Positions 1-64,000 of a stretch of DNA of 64,000 bases are shown here, piece after piece. Every line of letters starts with the position of its first letter. The stretch's first letter is position 1. Source of the DNA: Eukaryota sp. TZLM1-RC (taxonomy: Eukaryota; Protista; Metamonada: BaSk clade); assembly GCA_040285825.1 (NCBI GenBank), contig JAUPSS010000002.1:2108001-2172000 (forward strand), in the 5' to 3' direction. Below the pieces are notes generated by a model. That model saw nothing but the letters and a program-made list of their open reading frames with translations, had not been told where the DNA came from and did no database searches. The translations under genes were made by a program, and so were the position numbers.

Positions 1-1613
1 GATATTGTACATGAAGAAGGAGAAAACCATCACTCGGCTGATATGATGTCAAGAAACATACATACAAATTTAGAAAATGCGGAAATAAAACACATCAATT
101 ACCCACATGATCCCCTTTGGCACGGTGATATACCACCTTCTGTCGACCATTCTGATTATAAAGATCCAGACCCAATTCAAATTTTCAAATATACAAAGCA
201 TCCAGATTTACCCATTTTTTCAAATTGGCTCTCAAAAGTTAGATCAGAGCAACAACTAGCCATTAGCAATAATTATCCATTATTTAATAACGCTGCACTA
301 TGCAAAAACACAGAAATCCGGTTAAATGATAAAAGTAAAATGATTATACCGACCAAACTAAGGAAAAAAACACTTAACCTAATACACGGTTGAACCCAAT
401 CAGACCACCCTAGTAAAAACGAAAGTCTTCATAAACTATTCAGAAGCGATTTCTACTGGCCAAATATGAGAAAAGATCTCATCAAACATATAGAACGTTG
501 TCCTACTTGCCAGAAAACAGCACTAGTTAAGCAATCAAAGACTCCCTCAACTGTTTCCAAGTGAACTAACCGCCCCTTCGCAAAATTAAACGTGGATACT
601 ATTGGCCCCACTCAATAAGAACAACAATGATTCTAAATATTGATTATTTCTTGTCGATCAAATTGATTTGCCAAAAATTGTCAATTATAATATCTAATTC
701 AATTTTTTATCATTCTGAAAGTAATGAATTGCTCGAAAGAAAACATCGAGATGTGATACAATGTATAGGAAATTTTTGAAAGACTACAACGACTATGATG
801 CATGGTGTCACATATCTACCATTAACTCAACTATTTATTCATAAAACCAAAAGCAGAATAACAAATCACACTCCATATGAATTGATGTTTGGGTCATCTA
901 TCAGCCCATGATCAGATCCTGCTAACATAATAGGAGGTATTTTCGATTTCGAATCCAATGTGCTACTTTTGCAAGACCTCAAATTGAAGAATGATAGTCT
1001 CCAAAAGAAATTGGAAGAAGCAAAGCATCACCAATTATTAAACAGACCCAGTCATACGAAAAACACAGATAAAAACACATTTAATATTGCTGACTATGTT
1101 CTTCGAAAGACTAAACAACCTTATAAATTACATGGATTTTGGTTAGGCCCATATTTGGTTTCAGAAAACGCTTCCACCTCCACATTATTAATAAACAACC
1201 TGACGACTGCTGAACAAACAAAAATATCTAGGAGGGACTGTAAAATTCATAACGCTGACGATCCTAACGATGTTGATCTACTTAGGGCAATCGCAGCTAC
1301 TAATTCAGGTGAACATGTCATCGAGGAAATCCTTGACGAGTATAATACTGCTCAAGGATCCTTCTGTACTGTGAGATGATTTGGTGGAGATTCTACTACT
1401 ACGAGGAACCACTCCATTCTTTCAGATACTCAGAAGGGTATCAACGATTTAATAATAAACGATTTAATAAGAAACCTATTGAAAGAAAACGTAAATCTAT
1501 TAAATCCAATAGCGCAGCTCAGGCTCTCTGCGTGCCTCAGCGAAAGCGTTATCCGCAAAGGAAGCGGAAAATCTACTGTACGTAATTTTAATTAAGAAAA
1601 CGGGAGAAGGTAG
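1..1613 (+). mobile_element. Degenerate Gypsy/Ty3 LTR retrotransposon, 3' part of pol (integrase plus chromodomain-like tail)
   Basis: Broken frames give HPSKNES...YWPNMRKD...CPTCQK (HHCC), RPFAKLNVDTIGP, TPYELMFG, a W-GPY motif and HVIEEILDE. Polypurine tract AAGAAAACGGGAGAAGGTAG lies immediately before TG at 1614. Confidence 0.85.
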
Positions 1614-1880
1614 TGTAAAATCTCACTGGTGAGTACCTAAGTATATATATAGAATAACATTAAATAAAATTATATTTTTTTAATCCGGTTTACACCAACA
1701 CCTACTAACATACAGCTAGCATAAAGCCTAACGGCAACAAATTTACAGTACTTTCCTTTTTTCTTTTGCTATTCCAATATCCAAAGCCAATCTCAATATT
1801 GTGTCCATCAGTATTCAATTTAACTTTCAATCTGTTGATCCCGTTGGACTCACATTTTTGTTTATTCATGTATTTGTACA
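1614..1880 (+). repeat. Probable LTR of the Gypsy relic
   Basis: Starts TGTAA directly after the PPT. A related start (TGTAGGTACCTCACTAGTGAGTACC) recurs at ~39956. The right end (TGTACA at 1880) is uncertain. Confidence 0.45.
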
Positions 1881-1921
1881 AAGTCTGGCGCCTAACAGAG
1901 GACCTTTGTCAAATGGGATAG

Positions 1922-3330
1922 TGTTGCCTAAAGTCTAATGTGGTTAAAGAAAAGTCAATGAGGAAAAGTTGATTTATTTTCTAATCATATCATATAAGTC
2001 TTATGGCGCCAACACTGCCTCTTCCCTTTTTCAAAATAAATCAGCTTATATGAATATGAAACTAAAACTATGAACAAATAACTATAATTATCAAGAACTA
2101 AATACTAAATTCCAATGTTTTTTATTGTCTACAATTATCTTTGTAGTGATTGGGATTCACACAAACACTGGTTTTACATTTTTATGATCGACAATTGATG
2201 TACTATGACTCTCCCACAATAATGTTAGTTAAAGGTAGTAAGCAATAACTAAACAGGGCCTTATTCCAACATCTGTGTTCGAATACTTTGTTGTGTATGT
2301 TTTAACCGCTACGTAAAGATGTCTGGTTCTTCCCTTTTCCGTAAACGAGCAACGTGGTAGTGTCGTTTAGTAAAGGTATCATGGAATCGAAGAATGGATT
2401 CGTTAATGATCATGCAGGGTCTATGTTGGATCAAAAAAAACAGTTAGCGAAGGAACAAATTTCAGAAACCGGAAGGCGGCATCTTTTGTTGTTAAAGTAC
2501 TGCCTTTACGACCAAAAATATCAAAAGAATCAACGACCGTATTCTTGCCATTGTAGTACAATAATAGTGGAGGTGGAGTCGCTACTCGTAACCTCGTATA
2601 TAGTCGACTTTTTTTGTGTTTTGCTCCATAAGGGAGGGAGTTGCTGGAATGGATAAAAGTCCATTGAATCGAGGTATGGCTCCGCGTCTTTGTTAGGAGT
2701 TTGTAGAATCCATTACTGGAGTCATCTTCCCCTTTCGTGTTATGTACTCTCCTAGAGGGGTTGATTATGTAAAGTGGGATTTCCATCCGTTTCTTTACTA
2801 GATCCAACATTAGGGAGGGGAGAAAGAACTGAGTCCGTTCTCGTAACCTCTGATGAAGAAACTATTTCCTTGAGGGGAGAAAGCACTGAGTCCGTTCTCG
2901 TAACCTCTTTAGTTACTTTGAAAAAAGAGGTGGGACTTGGGCCCGCGCCTGTTCCTTTTGCAACTAGTGTTGCAGCAGGAGGGACCTCGTCCTCTCTTTC
3001 AACTTTTTCTTTCTTGAAGGGGGAGGTGGGAACCGGGTCAGTTGTTTCGTCAACCTTCTGTATGTTTGTTGTATGTTGTTGTTGTGTATTCCGCTGCTGC
3101 TGCATGTTAGGTGAATGAGTGAATCAAAGATATCTTTCTGAAAAATGTCTGACATACTAAAAGGATATCTAATTGGCTGTTACAGTGTAAATGCTGAAGA
3201 TATAATGGTATACCTGGACTTTTAATGGCCAATAATTATTGTTGCCTAAAGTCTAATGTGGTTAAAAAAATCAATGAGGAAAAGTTGATTTATTTTCTAA
3301 TCATATTATATAAGCCTTATGGCGCCAACG
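1922..3330 (-). mobile_element. TRIM-like non-autonomous LTR element with ~92-bp LTRs and an unknown cargo ORF
   Basis: Direct repeats at 1922-2014 and 3240-3330 with TGTTG...CAAC(A) termini. Minus-strand PPT GAAAAAGGGAAGAGGCAG abuts the left repeat; TGGCC PBS-like site lies 8 nt inside the right repeat. Internal frameshifted ORFs 2421-3105 lack gag/pol motifs. Confidence 0.65.
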
Positions 3331-3667
3331 AAAGAGCAATTCATCATGTAGTAATTTCATCTTGATATAAATTAAAATAGGAAATTGAAGCCCCCATCCA
3401 AAACAGGGCCACTTTATCGACGGGACTGCTTCAATTTCATGTTTTACTTAATGTTTCAAATTACTGAAAATCAAAAGCTTTACAGAAGCATTCTGAGAAT
3501 TGAGCAGATATTTCATTCAATGAATGAACTGCATCAATTGTTGGATAAATGAGGATATCATATGGCAAACAGTTGTACAAGAATTGGTCACCAAAACATT
3601 TTAAAAAGTAAAGAACATTTTCAAAATATAATAAAATTATATTTATATTAACAACAATACCAATAAA

Positions 3668-4313
3668 CTAAACATCCCTATTGGGACAAACAGAATCCAA
3701 ATCAAAGAAGGAAGAGTCCTTTTTGATCTTGGAATGACTGACATAACCTGTACAACTCAGATTGGAATCTTCAGTAATTCGTTGCTTGCTGTTATCCTGA
3801 CAGTATTCTGGGGTAAGTGAGAGAAAGAAACATACCAAGAATGAAACGTTGTTCAACGCACCATCTGCGCCATCTGTGGATGTAATATGTACATGGACGA
3901 TTTTCAGACCTTCCAGCTTCATTAGCTCCACGAGGTATCTTGAACTTTTCCCAGTCTCCGGAATTATCGGTCTTAGTAAAAGGACAAGTTCCATCTCCTC
4001 TCATCATGTACTTCCTTCCGTCACGGAAAAGATAGCTGTCACGGGTATTGTAGACCCACTTCTTTTTGAGATCAACTGCAAGGAACCAAACATCTTTGTC
4101 CTCCTTCTCGGGCTGAGTCTCAAATTCCATGTAAAAGCGGTCTTCCTGTGGAAAGCCTCCAAAAACAATAATTAAGGTAATGAAGATTGCAGTGCAAACT
4201 GCACATATTATTGATCCTTTGATAAGAGTCTCACGTGGAACATCATCAAGAAAGGATGGTAGAAACTTCCTTTCCTCTATCAGGACGAATGGTGTGGATT
4301 GTGAAGATGTCAT
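3668..4313 (-). CDS. Type II membrane protein, possibly ependymin-related; one 28-nt intron (3808-3835)
   Basis: N-terminal hydrophobic helix (IICAVCTAIFITLIIVFGG). Splicing GTATGT...CCCCAG joins ORF 3792..4313 in frame to the C-terminus of ORF 3668..3994. FKIP-x-x-A and terminal F-x-L-x-x-x-C resemble the EPDR pattern (weak). Confidence 0.6.
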
Positions 4314-4419
4314 TGTAGTTGAACAGTGGGAAAAATGAATGTAAAAAACAGATTAAAAAAACTAAAGATTTGCTGTTCTGAAACTGGACTTTTATAAACA
4401 CCACTTCTACAATGGCACA

Positions 4420-4920
4420 AGATTACTGATTTTTAAAGATTCATCAAGCCTAACGCTTTCTGCAAGCACAGCACTAATGATTCTTTCAAAGATGCAAACA
4501 TTCACTGTGATTGGTTAACTGTGGTAAAATGCTCCTTATGTTTCATACTTTTTTGTCTCTTGGAAAAGCCCTTTGAAAAACCACCTATTATTTTTGAAAA
4601 TCCTTAACCTATAATCCTTGAAAACTACACTTAATATAAAACAACTCAGAACTAATGGGATGAAATTCATTGAAACAAAATTTCATCTACAAAATCCTTG
4701 TTTTGCTTGTTGTCTCGCTGATGCTTCTGTTATATGACGAAAGAACAAAGATAATCTATTGATTATGGAGAATTGCATTCGAGAGCTTGAAAGACTGAAT
4801 TAATCAAAAAAAAACAAATGACGATACAATTCAACAATCGAGAGTGAGAATGACTCATTAAAGTTAACAAATAATCGGTCGTTGTTGTTTCTGATGTGAA
4901 AACTATCAGTATGAAATCAA
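4420..4920 (-). mobile_element. Degenerate fragments of an RLE non-LTR retrotransposon 3' end
   Basis: 4666-4830 resembles the family-2 3' end at 13619-13750 and 47400-47600; ITVNVC and KKYET-like RLE remnants. Confidence 0.5.
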
Positions 4921-5425
4921 TTCTATATTAGAACCTGTAATTTTTATGAAAACAATATTCGACTACAAAGTTGCTCGTGAAGATGGCAAATGGGAAGACG
5001 GTAAAGTGAATACCTTTAGGAAATGTATCCACGTATTTAATTCAAAAATGAACTTTAATAAAACAAATAGTCCAAAAGAGTCTGAATGCTCTGAAGTGAG
5101 AGTGAAGAGATAGCAAGCCACGGAAGGCGAGGTACACAGTGAATATATCAAAATATTCCTCAAAATTGTTCACCGCTTCCAGTCTTGGGATTACGAACAA
5201 ACCAACTCAACTCAAGTAACCAACTCAGAATGTACTATTAGCCTATATGTATCACTATTAAACGATTTTATTTGACTGTATTTCCAATATATACTACAAT
5301 AGCTAAAACAAATTTAATAAATGTTCAATAACTCAAAAAGTCAATTGCCTCATGTCTACATAAACTATTCCTTCAACATACAAACAAAACTAAATTTTTA
5401 TTGAATACTGTATTAAATAGACATC

Positions 5426-6487
5426 CTAATTGCGACCCCGACCTCTGCCTCGGCCCCGATCACCTCTTCCTCTTCCTCTTCCTCTTTCACCTCTCCCACT
5501 GCCTCTACCCCTGGTTCCTCTCTGACCACCACGACCTCCTCTCTTCACGAAAGGTTGTTCCTTGTCATTATGGAACTTTTTAGCATGTGGTGCAAAACGT
5601 TTGGTTGATGATTCTTCGACAACCCTTCTTTTTTTGCCTGCTTCAACATCAGACTCACTTTCAGACTCACTATCATATTGAGAATCAGAATCTGTGGATA
5701 ATTCACTAGATACATCTTGATTTTGGGTCACTCCAACGGAATCATCTGCAGATTCCTCGCTACTGGAATCATCACTGCTCTGAAGGTCATCAGACTCAGC
5801 CTTTGAAACATCAAGACTAGCATCAGAAAGAGCAGAAGAATCAGAATCATCCTCCTTTTCTAAAAGAGTTTGTTCTTCTTCTCCGCTACTCGTACTATCA
5901 TCTTCATCTTCATCAACAAGATTCACTGGGGCTGGAATACGGGGTGCAGGGGAGCCAAGAACAGCGTCAATGAGTTGAATATTGGTCTTTGTAACACCTT
6001 CCATATCAGACTCTGCGCTTTCGGATTCTAGCGTGTCGGCATCTGAGGGTTCTGATTCAGTGGTAGGATCAGTTTCATCTCCAGGGGCAACTTCTTCAGC
6101 TTGGCTGCTCTCACTATCGGTTTCTTCAGCTAGTTCAGCAGACACAGCTTCTTCCATTACAGGGAAATCCTGGGGGACAGCTATGGGCGAGGACGGAGTT
6201 TCCTTGGTGTCTTCCTCCATAGTAGATGACGAATCAGTCATATGTGAATCTAAAGTCGGTTTTTCGGGTTGATCTAGGTGAATTTGACCAGAAATGGATT
6301 CAAAGTAGGAATCAATGGCGTTGTTGACAATAGTCTTGATTTGGTCTGCATGTTCTTTTAGGGATGAACCACTAGTAACTGGTAACGGGGAGAGATGAAG
6401 TTGGTTGGGTGTTTGTGACATCAACTGTTTAGGATCTATCGTACTCTTTCCTCTATTTGGGGTTTTGGCATTAATGGATTTTGTCAT
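5426..6487 (-). CDS. Acidic Ser/Asp/Glu-rich disordered protein with C-terminal RGG/RG box (probably nucleolar)
   Basis: Intact 353-aa ORF with long acidic tracts, KKRR NLS-like motif and RGGRGG...RGRGRGRN tail. Confidence 0.75.
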   Translation of the reverse strand: MTKSINAKTPNRGKSTIDPKQLMSQTPNQLHLSPLPVTSGSSLKEHADQIKTIVNNAIDSYFESISGQIHLDQPEKPTLDSHMTDSSSTMEEDTKETPSSPIAVPQDFPVMEEAVSAELAEETDSESSQAEEVAPGDETDPTTESEPSDADTLESESAESDMEGVTKTNIQLIDAVLGSPAPRIPAPVNLVDEDEDDSTSSGEEEQTLLEKEDDSDSSALSDASLDVSKAESDDLQSSDDSSSEESADDSVGVTQNQDVSSELSTDSDSQYDSESESESDVEAGKKRRVVEESSTKRFAPHAKKFHNDKEQPFVKRGGRGGQRGTRGRGSGRGERGRGRGRGDRGRGRGRGRN

Positions 6488-6566
6488 AAACGAACACGGG
6501 CAAGAGATGGAGGTGAATGAAAAATAAATTGTAGTTTGTTTCTATTTGAATCTGCAGACACCTCAA

Positions 6567-9500
6567 ATGCACAGTGGGTCTCACTTTAGGGATCCTCTCC
6601 AGGTTCTTCCGACCTCTGTCACTTTTTCCATATTCAACAAATCTGAAGTAGAGAACTTGTCCGTCTGCAAGGTTTCTAATCCAATCCTTTTCGATTCTCT
6701 CAGTAATCCGTGTCAAAATGGTCTGTATGACCCTCGTATGGGTCCATTAAACCCGTTTGAAAACTGTGCCACTTGCAAACTCAATCATCAATCTTGCCCT
6801 GGACACATGGGCCATATCGAGCTCCCATTCCCTGTTTTCAACCCACTAGTGTTCCCTACTCTTTATTCTCTCATGCGAGCAAAGTGTTTCAACTGCCACA
6901 AGCTCCGAATCTCCCGCACCAAAGCTGATCCTATCATCACCACCATCAAATCCATGGCCCAGGGACCCATACAAAGAGCCGCAATTAAGACTTTCATCTC
7001 CAAAATGCCCCCCAAATGTGACAATTGTGGCGCTGTTACTCCTAAGCTCCGCAAGGAAGGTGTTGTAAAGATCTTTATTCTACCACTTTCCCAAAGAGGA
7101 AGGAGGGTCAATGCTGGTATTGGTGTCGATATGAAGTTGCCTCCGTTCTTGACCCCCAAGGATGTCTATGAGCATTTAAAACAAACTTTTGGCTTGGAGT
7201 ATGATTTACTCCACGTGTTGTGCCCAGGAACTACAGTATTTGGTACGGAGGGTCATGATTTTTTCTTTATCCAATCACTACCAGTTCCGCCTTCAAGATT
7301 TAGACCTCCTTCTAAAATGGGTGACCAGACATATGAACATCCGAGCAATGGTCTTTTAGGGAAGATTCTTTCCACTAGAAGAGACTTGCTAAGGTCAGCC
7401 AAGCCTGTTTCAAACAAGGACAATGATAATAAAGGAGACGAAGGGGAAAACTTGGAGGGAGAAGTAGATGAAACTAGAGGCGAAGGGGAAACTCAAATAG
7501 ATTATCATAATAGGATTCAGAGAACTTTAAGCTGCTATTTCCAATTACAACATGATGTCAATACTTATTTGGATGCAACCAAGAACCCCAACCCTCCCTA
7601 TGGAGGAAAGATTATCCCTGGTGTACGTCAATTATTAGAAAAGAAAGAGGGTCTTTTTAGACAAAATATGATGGGAAAGAGAGTTAACTATGCTGCTCGA
7701 AGTGTAATCTCCACTGATCCTTATATTGCCACGACTGAAGTAGGAGTTCCGCAGGTGTTTGCAATGAAACTTACTTTTCCTGAACCTGTAACTCCTTATA
7801 ACAGTGAGATACTTCGAAATGCTGTACAAAATGGTCCTAATGTCTATCCAGGTGCTAACTTTGTGGAGGATCAAAAAGGAAATCTTATTGATCTTGCTCA
7901 CTTATCAAAAGACAGAAGGGAAGGTATTGCGAAACTGCTGCAAACTCCATCAGGCCATCCAAGTAATTTACCAAAGAGGGTGTATCGTCACTTAACTAAT
8001 GGTGATGTTCTATTGGTAAACCGACAGCCTACTCTTCACAAGGCCTCTATTATGGCACACAAAGCGAAGGTTTTGCCCAATCAGCGGACCATTAGACTTC
8101 ACTATGCTAATTGTAACTCATACAATGCAGATTTTGATGGTGATGAGATGAATCTCCATTTCCCCCAGTCGTTTGAGGCCAGATCTGAAGCTTATAACCT
8201 TGCACTTGCAGATAAAATGTATACGACCCCCACTGCTGGAAACCCTATTAGGGGTTTAATTCAGGATCACGTCATGGGAGGGTTCTTTTTGACCTTGAAG
8301 AATACTTTTCTGTCAAGACCTATTTACACTCAGTTGGTTTACTCTGCTCTTTCCACAGATTCTAGTTTATTTAGTCAAAAGTTGGTCACGATTCCTCCTG
8401 CTGTATTGAAACCTAAACCTCTATGGACAGGAAAGCAAGTTATTTCAACTGTTATCAGGTTGATTGTTGGAGAGGGCGTTCCTTTGCCTAATATTACCGC
8501 GAAGGGTAAGGTTTCTGCTAAAATCTGGACTCCCTTACATGAGGAAGAAGCTTCTTTTTTGATGAGAGGTGGCGATCTCCTTACCGGTGTCATAGATAAG
8601 AACCAGATTGGACCTTCAAAGTTTGGTTTAGTCCACTCTGTTTGTGAGTTATATGGACACACGGCTGCTGGAAGATTGTTGTCATCTTTGGGTCGTCTCT
8701 TTACCACTACTGTTCAATACTTTGGTTGTTCTATTGGTGTAGCTGATATGATTTTAACCGAGGAAGCTGATGACAGTCGTAATCAAATCCTCTCAGTTGC
8801 CAATCAAAAAGGCCAGGAAGTTGCCGCCAAGTTTGCCGCCCAAGAACTTACAGGAGACTATGAAAATGATGGTTCTGATTTGACCACTGATCAAGTAAAG
8901 GCATCGCTTGGTAGAATTCTGCATGATGAAGAGCTTGCCCCTAGATTGGATGGTTCTTATGCTGGTGCTTTGGCCCAACTTGCTGGTGATGTTATCGATG
9001 CTACTGTGCCAAAAGGTCAGATGGTTTCATTTCCTTATAACAATCTAATGACAATGGCAACAATAGGTGCTAAGGGCTCCAATGTCAATGTCTCTCAAAT
9101 CAGTTGCCTTTTAGGCCAACAAGCTCTTGAAGGTCGCCGTGTCCCAGTCATGCCCTCAGGTAGAACTTTACCTTCATTTTCCCCCTACGACCTCTCCCCA
9201 AGAGCTGGAGGGTTTGTTCAGCAACGTTTCCTTACTGGAATTAAGCCTCAGGAATACTACTTTCATTGTATGGCTGGGAGGGAAGGTCTTATTGATACCG
9301 CCGTTAAAACGGCCAATAGTGGATACTTACAACGATGCGTAATTAAAGCTTTGGAATCCCTTACCCTTGCTTATGATGGTACTGTTAGAGAGTCTGATGG
9401 GTCTGTTATTCAATTCCTCTACGGTGAAGACGGTTTGTCTACCCAGGATACCAAGTTTTTAACCGAATTTAAGTTTATGGCAAGTAATTTCAAGCCATTA

Positions 9501-11225
9501 ATTCACTCGGCTCAATTAGCTTGTATTTTGCCAAAGTTAGATTTGAATGCAGCCAGAACTGCAAAATTTGATGTAGAAACTGGCGGTGATCCTGTCTTGT
9601 CTCGATTGAGCCCTTTTAACTGTCTGGGAGCCGTTTCTGAATATTTTTCTGATGCCCTTGAAGAGTACATTTCTTCAAACCCTGATGGCTTGGTTTCTCT
9701 CAACTCTGATTTAAGTCCTGATAAGTTTAGAACGTTAATGCACTACCGATACCAACAATCTCTAGCTCATCCAGGGGATTCTGTAGGTGCTGTTTGCGGT
9801 CAATCTATTGGAGAACCATCTACTCAAATGACCCTCAACACTTTCCATTTGGCTGGACATGGTGCCGCCAATGTCACTCTTGGTATTCCTAGGCTTCGAG
9901 AAATCATTATGACTGCTGCGAAAGTCCCCAAGACTCCAACAATGACATTACCTTTGGTTGTGGGCTCTACAAAGAAGGAAGCGTACAAACTAGCCAAGAA
10001 CCTCTCTAGAATAGGAGTTTCTGATGTTTGGGGTGGTCTGACTGTTACCAGTAGTCTAGAATTGAAGAAAGGGTCACAAGGAGCTCGAGTTTATAAGTTG
10101 GAAATTGACATTAACAATGAGGAAGTAATGAAAAGAAATAATGTAACTAGCACTCAATTATCAAATACTTTAGAAAATAAGTTTTTACCAAAGTTAATTG
10201 TTGCCATTACCCGAGATTTAAAGAAAAGTGGCGATCAATCTACTGTTGTAAGTCAAACCACTTTTGAGAGAGAACGAAAGTATCTTTATCGGTTGGAAAA
10301 GGCTGCTATTGAGGGAAAAGAAGATGATAATGAACAAGATATCGGCAAGACTATGGATGATGATTCTGATAGTGATCATGATTCTGACGTTGAGGTTCTT
10401 GAAGATTCAGATAAAAAGACCAGAGTTAAAGAATATGACGACGACGATGATGAAGTTGAAGCGGAAGGTTCAGACATGGAGGAAGAGGTCGAAGGTGAAG
10501 ATTTGGACGTGAAAGGTGAAGAAGAAATGGGACAAGAGGATGAACTTAATGCCAAAGTCAAGAAAAATGATGGAGCTAAAGGTTCGTTTAGTCATCCTTT
10601 TATTAGAGGATATTCCGTCAATAATGATTCATTTTCTTTAACTTTACAAATTCCTGCCAGATTGAGGAAGATTTTAATGCTTACTGTGGCTGAAAAAGTT
10701 GCAAAAACTGTTTATGTTCGCGAAATTAAGGGTATTACTAAGGGTCATGTAAACCAATCAAATACTCAATCGACACCAGTAATCACGACAGATGGGGTTA
10801 ATTTCGAAGCTGCCTGGTCTCTAAGAAGTCGGATTGATATCAACAAAATGGCCACTAATGATATTTATCAAACTTTATTAAATTATGGTGTGGAGGCTTG
10901 CAGGACTTCAATTATCCGCGAAATTAACAATGTGTTTTCTTCATATGGAATCGATGTAGATCTTCGTCATTTAGCCTTACTTTCAGACTTTATGACATTT
11001 GAAGGTCAATATAGAGCTTTAAACAGAATTGGAATGGATAATTCAAATAGTCCTTTCCTGAAAATGTCATTTGAAACTACTGCCTCTTTCTTGACAAAGG
11101 CTGTTTTGTTTAAGGAAAACGAAGATTTAACTACACCTTCAGCTAGAATCATTGTTGGGCAACCTATGAAGTCAGGAACCGGCTTGTGTGAATTGAGATA
11201 TCCAATGGAGATTTCTTCGAATTAG
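6567..11225 (+). CDS. RPA1: DNA-directed RNA polymerase I largest subunit
   Basis: GLYDPRMGP, CPGHMGHIEL, KKEGLFRQNMMGKRVNYAARSVI, catalytic YNADFDGDEMN, TLNTFHLAGHGAANVTLGIPRLREI and a Pol I-type acidic insertion. Intronless; first ATG at 6567. Confidence 0.97.
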   Translation: MHSGSHFRDPLQVLPTSVTFSIFNKSEVENLSVCKVSNPILFDSLSNPCQNGLYDPRMGPLNPFENCATCKLNHQSCPGHMGHIELPFPVFNPLVFPTLYSLMRAKCFNCHKLRISRTKADPIITTIKSMAQGPIQRAAIKTFISKMPPKCDNCGAVTPKLRKEGVVKIFILPLSQRGRRVNAGIGVDMKLPPFLTPKDVYEHLKQTFGLEYDLLHVLCPGTTVFGTEGHDFFFIQSLPVPPSRFRPPSKMGDQTYEHPSNGLLGKILSTRRDLLRSAKPVSNKDNDNKGDEGENLEGEVDETRGEGETQIDYHNRIQRTLSCYFQLQHDVNTYLDATKNPNPPYGGKIIPGVRQLLEKKEGLFRQNMMGKRVNYAARSVISTDPYIATTEVGVPQVFAMKLTFPEPVTPYNSEILRNAVQNGPNVYPGANFVEDQKGNLIDLAHLSKDRREGIAKLLQTPSGHPSNLPKRVYRHLTNGDVLLVNRQPTLHKASIMAHKAKVLPNQRTIRLHYANCNSYNADFDGDEMNLHFPQSFEARSEAYNLALADKMYTTPTAGNPIRGLIQDHVMGGFFLTLKNTFLSRPIYTQLVYSALSTDSSLFSQKLVTIPPAVLKPKPLWTGKQVISTVIRLIVGEGVPLPNITAKGKVSAKIWTPLHEEEASFLMRGGDLLTGVIDKNQIGPSKFGLVHSVCELYGHTAAGRLLSSLGRLFTTTVQYFGCSIGVADMILTEEADDSRNQILSVANQKGQEVAAKFAAQELTGDYENDGSDLTTDQVKASLGRILHDEELAPRLDGSYAGALAQLAGDVIDATVPKGQMVSFPYNNLMTMATIGAKGSNVNVSQISCLLGQQALEGRRVPVMPSGRTLPSFSPYDLSPRAGGFVQQRFLTGIKPQEYYFHCMAGREGLIDTAVKTANSGYLQRCVIKALESLTLAYDGTVRESDGSVIQFLYGEDGLSTQDTKFLTEFKFMASNFKPLIHSAQLACILPKLDLNAARTAKFDVETGGDPVLSRLSPFNCLGAVSEYFSDALEEYISSNPDGLVSLNSDLSPDKFRTLMHYRYQQSLAHPGDSVGAVCGQSIGEPSTQMTLNTFHLAGHGAANVTLGIPRLREIIMTAAKVPKTPTMTLPLVVGSTKKEAYKLAKNLSRIGVSDVWGGLTVTSSLELKKGSQGARVYKLEIDINNEEVMKRNNVTSTQLSNTLENKFLPKLIVAITRDLKKSGDQSTVVSQTTFERERKYLYRLEKAAIEGKEDDNEQDIGKTMDDDSDSDHDSDVEVLEDSDKKTRVKEYDDDDDEVEAEGSDMEEEVEGEDLDVKGEEEMGQEDELNAKVKKNDGAKGSFSHPFIRGYSVNNDSFSLTLQIPARLRKILMLTVAEKVAKTVYVREIKGITKGHVNQSNTQSTPVITTDGVNFEAAWSLRSRIDINKMATNDIYQTLLNYGVEACRTSIIREINNVFSSYGIDVDLRHLALLSDFMTFEGQYRALNRIGMDNSNSPFLKMSFETTASFLTKAVLFKENEDLTTPSARIIVGQPMKSGTGLCELRYPMEISSN

Positions 11226-11284
11226 TATTTAGTATCTTGTTAGTATTGATTATATAGTATGATAATAAATAGTTTTAATTAGAT

Positions 11285-11761
11285 TTATTTTCTTATTTTA
11301 ACCCTGGCCTTATACATTTGTTTTTTCTTTTGAAATAAGGGGTGCTTTTTCTGTACACCGCCACTCACAATTTTCGAAGCAATTGCTGATGGAGGTCGTT
11401 TATCTAAAACAGCGATTGTTTTCTTTTCTTTAGCTTTACCTGCCTTTTCCATTGCTATTTTTTTGAGTTGTTGTTTTTCGCAGAGAAGATTGGAATAGAA
11501 TTTGGCCCAACTTGAAGGAGGTCCTCTTCTGGTGACTAAAGCTCTGGTCCTTTCAGGAAACTCTTCATAGCAAATATTTCGCCATATATGATCAAAGTGC
11601 GCTCCAAGTGCAGGATTGAGTTCATAAATTCTCTTGAAGTTGTGATGTTCCATTTTAGGTAGAACATTGTCTAATATTGAAGGAGGGATGTTGCCCAGGA
11701 AAGCTATATCGTCCTGGAGTGACAAACAAACATCTTCAGCTAGTTGCTTTAGAGAAATCAT
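11285..11761 (-). CDS. Elongin A-like protein (BC-box)
   Basis: N-terminal SLKQLA...LGNIPPSILDNVL...IYELNPAL...DHIWRNIC...SWAKFY fits the Elongin A/Ela1 pattern. Confidence 0.75.
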   Translation of the reverse strand: MISLKQLAEDVCLSLQDDIAFLGNIPPSILDNVLPKMEHHNFKRIYELNPALGAHFDHIWRNICYEEFPERTRALVTRRGPPSSWAKFYSNLLCEKQQLKKIAMEKAGKAKEKKTIAVLDKRPPSAIASKIVSGGVQKKHPLFQKKKQMYKARVKIRK

Positions 11762-11802
11762 TGAAACAGATATTGTCTATAACAATGAAATAAGTGTCCT
11801 GT

Positions 11803-13611
11803 TTACACTGATGTAGAGGGTACCTTTTTCTTTGAACCTTTGTCAACCTTGGCTCTCTGTAGGTATCCTGGTCTATCTCCACCATTTACATGTGCTTCCA
11901 TCACTGGCAACATATTCAGCGAAGCATTTCGATCTCTATTGCACAAACTTTTGCATGATTTACACATGGTAAGCCTGTGACGAATAGACATCTCATGCCT
12001 CTTCCATGGCCTAGGATTTCTGCGTATCGGAACGTTTCAACTTTTTCTGAGCTTTCTTACAGTTGAAACAACAGCAACTGGTTCGAAACTCATCAATCAA
12101 AAAGACCTTATAACCAGCCTTTTTAAATAGAAATCTCAAACCTTTTCCTTTGGTAGGTTCTTTGAATTTCATGTGTTTTCGTTGTTCCAGTCTCCGATTC
12201 CGATAACTACTTGGCCTGGATCACCAATTACTGATTTGAATCTCTGGATCATCTTCGCCTCAGATCTTGTGCGATTAATCTCAGCCCACCATCTTAGTTT
12301 CCTAAATATTTTTTGATGATAGACTTCATTCAACAATACTATTCACATAATTCTTTTGTTTAATATACTCCATAAATCTATCAAACCTGCAGCTTTTGGA
12401 ATTGAATTGGGATAATGTTGCTTCCCGTTCTGCTCCAGATTTAGTCGTGTGATCATTATTTCTCAAATTTAATGAGTAATCAATTTCGTGGGGAATATTG
12501 ATTTCTTGAGGTACTTTTCCTCTTAATAAACTAATTGTTCTTTCAGTCATTTGATTAATTATACTGCTGCTTAAATCCATTCTTTGTTGTTGCTCTTCAG
12601 ATGGTTTATAATTGGATAGATCAATCACTCTACCAGTAGAGTTACTTATTGTGATAAGAGTGTCATTCCGTATGCTGTCTCTTATTCTTTTGAATTTGGA
12701 ACTTTTCGAATCAAATCTTCGTTGATTTTGAGTGTACCTGAAGTGAACATATTTATCTCTCTCAGGCTTTTTTGAATGAGTCATTTCAGTAGCTAAATTG
12801 GCAGAAAAATAGAGTAGATCAGATTTCCCTGGATCAGCAGCAGCAAGGGTCATATCTTGAAATTCAGAAGGATTGATGCTGGGGTCATCAATATATTTTT
12901 CTTTATCTTTTAAGTCTTTTGCAGTTACTTTGTATTTTTTCAAGTCAATTCTAGATTGAATGAAACTTACTGCTATTTCATCAGTCTCGATACTAGACAT
13001 AATGCACTTGGAACTTTCTGAATAAAGTTCAGTGGTTTTAATCTCGTACATTTTTAAAATGGTGTCCCACATAACCAAATCAGCAGCTTGATTATTGCAT
13101 TAGTAAGACGACCTTGGACCAAGAATGTCCTTGAATTGGACAAAGAACTAGTCCAATAAACTTGTCTTGTCAATTCTGATATACGAGGGAATACAAGAAT
13201 TCTTCAAAGGCAGAGCATGAAAGAGTTTGCTCTCCTCATCTTCTAAATAATTATTAATATAAAACATTGCCCTCAAATAGTAATTTGATTTTGACGAAAA
13301 ATCAAATTTTGAATACTTTTCCCTTTTAGAATTACTGGGAAGTAAAAGAGGGATCTGGTCATTAATGAAAAGCGAAGTAATTGATGAGACTTTGTTTCTC
13401 ATTGCAGAAGTTTCGCCATCAATATCTTTACATCCTTCTAGAAGGAGAGATTTAACTTTGCTGATGAATAATGAGAAGTTTTTCCTATCTTGCTTTTTCA
13501 GGACATTGTTGTTTCTCTTAACATCATAAAAACATCGACAAACCGATCCAAGTAATCAAAGTAATGTTCCTGGATGTTATTTTTGAAATTCACAATCAGT
13601 TTGTCAATTGT
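11803..13611 (-). pseudogene. Fanzor1 (family A), C-terminal part: REC/WED, RuvC and zinc finger; frameshifted
   Basis: NNIQEHYFDYLDRFVD, LFHALPLKNSCIPSYIRID, IETDEIAVSF, RuvC-I AAADPGKSDLL, FRYTQNQRR, FRKLRWW...SEAKMIQRF, IGIGDW, KEPTKGKGLR, RuvC-II LIDEFRTSCCCFNC, CKSCKSLCNRDRNASLNM (RuvC-III), RPGYL. Confidence 0.92.
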
Positions 13612-16600
13612 AGAATGTATTTATTGAATTTGCACACTTAATTAAATTAAATCATAACTAATGGGACGACTATCATTGAACCAAGATTTCCTCTACAAAA
13701 TCTTGATCTGCTTGCTGTCTAGCTAAAGCTGCTCTAATTCGATTGAAAAACTTTTTTTTAATAGGATAAATTTATTTTCAACGCTAACAAAACATTAAAC
13801 AAAAAACTAGAACTCAATATCCTCAATACACGCATCAACATCATCAAATCTTTTAAGCGCGCGATTTTCATACTCTATTCCTAATTGTAACAGTGCTTTG
13901 GTCAACATTTCTGGAATTGCTTTAAGAATACTGAAAACAATTCTATTGTGCCAGAAATTGAAGTTCAATTCTTTTCCTGCTCTTTCTTTTATTAAACTTC
14001 TGAAACCTTCAAGAAATTTAATGCCAGATATTCCAATGTTACCAAAAAGAGAAACAGCAAATGGAACCAACTGATACTTAACATGCTCAACACGTCCTAG
14101 CTGAGATAAGGGTTCATTGTACTTTTTGATTTTGCTCTTTTCAGCAAAGCAAAGTGGAGTTTCATCTCTTTTAGCAAAGTCAATTGCTGAGTCTTTACAA
14201 ACATCAACAGTGACAACATCAACAACTTTAATAACACCATCAGACGCAGGAGTAATTAAATCAGCACGGCGTTTCCCAAAAGTATTTTCATTTTCATTTT
14301 CAGATGACAACCTTCGCACAAGTGGTTCAACAAAAGCTTCAATGTGATGGCTTTTGCATATAGCGTATAGTTGGTCTCTAACAGCATCGTGAACAACTGA
14401 GCGATATGTAATATTAAATTTGCAATTAAATAAATGATTCAGATTAATGAGCTGACCACAACGACAAATCAAATCATTTGGCACACTACATGGCCACAGG
14501 AAACACCTCATCCTGAAGGCAGTTGTCCATTGATGATCATTTAATAATAGACCATATACATTTGGAATCTGGGAAATAAGACAACTTGAGCTACTATCCT
14601 TGAGGTCAATTAAGAAGTTTGCAAAAACGGGATTCTTTTCTTTAGCCAAGCTAAGACGAACAGTGAAATCCAAGTTTTCAAAAACTTTTAATATCTTTTT
14701 CTGCAATTTAGCATATGCAAATTTCAAGGAAATCAAACTCCTGGGTGGAATTTCTTGAATATCAGCAGGAAAGCATTTGGACCATATGTGAGGAGAGATG
14801 CATTCAATTTCACTCTGCAAGGACACTAAATAGTCACTAACACAACATTCTATCAAATGCTGGTTTTCAGGAAAACGTTTCAAAAATTCAAAAACGAAAT
14901 TTTTTCCTCCACCGATGAATGCGGCTTTACACAAATATTTTGATTTGTGAAAATCCAGGCCTCCCAATTCTGTGCTACAAAAAATATGACTACGTAAAAA
15001 AGAAGAATCAATATCGAGCAAATTAGCCAAAAATTTTGTTCTTAATTCATTAAAAATTCTGCAAAATTCGAGAGAAATAGATGGTGATGTTGATCGTAAA
15101 ATATGAGTAAATTTCCCTGAATAACAAATTCTGAGGAAGAAAAATTTAAGATGTTTTTCAATATTTAAATCTGAAAGAACCATCAATTCTTCTTCAAAAT
15201 TATCCAAAAGAGAGGAAAGCTGATTTCGAATTTCATCAAAGTTGCCTAAATAACAACCTAAAAAACGAAATCCTGATTCAAAATAATTGATGAAAGGAAC
15301 ACTTTGATCATCAATAATGAGATCAGCAGGCTCTCTACCAATCAATAAACATTTGGAAATATTTAGAGAAAGACCAATTTGATAATAGCGCTGTTGAACA
15401 ATTTCAGCAATTGTTCTCAATGAATCAATTGGACCAATTAAAAATTGAAAAACCGAAGTAATTTATTAATAATGGCAAATTGAATCCGTGAACGCCATAA
15501 AAAAATATCAAATCTTTTCATTGTTTTTTCTTGCACCATTTTTTGGAAGTCATCCAAAAAAGTTTCTTCTTCAACTGATAATCTTCCATTTATCGAAAAT
15601 GGGAAAGCAATAAAAACCAGCTGTGTATTTCTATCGACATTAGCCTCTTCAATATCTTTATCATATTTTCTATGTTTCTGTTTTGCTTTAAAATCCAGAG
15701 CAGCCACAGGATTAAGTTTTCTTCTGTGAACCAAAGTATCATTAGCAACATTACATGAGACAAAGTCAACAATAGCTTCAAAATTATCAATCCAATCACA
15801 GTATAGATCACCTCTATCATCAGAACCAAAATTATTCAGAGAAAGTGTTTCCTTCAGCAGAGGCTCTTTGATACAAGATATTCTTGTAGTTTGTGTCATA
15901 TGGAAAACAGTGTCTCTAACAACATCATGTAATGAAGAACGATAAGTTATCAATTTAGAACAATTCAGAGCATGGCGCAAAGTGAACTGAGGTGAATTCG
16001 AACAAATACATTTTTCTTTTGATAATAATTGATTAATGGGTATATTCAAATACAATCTCATTTTTGTTACAAATGCTTCATTAGCAGCACACAGCCCAAA
16101 TCTTCGTGGTACAATGGTTACAAACAGTGAAGAATCTGATGACTGGTTTTCACAAACACCCTTTTCCAATAACAATGAGTGAAAAACTTGATTTAAAACA
16201 GCCGAGCTGCATATATTATTATTATTATGATCTTTTTCATACATTCCAGTCAATCGTTTCTGTAATGTTCGAAGAGTGTACTTCAAATTTAAACATTTTT
16301 TTCTGGAATATTGCCATTTAATGATTGGGGAAAACATCGACCCCATTTTTCTACATCAATTTTTGGAATTTCTTCATTTAATGCAAAAACAGTGGAACTT
16401 TGCGTTGCCATCAATAAATCTTCCCAATCAGCAAATCTTTCGGAAAACTCAAAGATTGCATTTCTGCATCCACCAACAAAAGCACACGAGGTAAGAATAG
16501 AAGCCTTCGTCCACCCTAAACCACCATAATGGGGACTAAGGTAAGCATGATCTGGAATTTGAAACATTTTACATCCCAGTAATTGAGACAGAACTTTTGC

Positions 16601-16964
16601 ACGTAACTCATTAAACTTCTGAGCCAAAGGTCTAGTGACGAGAGGATTTGTAGATCGAAATATATGATTAAAATTGGAACTAAAACACAGTCTTATAATG
16701 GTAAATTTGATGTGTTTTTTTATATCTAAATTCATCATTCGGTCAATTTTCTCAGAAATTGAGTTCAACTTTTCAAACAAGTTTTTGGTAATTTCATCAT
16801 TATTTCCAAAAAACGAACCCAAATGACGAATAGCATCAATTGAATATAATTTGGCTTGAATTTCAATACCACCAACTATTGTGGAAACTGGAGAATTCGA
16901 TAACAAAACACATTTAAGTAAATTAAGTCGGAGACCAATTTTGGTAAATAATTCTTTAAAACAA
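13612..16964 (-). mobile_element. 5'-truncated RT-RLE non-LTR retrotransposon (family 2, CRE-like) inserted in Fanzor A, itself split by family 1
   Basis: 12-bp TSD TTTGTCAATTGT at 13600-13611 and 16965-16976. RT C-terminus (RHLGSF, YGGLGW), C-x-C...H-xxx-C zinc motif and RGDL...VDFVS..K-xx-KY RLE. Near-identical to 47400-49040. Confidence 0.9.
13752..15443 (-). mobile_element. 5'-truncated RT-RLE non-LTR retrotransposon (family 1, CRE-like); ORF 13807-15420
   Basis: FRFLGCYLG, LGGLDF, CRCG...HLFNC, RRADL...VDVVTVD...EKSKIKKY. A8 tail (13752-13759) and 10-bp TSD ATTGAAAAAC (13742-13751, 15444-15453). Confidence 0.92.
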
Positions 16965-17340
16965 TTTGTCAATTGTGTAATACAAAATATTACTTATTCC
17001 TTTTTTTGAGAATACTTTTGGAACAAGTTTTTCTTTAAAGTGTTGGTGAATTTTAACCCGAGAATTTTGCAATGCTGTTTTTGTCTTTGCGTTAAGGGAA
17101 CTTTCCTCATCGCTTTGGGACGTGACCACAAGAAAAGCATCACGAAATAATTGGGTTTCAATTTTTGGTAAAATAGCATTTGGGTTTAAGTCAAAAAAAT
17201 GCAAATAATAACCACAAATGAATTATAAACCAACAATAGAAATTTCCTGACACCTAATTACTGCCTCATCGATCACTTCAATCATTTTCGGATCTCTGAT
17301 GACATTTTTTAGACTGTCCTTATAACCATCATAAGGTTTA
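16965..17340 (-). pseudogene. Fanzor1 (family A) N-terminal part
   Basis: KDSLKNVI...IDEAVIRCQEISIVGL*FICGYYL...LPKIETQLF...ISNILYYTIDKL. Continues in frame across the TSD into IVNFKNNIQEHY at 13599. Confidence 0.8.
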
Positions 17341-18120
17341 TGTTTAACAGTTTCCATGAATTGGTCATTGTTAAAGAAATTAAATAATTTCATGGTTAAA
17401 TCTGCATCCCTTAAACAATAAACTGCAACTGCAGTACTTCTTTGGTATAAGGAATAATCTGAGAAGGGACTATCTCCATGAACCTTCCAATACTTTGCAA
17501 TATATTGAGGATCAAGGTCAATTTTACTTTCCCCTAATAAAATCTTAGAAATTGTGTTTAGTTTGCGTGGTTGATAATAATTTCTGTAAATACTACAAGT
17601 ATCAACAACAAATCGACCAGCAATTAAGAAGTTCAAGTGGTTGTGATTCAATTCTATTAAATTTGAGTTATAGTATTGAACCCATTCAGTAGCACCGATT
17701 TCACCCTTAAAAAAGTCCTCATTTTCAGAACGTTTCATAATATGTGGAACGTCCAATTTGAGAATATTAAAACCACATATTATATGAGGATTATAAGTTT
17801 CTAATAATTTTTTAAATGAACTGAGCAATTCTTTTTCAAAAGAATGATGATATAAAGTGATATTTTTATCATCAACTTTGCAATAATGTTCATTTTTGCT
17901 TGTTGATTTTTCTACAAGATCACAAAAACAAAGATTTAATTCAATCTGTTCTCGAGTAAAAATGTGAGAAACAGAATTTGGAACAATGTTTTTTGTAGAT
18001 TTACAGTAAGAGATGAAATGTTCTCTTGCAGCAATGACAATTATTTCATCCTCATCACTGAGCTTTTTACCCTACACCAAAATTTCAATATCAAAATGTA
18101 AAATTCTGAGAGTAAATTGT
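17341..18120 (-). pseudogene. PolB-type DEDDy 3'-5' exonuclease domain, in frame with Fanzor A
   Basis: ExoI ILHFDIEI, SFEKELL...F, ExoII IICGFNILKLDVPHI, GRFVVDT, KLNTISKILLGESKIDL, ExoIII YCLRDADL. One TAG at 18072-18074, same frame on both sides. Confidence 0.85.
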
Positions 18121-18299
18121 GTTTTGACATTTGATGGTGTCACTAAAGGGTATCTATATCGAATCATCGGATTCTCATTGAAAAGTGTTTTTACACGTTT
18201 CAAAGGTCTGCTCAATACATCGGCTCGTCTTTTTCTGATGGTTTTATGTACAGAGGAGCACTTCTTTGTCTCAAATAATTTTCGTTCATTGTCAACACA

Positions 18300-18895
18300 G
18301 CTATAAAAACATCTTTTGTCTTGGTTGACAAAATGTTTAATATGAGCTGAATCAATTGAATTGAGCTGATTTGACAAAAATAAATTGATCATTCTTTTTG
18401 CAAACAATATGGTGAATATTCCACAATCATACAAATTAGATTGAAAAAATTCAGATATATTCTGACTGATATTGATTCCAAGTTTTTCAAAAATTATTGA
18501 ATTAATTTTTTGATGTTGTTCTTCATTATGACGAAGACTATCAAAAAGAAAAGCTTTTACTGTTGTGGATTTGATCCAGAATGTAACAAGTACCCAATGT
18601 TGCCCAATGGTAAATTGTTCGTCAACAGATGGAATCAAATTTGATTGATGAAATGCATCATTATAGGGTAGATGAATCAATGAATATTCTTCGTCGCCAG
18701 AATTGATCAATTGTGAGCAAAAATCCTCTTGAACAAATCCCCTAAAAAACAATAGGGGTGATGCGATGGGACAAACAAGTATTTGCTGATGTGACAGTGG
18801 AGTTGATGTCTGATTGATAAAGTTGTTGATTGAATCAGTGATTTGTTCATCATCCAACCACCTGTCCTTAACATCATCACTTTGTTGCCCTTCAC
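18300..18895 (-). pseudogene. Ulp1/SENP-like (C48) cysteine protease domain, same ORF as the exonuclease ExoI motif
   Basis: WLDDEQI, LIHLPYN, QHWVLV (His), FLFDSL (Asp), FQSNLYDCGIF (Gln/Cys). Confidence 0.88.
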
Positions 18896-18960
18896 CTGAT
18901 AAATTAATTTTTTTAAAATATATATTGTTATTATAAAAAGGAATTAAATTTATATAATTT

Positions 18961-19500
18961 TTAATGAAAAAAATTAAAAAAAATTTCATCAGATGGGCCA
19001 TCAATCTTTCCAAAATAAACACAAAATGAATTGCTCCCTTCTATAAAGAGGCTGTGGGTGGAAACACTGATGTGTGAAACACATACAGCTTCCAGGTTCG
19101 TGCCCCAGACACGACCTGCAAATTCACATATATTGTTTTTTCTTGAAGTTTTTGACAAATGTTTATTAATCAAAAATGTTGAATAATTAATTAAAAAACA
19201 ATTTTTAAAAACTTCATGATGGACTACTTGGACACATTGACCCTTCTCAACCAAAAAAGAGGAAGAGTCAATCTGACCAAGTAGTCTATTTTCAACCAAA
19301 TAGTAAGGAGAGTCTTCATGAGAAAAAGTTCCCTTGTTACATTTGGTTAAACAATAACTCACCTGTGAAGGTGGAATCTCAGGAGGGTTGGAAATGAGCT
19401 CCCAGTAGGGCTCAATGCAAGCTTGCTCCTGGATGGTTTCACTCAGCAGCGAATCCATATAATTCTGAATCCTCTTTGGACCAGGGGGTGCGTCTGACAT
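18961..19500 (-). CDS. Unknown ORF, possibly the first exon of the Ulp1-exonuclease-Fanzor gene
   Basis: ATG-initiated 179-aa ORF, co-oriented, separated from the Ulp1 domain by a ~94-nt extremely AT-rich stretch ending in ATCAG. Confidence 0.45.
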   Translation of the reverse strand: MSDAPPGPKRIQNYMDSLLSETIQEQACIEPYWELISNPPEIPPSQVSYCLTKCNKGTFSHEDSPYYLVENRLLGQIDSSSFLVEKGQCVQVVHHEVFKNCFLINYSTFLINKHLSKTSRKNNICEFAGRVWGTNLEAVCVSHISVSTHSLFIEGSNSFCVYFGKIDGPSDEIFFNFFH

Positions 19501-19675
19501 GTAGTGAAAATAATGAGCTTATTTATCAAATTTTGCACTTGTCACCCCATTCTCGACTTCTGGTTGCCTATTCTGACTGGTGTTTAACCCTCAACTGAGG
19601 ATTTCACTTTTCCATTCATTTCACCAACATTCACCAGCAATCTCAAAGTCTCATTGCAATTCCAATCCAATTCTC

Positions 19676-19768
19676 ATGACCACAAACTTCGTCATTGCAG
19701 TGGTGGGCTTTGACATAAAAACCGGTGCTACTGTTGAAGCTTCGTTCCCTCAACCTTACGTTTCATAA
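19676..19768 (+). pseudogene. Possible uDENN/longin-like gene fragment
   Basis: FVIAVVGFDIKTGATVEASFP resembles the uDENN N-terminal strand motif; the frame does not continue cleanly. Confidence 0.3.
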
Positions 19769-20718
19769 CGACTGGCTAATCTGCTCTTCAGTACAATGTA
19801 TAAGAAACCCCTCTGTTGAACGGGGAGGCAGAATCACTGCGATTGCTATCCTTTCATCATCCCACCCTTTCATTATGAGAAATCATTGAGAAGATGATTG
19901 TAATCCACAAATCATGATAACAATGAACCACCTAAGCACAAGTCTGCAGATGAGAACATCTCTACATATTCTTCCTCCAATAGTCCTGTTGCTTTACATG
20001 GACCTCCTGTGACTCGCCGAAATGAACTTCCATTCTTCTTCTATGTACTACAGTATCTGTTCTGGTATGTTGGCTTGGGGTAAAACAACTGGGTTTCCAA
20101 GTTGATTAATCCTTTACAATAACATCTTGTGCACTATTAATAAAGTTATTTTAGACCTTGTCTATCAGCATTGCTTCAGCATGATGATCACGATATATGT
20201 CTACATTCATAGCGTTTTGGCACAGATTCAGTCAAAACAACAATTGTCTTGCTTTTGCCAAAGTCATTTTGGTTGAAATAAATTTGCAGTTCCAAAAAAA
20301 GTTCATCAAATTATTTAGCTTATCTCTTACATCATTTGTAAATGATCAACGTCTGGAGAGATCTTTGATATTGTGGCAGCTTTTGTTTGATGCCTTGATA
20401 ACATTTGTTTATGTATTAATTGAAACCTAGAAACCAAAAGATTGATTCAAACCTTCAACATTTTATTTGGCTTTGGAGTAAAGTCTACTTTTTTGTTGGT
20501 TTCAGATTTTGGTGATGAATGTTTCGGCGATTGTGTGGAAATTCTATCATAATATAATATATAATACATAATATAATATGAAAGTCTATGCTATCATCTG
20601 CTTATTCCACATTTCATTTTTTTTGTGTCAATTAGTACAACAACGATCGACTGACAAACACAAAATTGTCTAAAAAATGAAATTACTATTATTACTTATT
20701 ACTTAATGAACTTATCTG

Positions 20719-20799
20719 ATTGATTAACTTTGCAAGGCTGGAGGAGGCAAGGGAGCATTTTGAAATATTTGAGGGTATTTATGCAGAACTTTCCAAAGA
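20719..20799 (+). repeat. 81-bp duplicate of the BBS4-like fragment at 31398-31478
   Basis: Near-identical sequence reading LINFARLEEAREHFEIFEGIYAELSK. Confidence 0.85.
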
Positions 20800-20809
20800 A
20801 AATAAATTT

Positions 20810-21097
20810 AATTGAATAAATTTACCACTCATTTTGTAGTGGAAAACAAGGTCACAAACCTAATCTTGATAAACAAGACAATTATGTAATACTATAAAAG
20901 TCGACAAGCAGTTTCATGGGGTTTGAGGCAGTGTAATCAATGCAAAACGTTCTGGAATCGAGATACAAGTTCTGCTCTAGATATTCTGATGTTGGCTGAA
21001 CACATTCTGGATGGAAGAGGGAGATCAGAGGTGTTTAAGAAACAACAGTCTCAAACCAAAGTTATGAACCCACTGATGACAGTCTAAAGGCTGCTGG
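20810..21097 (+). pseudogene. Fanzor C-terminal remnant (family C)
   Basis: WGLRQCNQCKTFWNRDTSSALDILMLAEHILDGRGRSEVFKK..., stop at 21085-21087. Confidence 0.85.
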
Positions 21098-21742
21098 AAA
21101 GGGTACTGAAGGTGCTGGTATACCTATGAGTCCGATGCAACAACCTGATCTCAATACATTATCACCAGTAGCGAAAGCGAAAGTTGAAGAACAATGTATA
21201 GTTTTGAAGTAACTTAAGAAATAAAGCTTTTGTCTATTTAGGTTGGTTCCTAGGAGAAAGTCCAAGAGCGAATGTGGTTAGCGTACTATTGTTAGTTAGG
21301 AACGAGACAATTGTAGGTGTAAGGGAGTCAGAAATGTTGTTTTCGCTGACGTTGTCAAGTCTTTACATCGGAGAAGATAGAGTTCGTGTAAGAGAGAAGT
21401 TGTGAATGTTGTCCTGTCAAGAGTCATTGTTAGGTTGAGTGGTTTCTATTTTAAGATTGAAGAAGTGTCAAGTTGATCAGATTATGAAAAAAAACTTTAT
21501 TCGAATTCATTGAAACAACACGTTTTCTTTATTGGATATGCTAATGTTATCAACTAAAAAACTCCTTCAACTGTAACCTTTTCACGAAAGAAAATAGTTG
21601 CGGCAGGTTAAATATCACGTATTATAGTGTTTAACTATCATTTTGCTCAGGCTTTGTATTTGTATAGATGTAAGAAGTTGTGAATAAATCAAATTTTTAT
21701 TGTTGACTGTCTGAACTTCTCTCCACTGACATATTCACCCCA

Positions 21743-23656
21743 ATGGCAAATCCAGAGTTGCCACGTCGATGGCGTGTACTCCCCTGGGAGGTTAACCGTC
21801 GTGAGCAACCAATAAACGACAGCAAGACGACAGTTCCAGCAAGTGCTGCTCGTTTCTTCTCTACTACAGCTCCTGTTTCAATGGAAAGACAGTTTCGCTA
21901 TATTCGAACTGTCACTGTGCTTACTGCCCGGGTAGCACAGCTGTTTGTCCTGCAATATCCGGAAATGGCTTTCTGGTTATATCAACAACAGTTTTGGTAT
22001 CAATGTCAAGACTTTGTAATGGTACCTCATCCGACTGTGAGACGCCCATTGGAGAATCATATGGAAGTGTACTGCGCAATCTATGATGTCTCTTTCCGAC
22101 CTGGCTGGCCGTTTCCTCCTATTGTCTTTCAGAAGGAACCCGACAACTGGTGCCACTCTGACATTAGAAGCTTTCGCGCACTGCAAATGGCGAACAGCTT
22201 TTGTCAAATACTTACTGATGGCCCTGTCTCCTGGAAGCTGAACTTCTTCCGGACAATGGCTACCTTCTTTGAGTGCCCTTGCCCAAAGAAATATGCTTCA
22301 TTAGTGGTGAACACGACTGCAGCCACTATTCCTGGCTCTTTGCGCGCATGGTTTGATGAAAGTCACCATGAGTACATAATGGACCTTTTTATTCAGCAGG
22401 TTGCCGACCCTCATCGTTTTGACGCTATGTTGATGCTGGACAATGTTGATCTCAAACCAGACAACATCACCTTCTTATTCACTGCTGGGCTAAATATTTC
22501 ATCCTTTCTGGAAAATATTGCATCTGACACCATGCGAAGAAATGCCGTGTCCCCATCCCCCAGTTATTCTCCTAGCTTTATCTTTTTAGTCAAAAACTGG
22601 AAAAGCATTTTCTCTCTTTTAATGCCAACCACTGTCTGCTGAAAGATCCGTTTGCCTTTTTCAGAAAAAAGTAGTATCTGACTTACATAATCAGTTCAGA
22701 TGCCGTTTCAATCCGCTTCACTTTTTCCTTTGCCCCGAAAAAAAAATAAAAATCGCCGGACAGCCACAGAATTGGCAACCACCATAGCCAGTGGGGAACT
22801 CGAAATACCTGCAAAGAGTCGGAAGCGAAACTCTAGACTTCAACAACAGGTCCGTCCAAGGCAACGTCGAAGAACAGACGACGCCTATGAGCCTCCGCCA
22901 GTTGATCCAATTGAATATTCATTTTGTGCAATTGATCCTAATCACAAAAATTTGTGTGGTTATTCAATTGGATCAAGAGTTGATAATAACAAAGTTGATC
23001 ATCAACTTTCGGACCTTGTTCTGAATTCAAAGGCAAGGAAGATCATTCACCCACCGGTCCTGACCCATGCATCATCAAATTGCTATTTTGCTAAGAATTT
23101 ACACAAATATCTTAATGAAATAGCAATGCCTTTGATGTGGGTACCGACACAGGAAGAAATCAACAATCCCGACTTCCGTCCGAGAACTATACTAGACCAA
23201 CTGCTGATAAATGGAGATCGCCGAGCCCTGCGCCGCAACAAGTTTGATTTCTTTATAAGAAGGCAAAAAAGAATAATGGGATTTATTGAAAAAATAAAAC
23301 TAATGGCTAATGAAAGAGAAACCATAATTTGGTTTGGTAGTGGAGGTGATGGGCCATCAAGACAATCTGTGAAAACCTCAAGGAAGCGCTTTTTGAAGGA
23401 GATTCAGAAACATTTTACACATGTGAAGCCTAATGGAGATGAATTCTACACATCTGCCAAAACGAATTGCTGCAAGGTATTCAATCAAAAGTTGTATCAC
23501 GATGATGGGAGGGTGAACAATGATAAGTTTGTATGCCCTCAATGTCAGACACTCTGGTCGAGGGACATCTCAGCTTCCAGAAACCAACTGGAGATTGCCA
23601 TAAGTGAGCACTACTACAATGAAAGACCTGAGGCGTTTCGGAGACCCCATAGATAA
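21743..23656 (+). pseudogene. Divergent Fanzor (family B), near full length, broken around 22580-22750
   Basis: RuvC-I FCAIDPNHKNL, IIWFGSGGDG, RuvC-II GDEFYTSAKTNCC, CPQCQTLWSRDISASRNQL (zinc finger and RuvC-III), RPEAFRR. ORF1 end (NISSFLE...AVSP..SYSPSFIF) and an alternate-frame IISSDAVSIRF parallel motifs in Fanzor A. Confidence 0.85.
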
Positions 23657-23823
23657 GTGTTTTTCCATGTAATGCGTACCTGTACGCGTATTGTGATGTT
23701 GCTGCTTTAACTATCATTTGATCGTGATATCATATAGTGATAGAACTAAAGTAAGCTTAACGTCTATCAAGATTGCATGAATTGGTCAAAAGCCAGAAGT
23801 GCGTTTTGATAGATATTCACAGT
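23657..23823 (+). ncRNA. Candidate Fanzor omegaRNA scaffold / element right end
   Basis: 167 nt after the stop codon, conserved in the second copy (35252-35418). Three stem-loops with G-U pairs; similarity ends abruptly after TTCACAGT. Confidence 0.7.
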
Positions 23824-23876
23824 TAAAAAAAATGAAAGATCTCAAGGTTGAAAACAACCAACATGATTAATTTCAC

Positions 23877-24783
23877 ATGTCAGATATTGGGTCCACATCC
23901 CTCAGTGATGATGATGACTTTCGCTTGGGAGCCTCTACCCATGCTCGCCCCCAATCTAATCAATCTTCCTCCACTTCCCCCAATGACTTTCTAATGAACA
24001 GTCAACCGCTTACTAACCAGCCCTTTGACGAAGCAATTGAGGTCACTTCCTCAGAGTGTGGTTCTCCCAATATTGCACAGTCCTTTATTCCCTCTAAAAT
24101 TGACAATTCTTTACATAATGACCTTGTAGAGGAGGACATTGAAGAAGACCTACAAAAGGTTTGTTTTTTGCATTCGCTTATCGTAGCTGTTTAACCAAAT
24201 GAACTCCTTTACTCCACAAGACATTGAGCTTGAAATGTACCTGCGGCCTTTCATTCCAGAATTCATTCCAGCTACTGGCTCCATAGATTCATTTGTTAAG
24301 CCACCAAGACCAGATGGTAAGGAGGAAGTCTTAGGGATTTCTGTTTTAGATGAACCAGATCTCAAGCAGTCAGACCCTGTAGTTTTTGAACTACAATTGA
24401 GAGCTAAATTAAAGACAAATATTGCAGAAAAGGCAACCGTTGGCAAAATTGAGAATGCTGAAAAGAACTCTCGACAGATAGCTGATTGGGTCAGAAATGT
24501 AGAGGAAATCCATAGAAACCTTCCTCCTCCAGCTGTTGTTTATTCACGTAAAATGCCAGAATTGGAGTCGCTGATGCAAATTTGGCCTCCGCATGTTGAA
24601 AAAGCCTTGGAAGATCTTTCTTTCCCTCATCCTGATATCGATTTGGATTTGGAGACATATGCAACTTATGCTTGTCTTGTTTTAGACATCCCGGTGTATG
24701 AGAACCCAATAGAGTCGCTTCATGTGTTGTTTTCCTTGTATTCAGAGTTTAGGTCTAATCAGCATTTTGCAGAACTTCAGTAG
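23877..24783 (+). CDS. IFT46: Intraflagellar transport protein 46; one 28-nt intron (24159-24186)
   Basis: NQPFDEA, (spliced) LQKLFNQMNSFTPQDIEL, LRPFIPEFIPATGSIDSFVKPPRPDG, LDEPDLKQSDP, MPELESLMQIWP, IESLHVLFSLYSEFRSNQHF. Confidence 0.95.
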
Positions 24784-24949
24784 TGTTTGGATTTACTGTT
24801 ACTGCTTAATGTGCTCTTGTACAGTTTGAGTGATTGGTTCTTTTCATTTGAATATCATAATATCAGTAAATTAATTTGTTAATTCTATTGTAAAATTATT
24901 TACCATTTCTTAACACTATCCAATTCCTCAATCAGTCCAGGGTATTACA

Positions 24950-25650
24950 ACATTTCAACATCCTCTGAGTTATTAGCATTTTCAGTACACCAGTTAGCAA
25001 ACATAAGACGAAATCATGAACCAGTACTCTTTTTTCTGGGTACAATAACTTCACAATCACCACTTCTTTAACCTATTTGCTTTTTCGAATCCAAGCAACG
25101 TTGTTATGCACACAGTGCTCAACTCACTTGCAGTTTCCTTGATGAATGTTTTACTGTACCCTCGACCATTTTTACTTCCCAAACAGATTATCAAGTGAAA
25201 GTGCATAATCCATAATACTCAAACATGTTATCAATTTACCATTTTTTGTTGGATGCTTCAAATAACTAAATGAAACACCAATATTAACTTAATAAACACA
25301 TTCAGTTGGAAATTGCTGAATTAAATACAACTTATATTCCACAAAGTAGATTGGTACACTGTCAAGACCTTCAATGTGGCTTATACCCATAAAAGTATAC
25401 ACATCATTCGAACCAATTTTTATGTTTGACTCCATTTTTATGTTGAACACCAATAAATCTTGAAAGTGAGTCTTTACTTCACCAAGAATCGAAATTTGGT
25501 TAAAGAGAAAAAATTATATTATCAATTATGTAACCAATAATGTCTGTATCAAAACCAAGAGAAAAAGAAGGTAATAACGATGAAGATAAATCATTTAAAA
25601 TCAAATACAAAAACCATGGAGCTAAAACACTATACCGATCAAGATTGTGG
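24950..25650 (-). mobile_element. Highly decayed non-LTR retrotransposon remnant
   Basis: SVLAPWFLYLILNDL (RT motif-like) and HNNVA-like remnant; many stops. Confidence 0.3.
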
Positions 25651-26149
25651 TCAACATCGATATTGAAATTTACAACCTTTGTAAACAACCCGTAAAGTTC
25701 ACATTTTATACTAAACTAATTATTGGTTTGCAGAATCATTTATCCCTTCACTTTTGTTTAACGTTTATGTCACCTAAACGTAATTCAAGTACTTCTGATA
25801 CTACCAAACGTAAAACAACTTCTAGAGCTTCTGTAGTTTCTCCAAAGACCAAAAAACCTCGTCTGACTTCAGAGCCATCTGAGACTATTCCACAATTGTC
25901 TATTAATGCGTCTTCCACCGATTTCAATATCTCTCTGTGGTTACTGATGATTCTTCAGAAATTTTTTATATTTTTTTCTGATGAACTTTCAATGATCTAT
26001 AATTTTGATAATTGGTTAAATAATTATCAACTAGAGTATTTAGCTGGAAATATTATCAAACAGTTTGACTTATCTTCTTTAAAAGTCGCTCAATCATTAA
26101 TGGCAAAAATTTATTCAAAAAAGATTATTTATCTAAACCATTATTTTTG

Positions 26150-29100
26150 AAGATGTAGAATAATTTTTAGAATCTCTGAGAATATTTTCTGTTTTGCTGG
26201 GGTGACCATTTTGCGGGAATTTATGTAGGAAGTTAAGCGTGTTCTTAACCAGTGATTGAGGAATCACGACGTTGTGCTTTGGTTTTAGATAAAAATCGAG
26301 ACGACTGTTCAAAGTACTGTTGTTGAACGGTGTGTCCTGTGAACCGATTGCTCGCTTCTTTTTGGATTTGATTCTGCAAGACCAAGCCTCGAATAGTGGG
26401 AGGTTAAGGGAGCATTTATCTTGAATGAGGAGGACCTTTTCGTATGTGTTGAAGTCTTCCATGAAGCTTCTCTCGGGTTCGGTTTCACCAATCCTATCAG
26501 TATTATACATGGATGAAACTCTTTGTGGTTTGAATGGACCAAATGGTTGACGGTAAGGGTGTCTTGCGGCAGTACTGTTCGATATTTCATGTCTGTTGCC
26601 TTTTCCTTTAGTGTGAAGAATGTCAATTAGAAACTCAAAAAGATGGGAAGCCACCTTGTGACTCTTTTGTTCGTCCTTGAAGCGGTGAGCATGTAAGTAG
26701 GGTTTTGATGATCTGTGATTATAATCAGGCGCCTTTTTTGAGGTAGTTTTCGAAACGACTTTCGGTAAGCATGAGGAAAATAGCGTTAAGCTCTTACTGC
26801 ACCGTGAGCCAGTTTTGCTGTGAGTTGAATAGAATTCTGCTAAACAAGCAGACTGGCCTACACTTCCTATTAAGTAAAGAAGTACCAGGGTCCTTGAAGG
26901 GTTCGATTTGTTTCCAAATTGAAGCACCGACAGTGGAATCGAATGCATCACAATCGACAAAAACTAGGTTAACTACCGGAGGTATGGTGAAAAGCATGTC
27001 CTCAGCAATCAAACGCTTGATTTGAACGAGATAAAACTCGTGAGTGTCTGTCCAATGCAAGCGACGAAATTTGCCGTGCATTAATCTGATGATTGGTGCG
27101 ACTTGTTTGGTTACCTGAGGAAGCCATTTCCTAATGAAGTTGACTATACCTATAAGGCTACGGGCGTCTTTTACAATCTTACGTCTGGGAAGATTCAGTA
27201 AAGAGTGTGTTCAAGTGGGATCAATCATCCTGGTTTTGTGTTGAAAAAATTCTGCCAAGGATCTTTAAAGGGTGTCTAGCTGACACGAAATGGCACTTGG
27301 GCAGTTCAAAGCTAATTTTACGAGTTCGTGCATGCTCAAAGACACTTCGAAAGTGTTCGAGGAACTCGTTGAATGTTTTACCTATTATGATAATGTCATC
27401 TATATAGATAATAACATTGTCTCCAAAGAAGATGTCTGCCATAACGTTCTGGAATACTGTAGGAACGATCTTGATGCCGAAGGCTGCACGTTTGATCGTG
27501 ATGCTTTTGCCAGAAATGCTTAAGGCATTTTGTTCTCAGTCTTGCGGACATCAAGGGTGTCAATAAAATTGGCTTCCGAAAAAAAAGACTGGCAGGTAAA
27601 AGATTCTGGGGAGATTGGTTTCAACGAAAGATCGTGTTGGCGTTAACTCCGTTTTTGCCATCGTAATCAATCGTAAAACGAAACTTACGATGCTAAGGTT
27701 ATACCACATAACATTTTCAAGAGCTGAACTCATGGTTGAATGGAACAACAAATCGAGAATCGACGAGTGCATCAAAGATTTGTTCAACGACTTTCTGCTT
27801 CTCGGGGTTAACCTACGAGGGGGTCGTCTGACGCGAGCACTTTAATCAGAAAAGTTGATCTCCATAAAAGGACGGTAAATCCCGTCAGCATGTGGCACAA
27901 GGGCGAATGGTTTTTTAGCCTTTTACAAAATTAGAAGCAAGGTCTTCTTGTTATTGTCACAGACGAGGTTAATGGTGCAACCAGAAAACTGTATGTGCTC
28001 AAACCAACGTCTAGGAACGTTGACGACATCTGAGACTTGGGAGATTCGTTGGTCGAATTTAGCCTCACACAGTAATAGTGTTCAATGTTCCTCATCCATC
28101 CTTTTGAAGAAACTCTCATTGTTTAATAAGCCCATTTGATGGAGTAGGTCTTACCTATAAGTAACATGTCATTATCAGGAATGATGGCCAGGCTATGTTA
28201 GACGTGGACTAATTGGGCTACTTTGCCAAATCTGAAGCTCAGAGTCCCTTTTGCTGACCCTAAAGACTTATACATGATGTTGTTAGCGGAATTGAAGTTT
28301 ATGCATTGGCTTGTCTTGGCCATGCTGCATTTTTTTTGCTGAATTAACAATAATGACTGACATTGAGGCGCCGGAATCAATGATCCCTTCTATTTCGCGA
28401 TTAATTTTTTGAAAGTTTCAAGATCAAATTTTTGCGTGCGATATCTGAAATGCGAACCATGAAGATATCGTCATAAGACTCTGAGTCTAAACCAGTGTCG
28501 TAACTAACGTTGAACGAAGGTATTTGTTCAAGTCCAAATGAGCTCCCCTCAGCAAAGACAGTGAATTTGATAGAATATTCATCCATGGATTAGATGATAG
28601 TATACTATTACTATGTCATGCTGTTATTGGAATATTCGTGGAGCTACCTTGCTCTAAACTAAACACTGAACATTGATTAGAACGTTTGTTACTAGAACTT
28701 CAACCTCCACGTCTATTTCTACCTCCTCTGCTTCATTTACCTCTAATTAGATAAGTCATTACAGCTTCAAAGTGGGTATTTTGTCATTGTTTTGATCGTT
28801 GACAATTGAGGATCGGGGCATTTCGTAATTGTGTGGCCTAGATTAGCACATAATCTGCAAAGGCCGGCATTTTTTTGTTTAATCCCAGATTTGCTGCGTT
28901 TGTTAAAATGGCCAGGAGTAACGTTACTGGAGCCCGCGGGTATGGATTTCCCGATGCGCTTTTTGTCTTTCGGGTTAGCTCTTATTTAATGGCCTATATG
29001 TTATTGGTAGCCATCATTAATGTTACTCCTCTGCTCATTATAGGATCTGGCTGAACACCAACTCATGTATTCAGCAGCCAAGATTTCAACAAATTGTTGT

Positions 29101-30100
29101 AATGTATGGTGTTACCAAATATTGGGTGTAGGTAATTGACTTGATTCCCACTGAGTCAATTAAATGAGTCGAAATATCCCAATTTTGAATGCGCTGGAGA
29201 AACTGTTGGTCAAGAATATTTGAATTACTGGCCCTAGCATCAGACATTGCGGTGCGTTGTGAGATTGTTCTCATTAATTTTACATTAAAGTCACCCCTGA
29301 AGTCAGGAATGTTCCAATTCAAGTGAACACTGTACAATTATTTCTTGCCGTTTTTAAAGTGCTGTACTGGGTGAAATTGAAAAAGGACTTTCCAAATCTG
29401 TTCCTTATCAATATTTTTGATAACATAAATGCTATCAGATAGTGGAAAATAATATCTTCAGCTCTTATAGCAGCTAGGCATTTTGGAGTAACACAAGAGG
29501 CAATCCTGCGGGGGTCTACTTGAGCAGCAGCTCTGAAACGATTCCATTCATGGAGAGAATTCCCATTCCTTTGGTTCAAAAACAGATTTTTTCCTTTGCT
29601 AATTGATTGAGAAGTTGTGGGAGGATGGGAGAGTTCTTCCAGCTGTCTGCTGAGTTCGAACACTTTTTTTGCTAGTCTCACTTGAGAAGGATCTGCTTCA
29701 TTGATGTTCCTTTCTTCAATGGTATTCTGAATTCTAGTGTACAAGATAAATTTATCAATAAAATATAAATTGCCAACAGGGTCAGAACTGTTCTTAGCCT
29801 CAAAAGTGTATTTTCTGGGACGACTTTTCCTTTGTCTATCTCTATATCTATCATATAAACCCGTCACTGAATCCATAAGCAAATTGCTAGAATATTGGGG
29901 TGCAATGGGGGTGTTGGATGGAGTTACTCCTAAAAGCCTAGGCTCTTGTGGGATCTGGGAAAGAGTTTCAGGTTCTGTAAACTGAACTACCGCAGGTTGT
30001 CCCACTGTCTCAGTAGACGTTGCAATAAATCTTTCCATAGGTTCATTTTCTTGCTCATCCGTTCGAGGCTCAATGCTCAAAGATAAGAAAACTGTGACTG
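26150..30100 (-). mobile_element. Degenerate Gypsy/Ty3 LTR retrotransposon (gag-PR-RT-RNaseH-partial IN)
   Basis: Gag-like ORFs 29086-30080, CRLCANLGHTITKC zinc knuckle (~28815-28860), IIDSGASMS protease (~28355-28385), IYIDDIIIIG RT, VDCDAFDSTVGA RNase H, LHKFPQNGHPSK integrase start. Confidence 0.9.
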
Positions 30101-31233
30101 TATAAACGAAGTCAAAGTCTGTAGTTCATAATTCTACAGGGGTATGTTCGCTGGGATAATAAGAACTCGTTATTGTCCCAGAGTAGAGAGCTAGAATTAA
30201 TGACAACCGTGTTCTCTTGAACATTTATCAAATAATCTTCAAGAGGTTCGTTTTTTCTATGTTCCAGACCAAAATAAGACGCATAATGTTCGGGCCATCA
30301 ATCATGGAAATAGAGTCTCTAAAAATCCGTAGTAAAAGTGAAAAACCATCCCCTCCTGAAATCTCTGTTCATAGATGTACCAACACGCGTTGTATTCAGG
30401 GCTAAATATAGGGAAAGAATGGGGATTGCATCGGTTGAGGAATTATTTCGATTCGTCACCAACAAAGTTCCTCTGTACTCCTTCACGAGGAGTTTTGAAA
30501 CCTCCTACAACATCTCGTTAAAGGTAATTTAGTGGGGGGGGGCAAATTGGTGCTTCCGTAGAAGAGGTAGTAGGGTTGGGAGTTCTTTCTACAGAAATTT
30601 CTAAAGAAAGAGTAGCAAAGTTTTGATTACCAGCAGAGACTTTTGGAAAAGCTGGTGATACTGTATGTTGGGAACCTTCTGTAAAATCTTCCGTAGAAGA
30701 AGTGGGAGGAGTTTGATATTATTCCTCATGAGCTTTTGTGGCAGGAGTGGAAGATACAACAGCAGCCAAACTATGGGAGAAGAGGGAGTCTCTTCCAGTT
30801 TGTCTTTTAACAATTCGGTATTCTTATTCCTGGCTGATTCAGGGTCAGACTCCGTGATGACGTACTTTAGATATTCATCCAAAAGGTCGAAGCCTCATAG
30901 CCTCAAATTTTGACATTAAAATATTGTGCTGGACTATTCAATCATGCAGGTTGGCATGAAAAAATTGTAAAAGTCCATACTTTTACAAACGATCTCTATC
31001 AAAATACACTGAGTGAGTTTTTTACTTGCGTATACTTTAATCAACTTAATTAATTAGTTTTATAGTTCTAGGTGTCTGGGGAAAAGTAGAAAGCATTTTC
31101 GGTAGCATTGATTTGGCTGTGAGTGAAGTGAAAATTAGGGATCTAGGGTGAAATTCCATATTTTGGACCAAAACTACCAAAACTATTTGGAGCAAGCCTT
31201 TCCACATACCTTTAGACAACATAGACTCACTCC

Positions 31234-31542
31234 CATCGCTAGTTTAAGGCCTGCTTTTGTCCCCTTTTCCACACCGCATTTACGTATTTGGGAGTGGTAT
31301 TGGGGAAGTTGAACGATTTTGACAATTGTATTGCAGCCTATAAAAGGTCGTTGGAACTCAAAGATGATTGGACAACAAGGCTCAACTTTTGTGCTCCATT
31401 GATTAACTTTGCAAGGCTGGAGTAGGCAAGGGAGCATTTTGAAATATTTGAGGGTATTTATGCAGAACTTTCCAAAGAGGAACGGAACGAAGATGAAGAT
31501 GCTGTAGCTTTAAGATCAAAGATTAAGAGTATACTGCTTTAG
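31234..31542 (+). pseudogene. BBS4-like TPR protein C-terminal fragment
   Basis: AFTYLGVVLGKLNDFDNCIAAYKRSLELKDDWTTRLNF...LE*AREHFEIFE...EDAVALRSKIKSILL* resembles protist BBS4 C-termini; internal TAG and no N-terminus. Confidence 0.65.
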
Positions 31543-32329
31543 ATTTTGAAATTTAGAATATGATGTTTTTTGAATGATGATTATCCTTTATTGTACATGT
31601 GTCAGTTGTAATTTAAAGAATTTATTTTTTGTCTATAGAATAAATTTTGTTTAGAAATAATTAATACTATGGTAGTGTATTTATATGGAAGAAGAACACA
31701 TCAATTACCCCTTGTATGTACACTACCGCTCTTGTTCTTCAATCCATGCATCTAATATGCTGTGCTTATACACCATTCAATCTACTTGGAAGTGTATGAA
31801 TGATCAACAGACCCGATATCCATTATTTAGAAATAAAGGAAAAATATATAAAGAAAACTCCATCTTATCCAGTTAACACAACTTGACCTTTAGCTTCACA
31901 TAATTAGTAAGGTGCAACTCTAGATATTGATTAATGTTTTGGTTATAAATTTTATACTTCTGTTTTTCTGGTCTTGTATCCACGGTGAAACGTTATACGC
32001 ACAAGCCAACGTGTATGGGAATGATGGCAGATTTATTAAAGAAGGTCAAGAAACAGAAGAAATGAAACTATTCTACACGTCAAAGTGGTACATCAATAAT
32101 TTTTCCTATTCTGCTGCGAAGTCAAAAATACCAATACTATAAATGGACAACAATTTCATTATTTCGTCTATTTGAGAACAAATTTTTTTTGAAATTGACC
32201 CCACATCTGCTGAAAAACTGTACGAATAAGCACGTGTAAATGGAAGTGTTTAAACAGTATAGGAGAGAGGCAAGGTTGAGGAAGGCTTAGAGGAAGGATC
32301 CTGAAGAAAATCTTTTTGCAAAAAAAACT

Positions 32330-32540
32330 CCGACCTTCTACTTTCTATTTCGGTCAGTTCTTCATAATGCCGTTCGTGATGTGACATATGAGATGTTCAA
32401 GTGTTACAATTCTAGTTGCAAAGTAGAAACGTTGTTGAATCATTCTAGCGATAATAATCTGTTTAATTCACGTCGAGGTGATTTAATTGCTCCTTTTGTG
32501 GATTCCTCTCAAGTTCAGTTATTTCATCTTTGTTCCAAAA
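32330..32540 (+). mobile_element. RLE non-LTR retrotransposon fragment
   Basis: HNAVRDVTYEMFKC...VETLL...RRGDLIAP. Confidence 0.6.
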
Positions 32541-32559
32541 ACTTCATCATCATTGAGAA

Positions 32560-32633
32560 ATCAGAGGTGTTTAAGAAACAACAGTCTCAAACCAATGTTA
32601 TGAACCCACTGATCACAGTCTAAAGGCTGTTGG
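32560..32633 (+). repeat. 74-bp copy of the Fanzor family C 3' end (matches 21024-21097)
   Basis: Near-identical sequence reading SEVFKKQQSQT.VMNPL.TV* plus 10 nt downstream. Confidence 0.8.
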
Positions 32634-32803
32634 CTTCTAAAGCCTTCTAGAATCGATGGTTTAGCTTGAGTAGGTTGAGACGGCAATTTGGCTGATGAGT
32701 AACCATCTAGAAAGCAAATACCAGGAGATGGCAGTGTATAGCAAGGTAAGTCAACATCATCAAGTTCAACAGACACATTGTCCCTGACTCTGTATGATAA
32801 AAG

Positions 32804-34769
32804 CAGGGGTCTGAATAATTGAATTGGCAATTAATTGCTAGAGCCAAATTGGAGCCAATCAATTATTGCAATTAGTGCAATTAATTGCTAATTAATTGCA
32901 ATTATGTATGTAACACAGTAAAACTCATTTTTATAATAAAATACATAAACAAAACTATAAAAAGAATGATGAACTGAACACAGATCACTTTAGTTTTCTA
33001 ATCAAACAATTCATCTTCTTCATTCCATTGACTTGAACATACAGTACGAAATACTGTCATATCCCATAACACTTTGATACATTTTAGAAATAACGAAATA
33101 TTTAGGTGCTCATCAGATAATCGATGTCTGTGAAGTCCATACTGAGATTTTACTTCGGAAAATAGTCTTTCAACTCTAACACTGGTGCAAGGAATAAAGC
33201 TCAAATCAATGTAGGCAGTTTGTCCTTCAGATTTCCCTTCTTTTAGTAACAACCTTCTTTCTGTATAACTACGCCGTTTTGTTCCCACATTCTCTTCAGA
33301 CACTATAATATCATCCTGGTGTAGTTGTTGAAACTTCGTTAACGAATTATGCTCGTCAATACTTAAATACTGTTCCTCTTTGTCCAGAACCTTCAATACA
33401 GCAGACTCAAAAATTCCGAACTCTTCAGTAATGGGTGCTCCTACTGAAGTATATGTGGTCATATCAGGGAAGTCTTGATGGAGTAATTGAAAGATGTCTC
33501 GGCTATCGGATATAGACAATCTATCTTCTTGGAGAGCAACATTGGTTTCAGTCAAATTAGCTACGGTTTGCTGAAAAGCCCTGAGTCGATTTTCCTCAGC
33601 GGGAGTCAGCATCTTTTCAACAATGCAATCATCCATTCTGGTCACCATATCCTGTAAGTCAAAATAGGAATTTGCTTAATCGAAATGAGAAGTCTATCTT
33701 GTAGTGTTAGCCCGTTTAGGCAAATCTTTATTACAAAAAGATAGAATCAACGCGGCTTTACTAATTCGAAGACTCACGAACAAATGGTCAATTTTTTTGA
33801 AAATATCGGTAAGATTTTGGCAGCTCTTTTGTAACTCCAATTGAAAACGATGAGCAGCACATCCAATGAATTGCACATTCAGTATTCTTGCCAAGCGCTT
33901 ATTTGTGGGACAGTTGTCTCCAGTTACAAATAAAATATTGTGGAATGATTTTGCAAATCTGTTTAAAACAATTTCGATCAATTCGTATATTTGTTGGGCA
34001 CCAAAGTAAGTATGAGTCACTGATAAATCTTCAATGGTTTTGTTCTTATCAATTTCAAACGGGACAATGGCTAGTAAGAAGGAGGATGAACAATTTGGTA
34101 TAGCTGCAAACATTCCAAGGTAATGCATATGGGAATGGGGATTGTACCAGGTGTCGAGCACTAGTCCAAATTTATCACCCAACTTCTTTTTTAAGGTAGA
34201 AGCTACTTGATCTGATAGCAATCTAGCATATTTAAGAAGAGTGGTGGAGCAAATAGGTTTAAGTTTAGTGTTGTCACGAACATGTGGTTTGTCAACAAAG
34301 TTGTAAGGAAGGGAGTCTTCGATCACCCACTCTAACCACTTGAAAACGTTACTGAACTTGTCTTCAACAATGAACTTTGTCATAGAGAGTTGAGCATTAC
34401 TTCGAAGTTGACTATACTCTTCATGTAATTTGGGGTGCTTACCAACAAGATGGTTATATAGATTTGTCCAACCGGCTCCCTTTTGTTGATGAACAATCAT
34501 GTTGCATCTACACTTATAAGCAGTGCCTTTACGAGAAGGAGTAGATTCTAGTTGTTCGTCAAAGAAAGATAAGCAAAGCTCTTTCCGATCTCTGGGTAGA
34601 ACCATATGGAAATGAATGAGGTAAAGACTTTTGAATAGTGTTTTATTCACAATAAACCAATTGGAACTAATTGGCAATTAATTGTCAATTGTCTCAACCA
34701 CTCCAATCAATTATTGCAATTAATTGATTGCCAATAATTGAGTTGCCAATTCAATTATTCAGACCCCTG
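32804..34769 (-). mobile_element. Full-length hAT DNA transposon (1966 bp); transposase inactivated by two in-frame stops
   Basis: 27-bp TIR CAGGGGTCTGAATAATTGAATTGGCAA; 8-bp TSD GATAAAAG (32796-32803, 34770-34777). BED finger (CRC...NLYNHLVGKH), LVLDTW, VTGDNC, CAAHRFQL, TR*TS, TSVRVERLFS. Confidence 0.96.
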
Positions 34770-35058
34770 GATAAAAGCAATTTAGGGCGACTGAGTGTAC
34801 CAGTGTGGTGGAAGCGAGATGGCGTTTGAATTGGATAGAATGCTGAATGTGACATTAAGGTTTATGTCTAACTTACTTAAAGGGTTTTACTGATAATGTA
34901 AATGGCTTCTGCTATGAGAATTAGGTCGGATTAGGTCGGAATATAGTACGAATTTCTGGACTGTGATGGGATTTGGTAGAATGAGGAGTATGGTCATGAC
35001 TGTTTGTATCGGAGGATGAGGAGAACCCGCCTTCGGACATAATGTTTGCTGTATGTAT

Positions 35059-35418
35059 GAATTGCTGTAAGGTATTCAACCAAAAGTTGTATCACGATGA
35101 TGGGAGGGTGAACAATGATAAGCTTGTATGCCCTCAATGTCAGACACTCTGGTCGAGGGACATCTCAGCTTCTAGAAACCAACTGGAGATTGCCATAAGT
35201 GAGCACTACTACAATGAAAGACCTGAGGCGTTCCGGAGACCCCATAGATAAGTGTTTTTCCATGTAATGCGTACCTGTACGCGTATTGTGATGTTGCTGC
35301 TTTAACTATCATTTGATCGTGATATCATATAGTGATAGAACTAAAGTAAGTTTAACGTCTATCAAGATTGCATGAATTGGTCAAAAGCCAGAAGTGCGTT
35401 TTGATAGAAATTCACAGT
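35059..35418 (+). mobile_element. 360-bp 3'-terminal copy of Fanzor family B (zinc finger/RuvC-III coding end plus candidate omegaRNA)
   Basis: Matches 23464-23823 with about 7 substitutions by eye. Confidence 0.92.
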
Positions 35419-35500
35419 AGGGTGAAATGCACTTCACAAGAAAACAGCAATTGAATCAACTCTGAATTAACGAAAACTCCATACAACAATCTCTACATCA

Positions 35501-37245
35501 ATGTCGCGTACCTTTGCAGCACATGTTCCTGGTATGCTTGGGCGCAAGCGCACTATCAATATCAAACTTGATCTCATGAATCTCTCTGTTCTTACCAAGA
35601 AAAACGAAATAGAATCACAAACCAGTATTGCTGACATCGTTAAAGTTGAATCAGCCTCAGATAACATCTCAATATTCACAAACGACAATCCCAATGAACC
35701 TCAAACATATTACTTCTCATCTGGCTTCAACCGTCAGGTGTTCCAGAATGCTCTCCACGCTTTTCGCTCTGGAAAACCCCTTGAATCAGTCGATGAAGAA
35801 TGGAAGGTTGAACCTATCAAGATCTTTGTAGGAACATGGAATCTCGGGAATGCAGCCCCTCCCTCCAGATTGGAATCATGGCTTCCCCGCTCTGGATACC
35901 ACGTTTATGCAGTCGGTGTCCAAGAGGCAGGATACACCCCACGAGAGGGGTATTCAACATGTGAGGAGGATTGGTTTGGGGTAGTAAAGGCCTATTTGGG
36001 TGATAAATATATCGTCATTGGTCAAAAAAGTTTATTGGAAATTCGTCTTGTAGTATTTATCCATAAGCAATACTTTATGAAGGTTTCTAATGTAGAAATT
36101 GGTACAGAAGCTACTGGAATTGCCAGGGTGTACGGAAATAAGGGTGCTGTTGCTGTCAAGTTTGACATTTCTTCTACATCTTTTTGTTTTATTAATACCC
36201 ATTTGGCAGCTCACCAGGAAAACTGGGAAGACAGGAATACCGACTTTAGGGAAATTGTTGATCAGTTGTCATTTGGAAATCCATCAGTTGACGTGCTCAA
36301 TCAATTCCATTATGTTTTCTGGATGGGGGATTTGAACTATAGAATTAATATGGAAAGAGAAGAAGTCGTTGAACTGTCTGAAAAGGCTCATAAGGGAGAT
36401 ATGGAAGCTGTAAAGACATTATTAGCTCATGATCAGTTACTTGATCAACGTGAATTGTTGCACTCATTCGTTGGTTTCCAGGAAGCTCAGATCACTTTTG
36501 CACCAACTTATAGGATGAACAGACATCAACCAGGGTATTCTTCTGAGAAGGCTAGAGTTCCTAGTTACTGTGACCGTATTCTATGGAAATCCTTCCCAGG
36601 ACTCAAGGTTTTGCCTACTTCTTACACATCTGCTCCCACTATTACTACATCTGATCATCGTCCTGTTGCAGGGACCTTTGTTGTTGCGACTCATGTCCCT
36701 CAGGGTACGCTCTCTGAACCCAAACCTTGTTATATTAAGTTTAGTAACCTCCGTGCTGAAAATCTGCCAGTAATGGACTTGAATGGTATTTATTTGATTT
36801 TAGTTTTCTCACTCTAGGTCTTGCTGACCCGTTTGTTTGTTTTTCCGGTGGATTCCTTGATGTTGACCTACCTAATAGAACTTCTGTACTGCGTAAGACT
36901 AGGAACCCTGTTTGGCCTGATGAAGCCACACCCATGTTAGTTCCTTTGATTACCACAGCCTCTGGGTTGGCCAAACAGTATTTAACTTGTTCATTTTATG
37001 ATTATGACGCGTTTAGTTCGAATGATTTGATTGGTCATTGTGTTATTCCCCTTGCTGATGCTGCTGGACTGGGTTTACCTTATCACTTCCACTGTACCAT
37101 TTTAGGTGAAGGTGTTCCCGTTGGCTCTTTCAAGGGAACTTTACAGGTGGTTTATCCAATGGAGGGTGCTGATTTGTCAGATTTTCAGGAACGTTATCAA
37201 AAGGAAAAGAAAATGAAGGGGAAGAAATTGGTTATTTTGAAATAG
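35501..37245 (+). CDS. Inositol polyphosphate 5-phosphatase with C-terminal C2 domain; one 32-nt intron (36786-36817)
   Basis: IFVGTWNLG, VGVQE, GNKGAVAV, INTHLAAH, FWMGDLNYRI, PSYCDRILW, SDHRPV. Splicing gives the C2 motif MDLNGLADPFV and YDYDAFSSNDLIG. Confidence 0.93.
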
Positions 37246-37377
37246 GATGCTGTCCATGTAAATATTCTGTAGCATATATTATTCTATTATAGTTGTTCTA
37301 TTGAGAATTATCTTTCCCAATTTCGGCAAAACACAATTCAAAGAAATTTATACACACTTTACACAACAACGACAAAC

Positions 37378-38635
37378 TCAAAAACCCTCAAACAAAGAGT
37401 GGGCTTCGGGAGGTATCGGAGCATCTTCTTTCGCATGTGGATCACTGTAAAAGTCAAATAATGAATCATCCCCAATTGATCTTACCTTTGGGACAAAGGG
37501 TGCAGGTAACTGGCGTGTAAAGATTTGTTTCCACTGAACTCCTCTAAAAAACTTATGGGCCATTACATCGCGAGCCCCTGCCCGAAGATTCCCCAGTCGT
37601 CTGGATTTATCATGTGTCAACAGTCTCTTAATAAGATCTCTGGTAATGGCATCAAAGTGTCGTGGAAAACACAGTCTATTTGACAAGATGGAAGAGTAAA
37701 TCGCATAAGGCTGAGATAAGCAAAAGTAAATCCTACAAACTGTTTCGCCACTGAAAGGAGGAAAACCAGCAAGCATCTCGTAAATCAGAATTCCCAGTGA
37801 CCTGCTGTTACAAAGAAGTAAAGAGAACAAACCACCAATCTACTGCCATCGAATGACCTCTGTTTTGTATAACTTCTGGGGCTAAATATTCTGAGATGAG
37901 TAGGGTTGTAAAAGTAAACATACCAGGTGTTCCACATATAGTAAAGGTACGATCATCCACTTTTTTGGCAAAACCAAAGTCGCAAATTCGAAGGTAACCT
38001 CGGTGATCAAGTAAAAGGTTCTCCGGCTTCAAGTCTCTGTAACATATCTGATGCGAGTGGAGGTAATCAAGTGCAAGCACTATTTGAGCTGCATAAAACT
38101 TTGTCGTCTCAAGAGAAAACTTCTCCTGTTTCCGTAGATAATGAAAAAGTTCGCCACCATTGACAAAGTCCATTATGACATGTACATAAATGTCATCCTG
38201 ATAGGTACCGAGAAGATTAACAATAAATGGATGTCGTATTGAATGTAGAATGGACCTTTCATTGCGCACGTGCTGAATCTGTTTCATCTGTATTAATAAA
38301 GACTTCTTCATGGACTTGATAGCTACAAAAGTTCCTGTTGGTTTATGCACGGCCAGTTTAACAGAGGCAAAGCTTCCAGTTCCAATAGTTCTACGTATGT
38401 CAAAATCATTCTCCTCCACGTCACCGAGATGATTCCTACTGGGAGATCGGCTGAGATTGTTGCTGGAAGAAGACGCAATAAATTTCTGTGTTTCTGAGCT
38501 ATCAGGCAACGTTACACTGTTCGATGATGAGACTTGAAGATATGGCGACGCTGATGCAGAAGGTGCTTTAATATACTGAAGATGACTGTTGTCGATACTA
38601 GAATTGACAGAAAGAGAGAGGCGGGGAACACCCAT
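37378..38635 (-). CDS. cAMP-dependent protein kinase catalytic subunit-like (PKA/PRKX); introns 37711-37740, 37802-37832, 37891-37923
   Basis: GTGSFASV, VAIK, YRDLKPEN, DFGFAK, TFTICGTPEYLAPE and DWWSLG after splicing, AGC C-tail APFVPKV...FEGF. Confidence 0.93.
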
Positions 38636-38694
38636 TCTTACAGATATTGACCACAACAATGAAGTATTTTGAAATTTGAATTCGACAAAGTTTT

Positions 38695-39740
38695 ACTGTG
38701 ATCTATCACTACCATTGTCGTGGGCTTCGAGTACTACCAACATTCAAAGCAATATTTCGATCTCATTTTACAAACTTTTACTCAATTTACATATGGTAAA
38801 AGCATATGAGCGCACATCTATTGTGTTGGTAATAGTAATATTTTCTTGCACTCTATCAATATTTGAACTTTTTTCTGCTTCCATACAATTGAAACAACAA
38901 CCGATAAAAAATTCATTAATTAAAAAGGTCTTATAATCAGAAGTTTAAGATAAAATTCTTTAACCTTTTCCTCTTGAAGATGTTTCATATTAACATGTTT
39001 ACGTTACCAGTCTCCAATTCCAATTACACTTAGATGGCGTAACTGATTACCATTTTCAAGCACTGAATTGATTTCATTCCACCATTACAATGTCCAACAA
39101 CCCTTACAGTGTTATTCACAAATTCAGTTCACTTAATAGATTCCAACAATGTTGCAAAGTTACTGCTTCAAGAGTTGATTTGTGATATAAAATGGTTTGT
39201 CATTCTTCAATAGATATTGTCTGATCATTATTAATCATGTTTTTAATTCATTTGCTGTGACAATTTCAAGTTTTGAGATACTTCACCTCCAAAATAATTG
39301 AGAATTAATAGTTAATACTTCAATCAATTTTACTGATAACCACATCCACGCATTGTTGTTAAGCCCCAGTTAATTTAAAGTTATGTGGACCAATTTTTCC
39401 TTTGTGTATTATTTTTCAATGTAATCAGCGTATCTTCACTATTATCTCACTGGTTGGCCAAATGTAACATCTATTGCATCAAAACTCTATGGAACTTGAG
39501 TGTACACAACAGTTTCTAGTTTTTAGATGAATAACTCATTACGAACCGACATCATGTAACAAGTAATGTGTGTATTTTTGCACATAAATGAAATAAGTCT
39601 GTTTTACATGTATCAGCAGCAGCAAGAGTGACTCCATGACGTTATGAGAAATCTCTGACAAGGTCATCAATATATTATTCCTGTCTATCAAATGTTTTGA
39701 ATGAAGTGACGTTCATTATTTCAAGTTCATTTTGGATTGA
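38695..39740 (-). pseudogene. Heavily decayed Fanzor family A relative
   Basis: Nucleotide similarity to 11870-12210 and 12830-12900; VIGIGDW, RGKG, FLINEF..CCFNC and TLAAAD remnants. Confidence 0.75.
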
Positions 39741-39789
39741 AAAATGTACTGCTTCTACCACTTTTACAGAACCTTCAAAGAGGAGTCTC

Positions 39790-39985
39790 AGAGGGACTGT
39801 AAAATTTATAACGCTGACTCTGGTAACGATGTTGATTTACTTTGGACAATCAGCTTAGGTCATGCTCTCCCGTGCCTCAACGAAAGTTTTATCCCCAAAA
39901 GAAGGGATAGAACAATCGAAATTATATTTAATTATTTAAGATACAGGATGTGTAGTGTAGGTACCTCACTAGTGAGTACCTCTAA
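39790..39985 (+). mobile_element. Internally deleted fragment of the Gypsy family at 1-1880
   Basis: RDCKIYNADSGNDVDLL matches 1232-1285; LTR start contains the CTCACTAGTGAG palindrome. Confidence 0.7.
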
Positions 39986-40019
39986 ATAGAAGGTCAAGAA
40001 ATAAGATCTCTTTTACTTA

Positions 40020-40660
40020 GTCTTATTTTTTGTAGCACAGAATTGGGAGGCCTAGATTTTCACAAATTTAAATATTTGGGAAAAGCTGCATTTATTGGTG
40101 GAGGCAAAAATTTCGTTTTTGAATTATTGAAACGTTTTCCTGAAAACCAACATTTAATAGAACATTGTGTCAGTGACTATTTAGTGTCTTTGCAGAATGG
40201 TATTGAATGCCTTTCTCCTCACATCCGGTCCAAATGCTTTCCTGCCGATATTCAAGAATCTCCACCCAGAAGTTTGGTTTCCTTAAGATTTGTATATGCT
40301 AAATATATATATATATATATATGTATTTTTGAATGACTTCCAAAAAAATGGTTCAAGAAAAAAACAATGAAAAGATTTGATATTTTTTTTATGGCGTTCT
40401 CGGATTCAATTTGCCATTATATATAGATTACCTCGGTTTTTCAATCGAATAAGAGAAGCTTTAGCTAGACAGCAAACAGATCAAGATTTTGCAGAGGAAA
40501 TTTTGGTTCAATGATAGTCGTCCCATTAGTTATGAATTAATTTAATTAAGTGTACATGTTCAATAAATATAGTTAATAAGAAAAGTTATCAACTTAAAAC
40601 AATTCAGAGCATGGCGCAAAGTGAGTGGAGGTGAATTCCAACAAATACATTTTTCAGTGT
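40020..40660. mobile_element. Mosaic of non-LTR family 1 (40020-40300,+) and family 2 (40335-40555,+; 40580-40655,-) fragments with a (TA)n tract
   Basis: Direct similarity to 14715-14990, 47400-47630 and 15945-16015. Confidence 0.85.
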
Positions 40661-41449
40661 CTCCTGATATGTCATTCTTTTCCAGTCGTTTGACAATGGA
40701 TGTGTAATTTCTTCCACTGACTGCAGTAGTGATGATGTTCAGCGCTCCTTTAATCGCTTTATGTTTTTGTCCCAATTCCGGATATACCAGCGAGTTCTGT
40801 TGTCAATTTGCAGTTTTGTTGCAAACTACTATAGCACAAATTGTCAATAATGTTTGGAAGCTTTAATTATGATGTCAGACTTGACATGACTAGGAAAATT
40901 GTTCCACAAAAATGTCATTTTGTTTTTGAACCTCTTCTGATTTAAGAATAACCATTCTTCATGTTGAAACTTCTCAATTAAGTTATTCTTGTTCTTTGAA
41001 TAAGAGACTTTGTTCCTTCATCTTGGATGATAAAACACATCATTCTCATATTTGTAAAAGTAGTCGAACAATTATGATCACACATATGCTGAATTGTAAA
41101 CAAGATAATGCCTTTAAATGCAGGGTAAGAGACCTATTCAATTATATTGTAATTCTCATAGAATTGAATCTTTGGTGGTCACTGATGTCCGAATCTGTTT
41201 CATGTTCAAGATGGATTTTGTAAACACAATAAAAATAAAGTTAGTTTACCAAGATTAGATAGAGCTTTTATTTCAGCGGATTTGATGTCTGTACACTCTT
41301 GTAATATTTTTACTGAATGGTTGGTTACGTATTAAGTTCGTAGTGCTCTTTCACATGGCGAGAATTTCTAAAGGAAGTAACATAGCGAACATTTAAATTG
41401 TACACCGAAAGAGGTGAATGCATCCATTTGATCACAATCAATTTTGTGG

Positions 41450-41807
41450 CTTTAAAAACTTGAAACATCAGAGACCTACTCCAGGTATTGGATGGATTCA
41501 ATTTTTGAAAAGAAATGGATTTGAAGTACTGATGATTAATGAAGCTTTCACTTCAGCAAAATGACCTGTTTGTTTTGAGAAGGTTACTACGTTTTTGAGA
41601 TTAACAAATCCCAGATTCTATAGAAGGAAAAAGACTCCAGTTACTACATGTCATGGTTTATTAGCTTGTAATATTGAGAGTTGCAAACTCAGTAACAAAG
41701 GCTCACCAAAGCTTTTCAATAGAAATAAGCTGGCTTGTCTGAATATGTTTGCAATGGCTGAAGCCATAATGAGAGGTAATGAAAGGCCTCAGTATCTGTG
41801 TAGTTGA
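41450..41807 (+). pseudogene. Fanzor1 C-terminal remnant (family D)
   Basis: KHQRPTPGIGWIQFLKRNGFEVLMINEAFTSAK*PVC...NPRFYR...CHGLLAC...SC...FNRNKLACLNM...RPQYLCS; RuvC-III Asp replaced by Asn. Confidence 0.88.
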
Positions 41808-42269
41808 TAGTTTTTGTAATTATTCCACACGAAAATAGATCGTGTATTTATGGGAATTTCCCATTCGTTTTTTGGTGTTGATGTATGAAAGTGTAGGAAA
41901 AATATTTACCACATGTTTGATTATTGGGTATTTTTAGATTGCGTTGTATCAAAAAGTGATACAATAGTATTAATAATTTTAAAATAGTATAGGTATGATG
42001 CGCTTATTTAAGATATTCAATGTTTTATTACTTCTTTTATTGAAATAGATGCTTACACATAGTTCGATGATGGTACACTAAGATTTATTTTATTAAACTA
42101 ATCATCATTACAGTTGTTATCATTACCACCACTCAGTTTTTTGAGATTATTCATTGTCTAATCATTAAGTGTTATGAGAACTGCATTCATATTTTATTTG
42201 ATATTTACACAGATCAATAAAAATAAGGACTAACAAGAGTAAATTGATCAAAGACAAGTAAATTCGTTT

Positions 42270-43152
42270 TTTGGCTAAAGAAAAGAATCCCGTTTTTGCA
42301 AACTTATTAATTGATCTTAAGGAAAGTAGCTCAAGTTGTCTCATTTCCCATATTCCAAATGTATATGGTTTATTATTAAATGATCATCAATGGACAACTG
42401 CCTTCAGGATGAGGTGTTTTTTCTGTGGCCATGTAGTGGGCCAAATGATTTGATTTGTCGTTGTGGTCAGCTTATCAATCTGAATCATTTATTTAATTGC
42501 AAATTTGATATTGCATATCACTCTGTTGTTCATAATGCTGTTAGAGACCAACTTTACGCTATTATGTGCAAAAGTCATCACATTGAAGCTTCTGTTGAAC
42601 CATTTTTGAGTAGGTTGTCCCCTGAAAATGAAGATGAAAATACTTTTGGGAAATGCCGTGCTAATTTAATTACCCCTGGGTGTGATGGTGTGATGGTGTG
42701 ATCATAGTTGTTGATGTTGTCACTGTTGATGTTTGTAAGGATTCAGCAATTGATTTTGCCAATAAAGATGAAACTCCACTCTACTTTGCTGAAAAGAGCA
42801 AAATCAAAAAGTACAATGAACCCTTATCTCAGCTAGGACGTGTTGAGCATGTAAAGTATCAGCTGGTTCCATTTGCTGTTTCTCTTTTTGGTAACATCGG
42901 AATATCTGGTATTAAATTTCTCGAAGGTTTCAGAAGTTTAATAAAAGAAAGAGTGGGAAAAGGATTGAACTTTAATTTCTGGCACAATAGAATTGTTTTC
43001 AGTATTCGTAAAGCAATTCCCGAAATGATGACCAAAGCACTGTTACTATTAGGAATGGAGTATGAGAATCGCGCATTGAAGAGATTTGATGATGTGGATG
43101 CGTGTATTGAGGATATTGAGTTCTAGTTTTTTTTGTTTAATGTTTTGTTAGC
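42270..43152 (+). mobile_element. 3' fragment of non-LTR family 1 (zinc motif plus RLE)
   Basis: Highly similar to 13783-14648 in the opposite orientation. Confidence 0.92.
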
Positions 43153-44740
43153 ATAGATCAATACAAATACAGAAATGACTTAAAAGAAATAAGATAAAGT
43201 TCACCCTAACCCCCTAGGATTAACCCCTTTTCACACCCATACATATAACCACAACTAGCATGCCCGTCGGTAACAATTGAACAAAGGTCATGTTTGATAA
43301 CATGAACCCAACTCAATTGCCATTAATTAGCACAAATTCAGAGAGTGTAGGTTATCCTAAAGAAAAACTTTACAATGTAGGACAACAATTCAATAGTTTA
43401 CCCTTATAAAGGATACTCAATACCCAAATTTAGATACATCGGAAAAAACTGAAAAAAGAATTGATAATTATTATTGATCAGTTAACATTTTATTGACAAA
43501 CTATTGCGGTAGAGATTAAATGAAAAAATGAAAAAAAATGAAATAAATGGGAAAAATAGAACAAAGTGAATAATAAATAAATAAGAACATACTGTTGTGT
43601 GTAGGTGACGTTGGTCATAAACACTACAGTAATCTCAAACATAGTCCCTAACTCCTTTAAATAGTCGTATCAGTTTCTCCATTGGACAACCTTTTCAGCT
43701 TTTGTTGGGTTCAATGGTATTCGATTGAGTTGGGAGAAATGTGCAAGTATTAAAATCCTCATTATTGCGGGATAAAAATTATCGATGGCGCTTCGGTTGC
43801 TGATCTTGCTGCTGTTGCCTTTTCCGATGCAGAGAATAGGAATTTTAGTTTTAATCTTATATAAAAAATTAATTCTGTTAAGACAACATTAGCATTATTT
43901 AATGTAACTGATTTTGATTTTTTGAGCTTTCTTGTAGTTAATATTATGATTAAGGTAAAGATTTTTATTATTTTTAATTCGTTTTCCTGAAATCATCTTT
44001 GTTGTTAAAATTTCGGCCCTTTTCATTTTTGTTTAGGCATTCATAAAGCTTCGGAAATGATCAAGCAAAGATATTTTTCTCTCAAAAATGTTGCTTTGAT
44101 AAATGATATTGCCCTCATTTGTTCAGTTTACAATCGGTTGCTCATAACATTGCCAATGAAAATTTTTCCATCCAAATAGATAAATAAATAATAAACAAAG
44201 GGAAATAAAATTCTCCTCAAGAGGCTTGATCAATCACTGTGCAGTTAGTGTCACTATATGCTCAACAAAAGTTCTCCATTTTGTGCCAATCAATTTTTTT
44301 GGGTAGATGAAAATTGATTTATGAATAAATTTCTGAAGATTGTCAATGTTTGCTCCTGAGACCAGTACGTAATGGAGTAAGTTGTGCTCTCAACTTGAGA
44401 AACTGCTACATCAAATTTGTTGTCTTCAGTAAATTCCAGCAACTCTGGATCGTTTTCTTGTGAATTTGCAGCATTGTTGCAAACATTTCAACAAAATTTT
44501 TCTTAGATTGTTGAGAGCTTGGACTTTGAGGCCAGACTAGGCTTGGCCGAGAAAAAAAATCAACTGCCTTTGCAATCTTCTACAGGATACTTGTGATATT
44601 AAATTTTCTGCTCTACTAACCACTATTCTCCAAGTATATGTTTAATTTCATCACAGTTTCTGACCAAAGTTGCATTCATTGGCGGTGGAAATTTTTCTGT
44701 TTTTGAACTTTCCATGTTAAATTTCTTCTTGATTCTACAA

Positions 44741-45860
44741 ATAGTATTCTTTAGATAACTTAAGAAAAGAAGTGTCAAGTATGCTTCACTAATTATGGCA
44801 ATCATGTTTGATTGTAGGCATTCCAGTGATTTTGGAAAAAAGGTGATTTTCTTTAAAATATAAACACAATAAGAATTTATTTTATTCAACAACAAATATG
44901 AAAACATAAAATACACAATTAAAACTCCACATCCTCAAAACCTGCCTCCCCTACATCAAAACAATTAATTACCAAAGATTCGGAAAATATCCCAAAAGAA
45001 GAAAGTGAATCAGAAATCAGTTTCACCATTCCCTTAAAAATATAAAATACAATCCTGTTTTGCCAGTAAACGATTGAAAATTCTTCCAGTTCTTTCCTTT
45101 ACAACTACAACAAAATCCTCAAGGAAAGCCATAGCAGCCTTACCCAAAGATCCAAGCAAAGAAAAAAAGAAGGGACATAAATTATATTGGGCATAGTATT
45201 CTTTAGATAACTTAAGAAAAGAAGTGTCAAGTATGCTTCACTAATTATGGCAATCATGTTTGATTGTAGGCATTCCAGTGATTTTGGAAAAAAGGTGATT
45301 TTCTTTAAAATATAAACACAATAAGAATTTATTTTATTCAACAACAAATATGAAAACATAAAATACACAATTAAAACTCCACATCCTCAAAACCTGCCTC
45401 CCCTACATCAAAACAATTAATTACCAAAGATTCGGAAAATATCCCAAAAGAAGAAAGTGAATCAGAAATCAGTTTCACCATTCCCTTAAAAATATAAAAT
45501 ACAATCCTGTTTTGCCTGTAAACGATTGAAAATTCTTCCAGTTCTTTCCTTTACAACTACAACAAAATCCTCAAGGAAAGCCATAGCAGCCTTACCCAAA
45601 AATCCAAGCAAAGAAAAAACAAAGGGACATAAATTATATTGGGCATGAGAATTTTCATTAATCGAGGAAATGGGTTTCGCATATTTAGCAATTTCATATT
45701 TTTCGCCTGCAAGAAGAGGATTATTTACATCCGAGTTAATGAGATGTTCGTTAGAGGAATTACAAGGGTCAATAGGCATGGCGTCTAAAATAGTAAAACT
45801 ACCATTTGGACCGGGAACAACTAGATCACCTCTGCGTGGAAAAAATTTCGACATATTGTT
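44741..45860 (-). mobile_element. 3' end of a third RLE non-LTR family with a ~452-bp tandem duplication (44741-45192 / 45193-45645)
   Basis: RRGDLVVPG...ILDAMPIDPC...GEKYEIAKY...PFVFSL; exact-looking tandem copy. Confidence 0.8.
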
Positions 45861-47399
45861 TTAAAAACAATTGAAAGTAAAGATTTTTTTGATCGATTTA
45901 GCCCAGCTAAGGAAGGATGTTCAAGAATTTTCTGCTTTCGCACTATTTTGATTAATTTGAAGGAGAGTTCATCTGCTGTGTTATTGAAGCAAATTCCTCA
46001 AATTTATGGGATTTTTCAAATGATGATTAATAGACTACACTATGCAAAGGCCATGAAATATGTTTTCAGTAGGAGAGGAAATTATACAATTTCAACATCA
46101 ACTAATGACTTCATCAAAGGAGAGGAATCTCCACCTATATTGTAAAACACTCTTTGAGCAAGAGCAAGATCCACAGCCTCAACCTTTTACTAAGGCACTT
46201 ATACAAGCTGAACACAATTCCATTGGTCCACAAATTCATCCTAAAAGAAGGGCTTTTTTAATGATGAGTTTGTTGAATTAATCCTATAGCAAACTTGCTT
46301 CAGGACCTAAACGTCCATTGAAAAACTTGGACAACCAAACCATTGTTGAGGTCTCTGGATGTAGATGAATAGGTGGGAGACTCAAAATACGAAAAAACGA
46401 CTGATATTGCTGTTCTAATAAAGTTGAATGTCGTTGATATCGTCACAGTGAAATTGCTCTGAAAAAAGCCCAATCTTGAAGTAGGACCCTTAGGTGATTC
46501 AGAACTATACAAAAAGAAAAAATACACAAATTCTTTGAAATTGTTGAAACATGTCCATCATGTTGATTAAAAAATTTTTTATAAATAAAAACTTTGCATA
46601 ATTTGATGTTGCTCTGTATGGTCCTCTTGGCAAAACTGTCTTAAGTTTTATCGATGATTATGAGAAACTTTTAGAAACAAAGAATAACGTCTTCATCGTT
46701 GGATGTGGGTAAATCGTATTGTTTTTACAATTTTCAAAACATTACTTGATGACATTTCGATGGATGTGATGATGGCTTGTTTTGAAAATAATGATTTTTA
46801 GCTTTTGGTTAACTAGAGATTTTTATTTTAGTTCTACTTCCTGTTGAATTAATCATGGGCTCTTAGGGATTTCATCGACGAAGTACCAAGGAATTATTAC
46901 TTGTTTCTGGATAACCCTTGTTTTTTCACTATCTATGCGCTTTCGATCATTTATTTGGCCTGACAATCTCCCCCTGGTTCAAGTTTTTAATACTTCATTC
47001 CAAACCATTTATTTGATTTTTATCGTTTAATTACTTAAAGATCAAAAGTTTATAATGTAGACATGATCATGTGTAAGTCGTTCAAGATTAAATCTTGTTT
47101 TAGGTCCTTTGCTTTCAAATTTGGCTGATGAATCTGACAGAATTTCTTTTGGTGAAAGTTGCGGAGATGTGTTAGTTCCAAATCTTTATTGGTCAACGAT
47201 TATTATTGATGTGAGATCTACAGATGTATCAAATAGTTCAAATGAAAAGCTTACACTCTCTTTTAATTCACCTTACAGAGGCCACAATAGTATTACATAG
47301 GTTACAAAAATACTGTACAAATTGATACTTCAAACGATTGATGGAACGTCAGTCGCTGCTCTGACATCAGACTTGTCCTTTAACTCCAAAGGAAACACA

Positions 47400-49345
47400 A
47401 TTTATTGAATTTGCACACTTGATTAAATTAAATCAAAACTAATGGGACGACTATCATTAAACCAAGATTTCCTCTACAAAATCTTGATTTGCTTGCTGTC
47501 TAGCTAAAGCTTCTCTAATTCGATTGAAAAACCGCGGTAATCTATTAATAATGGCAAATTGAATCCGTGAACGCCATAAAAAAATATCAAATCTTTTCAT
47601 TGTTTTTTCTTTCACCATTTTTTGGAAGTCATCCAAAAAAGTTTCTGCTTCAACTGATAATCTTCCATTTATCGAAAATGGGAAAGCAATAAAAACCAGC
47701 TGTGTATTTCTATCGACATTTGCATCTTCAATTTCTTTATCATATTTTCTATGTTTTTCTTTTGCTTTAAAATCCAGAGCAGCCACAGGATTAAGTTTTC
47801 TTCTGTGAACCAAAGTATCGTTTGCAACATTACATGAGACAAAAGTCAACAATAGCTTCAGAATTATCAATCCAATCACAGTATACATCACCTCTATCAT
47901 CAGAACCAAAATTATTCAGAGAAAGTGTTTCTTTCAGCAGGGGCTCTTTGATACACGATATCCTTGCAGTTTGTGCCATATTGAAAACATTGTCTCTAAC
48001 AGCATCATGTAATGAAGAACGATAAGTTATCAATTTAGAGCAATTTAGAGCATGGCGCAAAAGTGAGTTGAGGTGAATTCGAACAAATACATTTTTCTTT
48101 TGATAATAATTGGTTAATGGGGATGTTCAAATATAATCTCATTTTTGTTACAAATGCTTCATTAGTGGCACACAATCCAAATCTTCGTGGTACAATGGTT
48201 ACAAAAAGTGAAGAATCTGACGCCTTGTTTTCACAAACACCCTTTTCCAATAACAATGAGTGAAGATCTTGATTTAAAACAGCCGAGCTGCAAATATTAT
48301 TATAAAGATCTTTTTCATACATTCCAGTCAATCTTTTCTGTAATGTTCGAAGAGTGTACTTCAAATTTAAAACATTTTTTTCTGGAATATTGCCATTGAA
48401 TGATTGGGGAAAACATCGACCCCATTTTTCTCATCAATTCTTGAAATTTCTTCATTTAATGCAAAAACAGTGGAACTTTGCGTTGTCATCAATAAATCTT
48501 CCCAATCTGCAAATCTTTCGGAAAACTCAAAGATTGCATTTCTGCATCCACCAACAAAAGCACACGAGGTAAGAATAGAAGCCTTCGTCCACCCTAAACC
48601 ACCATAATGTGGACTAAGGTAAGCATGATCTGGAATTTGAAACATTTTACATCCCAGTAATTGAGACAGAACTTTTGCACGTAACTCATTAAACTTTTGA
48701 GCCAAAGGTCTAGTGACGAGAGGATTTGTAGATCGAAATATATGATTAAAATTGGAACTAAAACACAGTTTTATAATGGTAAATTTGATGTGTTTTTTTA
48801 TATCTAAATTCATCATTCGGTCAATTTTGTCAGAAATTGAGTTCAACTTTTCAAACAATTTTTTGGTAATTTCATCATTATTTCCTAAAAACGAACCCAA
48901 ATGACGAATAGCATCAATTGAATATAATTTGGCTTGAATTTCAATATCATCAATTATTGTGGAAACTGGAGAATTCGATAACAAAAACACATTTAAGTAA
49001 ATTAAGTCGGAGACCAATTTTGGTAAATAATTCTTTAAAACATACAGTTGCTTTTTTCACAATATTTAAATCACCAATAAGCACAACATCATCCATATAT
49101 GCAATCATTTTTAGTGAAGGAAACATCTCTTGAATTTGCAGTAGAATAGGATGGATGGCCAAACAAAACAAAAGAGGTCCTAACGGATCTCCTTGCTTTA
49201 CGCCACTTGATGAACTCAAAATGTTGTTACCAAAATGTAAATTAGAATATGTGCAATAAGTTGATTGAAAATATGGTATTAATTCCGGCATATATTGCAA
49301 TAGAGCACCATGGATACTGCGACGACTTAGTGAATTGAAAGCATT
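47400..49345 (-). mobile_element. Non-LTR family 2, longer copy including RT core; frameshifted
   Basis: NAFNSLSR, GVKQGDPLGPLLFCL, IAYMDDV, then the same zinc motif and RLE as 15438-16964; uninterrupted 3' end with AATAAA. Confidence 0.93.
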
Positions 49346-49359
49346 ACTCCAAAGGAAAC

Positions 49360-50490
49360 AATTTCATTTACAATTTAGATTTTAGCAACGCTTTTAATAG
49401 TGTAAAAAAAGCAATTTACGAAATAATTCAAAAAGATTTCCCAGAACTATTTATCCCAGAACTATTTATCCCAGAACATTATTTCCATTTGTTTTACGGT
49501 AAGCCCAGTGAATTAGTACATGATGTTTTTTCTCTCAAGTCTTCATCAGGTGTAAAACAAAGATCATCCTTTAGGCCCATTATCATTCTGCATAGCAATC
49601 CAAGAATCATTGATTGTCTTTATAGAAAAATACCCTTCTCTAAAAATTGTAGCTTACATGGATGACATCTCCCTTATCGCTTCTGTTGATGTTGTCCAAA
49701 AAGCTTCAAATGAAATTGCTAAACAATATGAAATCATTGGTCTTCACTTGAATCCTAAAAAATGTTTATTAATTGGTAATGATTTCAAAGAGTTAAATTC
49801 AAAAAATAAATAATTGTAAGATTTTTTTACCAATTATTCACAAGAAGCTTTTCGTTTTCTAGAATGTTGGTTAGGAAATGTTGATGAAACTACTCAAAGT
49901 CTTAACGAAATTGTTGCAAAACTTGGTAATGAGCTTCAATTAATTTCTGAATTAGAAATAGAAAAACATATCAAATTTTTTATTTTAAAAATTTGTTACT
50001 GCCGAAAAATTACTAACTTATTGAGGTCGACAGCACCTTCATTGTCTATCGATCTACTGATGTATCAAACAGGTCAAATGAAAAACTGGCACAACCTTAT
50101 AATTCACCTTTACGAAGAGCCGAAGAAGCGAAAATTATCAAGTACACAGAAAAAATCAAAAACTTGAATTTCCAACTGACAAACTCATTACCTTCTTTGT
50201 CCTTTTGCTTTTTCTTTAGTTGAAACCTTGGGTAAAACTGCGTTATCTTTTTTGGACAATTTCTCATCTATTGTCAAAAATAGAACTGGAAGAATAGTTG
50301 ACCGAACTATTTGGCAAAACAGAATTGTATTTTCTATTTTTATGGGAATCTATAGTCTTGTTTCTAGCTCGTTGTTATCACTAGGAAAAATTTATGAAGA
50401 AAATGCTGTAGGTAAGTTTTCAATAGCAGATGTGGAGTTTGAGGAGATTGATTATTAGTTTTTTATAATTTTGTTTGAATAAAATATGTA
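49360..50490 (+). mobile_element. Non-LTR RT-RLE element (another family), internally deleted
   Basis: LDFSNAFNSV, GVKQ, VAYMDDISL, GLHLNPKKC, then a jump to AEEAKIIKY...WQNRIVFSIF. Confidence 0.85.
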
Positions 50491-50753
50491 TCGAAAAAAA
50501 ATTGATATTTTAAATACCAATTCACATACACAATATTTTCTTTGTCCTTTTGCCTTGTATAAAAGGATGTAGGTAAGTCTTCGATAGTGGTCGTGGAGTT
50601 TGAGGATTTTTTAGTGTTAAAAATTACCTTTTGGAAAATAAAAAATATACCTTAAAAAATTAGGTAATATATGATAGAACAAAAACAAAAACAAAATTTA
50701 ATAAAACAAACAAGGCATAACTTATTTTCAAAACAAAACAAAAACTATTTAAA

Positions 50754-53700
50754 CTATATGTTTCCAGGAAGTGTTGGTCTTTCAATAGGCTTTAACCTAA
50801 CATTACCACGTTTCTGACTACTTGGAGCTACAGTTTTTTTGTACTTTTTGGTTGGTTGATTCCTTAAACTTGGTAGTGTTTGCCCAGACATGAGGGTATG
50901 TAAACGTGTAGGAGCAACTGTTTTTGAAGTGCTTGGCGAAGAAAATGAAGGTAATATGTGAGGAACTTCCTTACTCTTGGACAATGAAGGAAGACCATTC
51001 TTCCTTGGTGGACTTTGGCCACTGATTGGGGGTAATGATTTACGTTCGCTTAGCTCTTCAATAGCTGGAAGAGTAGCTTTTGTGTTGGATTTACTGAAAA
51101 GTTTGACTAACTGAGAGGTTGGTCCATCAATTTGAGCATCTAAGGACTCGACCTTGATAAATGATCGCTTTCTGTACCAAAAAACACCTAGACTCGAAAG
51201 TAACAAAATCGCAAAGAATAAACCAAGATAAAGCACGAACATGCTTGCAGGACTGAACTCAGCAGGATTGACAAGAACAACAAGAACAAACTCATTGTTA
51301 GACAGCAGACGACTAGAGAGCTCCAATACAACCAGGGTTGGTACTGGAACATTTGGGAGCTTGACAGGCAGAGAACCAGAAAACTCAACATTATCGCTTG
51401 AACCAAATTGTCGAATACTGGCACGGGTTTTGGGTTTTTCAACAAGAGAATGTACCAAAGAGTGTCCTTTGGTACATCCATCCATATAAAGGGATGGGTC
51501 GTCTTGAGATCTATCAAAATTTAAAATAGAGCAAACCCGCACCGAACTGAAAATGGAATCTTCAACTGACGACAGTATTGAGGAATCAGTGTGACCAATG
51601 AAATGGATATATGCTTGTGAACCTGAATTATAAGGACCTTCATTATGTTCAGTGTACATCTTGTCAAATTCCATAGAATTAGACGACATTGTTGTTTCAG
51701 GTGAGGTGATGGCACTAAACTTATCATTAATAAAATGATTACGTGGTAGGGGAAGGCTGGTAAGATTCATGGAGATAAATTGACCAGACACATTTTCTAT
51801 TGAGAAATTGTAAAACCCAAAGCACAGCGGTAACTGAGTTTGTGGAATTGAAAACATCATTTGATAACTACGTTCTGAAATTTTGATCAGATCAGTAGCA
51901 ATAGGAGAATATTGAACTTCAACAAGGTCAAACAGGGAGTTGAACACTACTGAAAAATGTTCACCGTGTGTAATTACCCTCACATCAACGACATTCATTG
52001 AAGATGGAAGCCTCCTTTTAATACAGTGATTGTCCACACACTCTGAAAAGGTAACGTTATTAATAACAATGAGAGAATTTAAGACAAAATGAAAGCTTTT
52101 TTCAAAAAGTATAACGTCACGAGCTGAAGCATTGACCAAATGAACATAAGTATCACCAAAAAATTGAATAAAAGGAGTGTCATTACGAAACGAAAATTTG
52201 ATACCTATATTATCACAAGAAAGTAAATCAGAATGAGAAAACGAAGTAGAATATCTGACAAGATGACAACCAGCTGCTTCTTGGTGCCAAATGTTTGAAT
52301 CTCCATAAGCAGGATAATACTCCGAATTCAAAGCAGTTGAAATATTGGAATGAGGTGCAGAACGTGAGAAATGACTTCTTTGGTAATTTTCAAAACTGAC
52401 CTTGTTGGAACATTGAGATACATTGTTGAGAGAGTTCCAAGTGAAAGGATGAAAGTCAATGTAAAAGGTAGTACCATCACGAGAGTATGGGACAAAAATA
52501 TCAAAAAATAAGCTGTCAAAGTCATTAGTGATCAATTCAAACTGATAGTTGAGAGGTGACAGAGTATCAACGAGTCTACACAATTCACAGGTACCATATA
52601 ACCAATTTTCGTAGTCAACGAATCTAGGAAAACCTCCTAATACTGCCGAGTCGCAAAAGTCAATGTCTATCGTCCATCCACAATTGCTATGGGAGACACA
52701 CCGCTCACAACTAGTTATTTCAGCACATGTTAGAGCACAATCATCATCGTGGAAGCAGTTACAATCCTCAGCAACACAAACGCCCGAGTCCATGACTAGG
52801 ATGCCTTGTCCTACGATGGGTCCCATTAGTTCATTATCAAAGGGACCAGGTTTCAAGGCTACTGTTGAGTGCAATGGAATATGCAATATAGATTGATTTG
52901 ATTTGAAATAAAGAGAATTGACTGAGACGTTCAGTTGAGTTCTAACAACCCCACTGTGAACAGTAATTGAAGAAATTGACGAATTTGACGACATGACAAC
53001 AGCTTGGTTATCACAATATTCAAACCAAAAAACGTCATCAGAATAGTTACCATGGTGACCAGTACATGAAATATTTAATGAAAAAGGTTTAACGTGTGAA
53101 ACATTGGAAGCTAAAACTACATGGCCTCCAGTAACCTCAATGTTAGTAGAAATTACATAAGATATTGTTGCATTTGCACCTGAAAACAGAACAGAACCGA
53201 CAAAGTATGAAAGAGGATAATTGAAGTGAGCGATTCCTTCTGATAATTCCAGTACAGACAGATCAGGATCATCACACGAGAGGACTTGTCCATGATTTAT
53301 TAAACCATATTTAGAAAACACAACTCTGGTAGAACAAAGGACTAGAATGTGGTTATTAGTAAGCAAAGGTTCGATAAACAACTCATGTGATGATGAGAAA
53401 TCAATAATGCCGTCATTAATTATATGGGATAAAGTACTACCAATGAATGAACACTGATTAAAACACAATGTAGATAGGATTGACCCTGAAGAAAGAGTTA
53501 AGTAGCTTCCATTTAACTCAATGTTACCCCCAAACCATGACATCTCGACGCCTGAAAGTAGAATAAAGGATCCATTACCAAAGAGACTGAGGTCATCCGA
53601 AACAGAAAAATTGTGATGGAAATTGAAAACAGAATTGTCAGCAACAAAGATACAATGTCTTTGAAGTATACGGTTAAAGGTAAATTCATTGTAACTAGTA

Positions 53701-56700
53701 ACTGTAGAAGAAACACATTGAAAATCCCCTTCAACAGTAAAATCATGTGTGCTTTGCAAAGAGCTATTTGTACAATGTAAATGAGGAACCTGAAATGAAA
53801 AGGCTTCAACTGACAAAGTAGTATTAGAGAATGCAAGTAAATGAACATCAAGTACTTCTTGCAATATAGATTTACTATTCGTCAAAGATAGAGTCCAATC
53901 ACCAAAAATAGAAGATTTGGGCAGTGTAAATAAATTTCCAATTAATGAAAGATCGTTAAGCAAATGTAAAGATCCATTGACAACGAAATCTCCACTAATA
54001 GTAGCATTGGATTTAATCATAAGCACTCCCCCCTCTGGTATCAAAACATAAGTTAGCTGTAACACTTCTACATTAACACTAGATAAGCCATCAACAACTA
54101 CAATAGAACTGTTATCAAGGCAGTAGATACCAGAAAAAAGGTGGTTAAAAGAAACATTGCTAGTAGGGGACAAAATAAAGCTTGAATTGATCAATGAAAA
54201 ACGACCAAACTGGAAGGTTGAAGATTGAAGTAACAAAATTTCAGAATTTGTTAGTTCAAAATTGACATCTGACAACTCAACAGTTTCAACTTCAATCAGT
54301 GAATCAATTACGCTGCATTTCTCAAAAAAAGCTGTTGAAACAAAAACTGTAGAAAGTTCAACAGATGAATCAATAACAGAAAGAGTACTCACATTTAGGA
54401 TATTTGAAGAGGAAACAAAACCATTATTGAAAACAATCAAATTAACAACTGTCAGGTGAGAATTCAACGAAAAACAAGATAATCGGCAGCCATCACAAGA
54501 AACGTTGCTTTTTGGATTTAAAATCGATCCAAAGGAATAAACTATCAAACTGGAATAAGAGAACAAACTAGGGGTTGAGGTAAGAGATTCAATTGTGCAA
54601 TTGAGTTCCAAACTGTCATGGAACTTCATTGTTCCATTACTAACAATACAAATATCATTAACAGAAAATAACTTTGCTTCAGCCAATGAAGACAGAATGG
54701 AATCTGAATCCACAAAAAGTGTACCATCAAATGTTGAGAGCGAATCAAAAAAATAGACACTTGATTGAATAAGAGTAATATTTCCAAAAGAGTAACAGAC
54801 CGTGAATACATTTAAAACCTGACAAGAGTTCAATAAGACAGAACCATTGATGAAAAACTGGGATTCTCCGGCAGAGAACATATTCAATTCGGATGCTCTC
54901 ACACTTAGAAGGCCAGTAGCTGAAATCGTCAGCTGGGAATCATGTAGGTTCAAATCATTAGTTAACCAATCAACACCACCGGATATTACAAGGAAATGAT
55001 ACTCAATTTCCCGAGATTTAGTGTTGAAAGATGAATTATCATCAAAAATACCAGAATTAGTGACAAAAGTAGTGGAAACTTGAGAATCTGAAGAGAGCAA
55101 ACCACTAGTCCAATGATAGTTTTCAGCTTGAATATCGGTATTTCCTGTTCTGGTTCCATCATAATGATTGAAAGTGGTGATCTGAACTGTATTTGGACAG
55201 CTGACATTAAATACAGAATCTTGAGTTAAATCAAGCACTAATAACTCAAGATTACAATTATCATTGGTTAATTCAAATAGAGCAGAATCTTCAAGTAAAA
55301 TTTCAGTGGTTGAAGTATTAATAGAGGCAAAATCTTCCAAAACAAAACTAGAATCATCACTTAAAACTAATTTACTACTTGACAAGGTGATAGAAGAACT
55401 TTCATTTAAGTGAATAAAACCATTATTTGTAACAATTAAATCATTAATTTGATGAATAACCGATGAACCTCTACCATTAACCAAACCTCCGTCAATTTCA
55501 AAAATGGAGATAACATCAACATTGGCGGTTTCATCAAAAACAAGCAAACCATCAGCAATTTTGATGGAAAGTGACTTGGTATCAGAATTATCAGTAAATT
55601 CAACACTTCCATCAATTAGTTTTAGATTAGCATTTTCAATGGTGGAATCATCATGAAACTTTGCAAAACTGTTTGAATCTACAATTAAATCACCATCTAA
55701 ATCAAAGGTTCCAGCCACTTTCAATTGGGAATTAGGAGTCTTCATTAAAATATCTGAGTTTCCATTAATTAAACCATCAGCTTCCACAATTAATTCATCA
55801 TTAATATTTAGAATAGAGTCAACAGTAAGGAAGCCATTTAAAATTCTTGATGTGTGTTCAAGATTGAGAGAACCAGAATTCACAACAAACTCACCAGAAT
55901 TATCAAATAAACAGTTGATTGTTAAATCAAAACCACAATTCTTGGAAACTTGGCCATTATTGACAAAGATGGATGTATCATCATTAGTAGATACTTTAGC
56001 ATTTGAATCAACATCAATACTGAAAACACCATTTGAATTAACTTCCAAACGAGCATTATTTAAAAGGTTCAAATCATTAGTTAACCAATCAACACCACCA
56101 GATATTCCAAGGAGATGGTTGTCAATTTCCCGAGATTTAGTGTTGAAAGATGAATTATCATCAAAAATACCAGAATTAGTGACAAAAGTAGTGGAAACTT
56201 GAGAATCTGAAGAGAGCAAACCACTAGTCCAATGATAGTTTTCAGCTTGAATATCGGTATTTCCTGTTCTTGTTCCATCATAATGATTGAAAGTGGTGAT
56301 CTGAACTGTATTTGGACAGCTGACATTAAATACAGAATCTTGAGTTAAATCAAGCACTAATAACTCAAGATTACAATTATCATTGGTTAATTCAAATAGA
56401 GCAGAATCTTCAAGTAAAATTTCAGTGATTGAAGTATTAATAGAGGCAAAATCATCCAAAACAAAACTAGAATCATCACTTAAAACTAATTTACTACTGG
56501 ACAAGGTGATAGAAGAACTTTCATTTAAGTAAATAAAACCATTATTTGTAACAATTAAATCATTAATTTGATGAATAACCGATGAACCTCTACCATTAAC
56601 CAAACCTCCGTCAATTTCAAAAATGGAGATAACATCAACATTGGCGGTTTCATCAAAAACAAGCAAACCATCGGTAATTTTGATGGAAAGTGACTTGGTA

Positions 56701-59700
56701 TCAGAATTATCAGTAAATTCAACACTTCCATCAATTAGTTTTAGATTAGCATTTTCAATGGTGGAATCATCATGAAACTTTGCAAAACTGTTTGAATCTA
56801 CAATTAAATCACCATCTAAATCAAAGGTTCCAGCTACTTTCAATTGGGAATTAGGAGTCTTCATTACAATATCTGAATTTCCATTAATTAAACCATCAGC
56901 TTCCACAATTAATTGATCATTAACATTTAGAATAGAGTCAACAGTAAGGAAGCCATTTAAAATTCTTGATGTGTGTTCAAGATTGAGAGAACCAGAATTC
57001 ACAACAAACTCACCAGAATTATCAAATAAAGAATTGATTGTTAAATCAAAACCACAATTCTTGGAAACTTGGCCATTATTGACAAAGATAGAATTATCAT
57101 CATTAGTAGATACTTTAGCATTTGAATCAACATCAATACTGAAAACACCATTTGAATTGACTTCCAAACGAGCATTATTTAAAAGGTTCAAATCATTAGT
57201 TAACCAATCAACACCACCAGATATTACAAGGAGATGGTTGTCAATTTCCCGAGATTTAGTGTTGAAAGATGAATTATCATCAAAAATACCAGAATTAGTG
57301 ACAAAAGTAGTGGAAACTTGAGAATCTGAAGAGAGCAAACCACTAGTCCAATGATAGTTTTCAGCTTGAATATCGGTATTTCCTGTTCTGGTTCCATCAT
57401 AATGATTGAAAGTGGTGATCTGAACTGTATTTGGACAGCTGACATTAAATACAGAATCTTGAGTTAAATCAAGCACTAATAACTCAAGATTACAATTATC
57501 ATTGGTTAATTCAAATAGAGCAGAATCTTCAAGTAAAATTTCAGTGATTGAAGTATTAATAGAGGCAAAATCTTCCAAAACAAAACTAGAATCATCACTT
57601 AAAACTAATTTACTACTGGACAAGGTGATAGAAGAACTTTCATTTAAGTGAATAAAACCATTATTTGTAACAATTAAATCATTAATTTGATGAATAACCG
57701 ATGAACCTCTACCATTAACCAAACCTCCGTCAATTTCAAAAATGGAGATAACATCAACATTGGCGGTTTCATCAAAAACAAGCAAACCATCGGTAATTTT
57801 GATGGAAAGTGACTTGGTATCAGAATTATCAGTAAATTCAACACTTCCATCAATTAGTTTTAGATTAGCATTTTCAATGGTGGAATCATCATGAAACTTT
57901 GCAAAACTGTTTGAATCTACAATTAAATCACCATCTAAATCAAAGGTTCCAGCTACTTTCAATTGGGAATTAGGAGTCTTCATTAAAATATCTGAATTTC
58001 CATTAATTAAACCATCAGCTTCCACAATTAATTCATCATTAATATTTAGAATAGAGTCAACAGTAAGGAAGCCATTTAAAATTCTTGATGTGTGTTCAAG
58101 ATTGAGAGAACCAGAACTCACAACAAACTCACCAGAATTATCAAATAAACAGTTGATTGTTAAATCAAAACCACAATTCTTGGAAACTTGGCCATTATTG
58201 ACAAAGATGGATGTATCATCATTAGTAGATACTTTAGCATTTGAATCAACATCAATACTGAAAACACCATTTGAATTAACTTCCAAACGAGCATTATTTA
58301 AAAGGTTCAAATCATTAGTTAACCAATCAACATCACCAGATAATACAAGGAAATGGTTGTCAATTTCCCGAGATTTAGTGTTGAAAGATGAATTATCATC
58401 AAAAATACCAGAATTAGTGACAAAAGTAGTGGAAACTTGAGAATCTGAAGAGAGCAAACCACTAGTCCAATGATAGTTTTCAGCTTGAATATCGGTATTT
58501 CCTGTTCTGGTTCCATCATAATGATTGAAAGTGGTGATCTGAACTGTATTTGGACAGCTGACATTAAATACAGAATCTTGAGTTAAATCAAGCACTAATA
58601 ACTCAAGATTACAATTATCATTGGTTAATTCAAATAGAGCAGAATCTTCAAGTAAAATTTCAGTGATTGAAGTATTAATAGAGGCAAAATCTTCCAAAAC
58701 AAAACTAGAATCATCACTTAAAACTAATTTACTACTGGACAAGGTGATAGAAGAACTTTCATTTAAGTGAATAAAACCATTATTTGTAACAATTAAATCA
58801 TTAATTTGATGAATAACCGATGAACCTCTACCATTAACCAAACCTCCGTCAATTTCAAAAATGGAGATAACATCAACATTGGCGGTTTCATCAAAAACAA
58901 GCAAACCATCGGTAATTTTGATGGAAAGTGACTTGGTATCAGAATTATCAGTAAATTCAACACTTCCATCAATTAGTTTTAGATTAGCATTTTCAATGGT
59001 GGAATCATCATGAAACTTTGCAAAACTGTTTGAATCTACAATTAAATCACCATCTAAATCAAAGGTTCCAGCCACTTTCAATTGGGAATTAGGAGTCTTC
59101 ATTAAAATATCTGAGTTTCCATTAATTAAAACCATCAGCTTCCACAATTAATTCATCATTAATATTTAGAATAGAGTCAACAGTAAGGAAGCCATTTAAA
59201 ATTCTTGATGTGTGTTCAAGATTGAGAGAACCAGAACTCACAACAAACTCACCAGAATTATCAAATAAACAGTTGATTGTTAAATCAAAACCACAATTCT
59301 TGGAAACTTGGCCATTATTGACAAAGATGGATGTATCATCATTAGTAGATACTTTTAGCATTTGAATCAACATCAATACTGAAAACACCATTTGAATTGA
59401 CTTCCAAACGAGCATTATTTAAAAGGTTCAAATCATTAGTTAACCAATCAACACCACCAGATATTACAAGGAGATGGTTGTCAATTTCCCGAGATTTAGT
59501 GTTGAAAGATGAATTATCATCAAAAATACCAGAATTAGTGACAAAAGTAGTGGAAACTTGAGAATCTGAAGAGAGCAAACCACTAGTCCAATGATAGTTT
59601 TCAGCTTGAATATCGGTATTTCCTGTTCTTGTTCCATCATAATGATTGAAAGTGGTGATCTGAACTGTATTTGGACAGCTGACATTAAATACAGAATCTT

Positions 59701-62700
59701 GAGTTAAATCAAGCACTAATAACTCAAGATTACAATTATCATTGGTTAATTCAAATAGAGCAGAATCTTCAAGTAAAATTTCAGTGATTGAAGTATTAAT
59801 AGAGGCAAAAATCATCCAAAAACAAAACTAGAATCATCACTTAAAAACTAATTTACTACTGGACAAGGTGATAGAAGAACTTTCATTTAAGTAAATAAAA
59901 CCATTATTTGTAACAATTAAATCATTAATTTGATGAATAACCGATGAACCTCTACCATTAACCAAACCTCCGTCAATTTCAAAAGATGGAGATAACATCA
60001 ACATTGGCGGTTTCATCAAAAAAACAAGCAAACCATCGGTAATTTTTGATGGAAAGTGACTTGGTATCAGAATTATCAGTAAATTCAACAGTTCCATCAA
60101 TTAGTTTTTAGATTAGCATTTTCAATGGTGGAATCATCATGAAACTTTGCAAAACTGTTTGAATCTACAATTAAATCACCATCTAAATCAAAGGTTCCAG
60201 CCACTTTCAATTGGGAATTAGGAGTTTTCATTAAAATATCTGAGTTTCCATTAATTAAACCATCAGCTTCCACAATTAATTGATCATTAACATTTAGAAT
60301 AGAGTCAACAGTAAGGAAGCCATTTAAAAATTCTTGATGTGTGTTCAAGATTGAGAGAACCAGAATTCACAACAAACTCACCAGAATTATCAAATAAAGA
60401 ATTGATTGTTAAATCAAAACCACAATTCTTGGAAACTTGGCCATTATTGACAAAGATAGAATTATCATCATTAGTAGATACTTTAGCATTTGAATCAACA
60501 TCAATACTGAATACACCATTTGAATTGACTTCCAAAACGAGCATTATTTAAAAGGTTCAAATCATTAGTTAACCAATCAACACCACCAGATATTACAAGG
60601 AGATGGTTGTCAATTTCCCGAGATTTAGTGTTGAAAGATGAATTATCATCAAAAAAATACCAGAATTAGTGACAAAAAGTAGTGGAAACTTGAGAATCTG
60701 AAGAGAGCAAAACCACTAGTCCAATGATAGTTTTCAGCTTGAATATCGGTATTTCCTGTTCTTGTTCCATCATAATGATTGAAAGTGGTGATCTGAACTG
60801 TATTTGGACAGCTGACATTAAATACAGAATCTTGAGTTAAATCAAGCACTAATAACTCAAGATTACAATTATCATTGGTTAATTCAAATAGAGCAGAATC
60901 TTCAAGTAAAATTTCAGTGATTGAAGTATTAATAGAGGCAAAAATCTTCCAAAACAAAAACTAGAATCATCACTTAAAAACTAATTTACTACTGGACAAG
61001 GTGATAGAAGAACTTTCATTTAAGTGGAATAAAACCATTATTTGTAACAATTAAATCATTAATTTGATGAATAACCGATGAACCTCTACCATTAACCAAA
61101 CCTCCGTCAATTTCAAAAATGGAGATAACATCAACATTGGCGGTTTCATCAAAAACAAGCAAACCATCGGTAATTTTGATGGAAAGTGACTTGGTATCAG
61201 AATTATCAGTAAATTCAACACTTCCATCAATTAGTTTTAGATTAGCATTTTCAATGGTGGAATCATCATGAAACTTTGCAAAACTGTTTGAATCTACAAT
61301 TAAATCACCATCTAAATCAAAGGTTCCAGCTACTTTCAATTGGGAATTAGGAGTTTTCATTAAAATATCTGAGTTTCCATTAATTAAACCATCAGCTTCC
61401 ACAATTAATTGATCATTAACATTTAGAATAGAGTCAACAGTAAGGAAGCCATTTAAAATTCTTGATGTGTGTTCAAGATTGAGAGAACCAGAATTCACAA
61501 CAAACTCACCAGAATTATCAAATAAACAGTTGATTGTTAAATCAAAACCACAATTCTTGAAAACTTGGCCATTATTGACAAAGATAGAATTATCATCATT
61601 AGTAGATACTTTAGCATTTGAATCAACATCAATACTGAAAACACCATTTGAATTAACTTCCAAACGAGCATTATTTAAAAGGTTCAAATCATTAGTTAAC
61701 CAATCAACACCACCAGATATTACAAGGAGATGGTTGTCAATTTCCCGAGATTTAGTGTTGAAAGATGAATTATCATCAAAAATACCAGAATTAGTGACAA
61801 AAGTAGTGGAAACTTGAGAATCTGAAGAGAGCAAACCACTAGTCCAATGATAGTTTTCAGCTTGAATATCGGTATTTCCTGTTCTTGTTCCATCATAATG
61901 ATTGAAAGTGGTGATCTGAACTGTATTTGGACAGCTGACATTAAATACAGAATCTTGAGTTAAATCAAGCACTAATAACTCAAGATTACAATTATCATTG
62001 GTTAATTCAAATAGAGCAGAATCTTCAAGTAAAATTTCAGTGATTGAAGTATTAATAGAGGCAAAATCTTCCAAAACAAAACTAGAATCATCACTTAAAA
62101 CTAATTTACTACTGGACAAGGTGATAGAAGAACTTTCATTTAAGTGAATAAAACCATTATTTGTAACAATTAAATCATTAATTTGATGAATAACCGATGA
62201 ACCTCTACCATTAACCAAACCTCCGTCAATTTCAAAAAAATGGAGATAACATCAACATTGGCGGTTTCATCAAAAACAAGCAAAACCATCGGTAATTTTG
62301 ATGGAAAGTGACTTGGTATCAGAATTATCAGTAAATTCAACACTTCCATCAATTAGTTTTTAGATTAGCATTTTCAATGGTGGAATCATCATGAAACTTT
62401 GCAAAACTGTTTGAATCTACAATTAAATCACCATCTAAATCAAAGGTTCCAGCTACTTTCAATTGGGAATTAGGAGTTTTCATTAAAATATCTGAGTTTC
62501 CATTAATTAAACCATCAGCTTCCACAATTAATTGATCATTAACATTTAGAATAGAGTCAACAGTAAGGAAGCCATTTAAAATTCTTGATGTGTGTTCAAG
62601 ATTGAGAGAACCAGAATTCACAACAAACTCACCAGAATTATCAAATAAACAGTTGATTGTTAAATCAAAACCACAATTCTTGGAAACTTGGCCATTATTG

Positions 62701-64000
62701 ACAAAGATAGAATTATCATCATTAGTAGATACTTTAGCATTTGAATCAACATCAATACTGAATACACCATTTGAATTAACTTCCAAACGAGCATTATTTA
62801 AAAGGTTCAAATCATTAGTTAACCAATCAACACCACCAGATATTATAAGGAGATGGTTGTCAATTTCCCGAGATTTAGTGTTGAAAGATGAATTATCATC
62901 AAAAATACCAGAATTAGTGACAAAAGTAGTGGAAACTTGAGAATCTGAAGAGAGCAAACCACTAGTCCAATGATAGTTTTCAGCTTGAATATCGGTATTT
63001 CCTGTTCTGGTTCCATCATAATGATTGAAAGTGGTGATCTGAACTGTATTTGGACAGCTGACATTAAATACAGAATCTTGAGTTAAATCAAGCACTAATA
63101 ACTCAAGATTACAATTATCATTGGTTAATTCAAATAGAGCAGAATCTTCAAGTAAAATTTCAGTGATTGAAGTATTAATAGAGGCAAAATCTTCCAAAAC
63201 AAAACTAGAATCATCACTTAAAACTAATTTACTACTGGACAAGGTGATAGAAGAACTTTCATTTAAGTGAATAAAACCATTATTTGTAACAATTAAATCA
63301 TTAATTTGATGAATAACCGATGAACCTCTACCATTAACCAAACCTCCGTCAATTTCAAAGATGGAGATAACATCAACACTGGCGGTTTCATCAAAAACAA
63401 GCAAACCATCGGTAATTTTGATAAAAAGTGACTTGGTATCAGAATTATCAGTAAATTCAACACTTCCATCAATTAGTTTTAGATTAGCATTTTCAATGAT
63501 GGAATCATCATGAAACTTTGCAAAACTGTTTGAATCTACAACTAAATCACCATCTAAATCAAAGGTTCCAGCCACTTTCAATTGGGAATTAGGAGTTTTC
63601 ATTAAAATATCTGAATTTCCATTAATTAAACCATCAGCTTCCAGAATAAATTCATCATTAATATTTAGAATAGAATTAACAGTAAGGAAGCCATTGAAAA
63701 TTCTTGATGTGTGTTGAAGATAAAGAGAACCAGAACTCACAACAAACTCACCAGAATTATCAAATAAACAGTTGATTGTTAAATCAAAACCACAATTCTT
63801 GGAAACTTGGCCATTATTGACAAAGATAGAATTATCATCATTAGTAGATACTTTAGCATTTGAATCAACATCAATACTGAATACACCATTTGAAATGACT
63901 TCCAAACGAGCATTATTTAAAAGGTTCAAATCATTAGTTAACCAATCAACACCACCAGATATTACAAGGAGATGGTTGTCAATTTCCCGAGATTTAGTGT
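50754..64000 (-). CDS. Giant single-pass surface protein: 373-aa tandem beta-rich repeats, PSI-like Cys domain, TM helix, Ser/Pro/Lys-rich tail; 5' end lies outside the window
   Basis: Open for 2797 aa, and the repeats continue to the window edge with frameshifts at lengthened homopolymers. CAEITSCERCVSHSNCGW; LYLGLFFAILLLSSLGVFWYRKR. Confidence 0.85.
54945..64000 (-). repeat. Coding tandem array, 1119-bp unit, about 8 near-identical copies
   Basis: Equivalent positions at 55852, 56971 and 58090 give a period of 1119; the array continues to 64000. Confidence 0.97.

Follow-up and report, generated by a model that had tools for sequence, protein, structure and literature searches.

A Fanzor1 element of Skoliomonas litria with a Ulp1-like protease and a PolB-type exonuclease in the same open reading frame

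RESULTS

A decayed Fanzor1 element in front of Elongin A

The window, the 64,000-nt stretch of S. litria DNA that was analyzed, contains a mobile element on the minus strand (as are all features below unless stated) whose right end is directly followed by the ATG of a host gene, Elongin A (11285..11761; PF06881, E 1.5e-10). The element is flanked by a 13-bp candidate target-site duplication (TSD). Its left copy (19877..19889), an exact 13-mer near the 5' limit of homology, includes the Elongin A ATG, and its right copy (11752..11764) overlaps the Elongin A start codon; the null frequency of such a match was 0 in about 2000 random windows. The left part of the element carries a captured host-like gene fragment on the plus strand (19676..19873), which appeared DENN-like by eye, an identity that Pfam did not confirm, and 19513-19806 occurs in a second copy, L004, too. 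A 5' untranslated module (19501..19613) is common to L004, L009, and a different standalone Fanzor in L010.

The coding region begins with a leader (codons 1-203; 18891..19500), which has a 1-nt frameshift near 18966 in the window. The leader of L004 is open without splicing, and an intron considered at 18896-18989 was rejected as unnecessary: L004 stays open across it, and the window shows a single-base difference within a homopolymer run. A candidate self-cleavage site (18891..18902), reading LSGE in this copy, precedes a Ulp1/C48-like (CE clan) cysteine protease (18347..18887; W 18860, H 18599, D 18542, Q 18443, and C 18425). A basic linker (18114..18346), in which the motif KTIRKRR is a possible nuclear localization signal, leads to a PolB-type DEDDy 3'-5' exonuclease (17366..18113; ExoI 18092/18086, ExoII 17768/17753, and ExoIII near 17420-17408). 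Fanzor1 follows in two pieces: an N-terminal part containing the WED/REC start (16977..17348), placed by profile search, and the remainder (11803..13611), with REC, RuvC-I D 12835, RuvC-II E 12091, a C4 zinc finger, and RuvC-III D 11934. The conserved right end (11765..11860), a candidate omegaRNA scaffold, carries a 36-nt deletion near 11820 in the window.

As the original prediction had it, the copy is decayed, with 4 stops, about 6 frameshifts, two in-frame deletions, and one nested insertion. A premature TAG lies within the exonuclease (18072-18074) and a premature TAA within the Fanzor1 N-terminal part (17223-17225), and the 11803..13611 segment is interrupted by 2 stops and several 1-nt indels. 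The nested insertion (13612..16964), bounded by 12-bp TSD copies at 16965..16976 and 13600..13611, is a 5'-truncated non-LTR element (about 15444-16964 plus a 3' tail at 13612-13751) containing another (about 13780-15430). Both recur at other places in the window, a region dense in nested mobile elements.

The fusion is present in independent copies

Removing the insertion together with one copy of the 12-bp repeat joins TIDKL to IVNFK in frame, as had been claimed. ORFs 18072-19022, 17223-17828, and 16956-17204 do share one frame, interrupted by the lone TAG and TAA, and these positions are sense codons in 5/5 and 7/7 other copies, respectively. The ORF fusing a Ulp1-type protease, a PolB-type exonuclease, and Fanzor1 is confirmed by independent S. 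litria copies, since the junctions are open in these copies of the same genome. L003:9407-11350 is a 648-codon stop-free frame that runs from the protease through the exonuclease into Fanzor, across the predicted insertion join; P0003 also reads this join as one ORF, and in L004 the leader is connected to the protease in an open frame without an intron.

From an alignment of 11 copies, we reconstructed an ORF of 1461 codons with no majority stop or majority gap, in which a single stop is common to two copies and no other stop is shared. The effector had been put at ~1200-1400 aa; the family ORF is longer because the leader ORF 18961-19500 is part of it. The order is leader, LxGG, Ulp1-like protease, PolB-type 3'-5' exonuclease, and Fanzor1, with all catalytic residues retained. 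The predicted domain order and catalytic motifs thus stood (HW, FDS, Q...DCG, FDIE, GFN....D, YC..D, DPG, DEF.TS, the C4 zinc finger, and NRD), and the order recurs in other copies. We asked whether other copies lack the upstream exonuclease: those that are sufficiently long carry it (L001-L005, L009, and L010), and the protease is found upstream in L003, L004, L005, and L009, in both cases in the order and frame of the window. S. litria contains >20 copies of the element. In the shorter ones, the 5' truncation falls at various positions within the ORF rather than where Fanzor begins, and no intact full-length copy of the window family was present among the loci fetched.

In a second family, about 21% identical, the exonuclease-Fanzor junction is the same and follows a 2A peptide. 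Trees of the two families do not separate a shared from a separate origin because their branches are long. Among the best 150 HMMER matches from 1.84 billion representatives, the fusion was not found outside Skoliomonas: the exonuclease side matched polymerases, matches on the Fanzor side started with the N-terminus of the matched protein, and the two domains occurred together in S. litria proteins alone. Metagenome and viral scans revealed no fusion, and a metagenome match to the right-end motif was due to chance.

The nuclease is a Fanzor1

By its sequence the nuclease belongs to Fanzor1, to which it is nearer over its full length than it is to either Fanzor2 or TnpB. Its only PDB matches were PpFz1 (E 7e-22) and SpuFz1 (E 4e-19), and the window pieces tile positions 5-635 of a 655-position HMM built from standalone Fanzor homologs of 633-728 aa. 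These pieces include 16965-17340, whose assignment had been in question and which the profile search places in the Fanzor N-terminus. The published Fanzor1 motif, D-X(125,275)-[TS]-[TS]-X-X-C4 zinc finger-X(5,50)-RD (PMC3627910), is present as D1106, T1357-S1358 (spacing 250), four Cys, and R1406-D1407, along with the RuvC D-E-D triad. Its carrier is a eukaryotic mobile element with >20 S. litria copies, a sharp right end, and TSDs. The candidate omegaRNA end is conserved and has weak predicted hairpins (z-scores -0.25 to -1.5, no better than shuffles), and we found no compensatory pairs in it.

The exonuclease and the protease

The exonuclease scored 36.8 and 57.3 bits against Pfam PF03104 (gathering threshold 23), and its best PDB match was Pol delta (E 1.5e-7). 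ExoI DxE, ExoII NxxxFD, and ExoIII YxxxD are all there; these catalytic residues are kept despite about 30-39% identity to the nearest polymerases. In both families, ExoIII is connected to the Fanzor N-terminus by a short linker, and the linkers are similar in length.

The protease carries His, Asp, and Cys in 5/5 copies, with an oxyanion Gln and an upstream Trp in CE-clan order. In the ESM Atlas it scored 0.95, with C48 in 28/30 matches (TM 0.67). Against Pfam PF02902 it reached 18.7 bits (E 0.0017) and the L004 protease 14.2 bits, both below the curated cut-off of 20.7. We conclude that it is a C48-like, CE-clan protease, an assignment solid at the clan level and weak in Pfam. No homologs of the Ulp1 domain were found by word-index search, in the PDB, or among viral contigs, and an AlphaFold model from a 3-sequence alignment had a pLDDT of 35. 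The sole [LMI]xGG in the ORF sits 11 residues ahead of the protease Trp, at the protease N-terminus; it reads LSGG in two copies only, L003 and L004. This LxGG is likely a self-cleavage site and lends sequence support to the proposal of self-processing.

For substitutions shared among copies, dN/dS was 0.19-0.31 in Fanzor (p<=0.0014 vs private changes). The corresponding values for the exonuclease (0.42) and the protease (0.44) were not significant vs private changes.

Right ends abut host start codons

In 16/16 copies where it was seen, the right end directly abuts an ATG, and 14 of these are host start codons. Four copies, including that of the window, show target duplications of 10-13 bp that contain the abutting ATG; one such TSD turned up in a new locus after it had been predicted. 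The sequence targeted at host start codons is YYAATG. The right junction regenerates this target, which counts against an account by homing, as the escape of the filled allele from cutting is not accounted for.

In keeping with the original prediction, no transposase of the element was found. Among the inverted repeats listed, none of >=25 nt links the element ends. With no such repeat among those listed and with TSDs of 10-13 bp rather than of fixed length, the element does not fit a TIR DNA transposon. RepHel was absent from the window ORFs and from the gene lists of 13 loci, and an examination of Helitron2-type end features yielded weak 3' hairpins only. We also considered whether LINE ends abut ATGs; the 17 LINE 3' ends examined had no fixed position before an ATG.

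DISCUSSION

We favor, with a probability of roughly 0.7, the interpretation that the copy in the window is dead and belongs to a multi-copy S. litria Fanzor1 element without a transposase, whose fused ORF would have processed itself and promoted homing or retention. Copies sit with their right end immediately in front of host start codons and are frequently 5'-truncated and flanked by 10-13 bp target duplications. The protease would cut its own polyprotein after LSGG, so that the leader came off and about 1260 aa remained as one chain; it might additionally strip SUMO, NEDD8, or ubiquitin. An omegaRNA composed of the right end and the first host codons could guide Fanzor to cut the empty allele. 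The tethered exonuclease would then trim 3' ends at the break, and repair would copy the element in, as homing or retention; long-range mobility would presumably require a helper in trans. The stronger proposal, a natural self-maturing effector that frees its leader, cuts start codons, prepares the ends, and is copied there without a transposase, is speculative and rather unlikely. If correct, the opening codons of host genes would supply such an effector with its guides, and the element would take over the 5' region of a host gene.

Several other explanations bear on the fusion. In a region so rich in nested mobile elements, one might suspect that unrelated decayed pieces came to lie in frame by chance at this one locus, but unlinked loci on several contigs show the same order with an open frame, and related sequence over all domains turned up in two further sequencing runs from a single sample; L003 and L004 refute this idea, to which we give virtually no credence. 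The single ORF could instead be real, with the protease and exonuclease as neutral cargo that a master copy had taken up in frame and with Fanzor as the only working part. The shared-change dN/dS of both domains is not significantly under the private rate, many copies spread without them through 5' truncation, and the 5' end of the element also picked up a host-like fragment. However, the retention of every catalytic residue at such low identity to polymerases, the survival of the same junction in the 21%-identical family, and an LxGG exactly at the protease N-terminus make neutral cargo quite improbable. A further split of the polyprotein, or an internal Fanzor start, would leave the protease, exonuclease, and nuclease to act separately and untethered. 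Related families use 2A peptides (L003 near 6124), and a Met lies three residues ahead of the Fanzor start; yet there are 0 2A or Gly-Gly sites between the three domains, and the ExoIII-Fanzor linker is short and of similar length in two families, so that separate products seem improbable.

The mode of mobility has its own competing explanation, in which resident non-LTR retrotransposons copied the RNA in a SINE-like manner and the pattern at start codons is due to which copies survived, not to targeting. With its fixed 3' end, its 5' truncations of varying extent, and its TSDs of 10-13 bp, the element does resemble resident LINEs, which have 12-bp TSDs. On the other side, the 17 LINE 3' ends examined share no set placement ahead of an ATG, the element is without a poly(A) tail, and the Chlamydomonas CRe-1/2/3 Fanzor1 elements, which have the same signature, are Helitron2-related (PMC3627910). 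We consider SINE-like copying rather unlikely.

The element shares with known Fanzor1 systems (SpuFz1 and PpFz1; Bao & Jurka 2013, PMC3627910; Saito 2023, PMC10432273) the full WED/REC/RuvC/zinc-finger chain with its D-E-D triad, a conserved right end past the stop codon, and multiple copies without a transposase of their own, as for Spu-1. It differs in having about 715 additional N-terminal residues that include two enzyme domains, and about 70 further residues following RuvC-I. No terminal inverted repeats were found for it, and it inserts at start codons. Intact 3' ends, frequent 5' truncation, the absence of TIRs, variable TSDs (7-19 bp and 11-12 bp in theirs), and captured sequence beside the 5' TSD are shared with Chlamydomonas CRe-1/2/3 and Mucor MCi-2 (PMC3627910). 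Those are plain Fanzor1 elements that insert after TTTT or at ATAATT, whereas the Skoliomonas element is fused and uses YYAATG; no Helitron link emerged for it. The Fanzor papers searched describe N-terminal, REC, or RuvC extensions on the nucleases and no fused enzymes (PMC10432273, PMC10711439). In the searchable literature, we found no description of a protease-exonuclease-Fanzor fusion or of Fanzor insertion directly before host start codons.

DNA transposons carrying proteases for ubiquitin-like modifiers are known from the C48/Ulp1 of Kaonashi MULEs (PMC4948706) and the OTU/VTD deubiquitinases of Helitrons (PMC9741609). Those proteases have a gene to themselves or belong to RepHel, whereas the Skoliomonas protease is in frame with an RNA-guided nuclease, after LxGG. 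A second unusual trait is that right ends fall so strictly at host start codons; this would make each guide a host coding sequence and put the element end where the 5' region of the host gene was. A natural 3'-5' exonuclease tethered to Fanzor mirrors the constructs that engineers made for higher deletion rates, such as TREX2-SpCas9 (PMC13370227), in which a 3'-5' exonuclease is likewise tethered to an RNA-guided nuclease; the Skoliomonas fusion, known from sequence alone, differs in being natural, PolB-derived, and on Fanzor. With it, one could test what becomes of DNA ends once TnpB or Fanzor has cut in the course of transposon retention.

Independent copies carry the protease, exonuclease and Fanzor1 in one frame

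The original prediction was of a decayed gene fusing a C48 protease, a PolB-type exonuclease and a full Fanzor1. The 12-bp direct repeat described around its nested insertion (16965-16976 and 13600-13611) was present, as were the three upstream ORFs in a common frame, parted by single TAG and TAA codons. When pieces of the window copy were searched separately, Pfam returned the claimed order: Peptidase_C48 for 18075-18896 (E = 0.0017, under the Pfam cut-off), then DNA_pol_B_exo1 for 17226-18071 (E = 3.6e-9) and, for the final pieces, the TnpB zinc-finger family. Pol delta was the best solved relative of the exonuclease, and in the PDB the C-terminal part of the Fanzor matched PpFz1 and SpuFz1 alone. 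The description of the Fanzor1 as full also held, with window pieces tiling positions 5-635 of 655 in an HMM built from standalone Fanzors of 633-728 aa. About 70 additional residues follow RuvC-I (12420-12690, minus strand) compared with standalone Fanzor1 homologs, and these are kept in all family copies. The window copy is dead, and the decay ascribed to it consists of premature stops at four positions, 1-nt indels at about six, two in-frame deletions (15 and 36 nt) and a nested non-LTR insertion of 3.35 kb.

The claim of a single fused frame is settled by independent copies in which that frame is open. In P0003 (locus L002), a single ORF extends from ExoII over the predicted insertion join. 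L003:9407-11350 reads 648 codons without a stop from the protease through ExoI-III into the N-terminal part of the Fanzor and is open at the positions of both window stops and at the join. L004:8222-9712 is free of stops from the leader into ExoI, a span that takes in an AT-rich stretch and the protease. An alignment of 11 copies, whose identity to the window copy is 90-95% where a comparison was made, yielded a single 1461-codon frame; no column had a stop or gap in the majority of copies, and only one stop was common to two copies. The alignment shows the three predicted catalytic centers intact in one ORF. All copies examined were broken. Because the supporting copies were all taken from a single long-read assembly, errors in that assembly may account for some of the homopolymer frameshifts. 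For one sample, two further sequencing runs contain contigs that cover the leader, the protease, the exonuclease and the start of the Fanzor, differing by roughly 5-10%; the element stretch was not found in any RNA run. When the exonuclease-Fanzor junction of another copy was searched against 1.84 billion representatives, its first 160 residues matched polymerases and the remainder matched Fanzors of 633-728 aa at their extreme N-termini.

Private changes among copies looked neutral (dN/dS 0.6-1.0). Changes common to several copies show a signature of purifying selection on the Fanzor (dN/dS 0.31 and 0.19, p ≤ 0.0014), with similar, non-significant trends for the exonuclease (0.42) and protease (0.44).

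The element inserts at start codons

Each of the 16 distinct right ends identified closes with one conserved motif, and an ATG comes within a few bases of it. In 14 of them this ATG starts a host gene in the same orientation; these genes include Elongin A, SERRATE, CHMP7, HSP70-like, SGF29, a phosphatase and a deaminase. The motif occurred at 0 of 27 control gene starts, and the ATG rule was not seen at resident LINE 3' ends. In four copies, direct repeats begin 2-3 nt ahead of the ATG and recur just outside the 5' homology limit. The repeat of the window copy is 13 bp long (19877-19889 and 11752-11764) and those of L003, L007 and L012 are 10 bp, with a null frequency under 1% for each of the window, L003 and L007 repeats. 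Because the repeat copies mark both ends, the window element extends over about 11765-19876 (4.75 kb without LINEs), flanked by host genes Elongin A (11285-11761) and RPA1 (6546-11225, named by eye). Neither a transposase inside this interval nor a terminal inverted repeat was found. Multi-copy spread of the element is shown, and most copies are 5' truncated with an intact 3' end. At L003:9232-9290, the left target duplication contains an ATG that shares its frame with the truncated protease ORF, so a target duplication can supply a new start codon to a truncated copy. A LINE with a 12-bp target duplication (L004:5683-8215) lies 12 nt upstream of a fusion ORF start codon.

Folding of the right end gives weak hairpins in which no covariation was found, so the omegaRNA is a candidate. 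By analogy with a system in which the target duplication becomes part of the scaffold (PMC10711439), the first host codons would serve as its guide. The empty allele might then be cut under RNA guidance about 16-21 nt inside the guide match, as in the SpuFz1 geometry (PMC10432273), and the tethered exonuclease would trim the non-homologous 3' tail, allowing repair to copy the element. Incomplete trimming could, speculatively, produce the variable target duplications.

Two possible leader-release devices

His, Asp and Cys of the protease are retained in 5/5 copies. In the ESM Atlas, C48 appeared in 28 of 30 feature hits (best 0.95), with a TM of 0.67 to an Ulp-family model. No convincing relative of the leader was found. 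LSGG at codons 200-203, 11 residues ahead of the protease's conserved Trp, is the sole [LMI]xGG in the ORF (post hoc chance expectation in a 30-residue window, about 0.0025 sites); the window copy reads LSGE. Since CE-clan and papain-like ubiquitin-type proteases cleave after Gly-Gly, the simplest reading is that the protease would remove the leader itself by cutting at LSGG.

A second family (L003:6369-7943; 21% identity over 374 aa) shares the exonuclease-Fanzor junction and contains no protease; a 2A-like peptide, GDVEANPGP, comes before it (whole, L003:6124-9133). With an LSGG-protease in one and a 2A-like peptide in the other, the two families appear to use different devices for freeing the exonuclease-Fanzor from its leader. 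The second family sits directly upstream of a fusion-family copy and has NRN as RuvC-III.

Relation to known elements and other features of the window

We conclude that the fusion element is a real, new variant of Fanzor1. Its anatomy is nearest to the published pattern of Chlamydomonas CRe-1/2/3 and Mucor MCi-2 (PMC3627910). Protease cargo in transposons (PMC4948706, PMC9741609) and capture of Fanzor1 by many transposons (PMC3627910) were already known. Neither a natural fusion of Fanzor with an exonuclease or protease nor start-codon targeting was found in the literature collection searched, which covers subscription papers only in part. The window exonuclease matched itself and two further proteins, all from Eukaryota sp. 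TZLM1-RC (GCA_040285825.1), and none of the best matches outside this organism, the free-living metamonad Skoliomonas litria (genus described in PMC11316075), had both exonuclease and Fanzor domains.

An uninterrupted standalone divergent Fanzor of 651 aa (L010:625-2580, minus strand), from a cluster of 82 S. litria proteins, has a 5' untranslated module (window 19492-19613) in common with the fusion family. The same 64 kb also contains further Fanzor pieces, decayed or divergent, that belong to at least three other families and lie at 38699-39753 (-), 41460-41800 (+), 20923-21087 (+), 21743-23656 (+) and 35059-35358 (+). At 32804-34769, 27-bp perfect terminal inverted repeats surround ORFs 32998-34677, hAT-like by eye. 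A giant minus-strand ORF (50754-64000) consists of 1119-bp (373-aa) tandem repeats of about 98% identity, in which frameshifts may be assembly errors, and has a C-terminal transmembrane segment.
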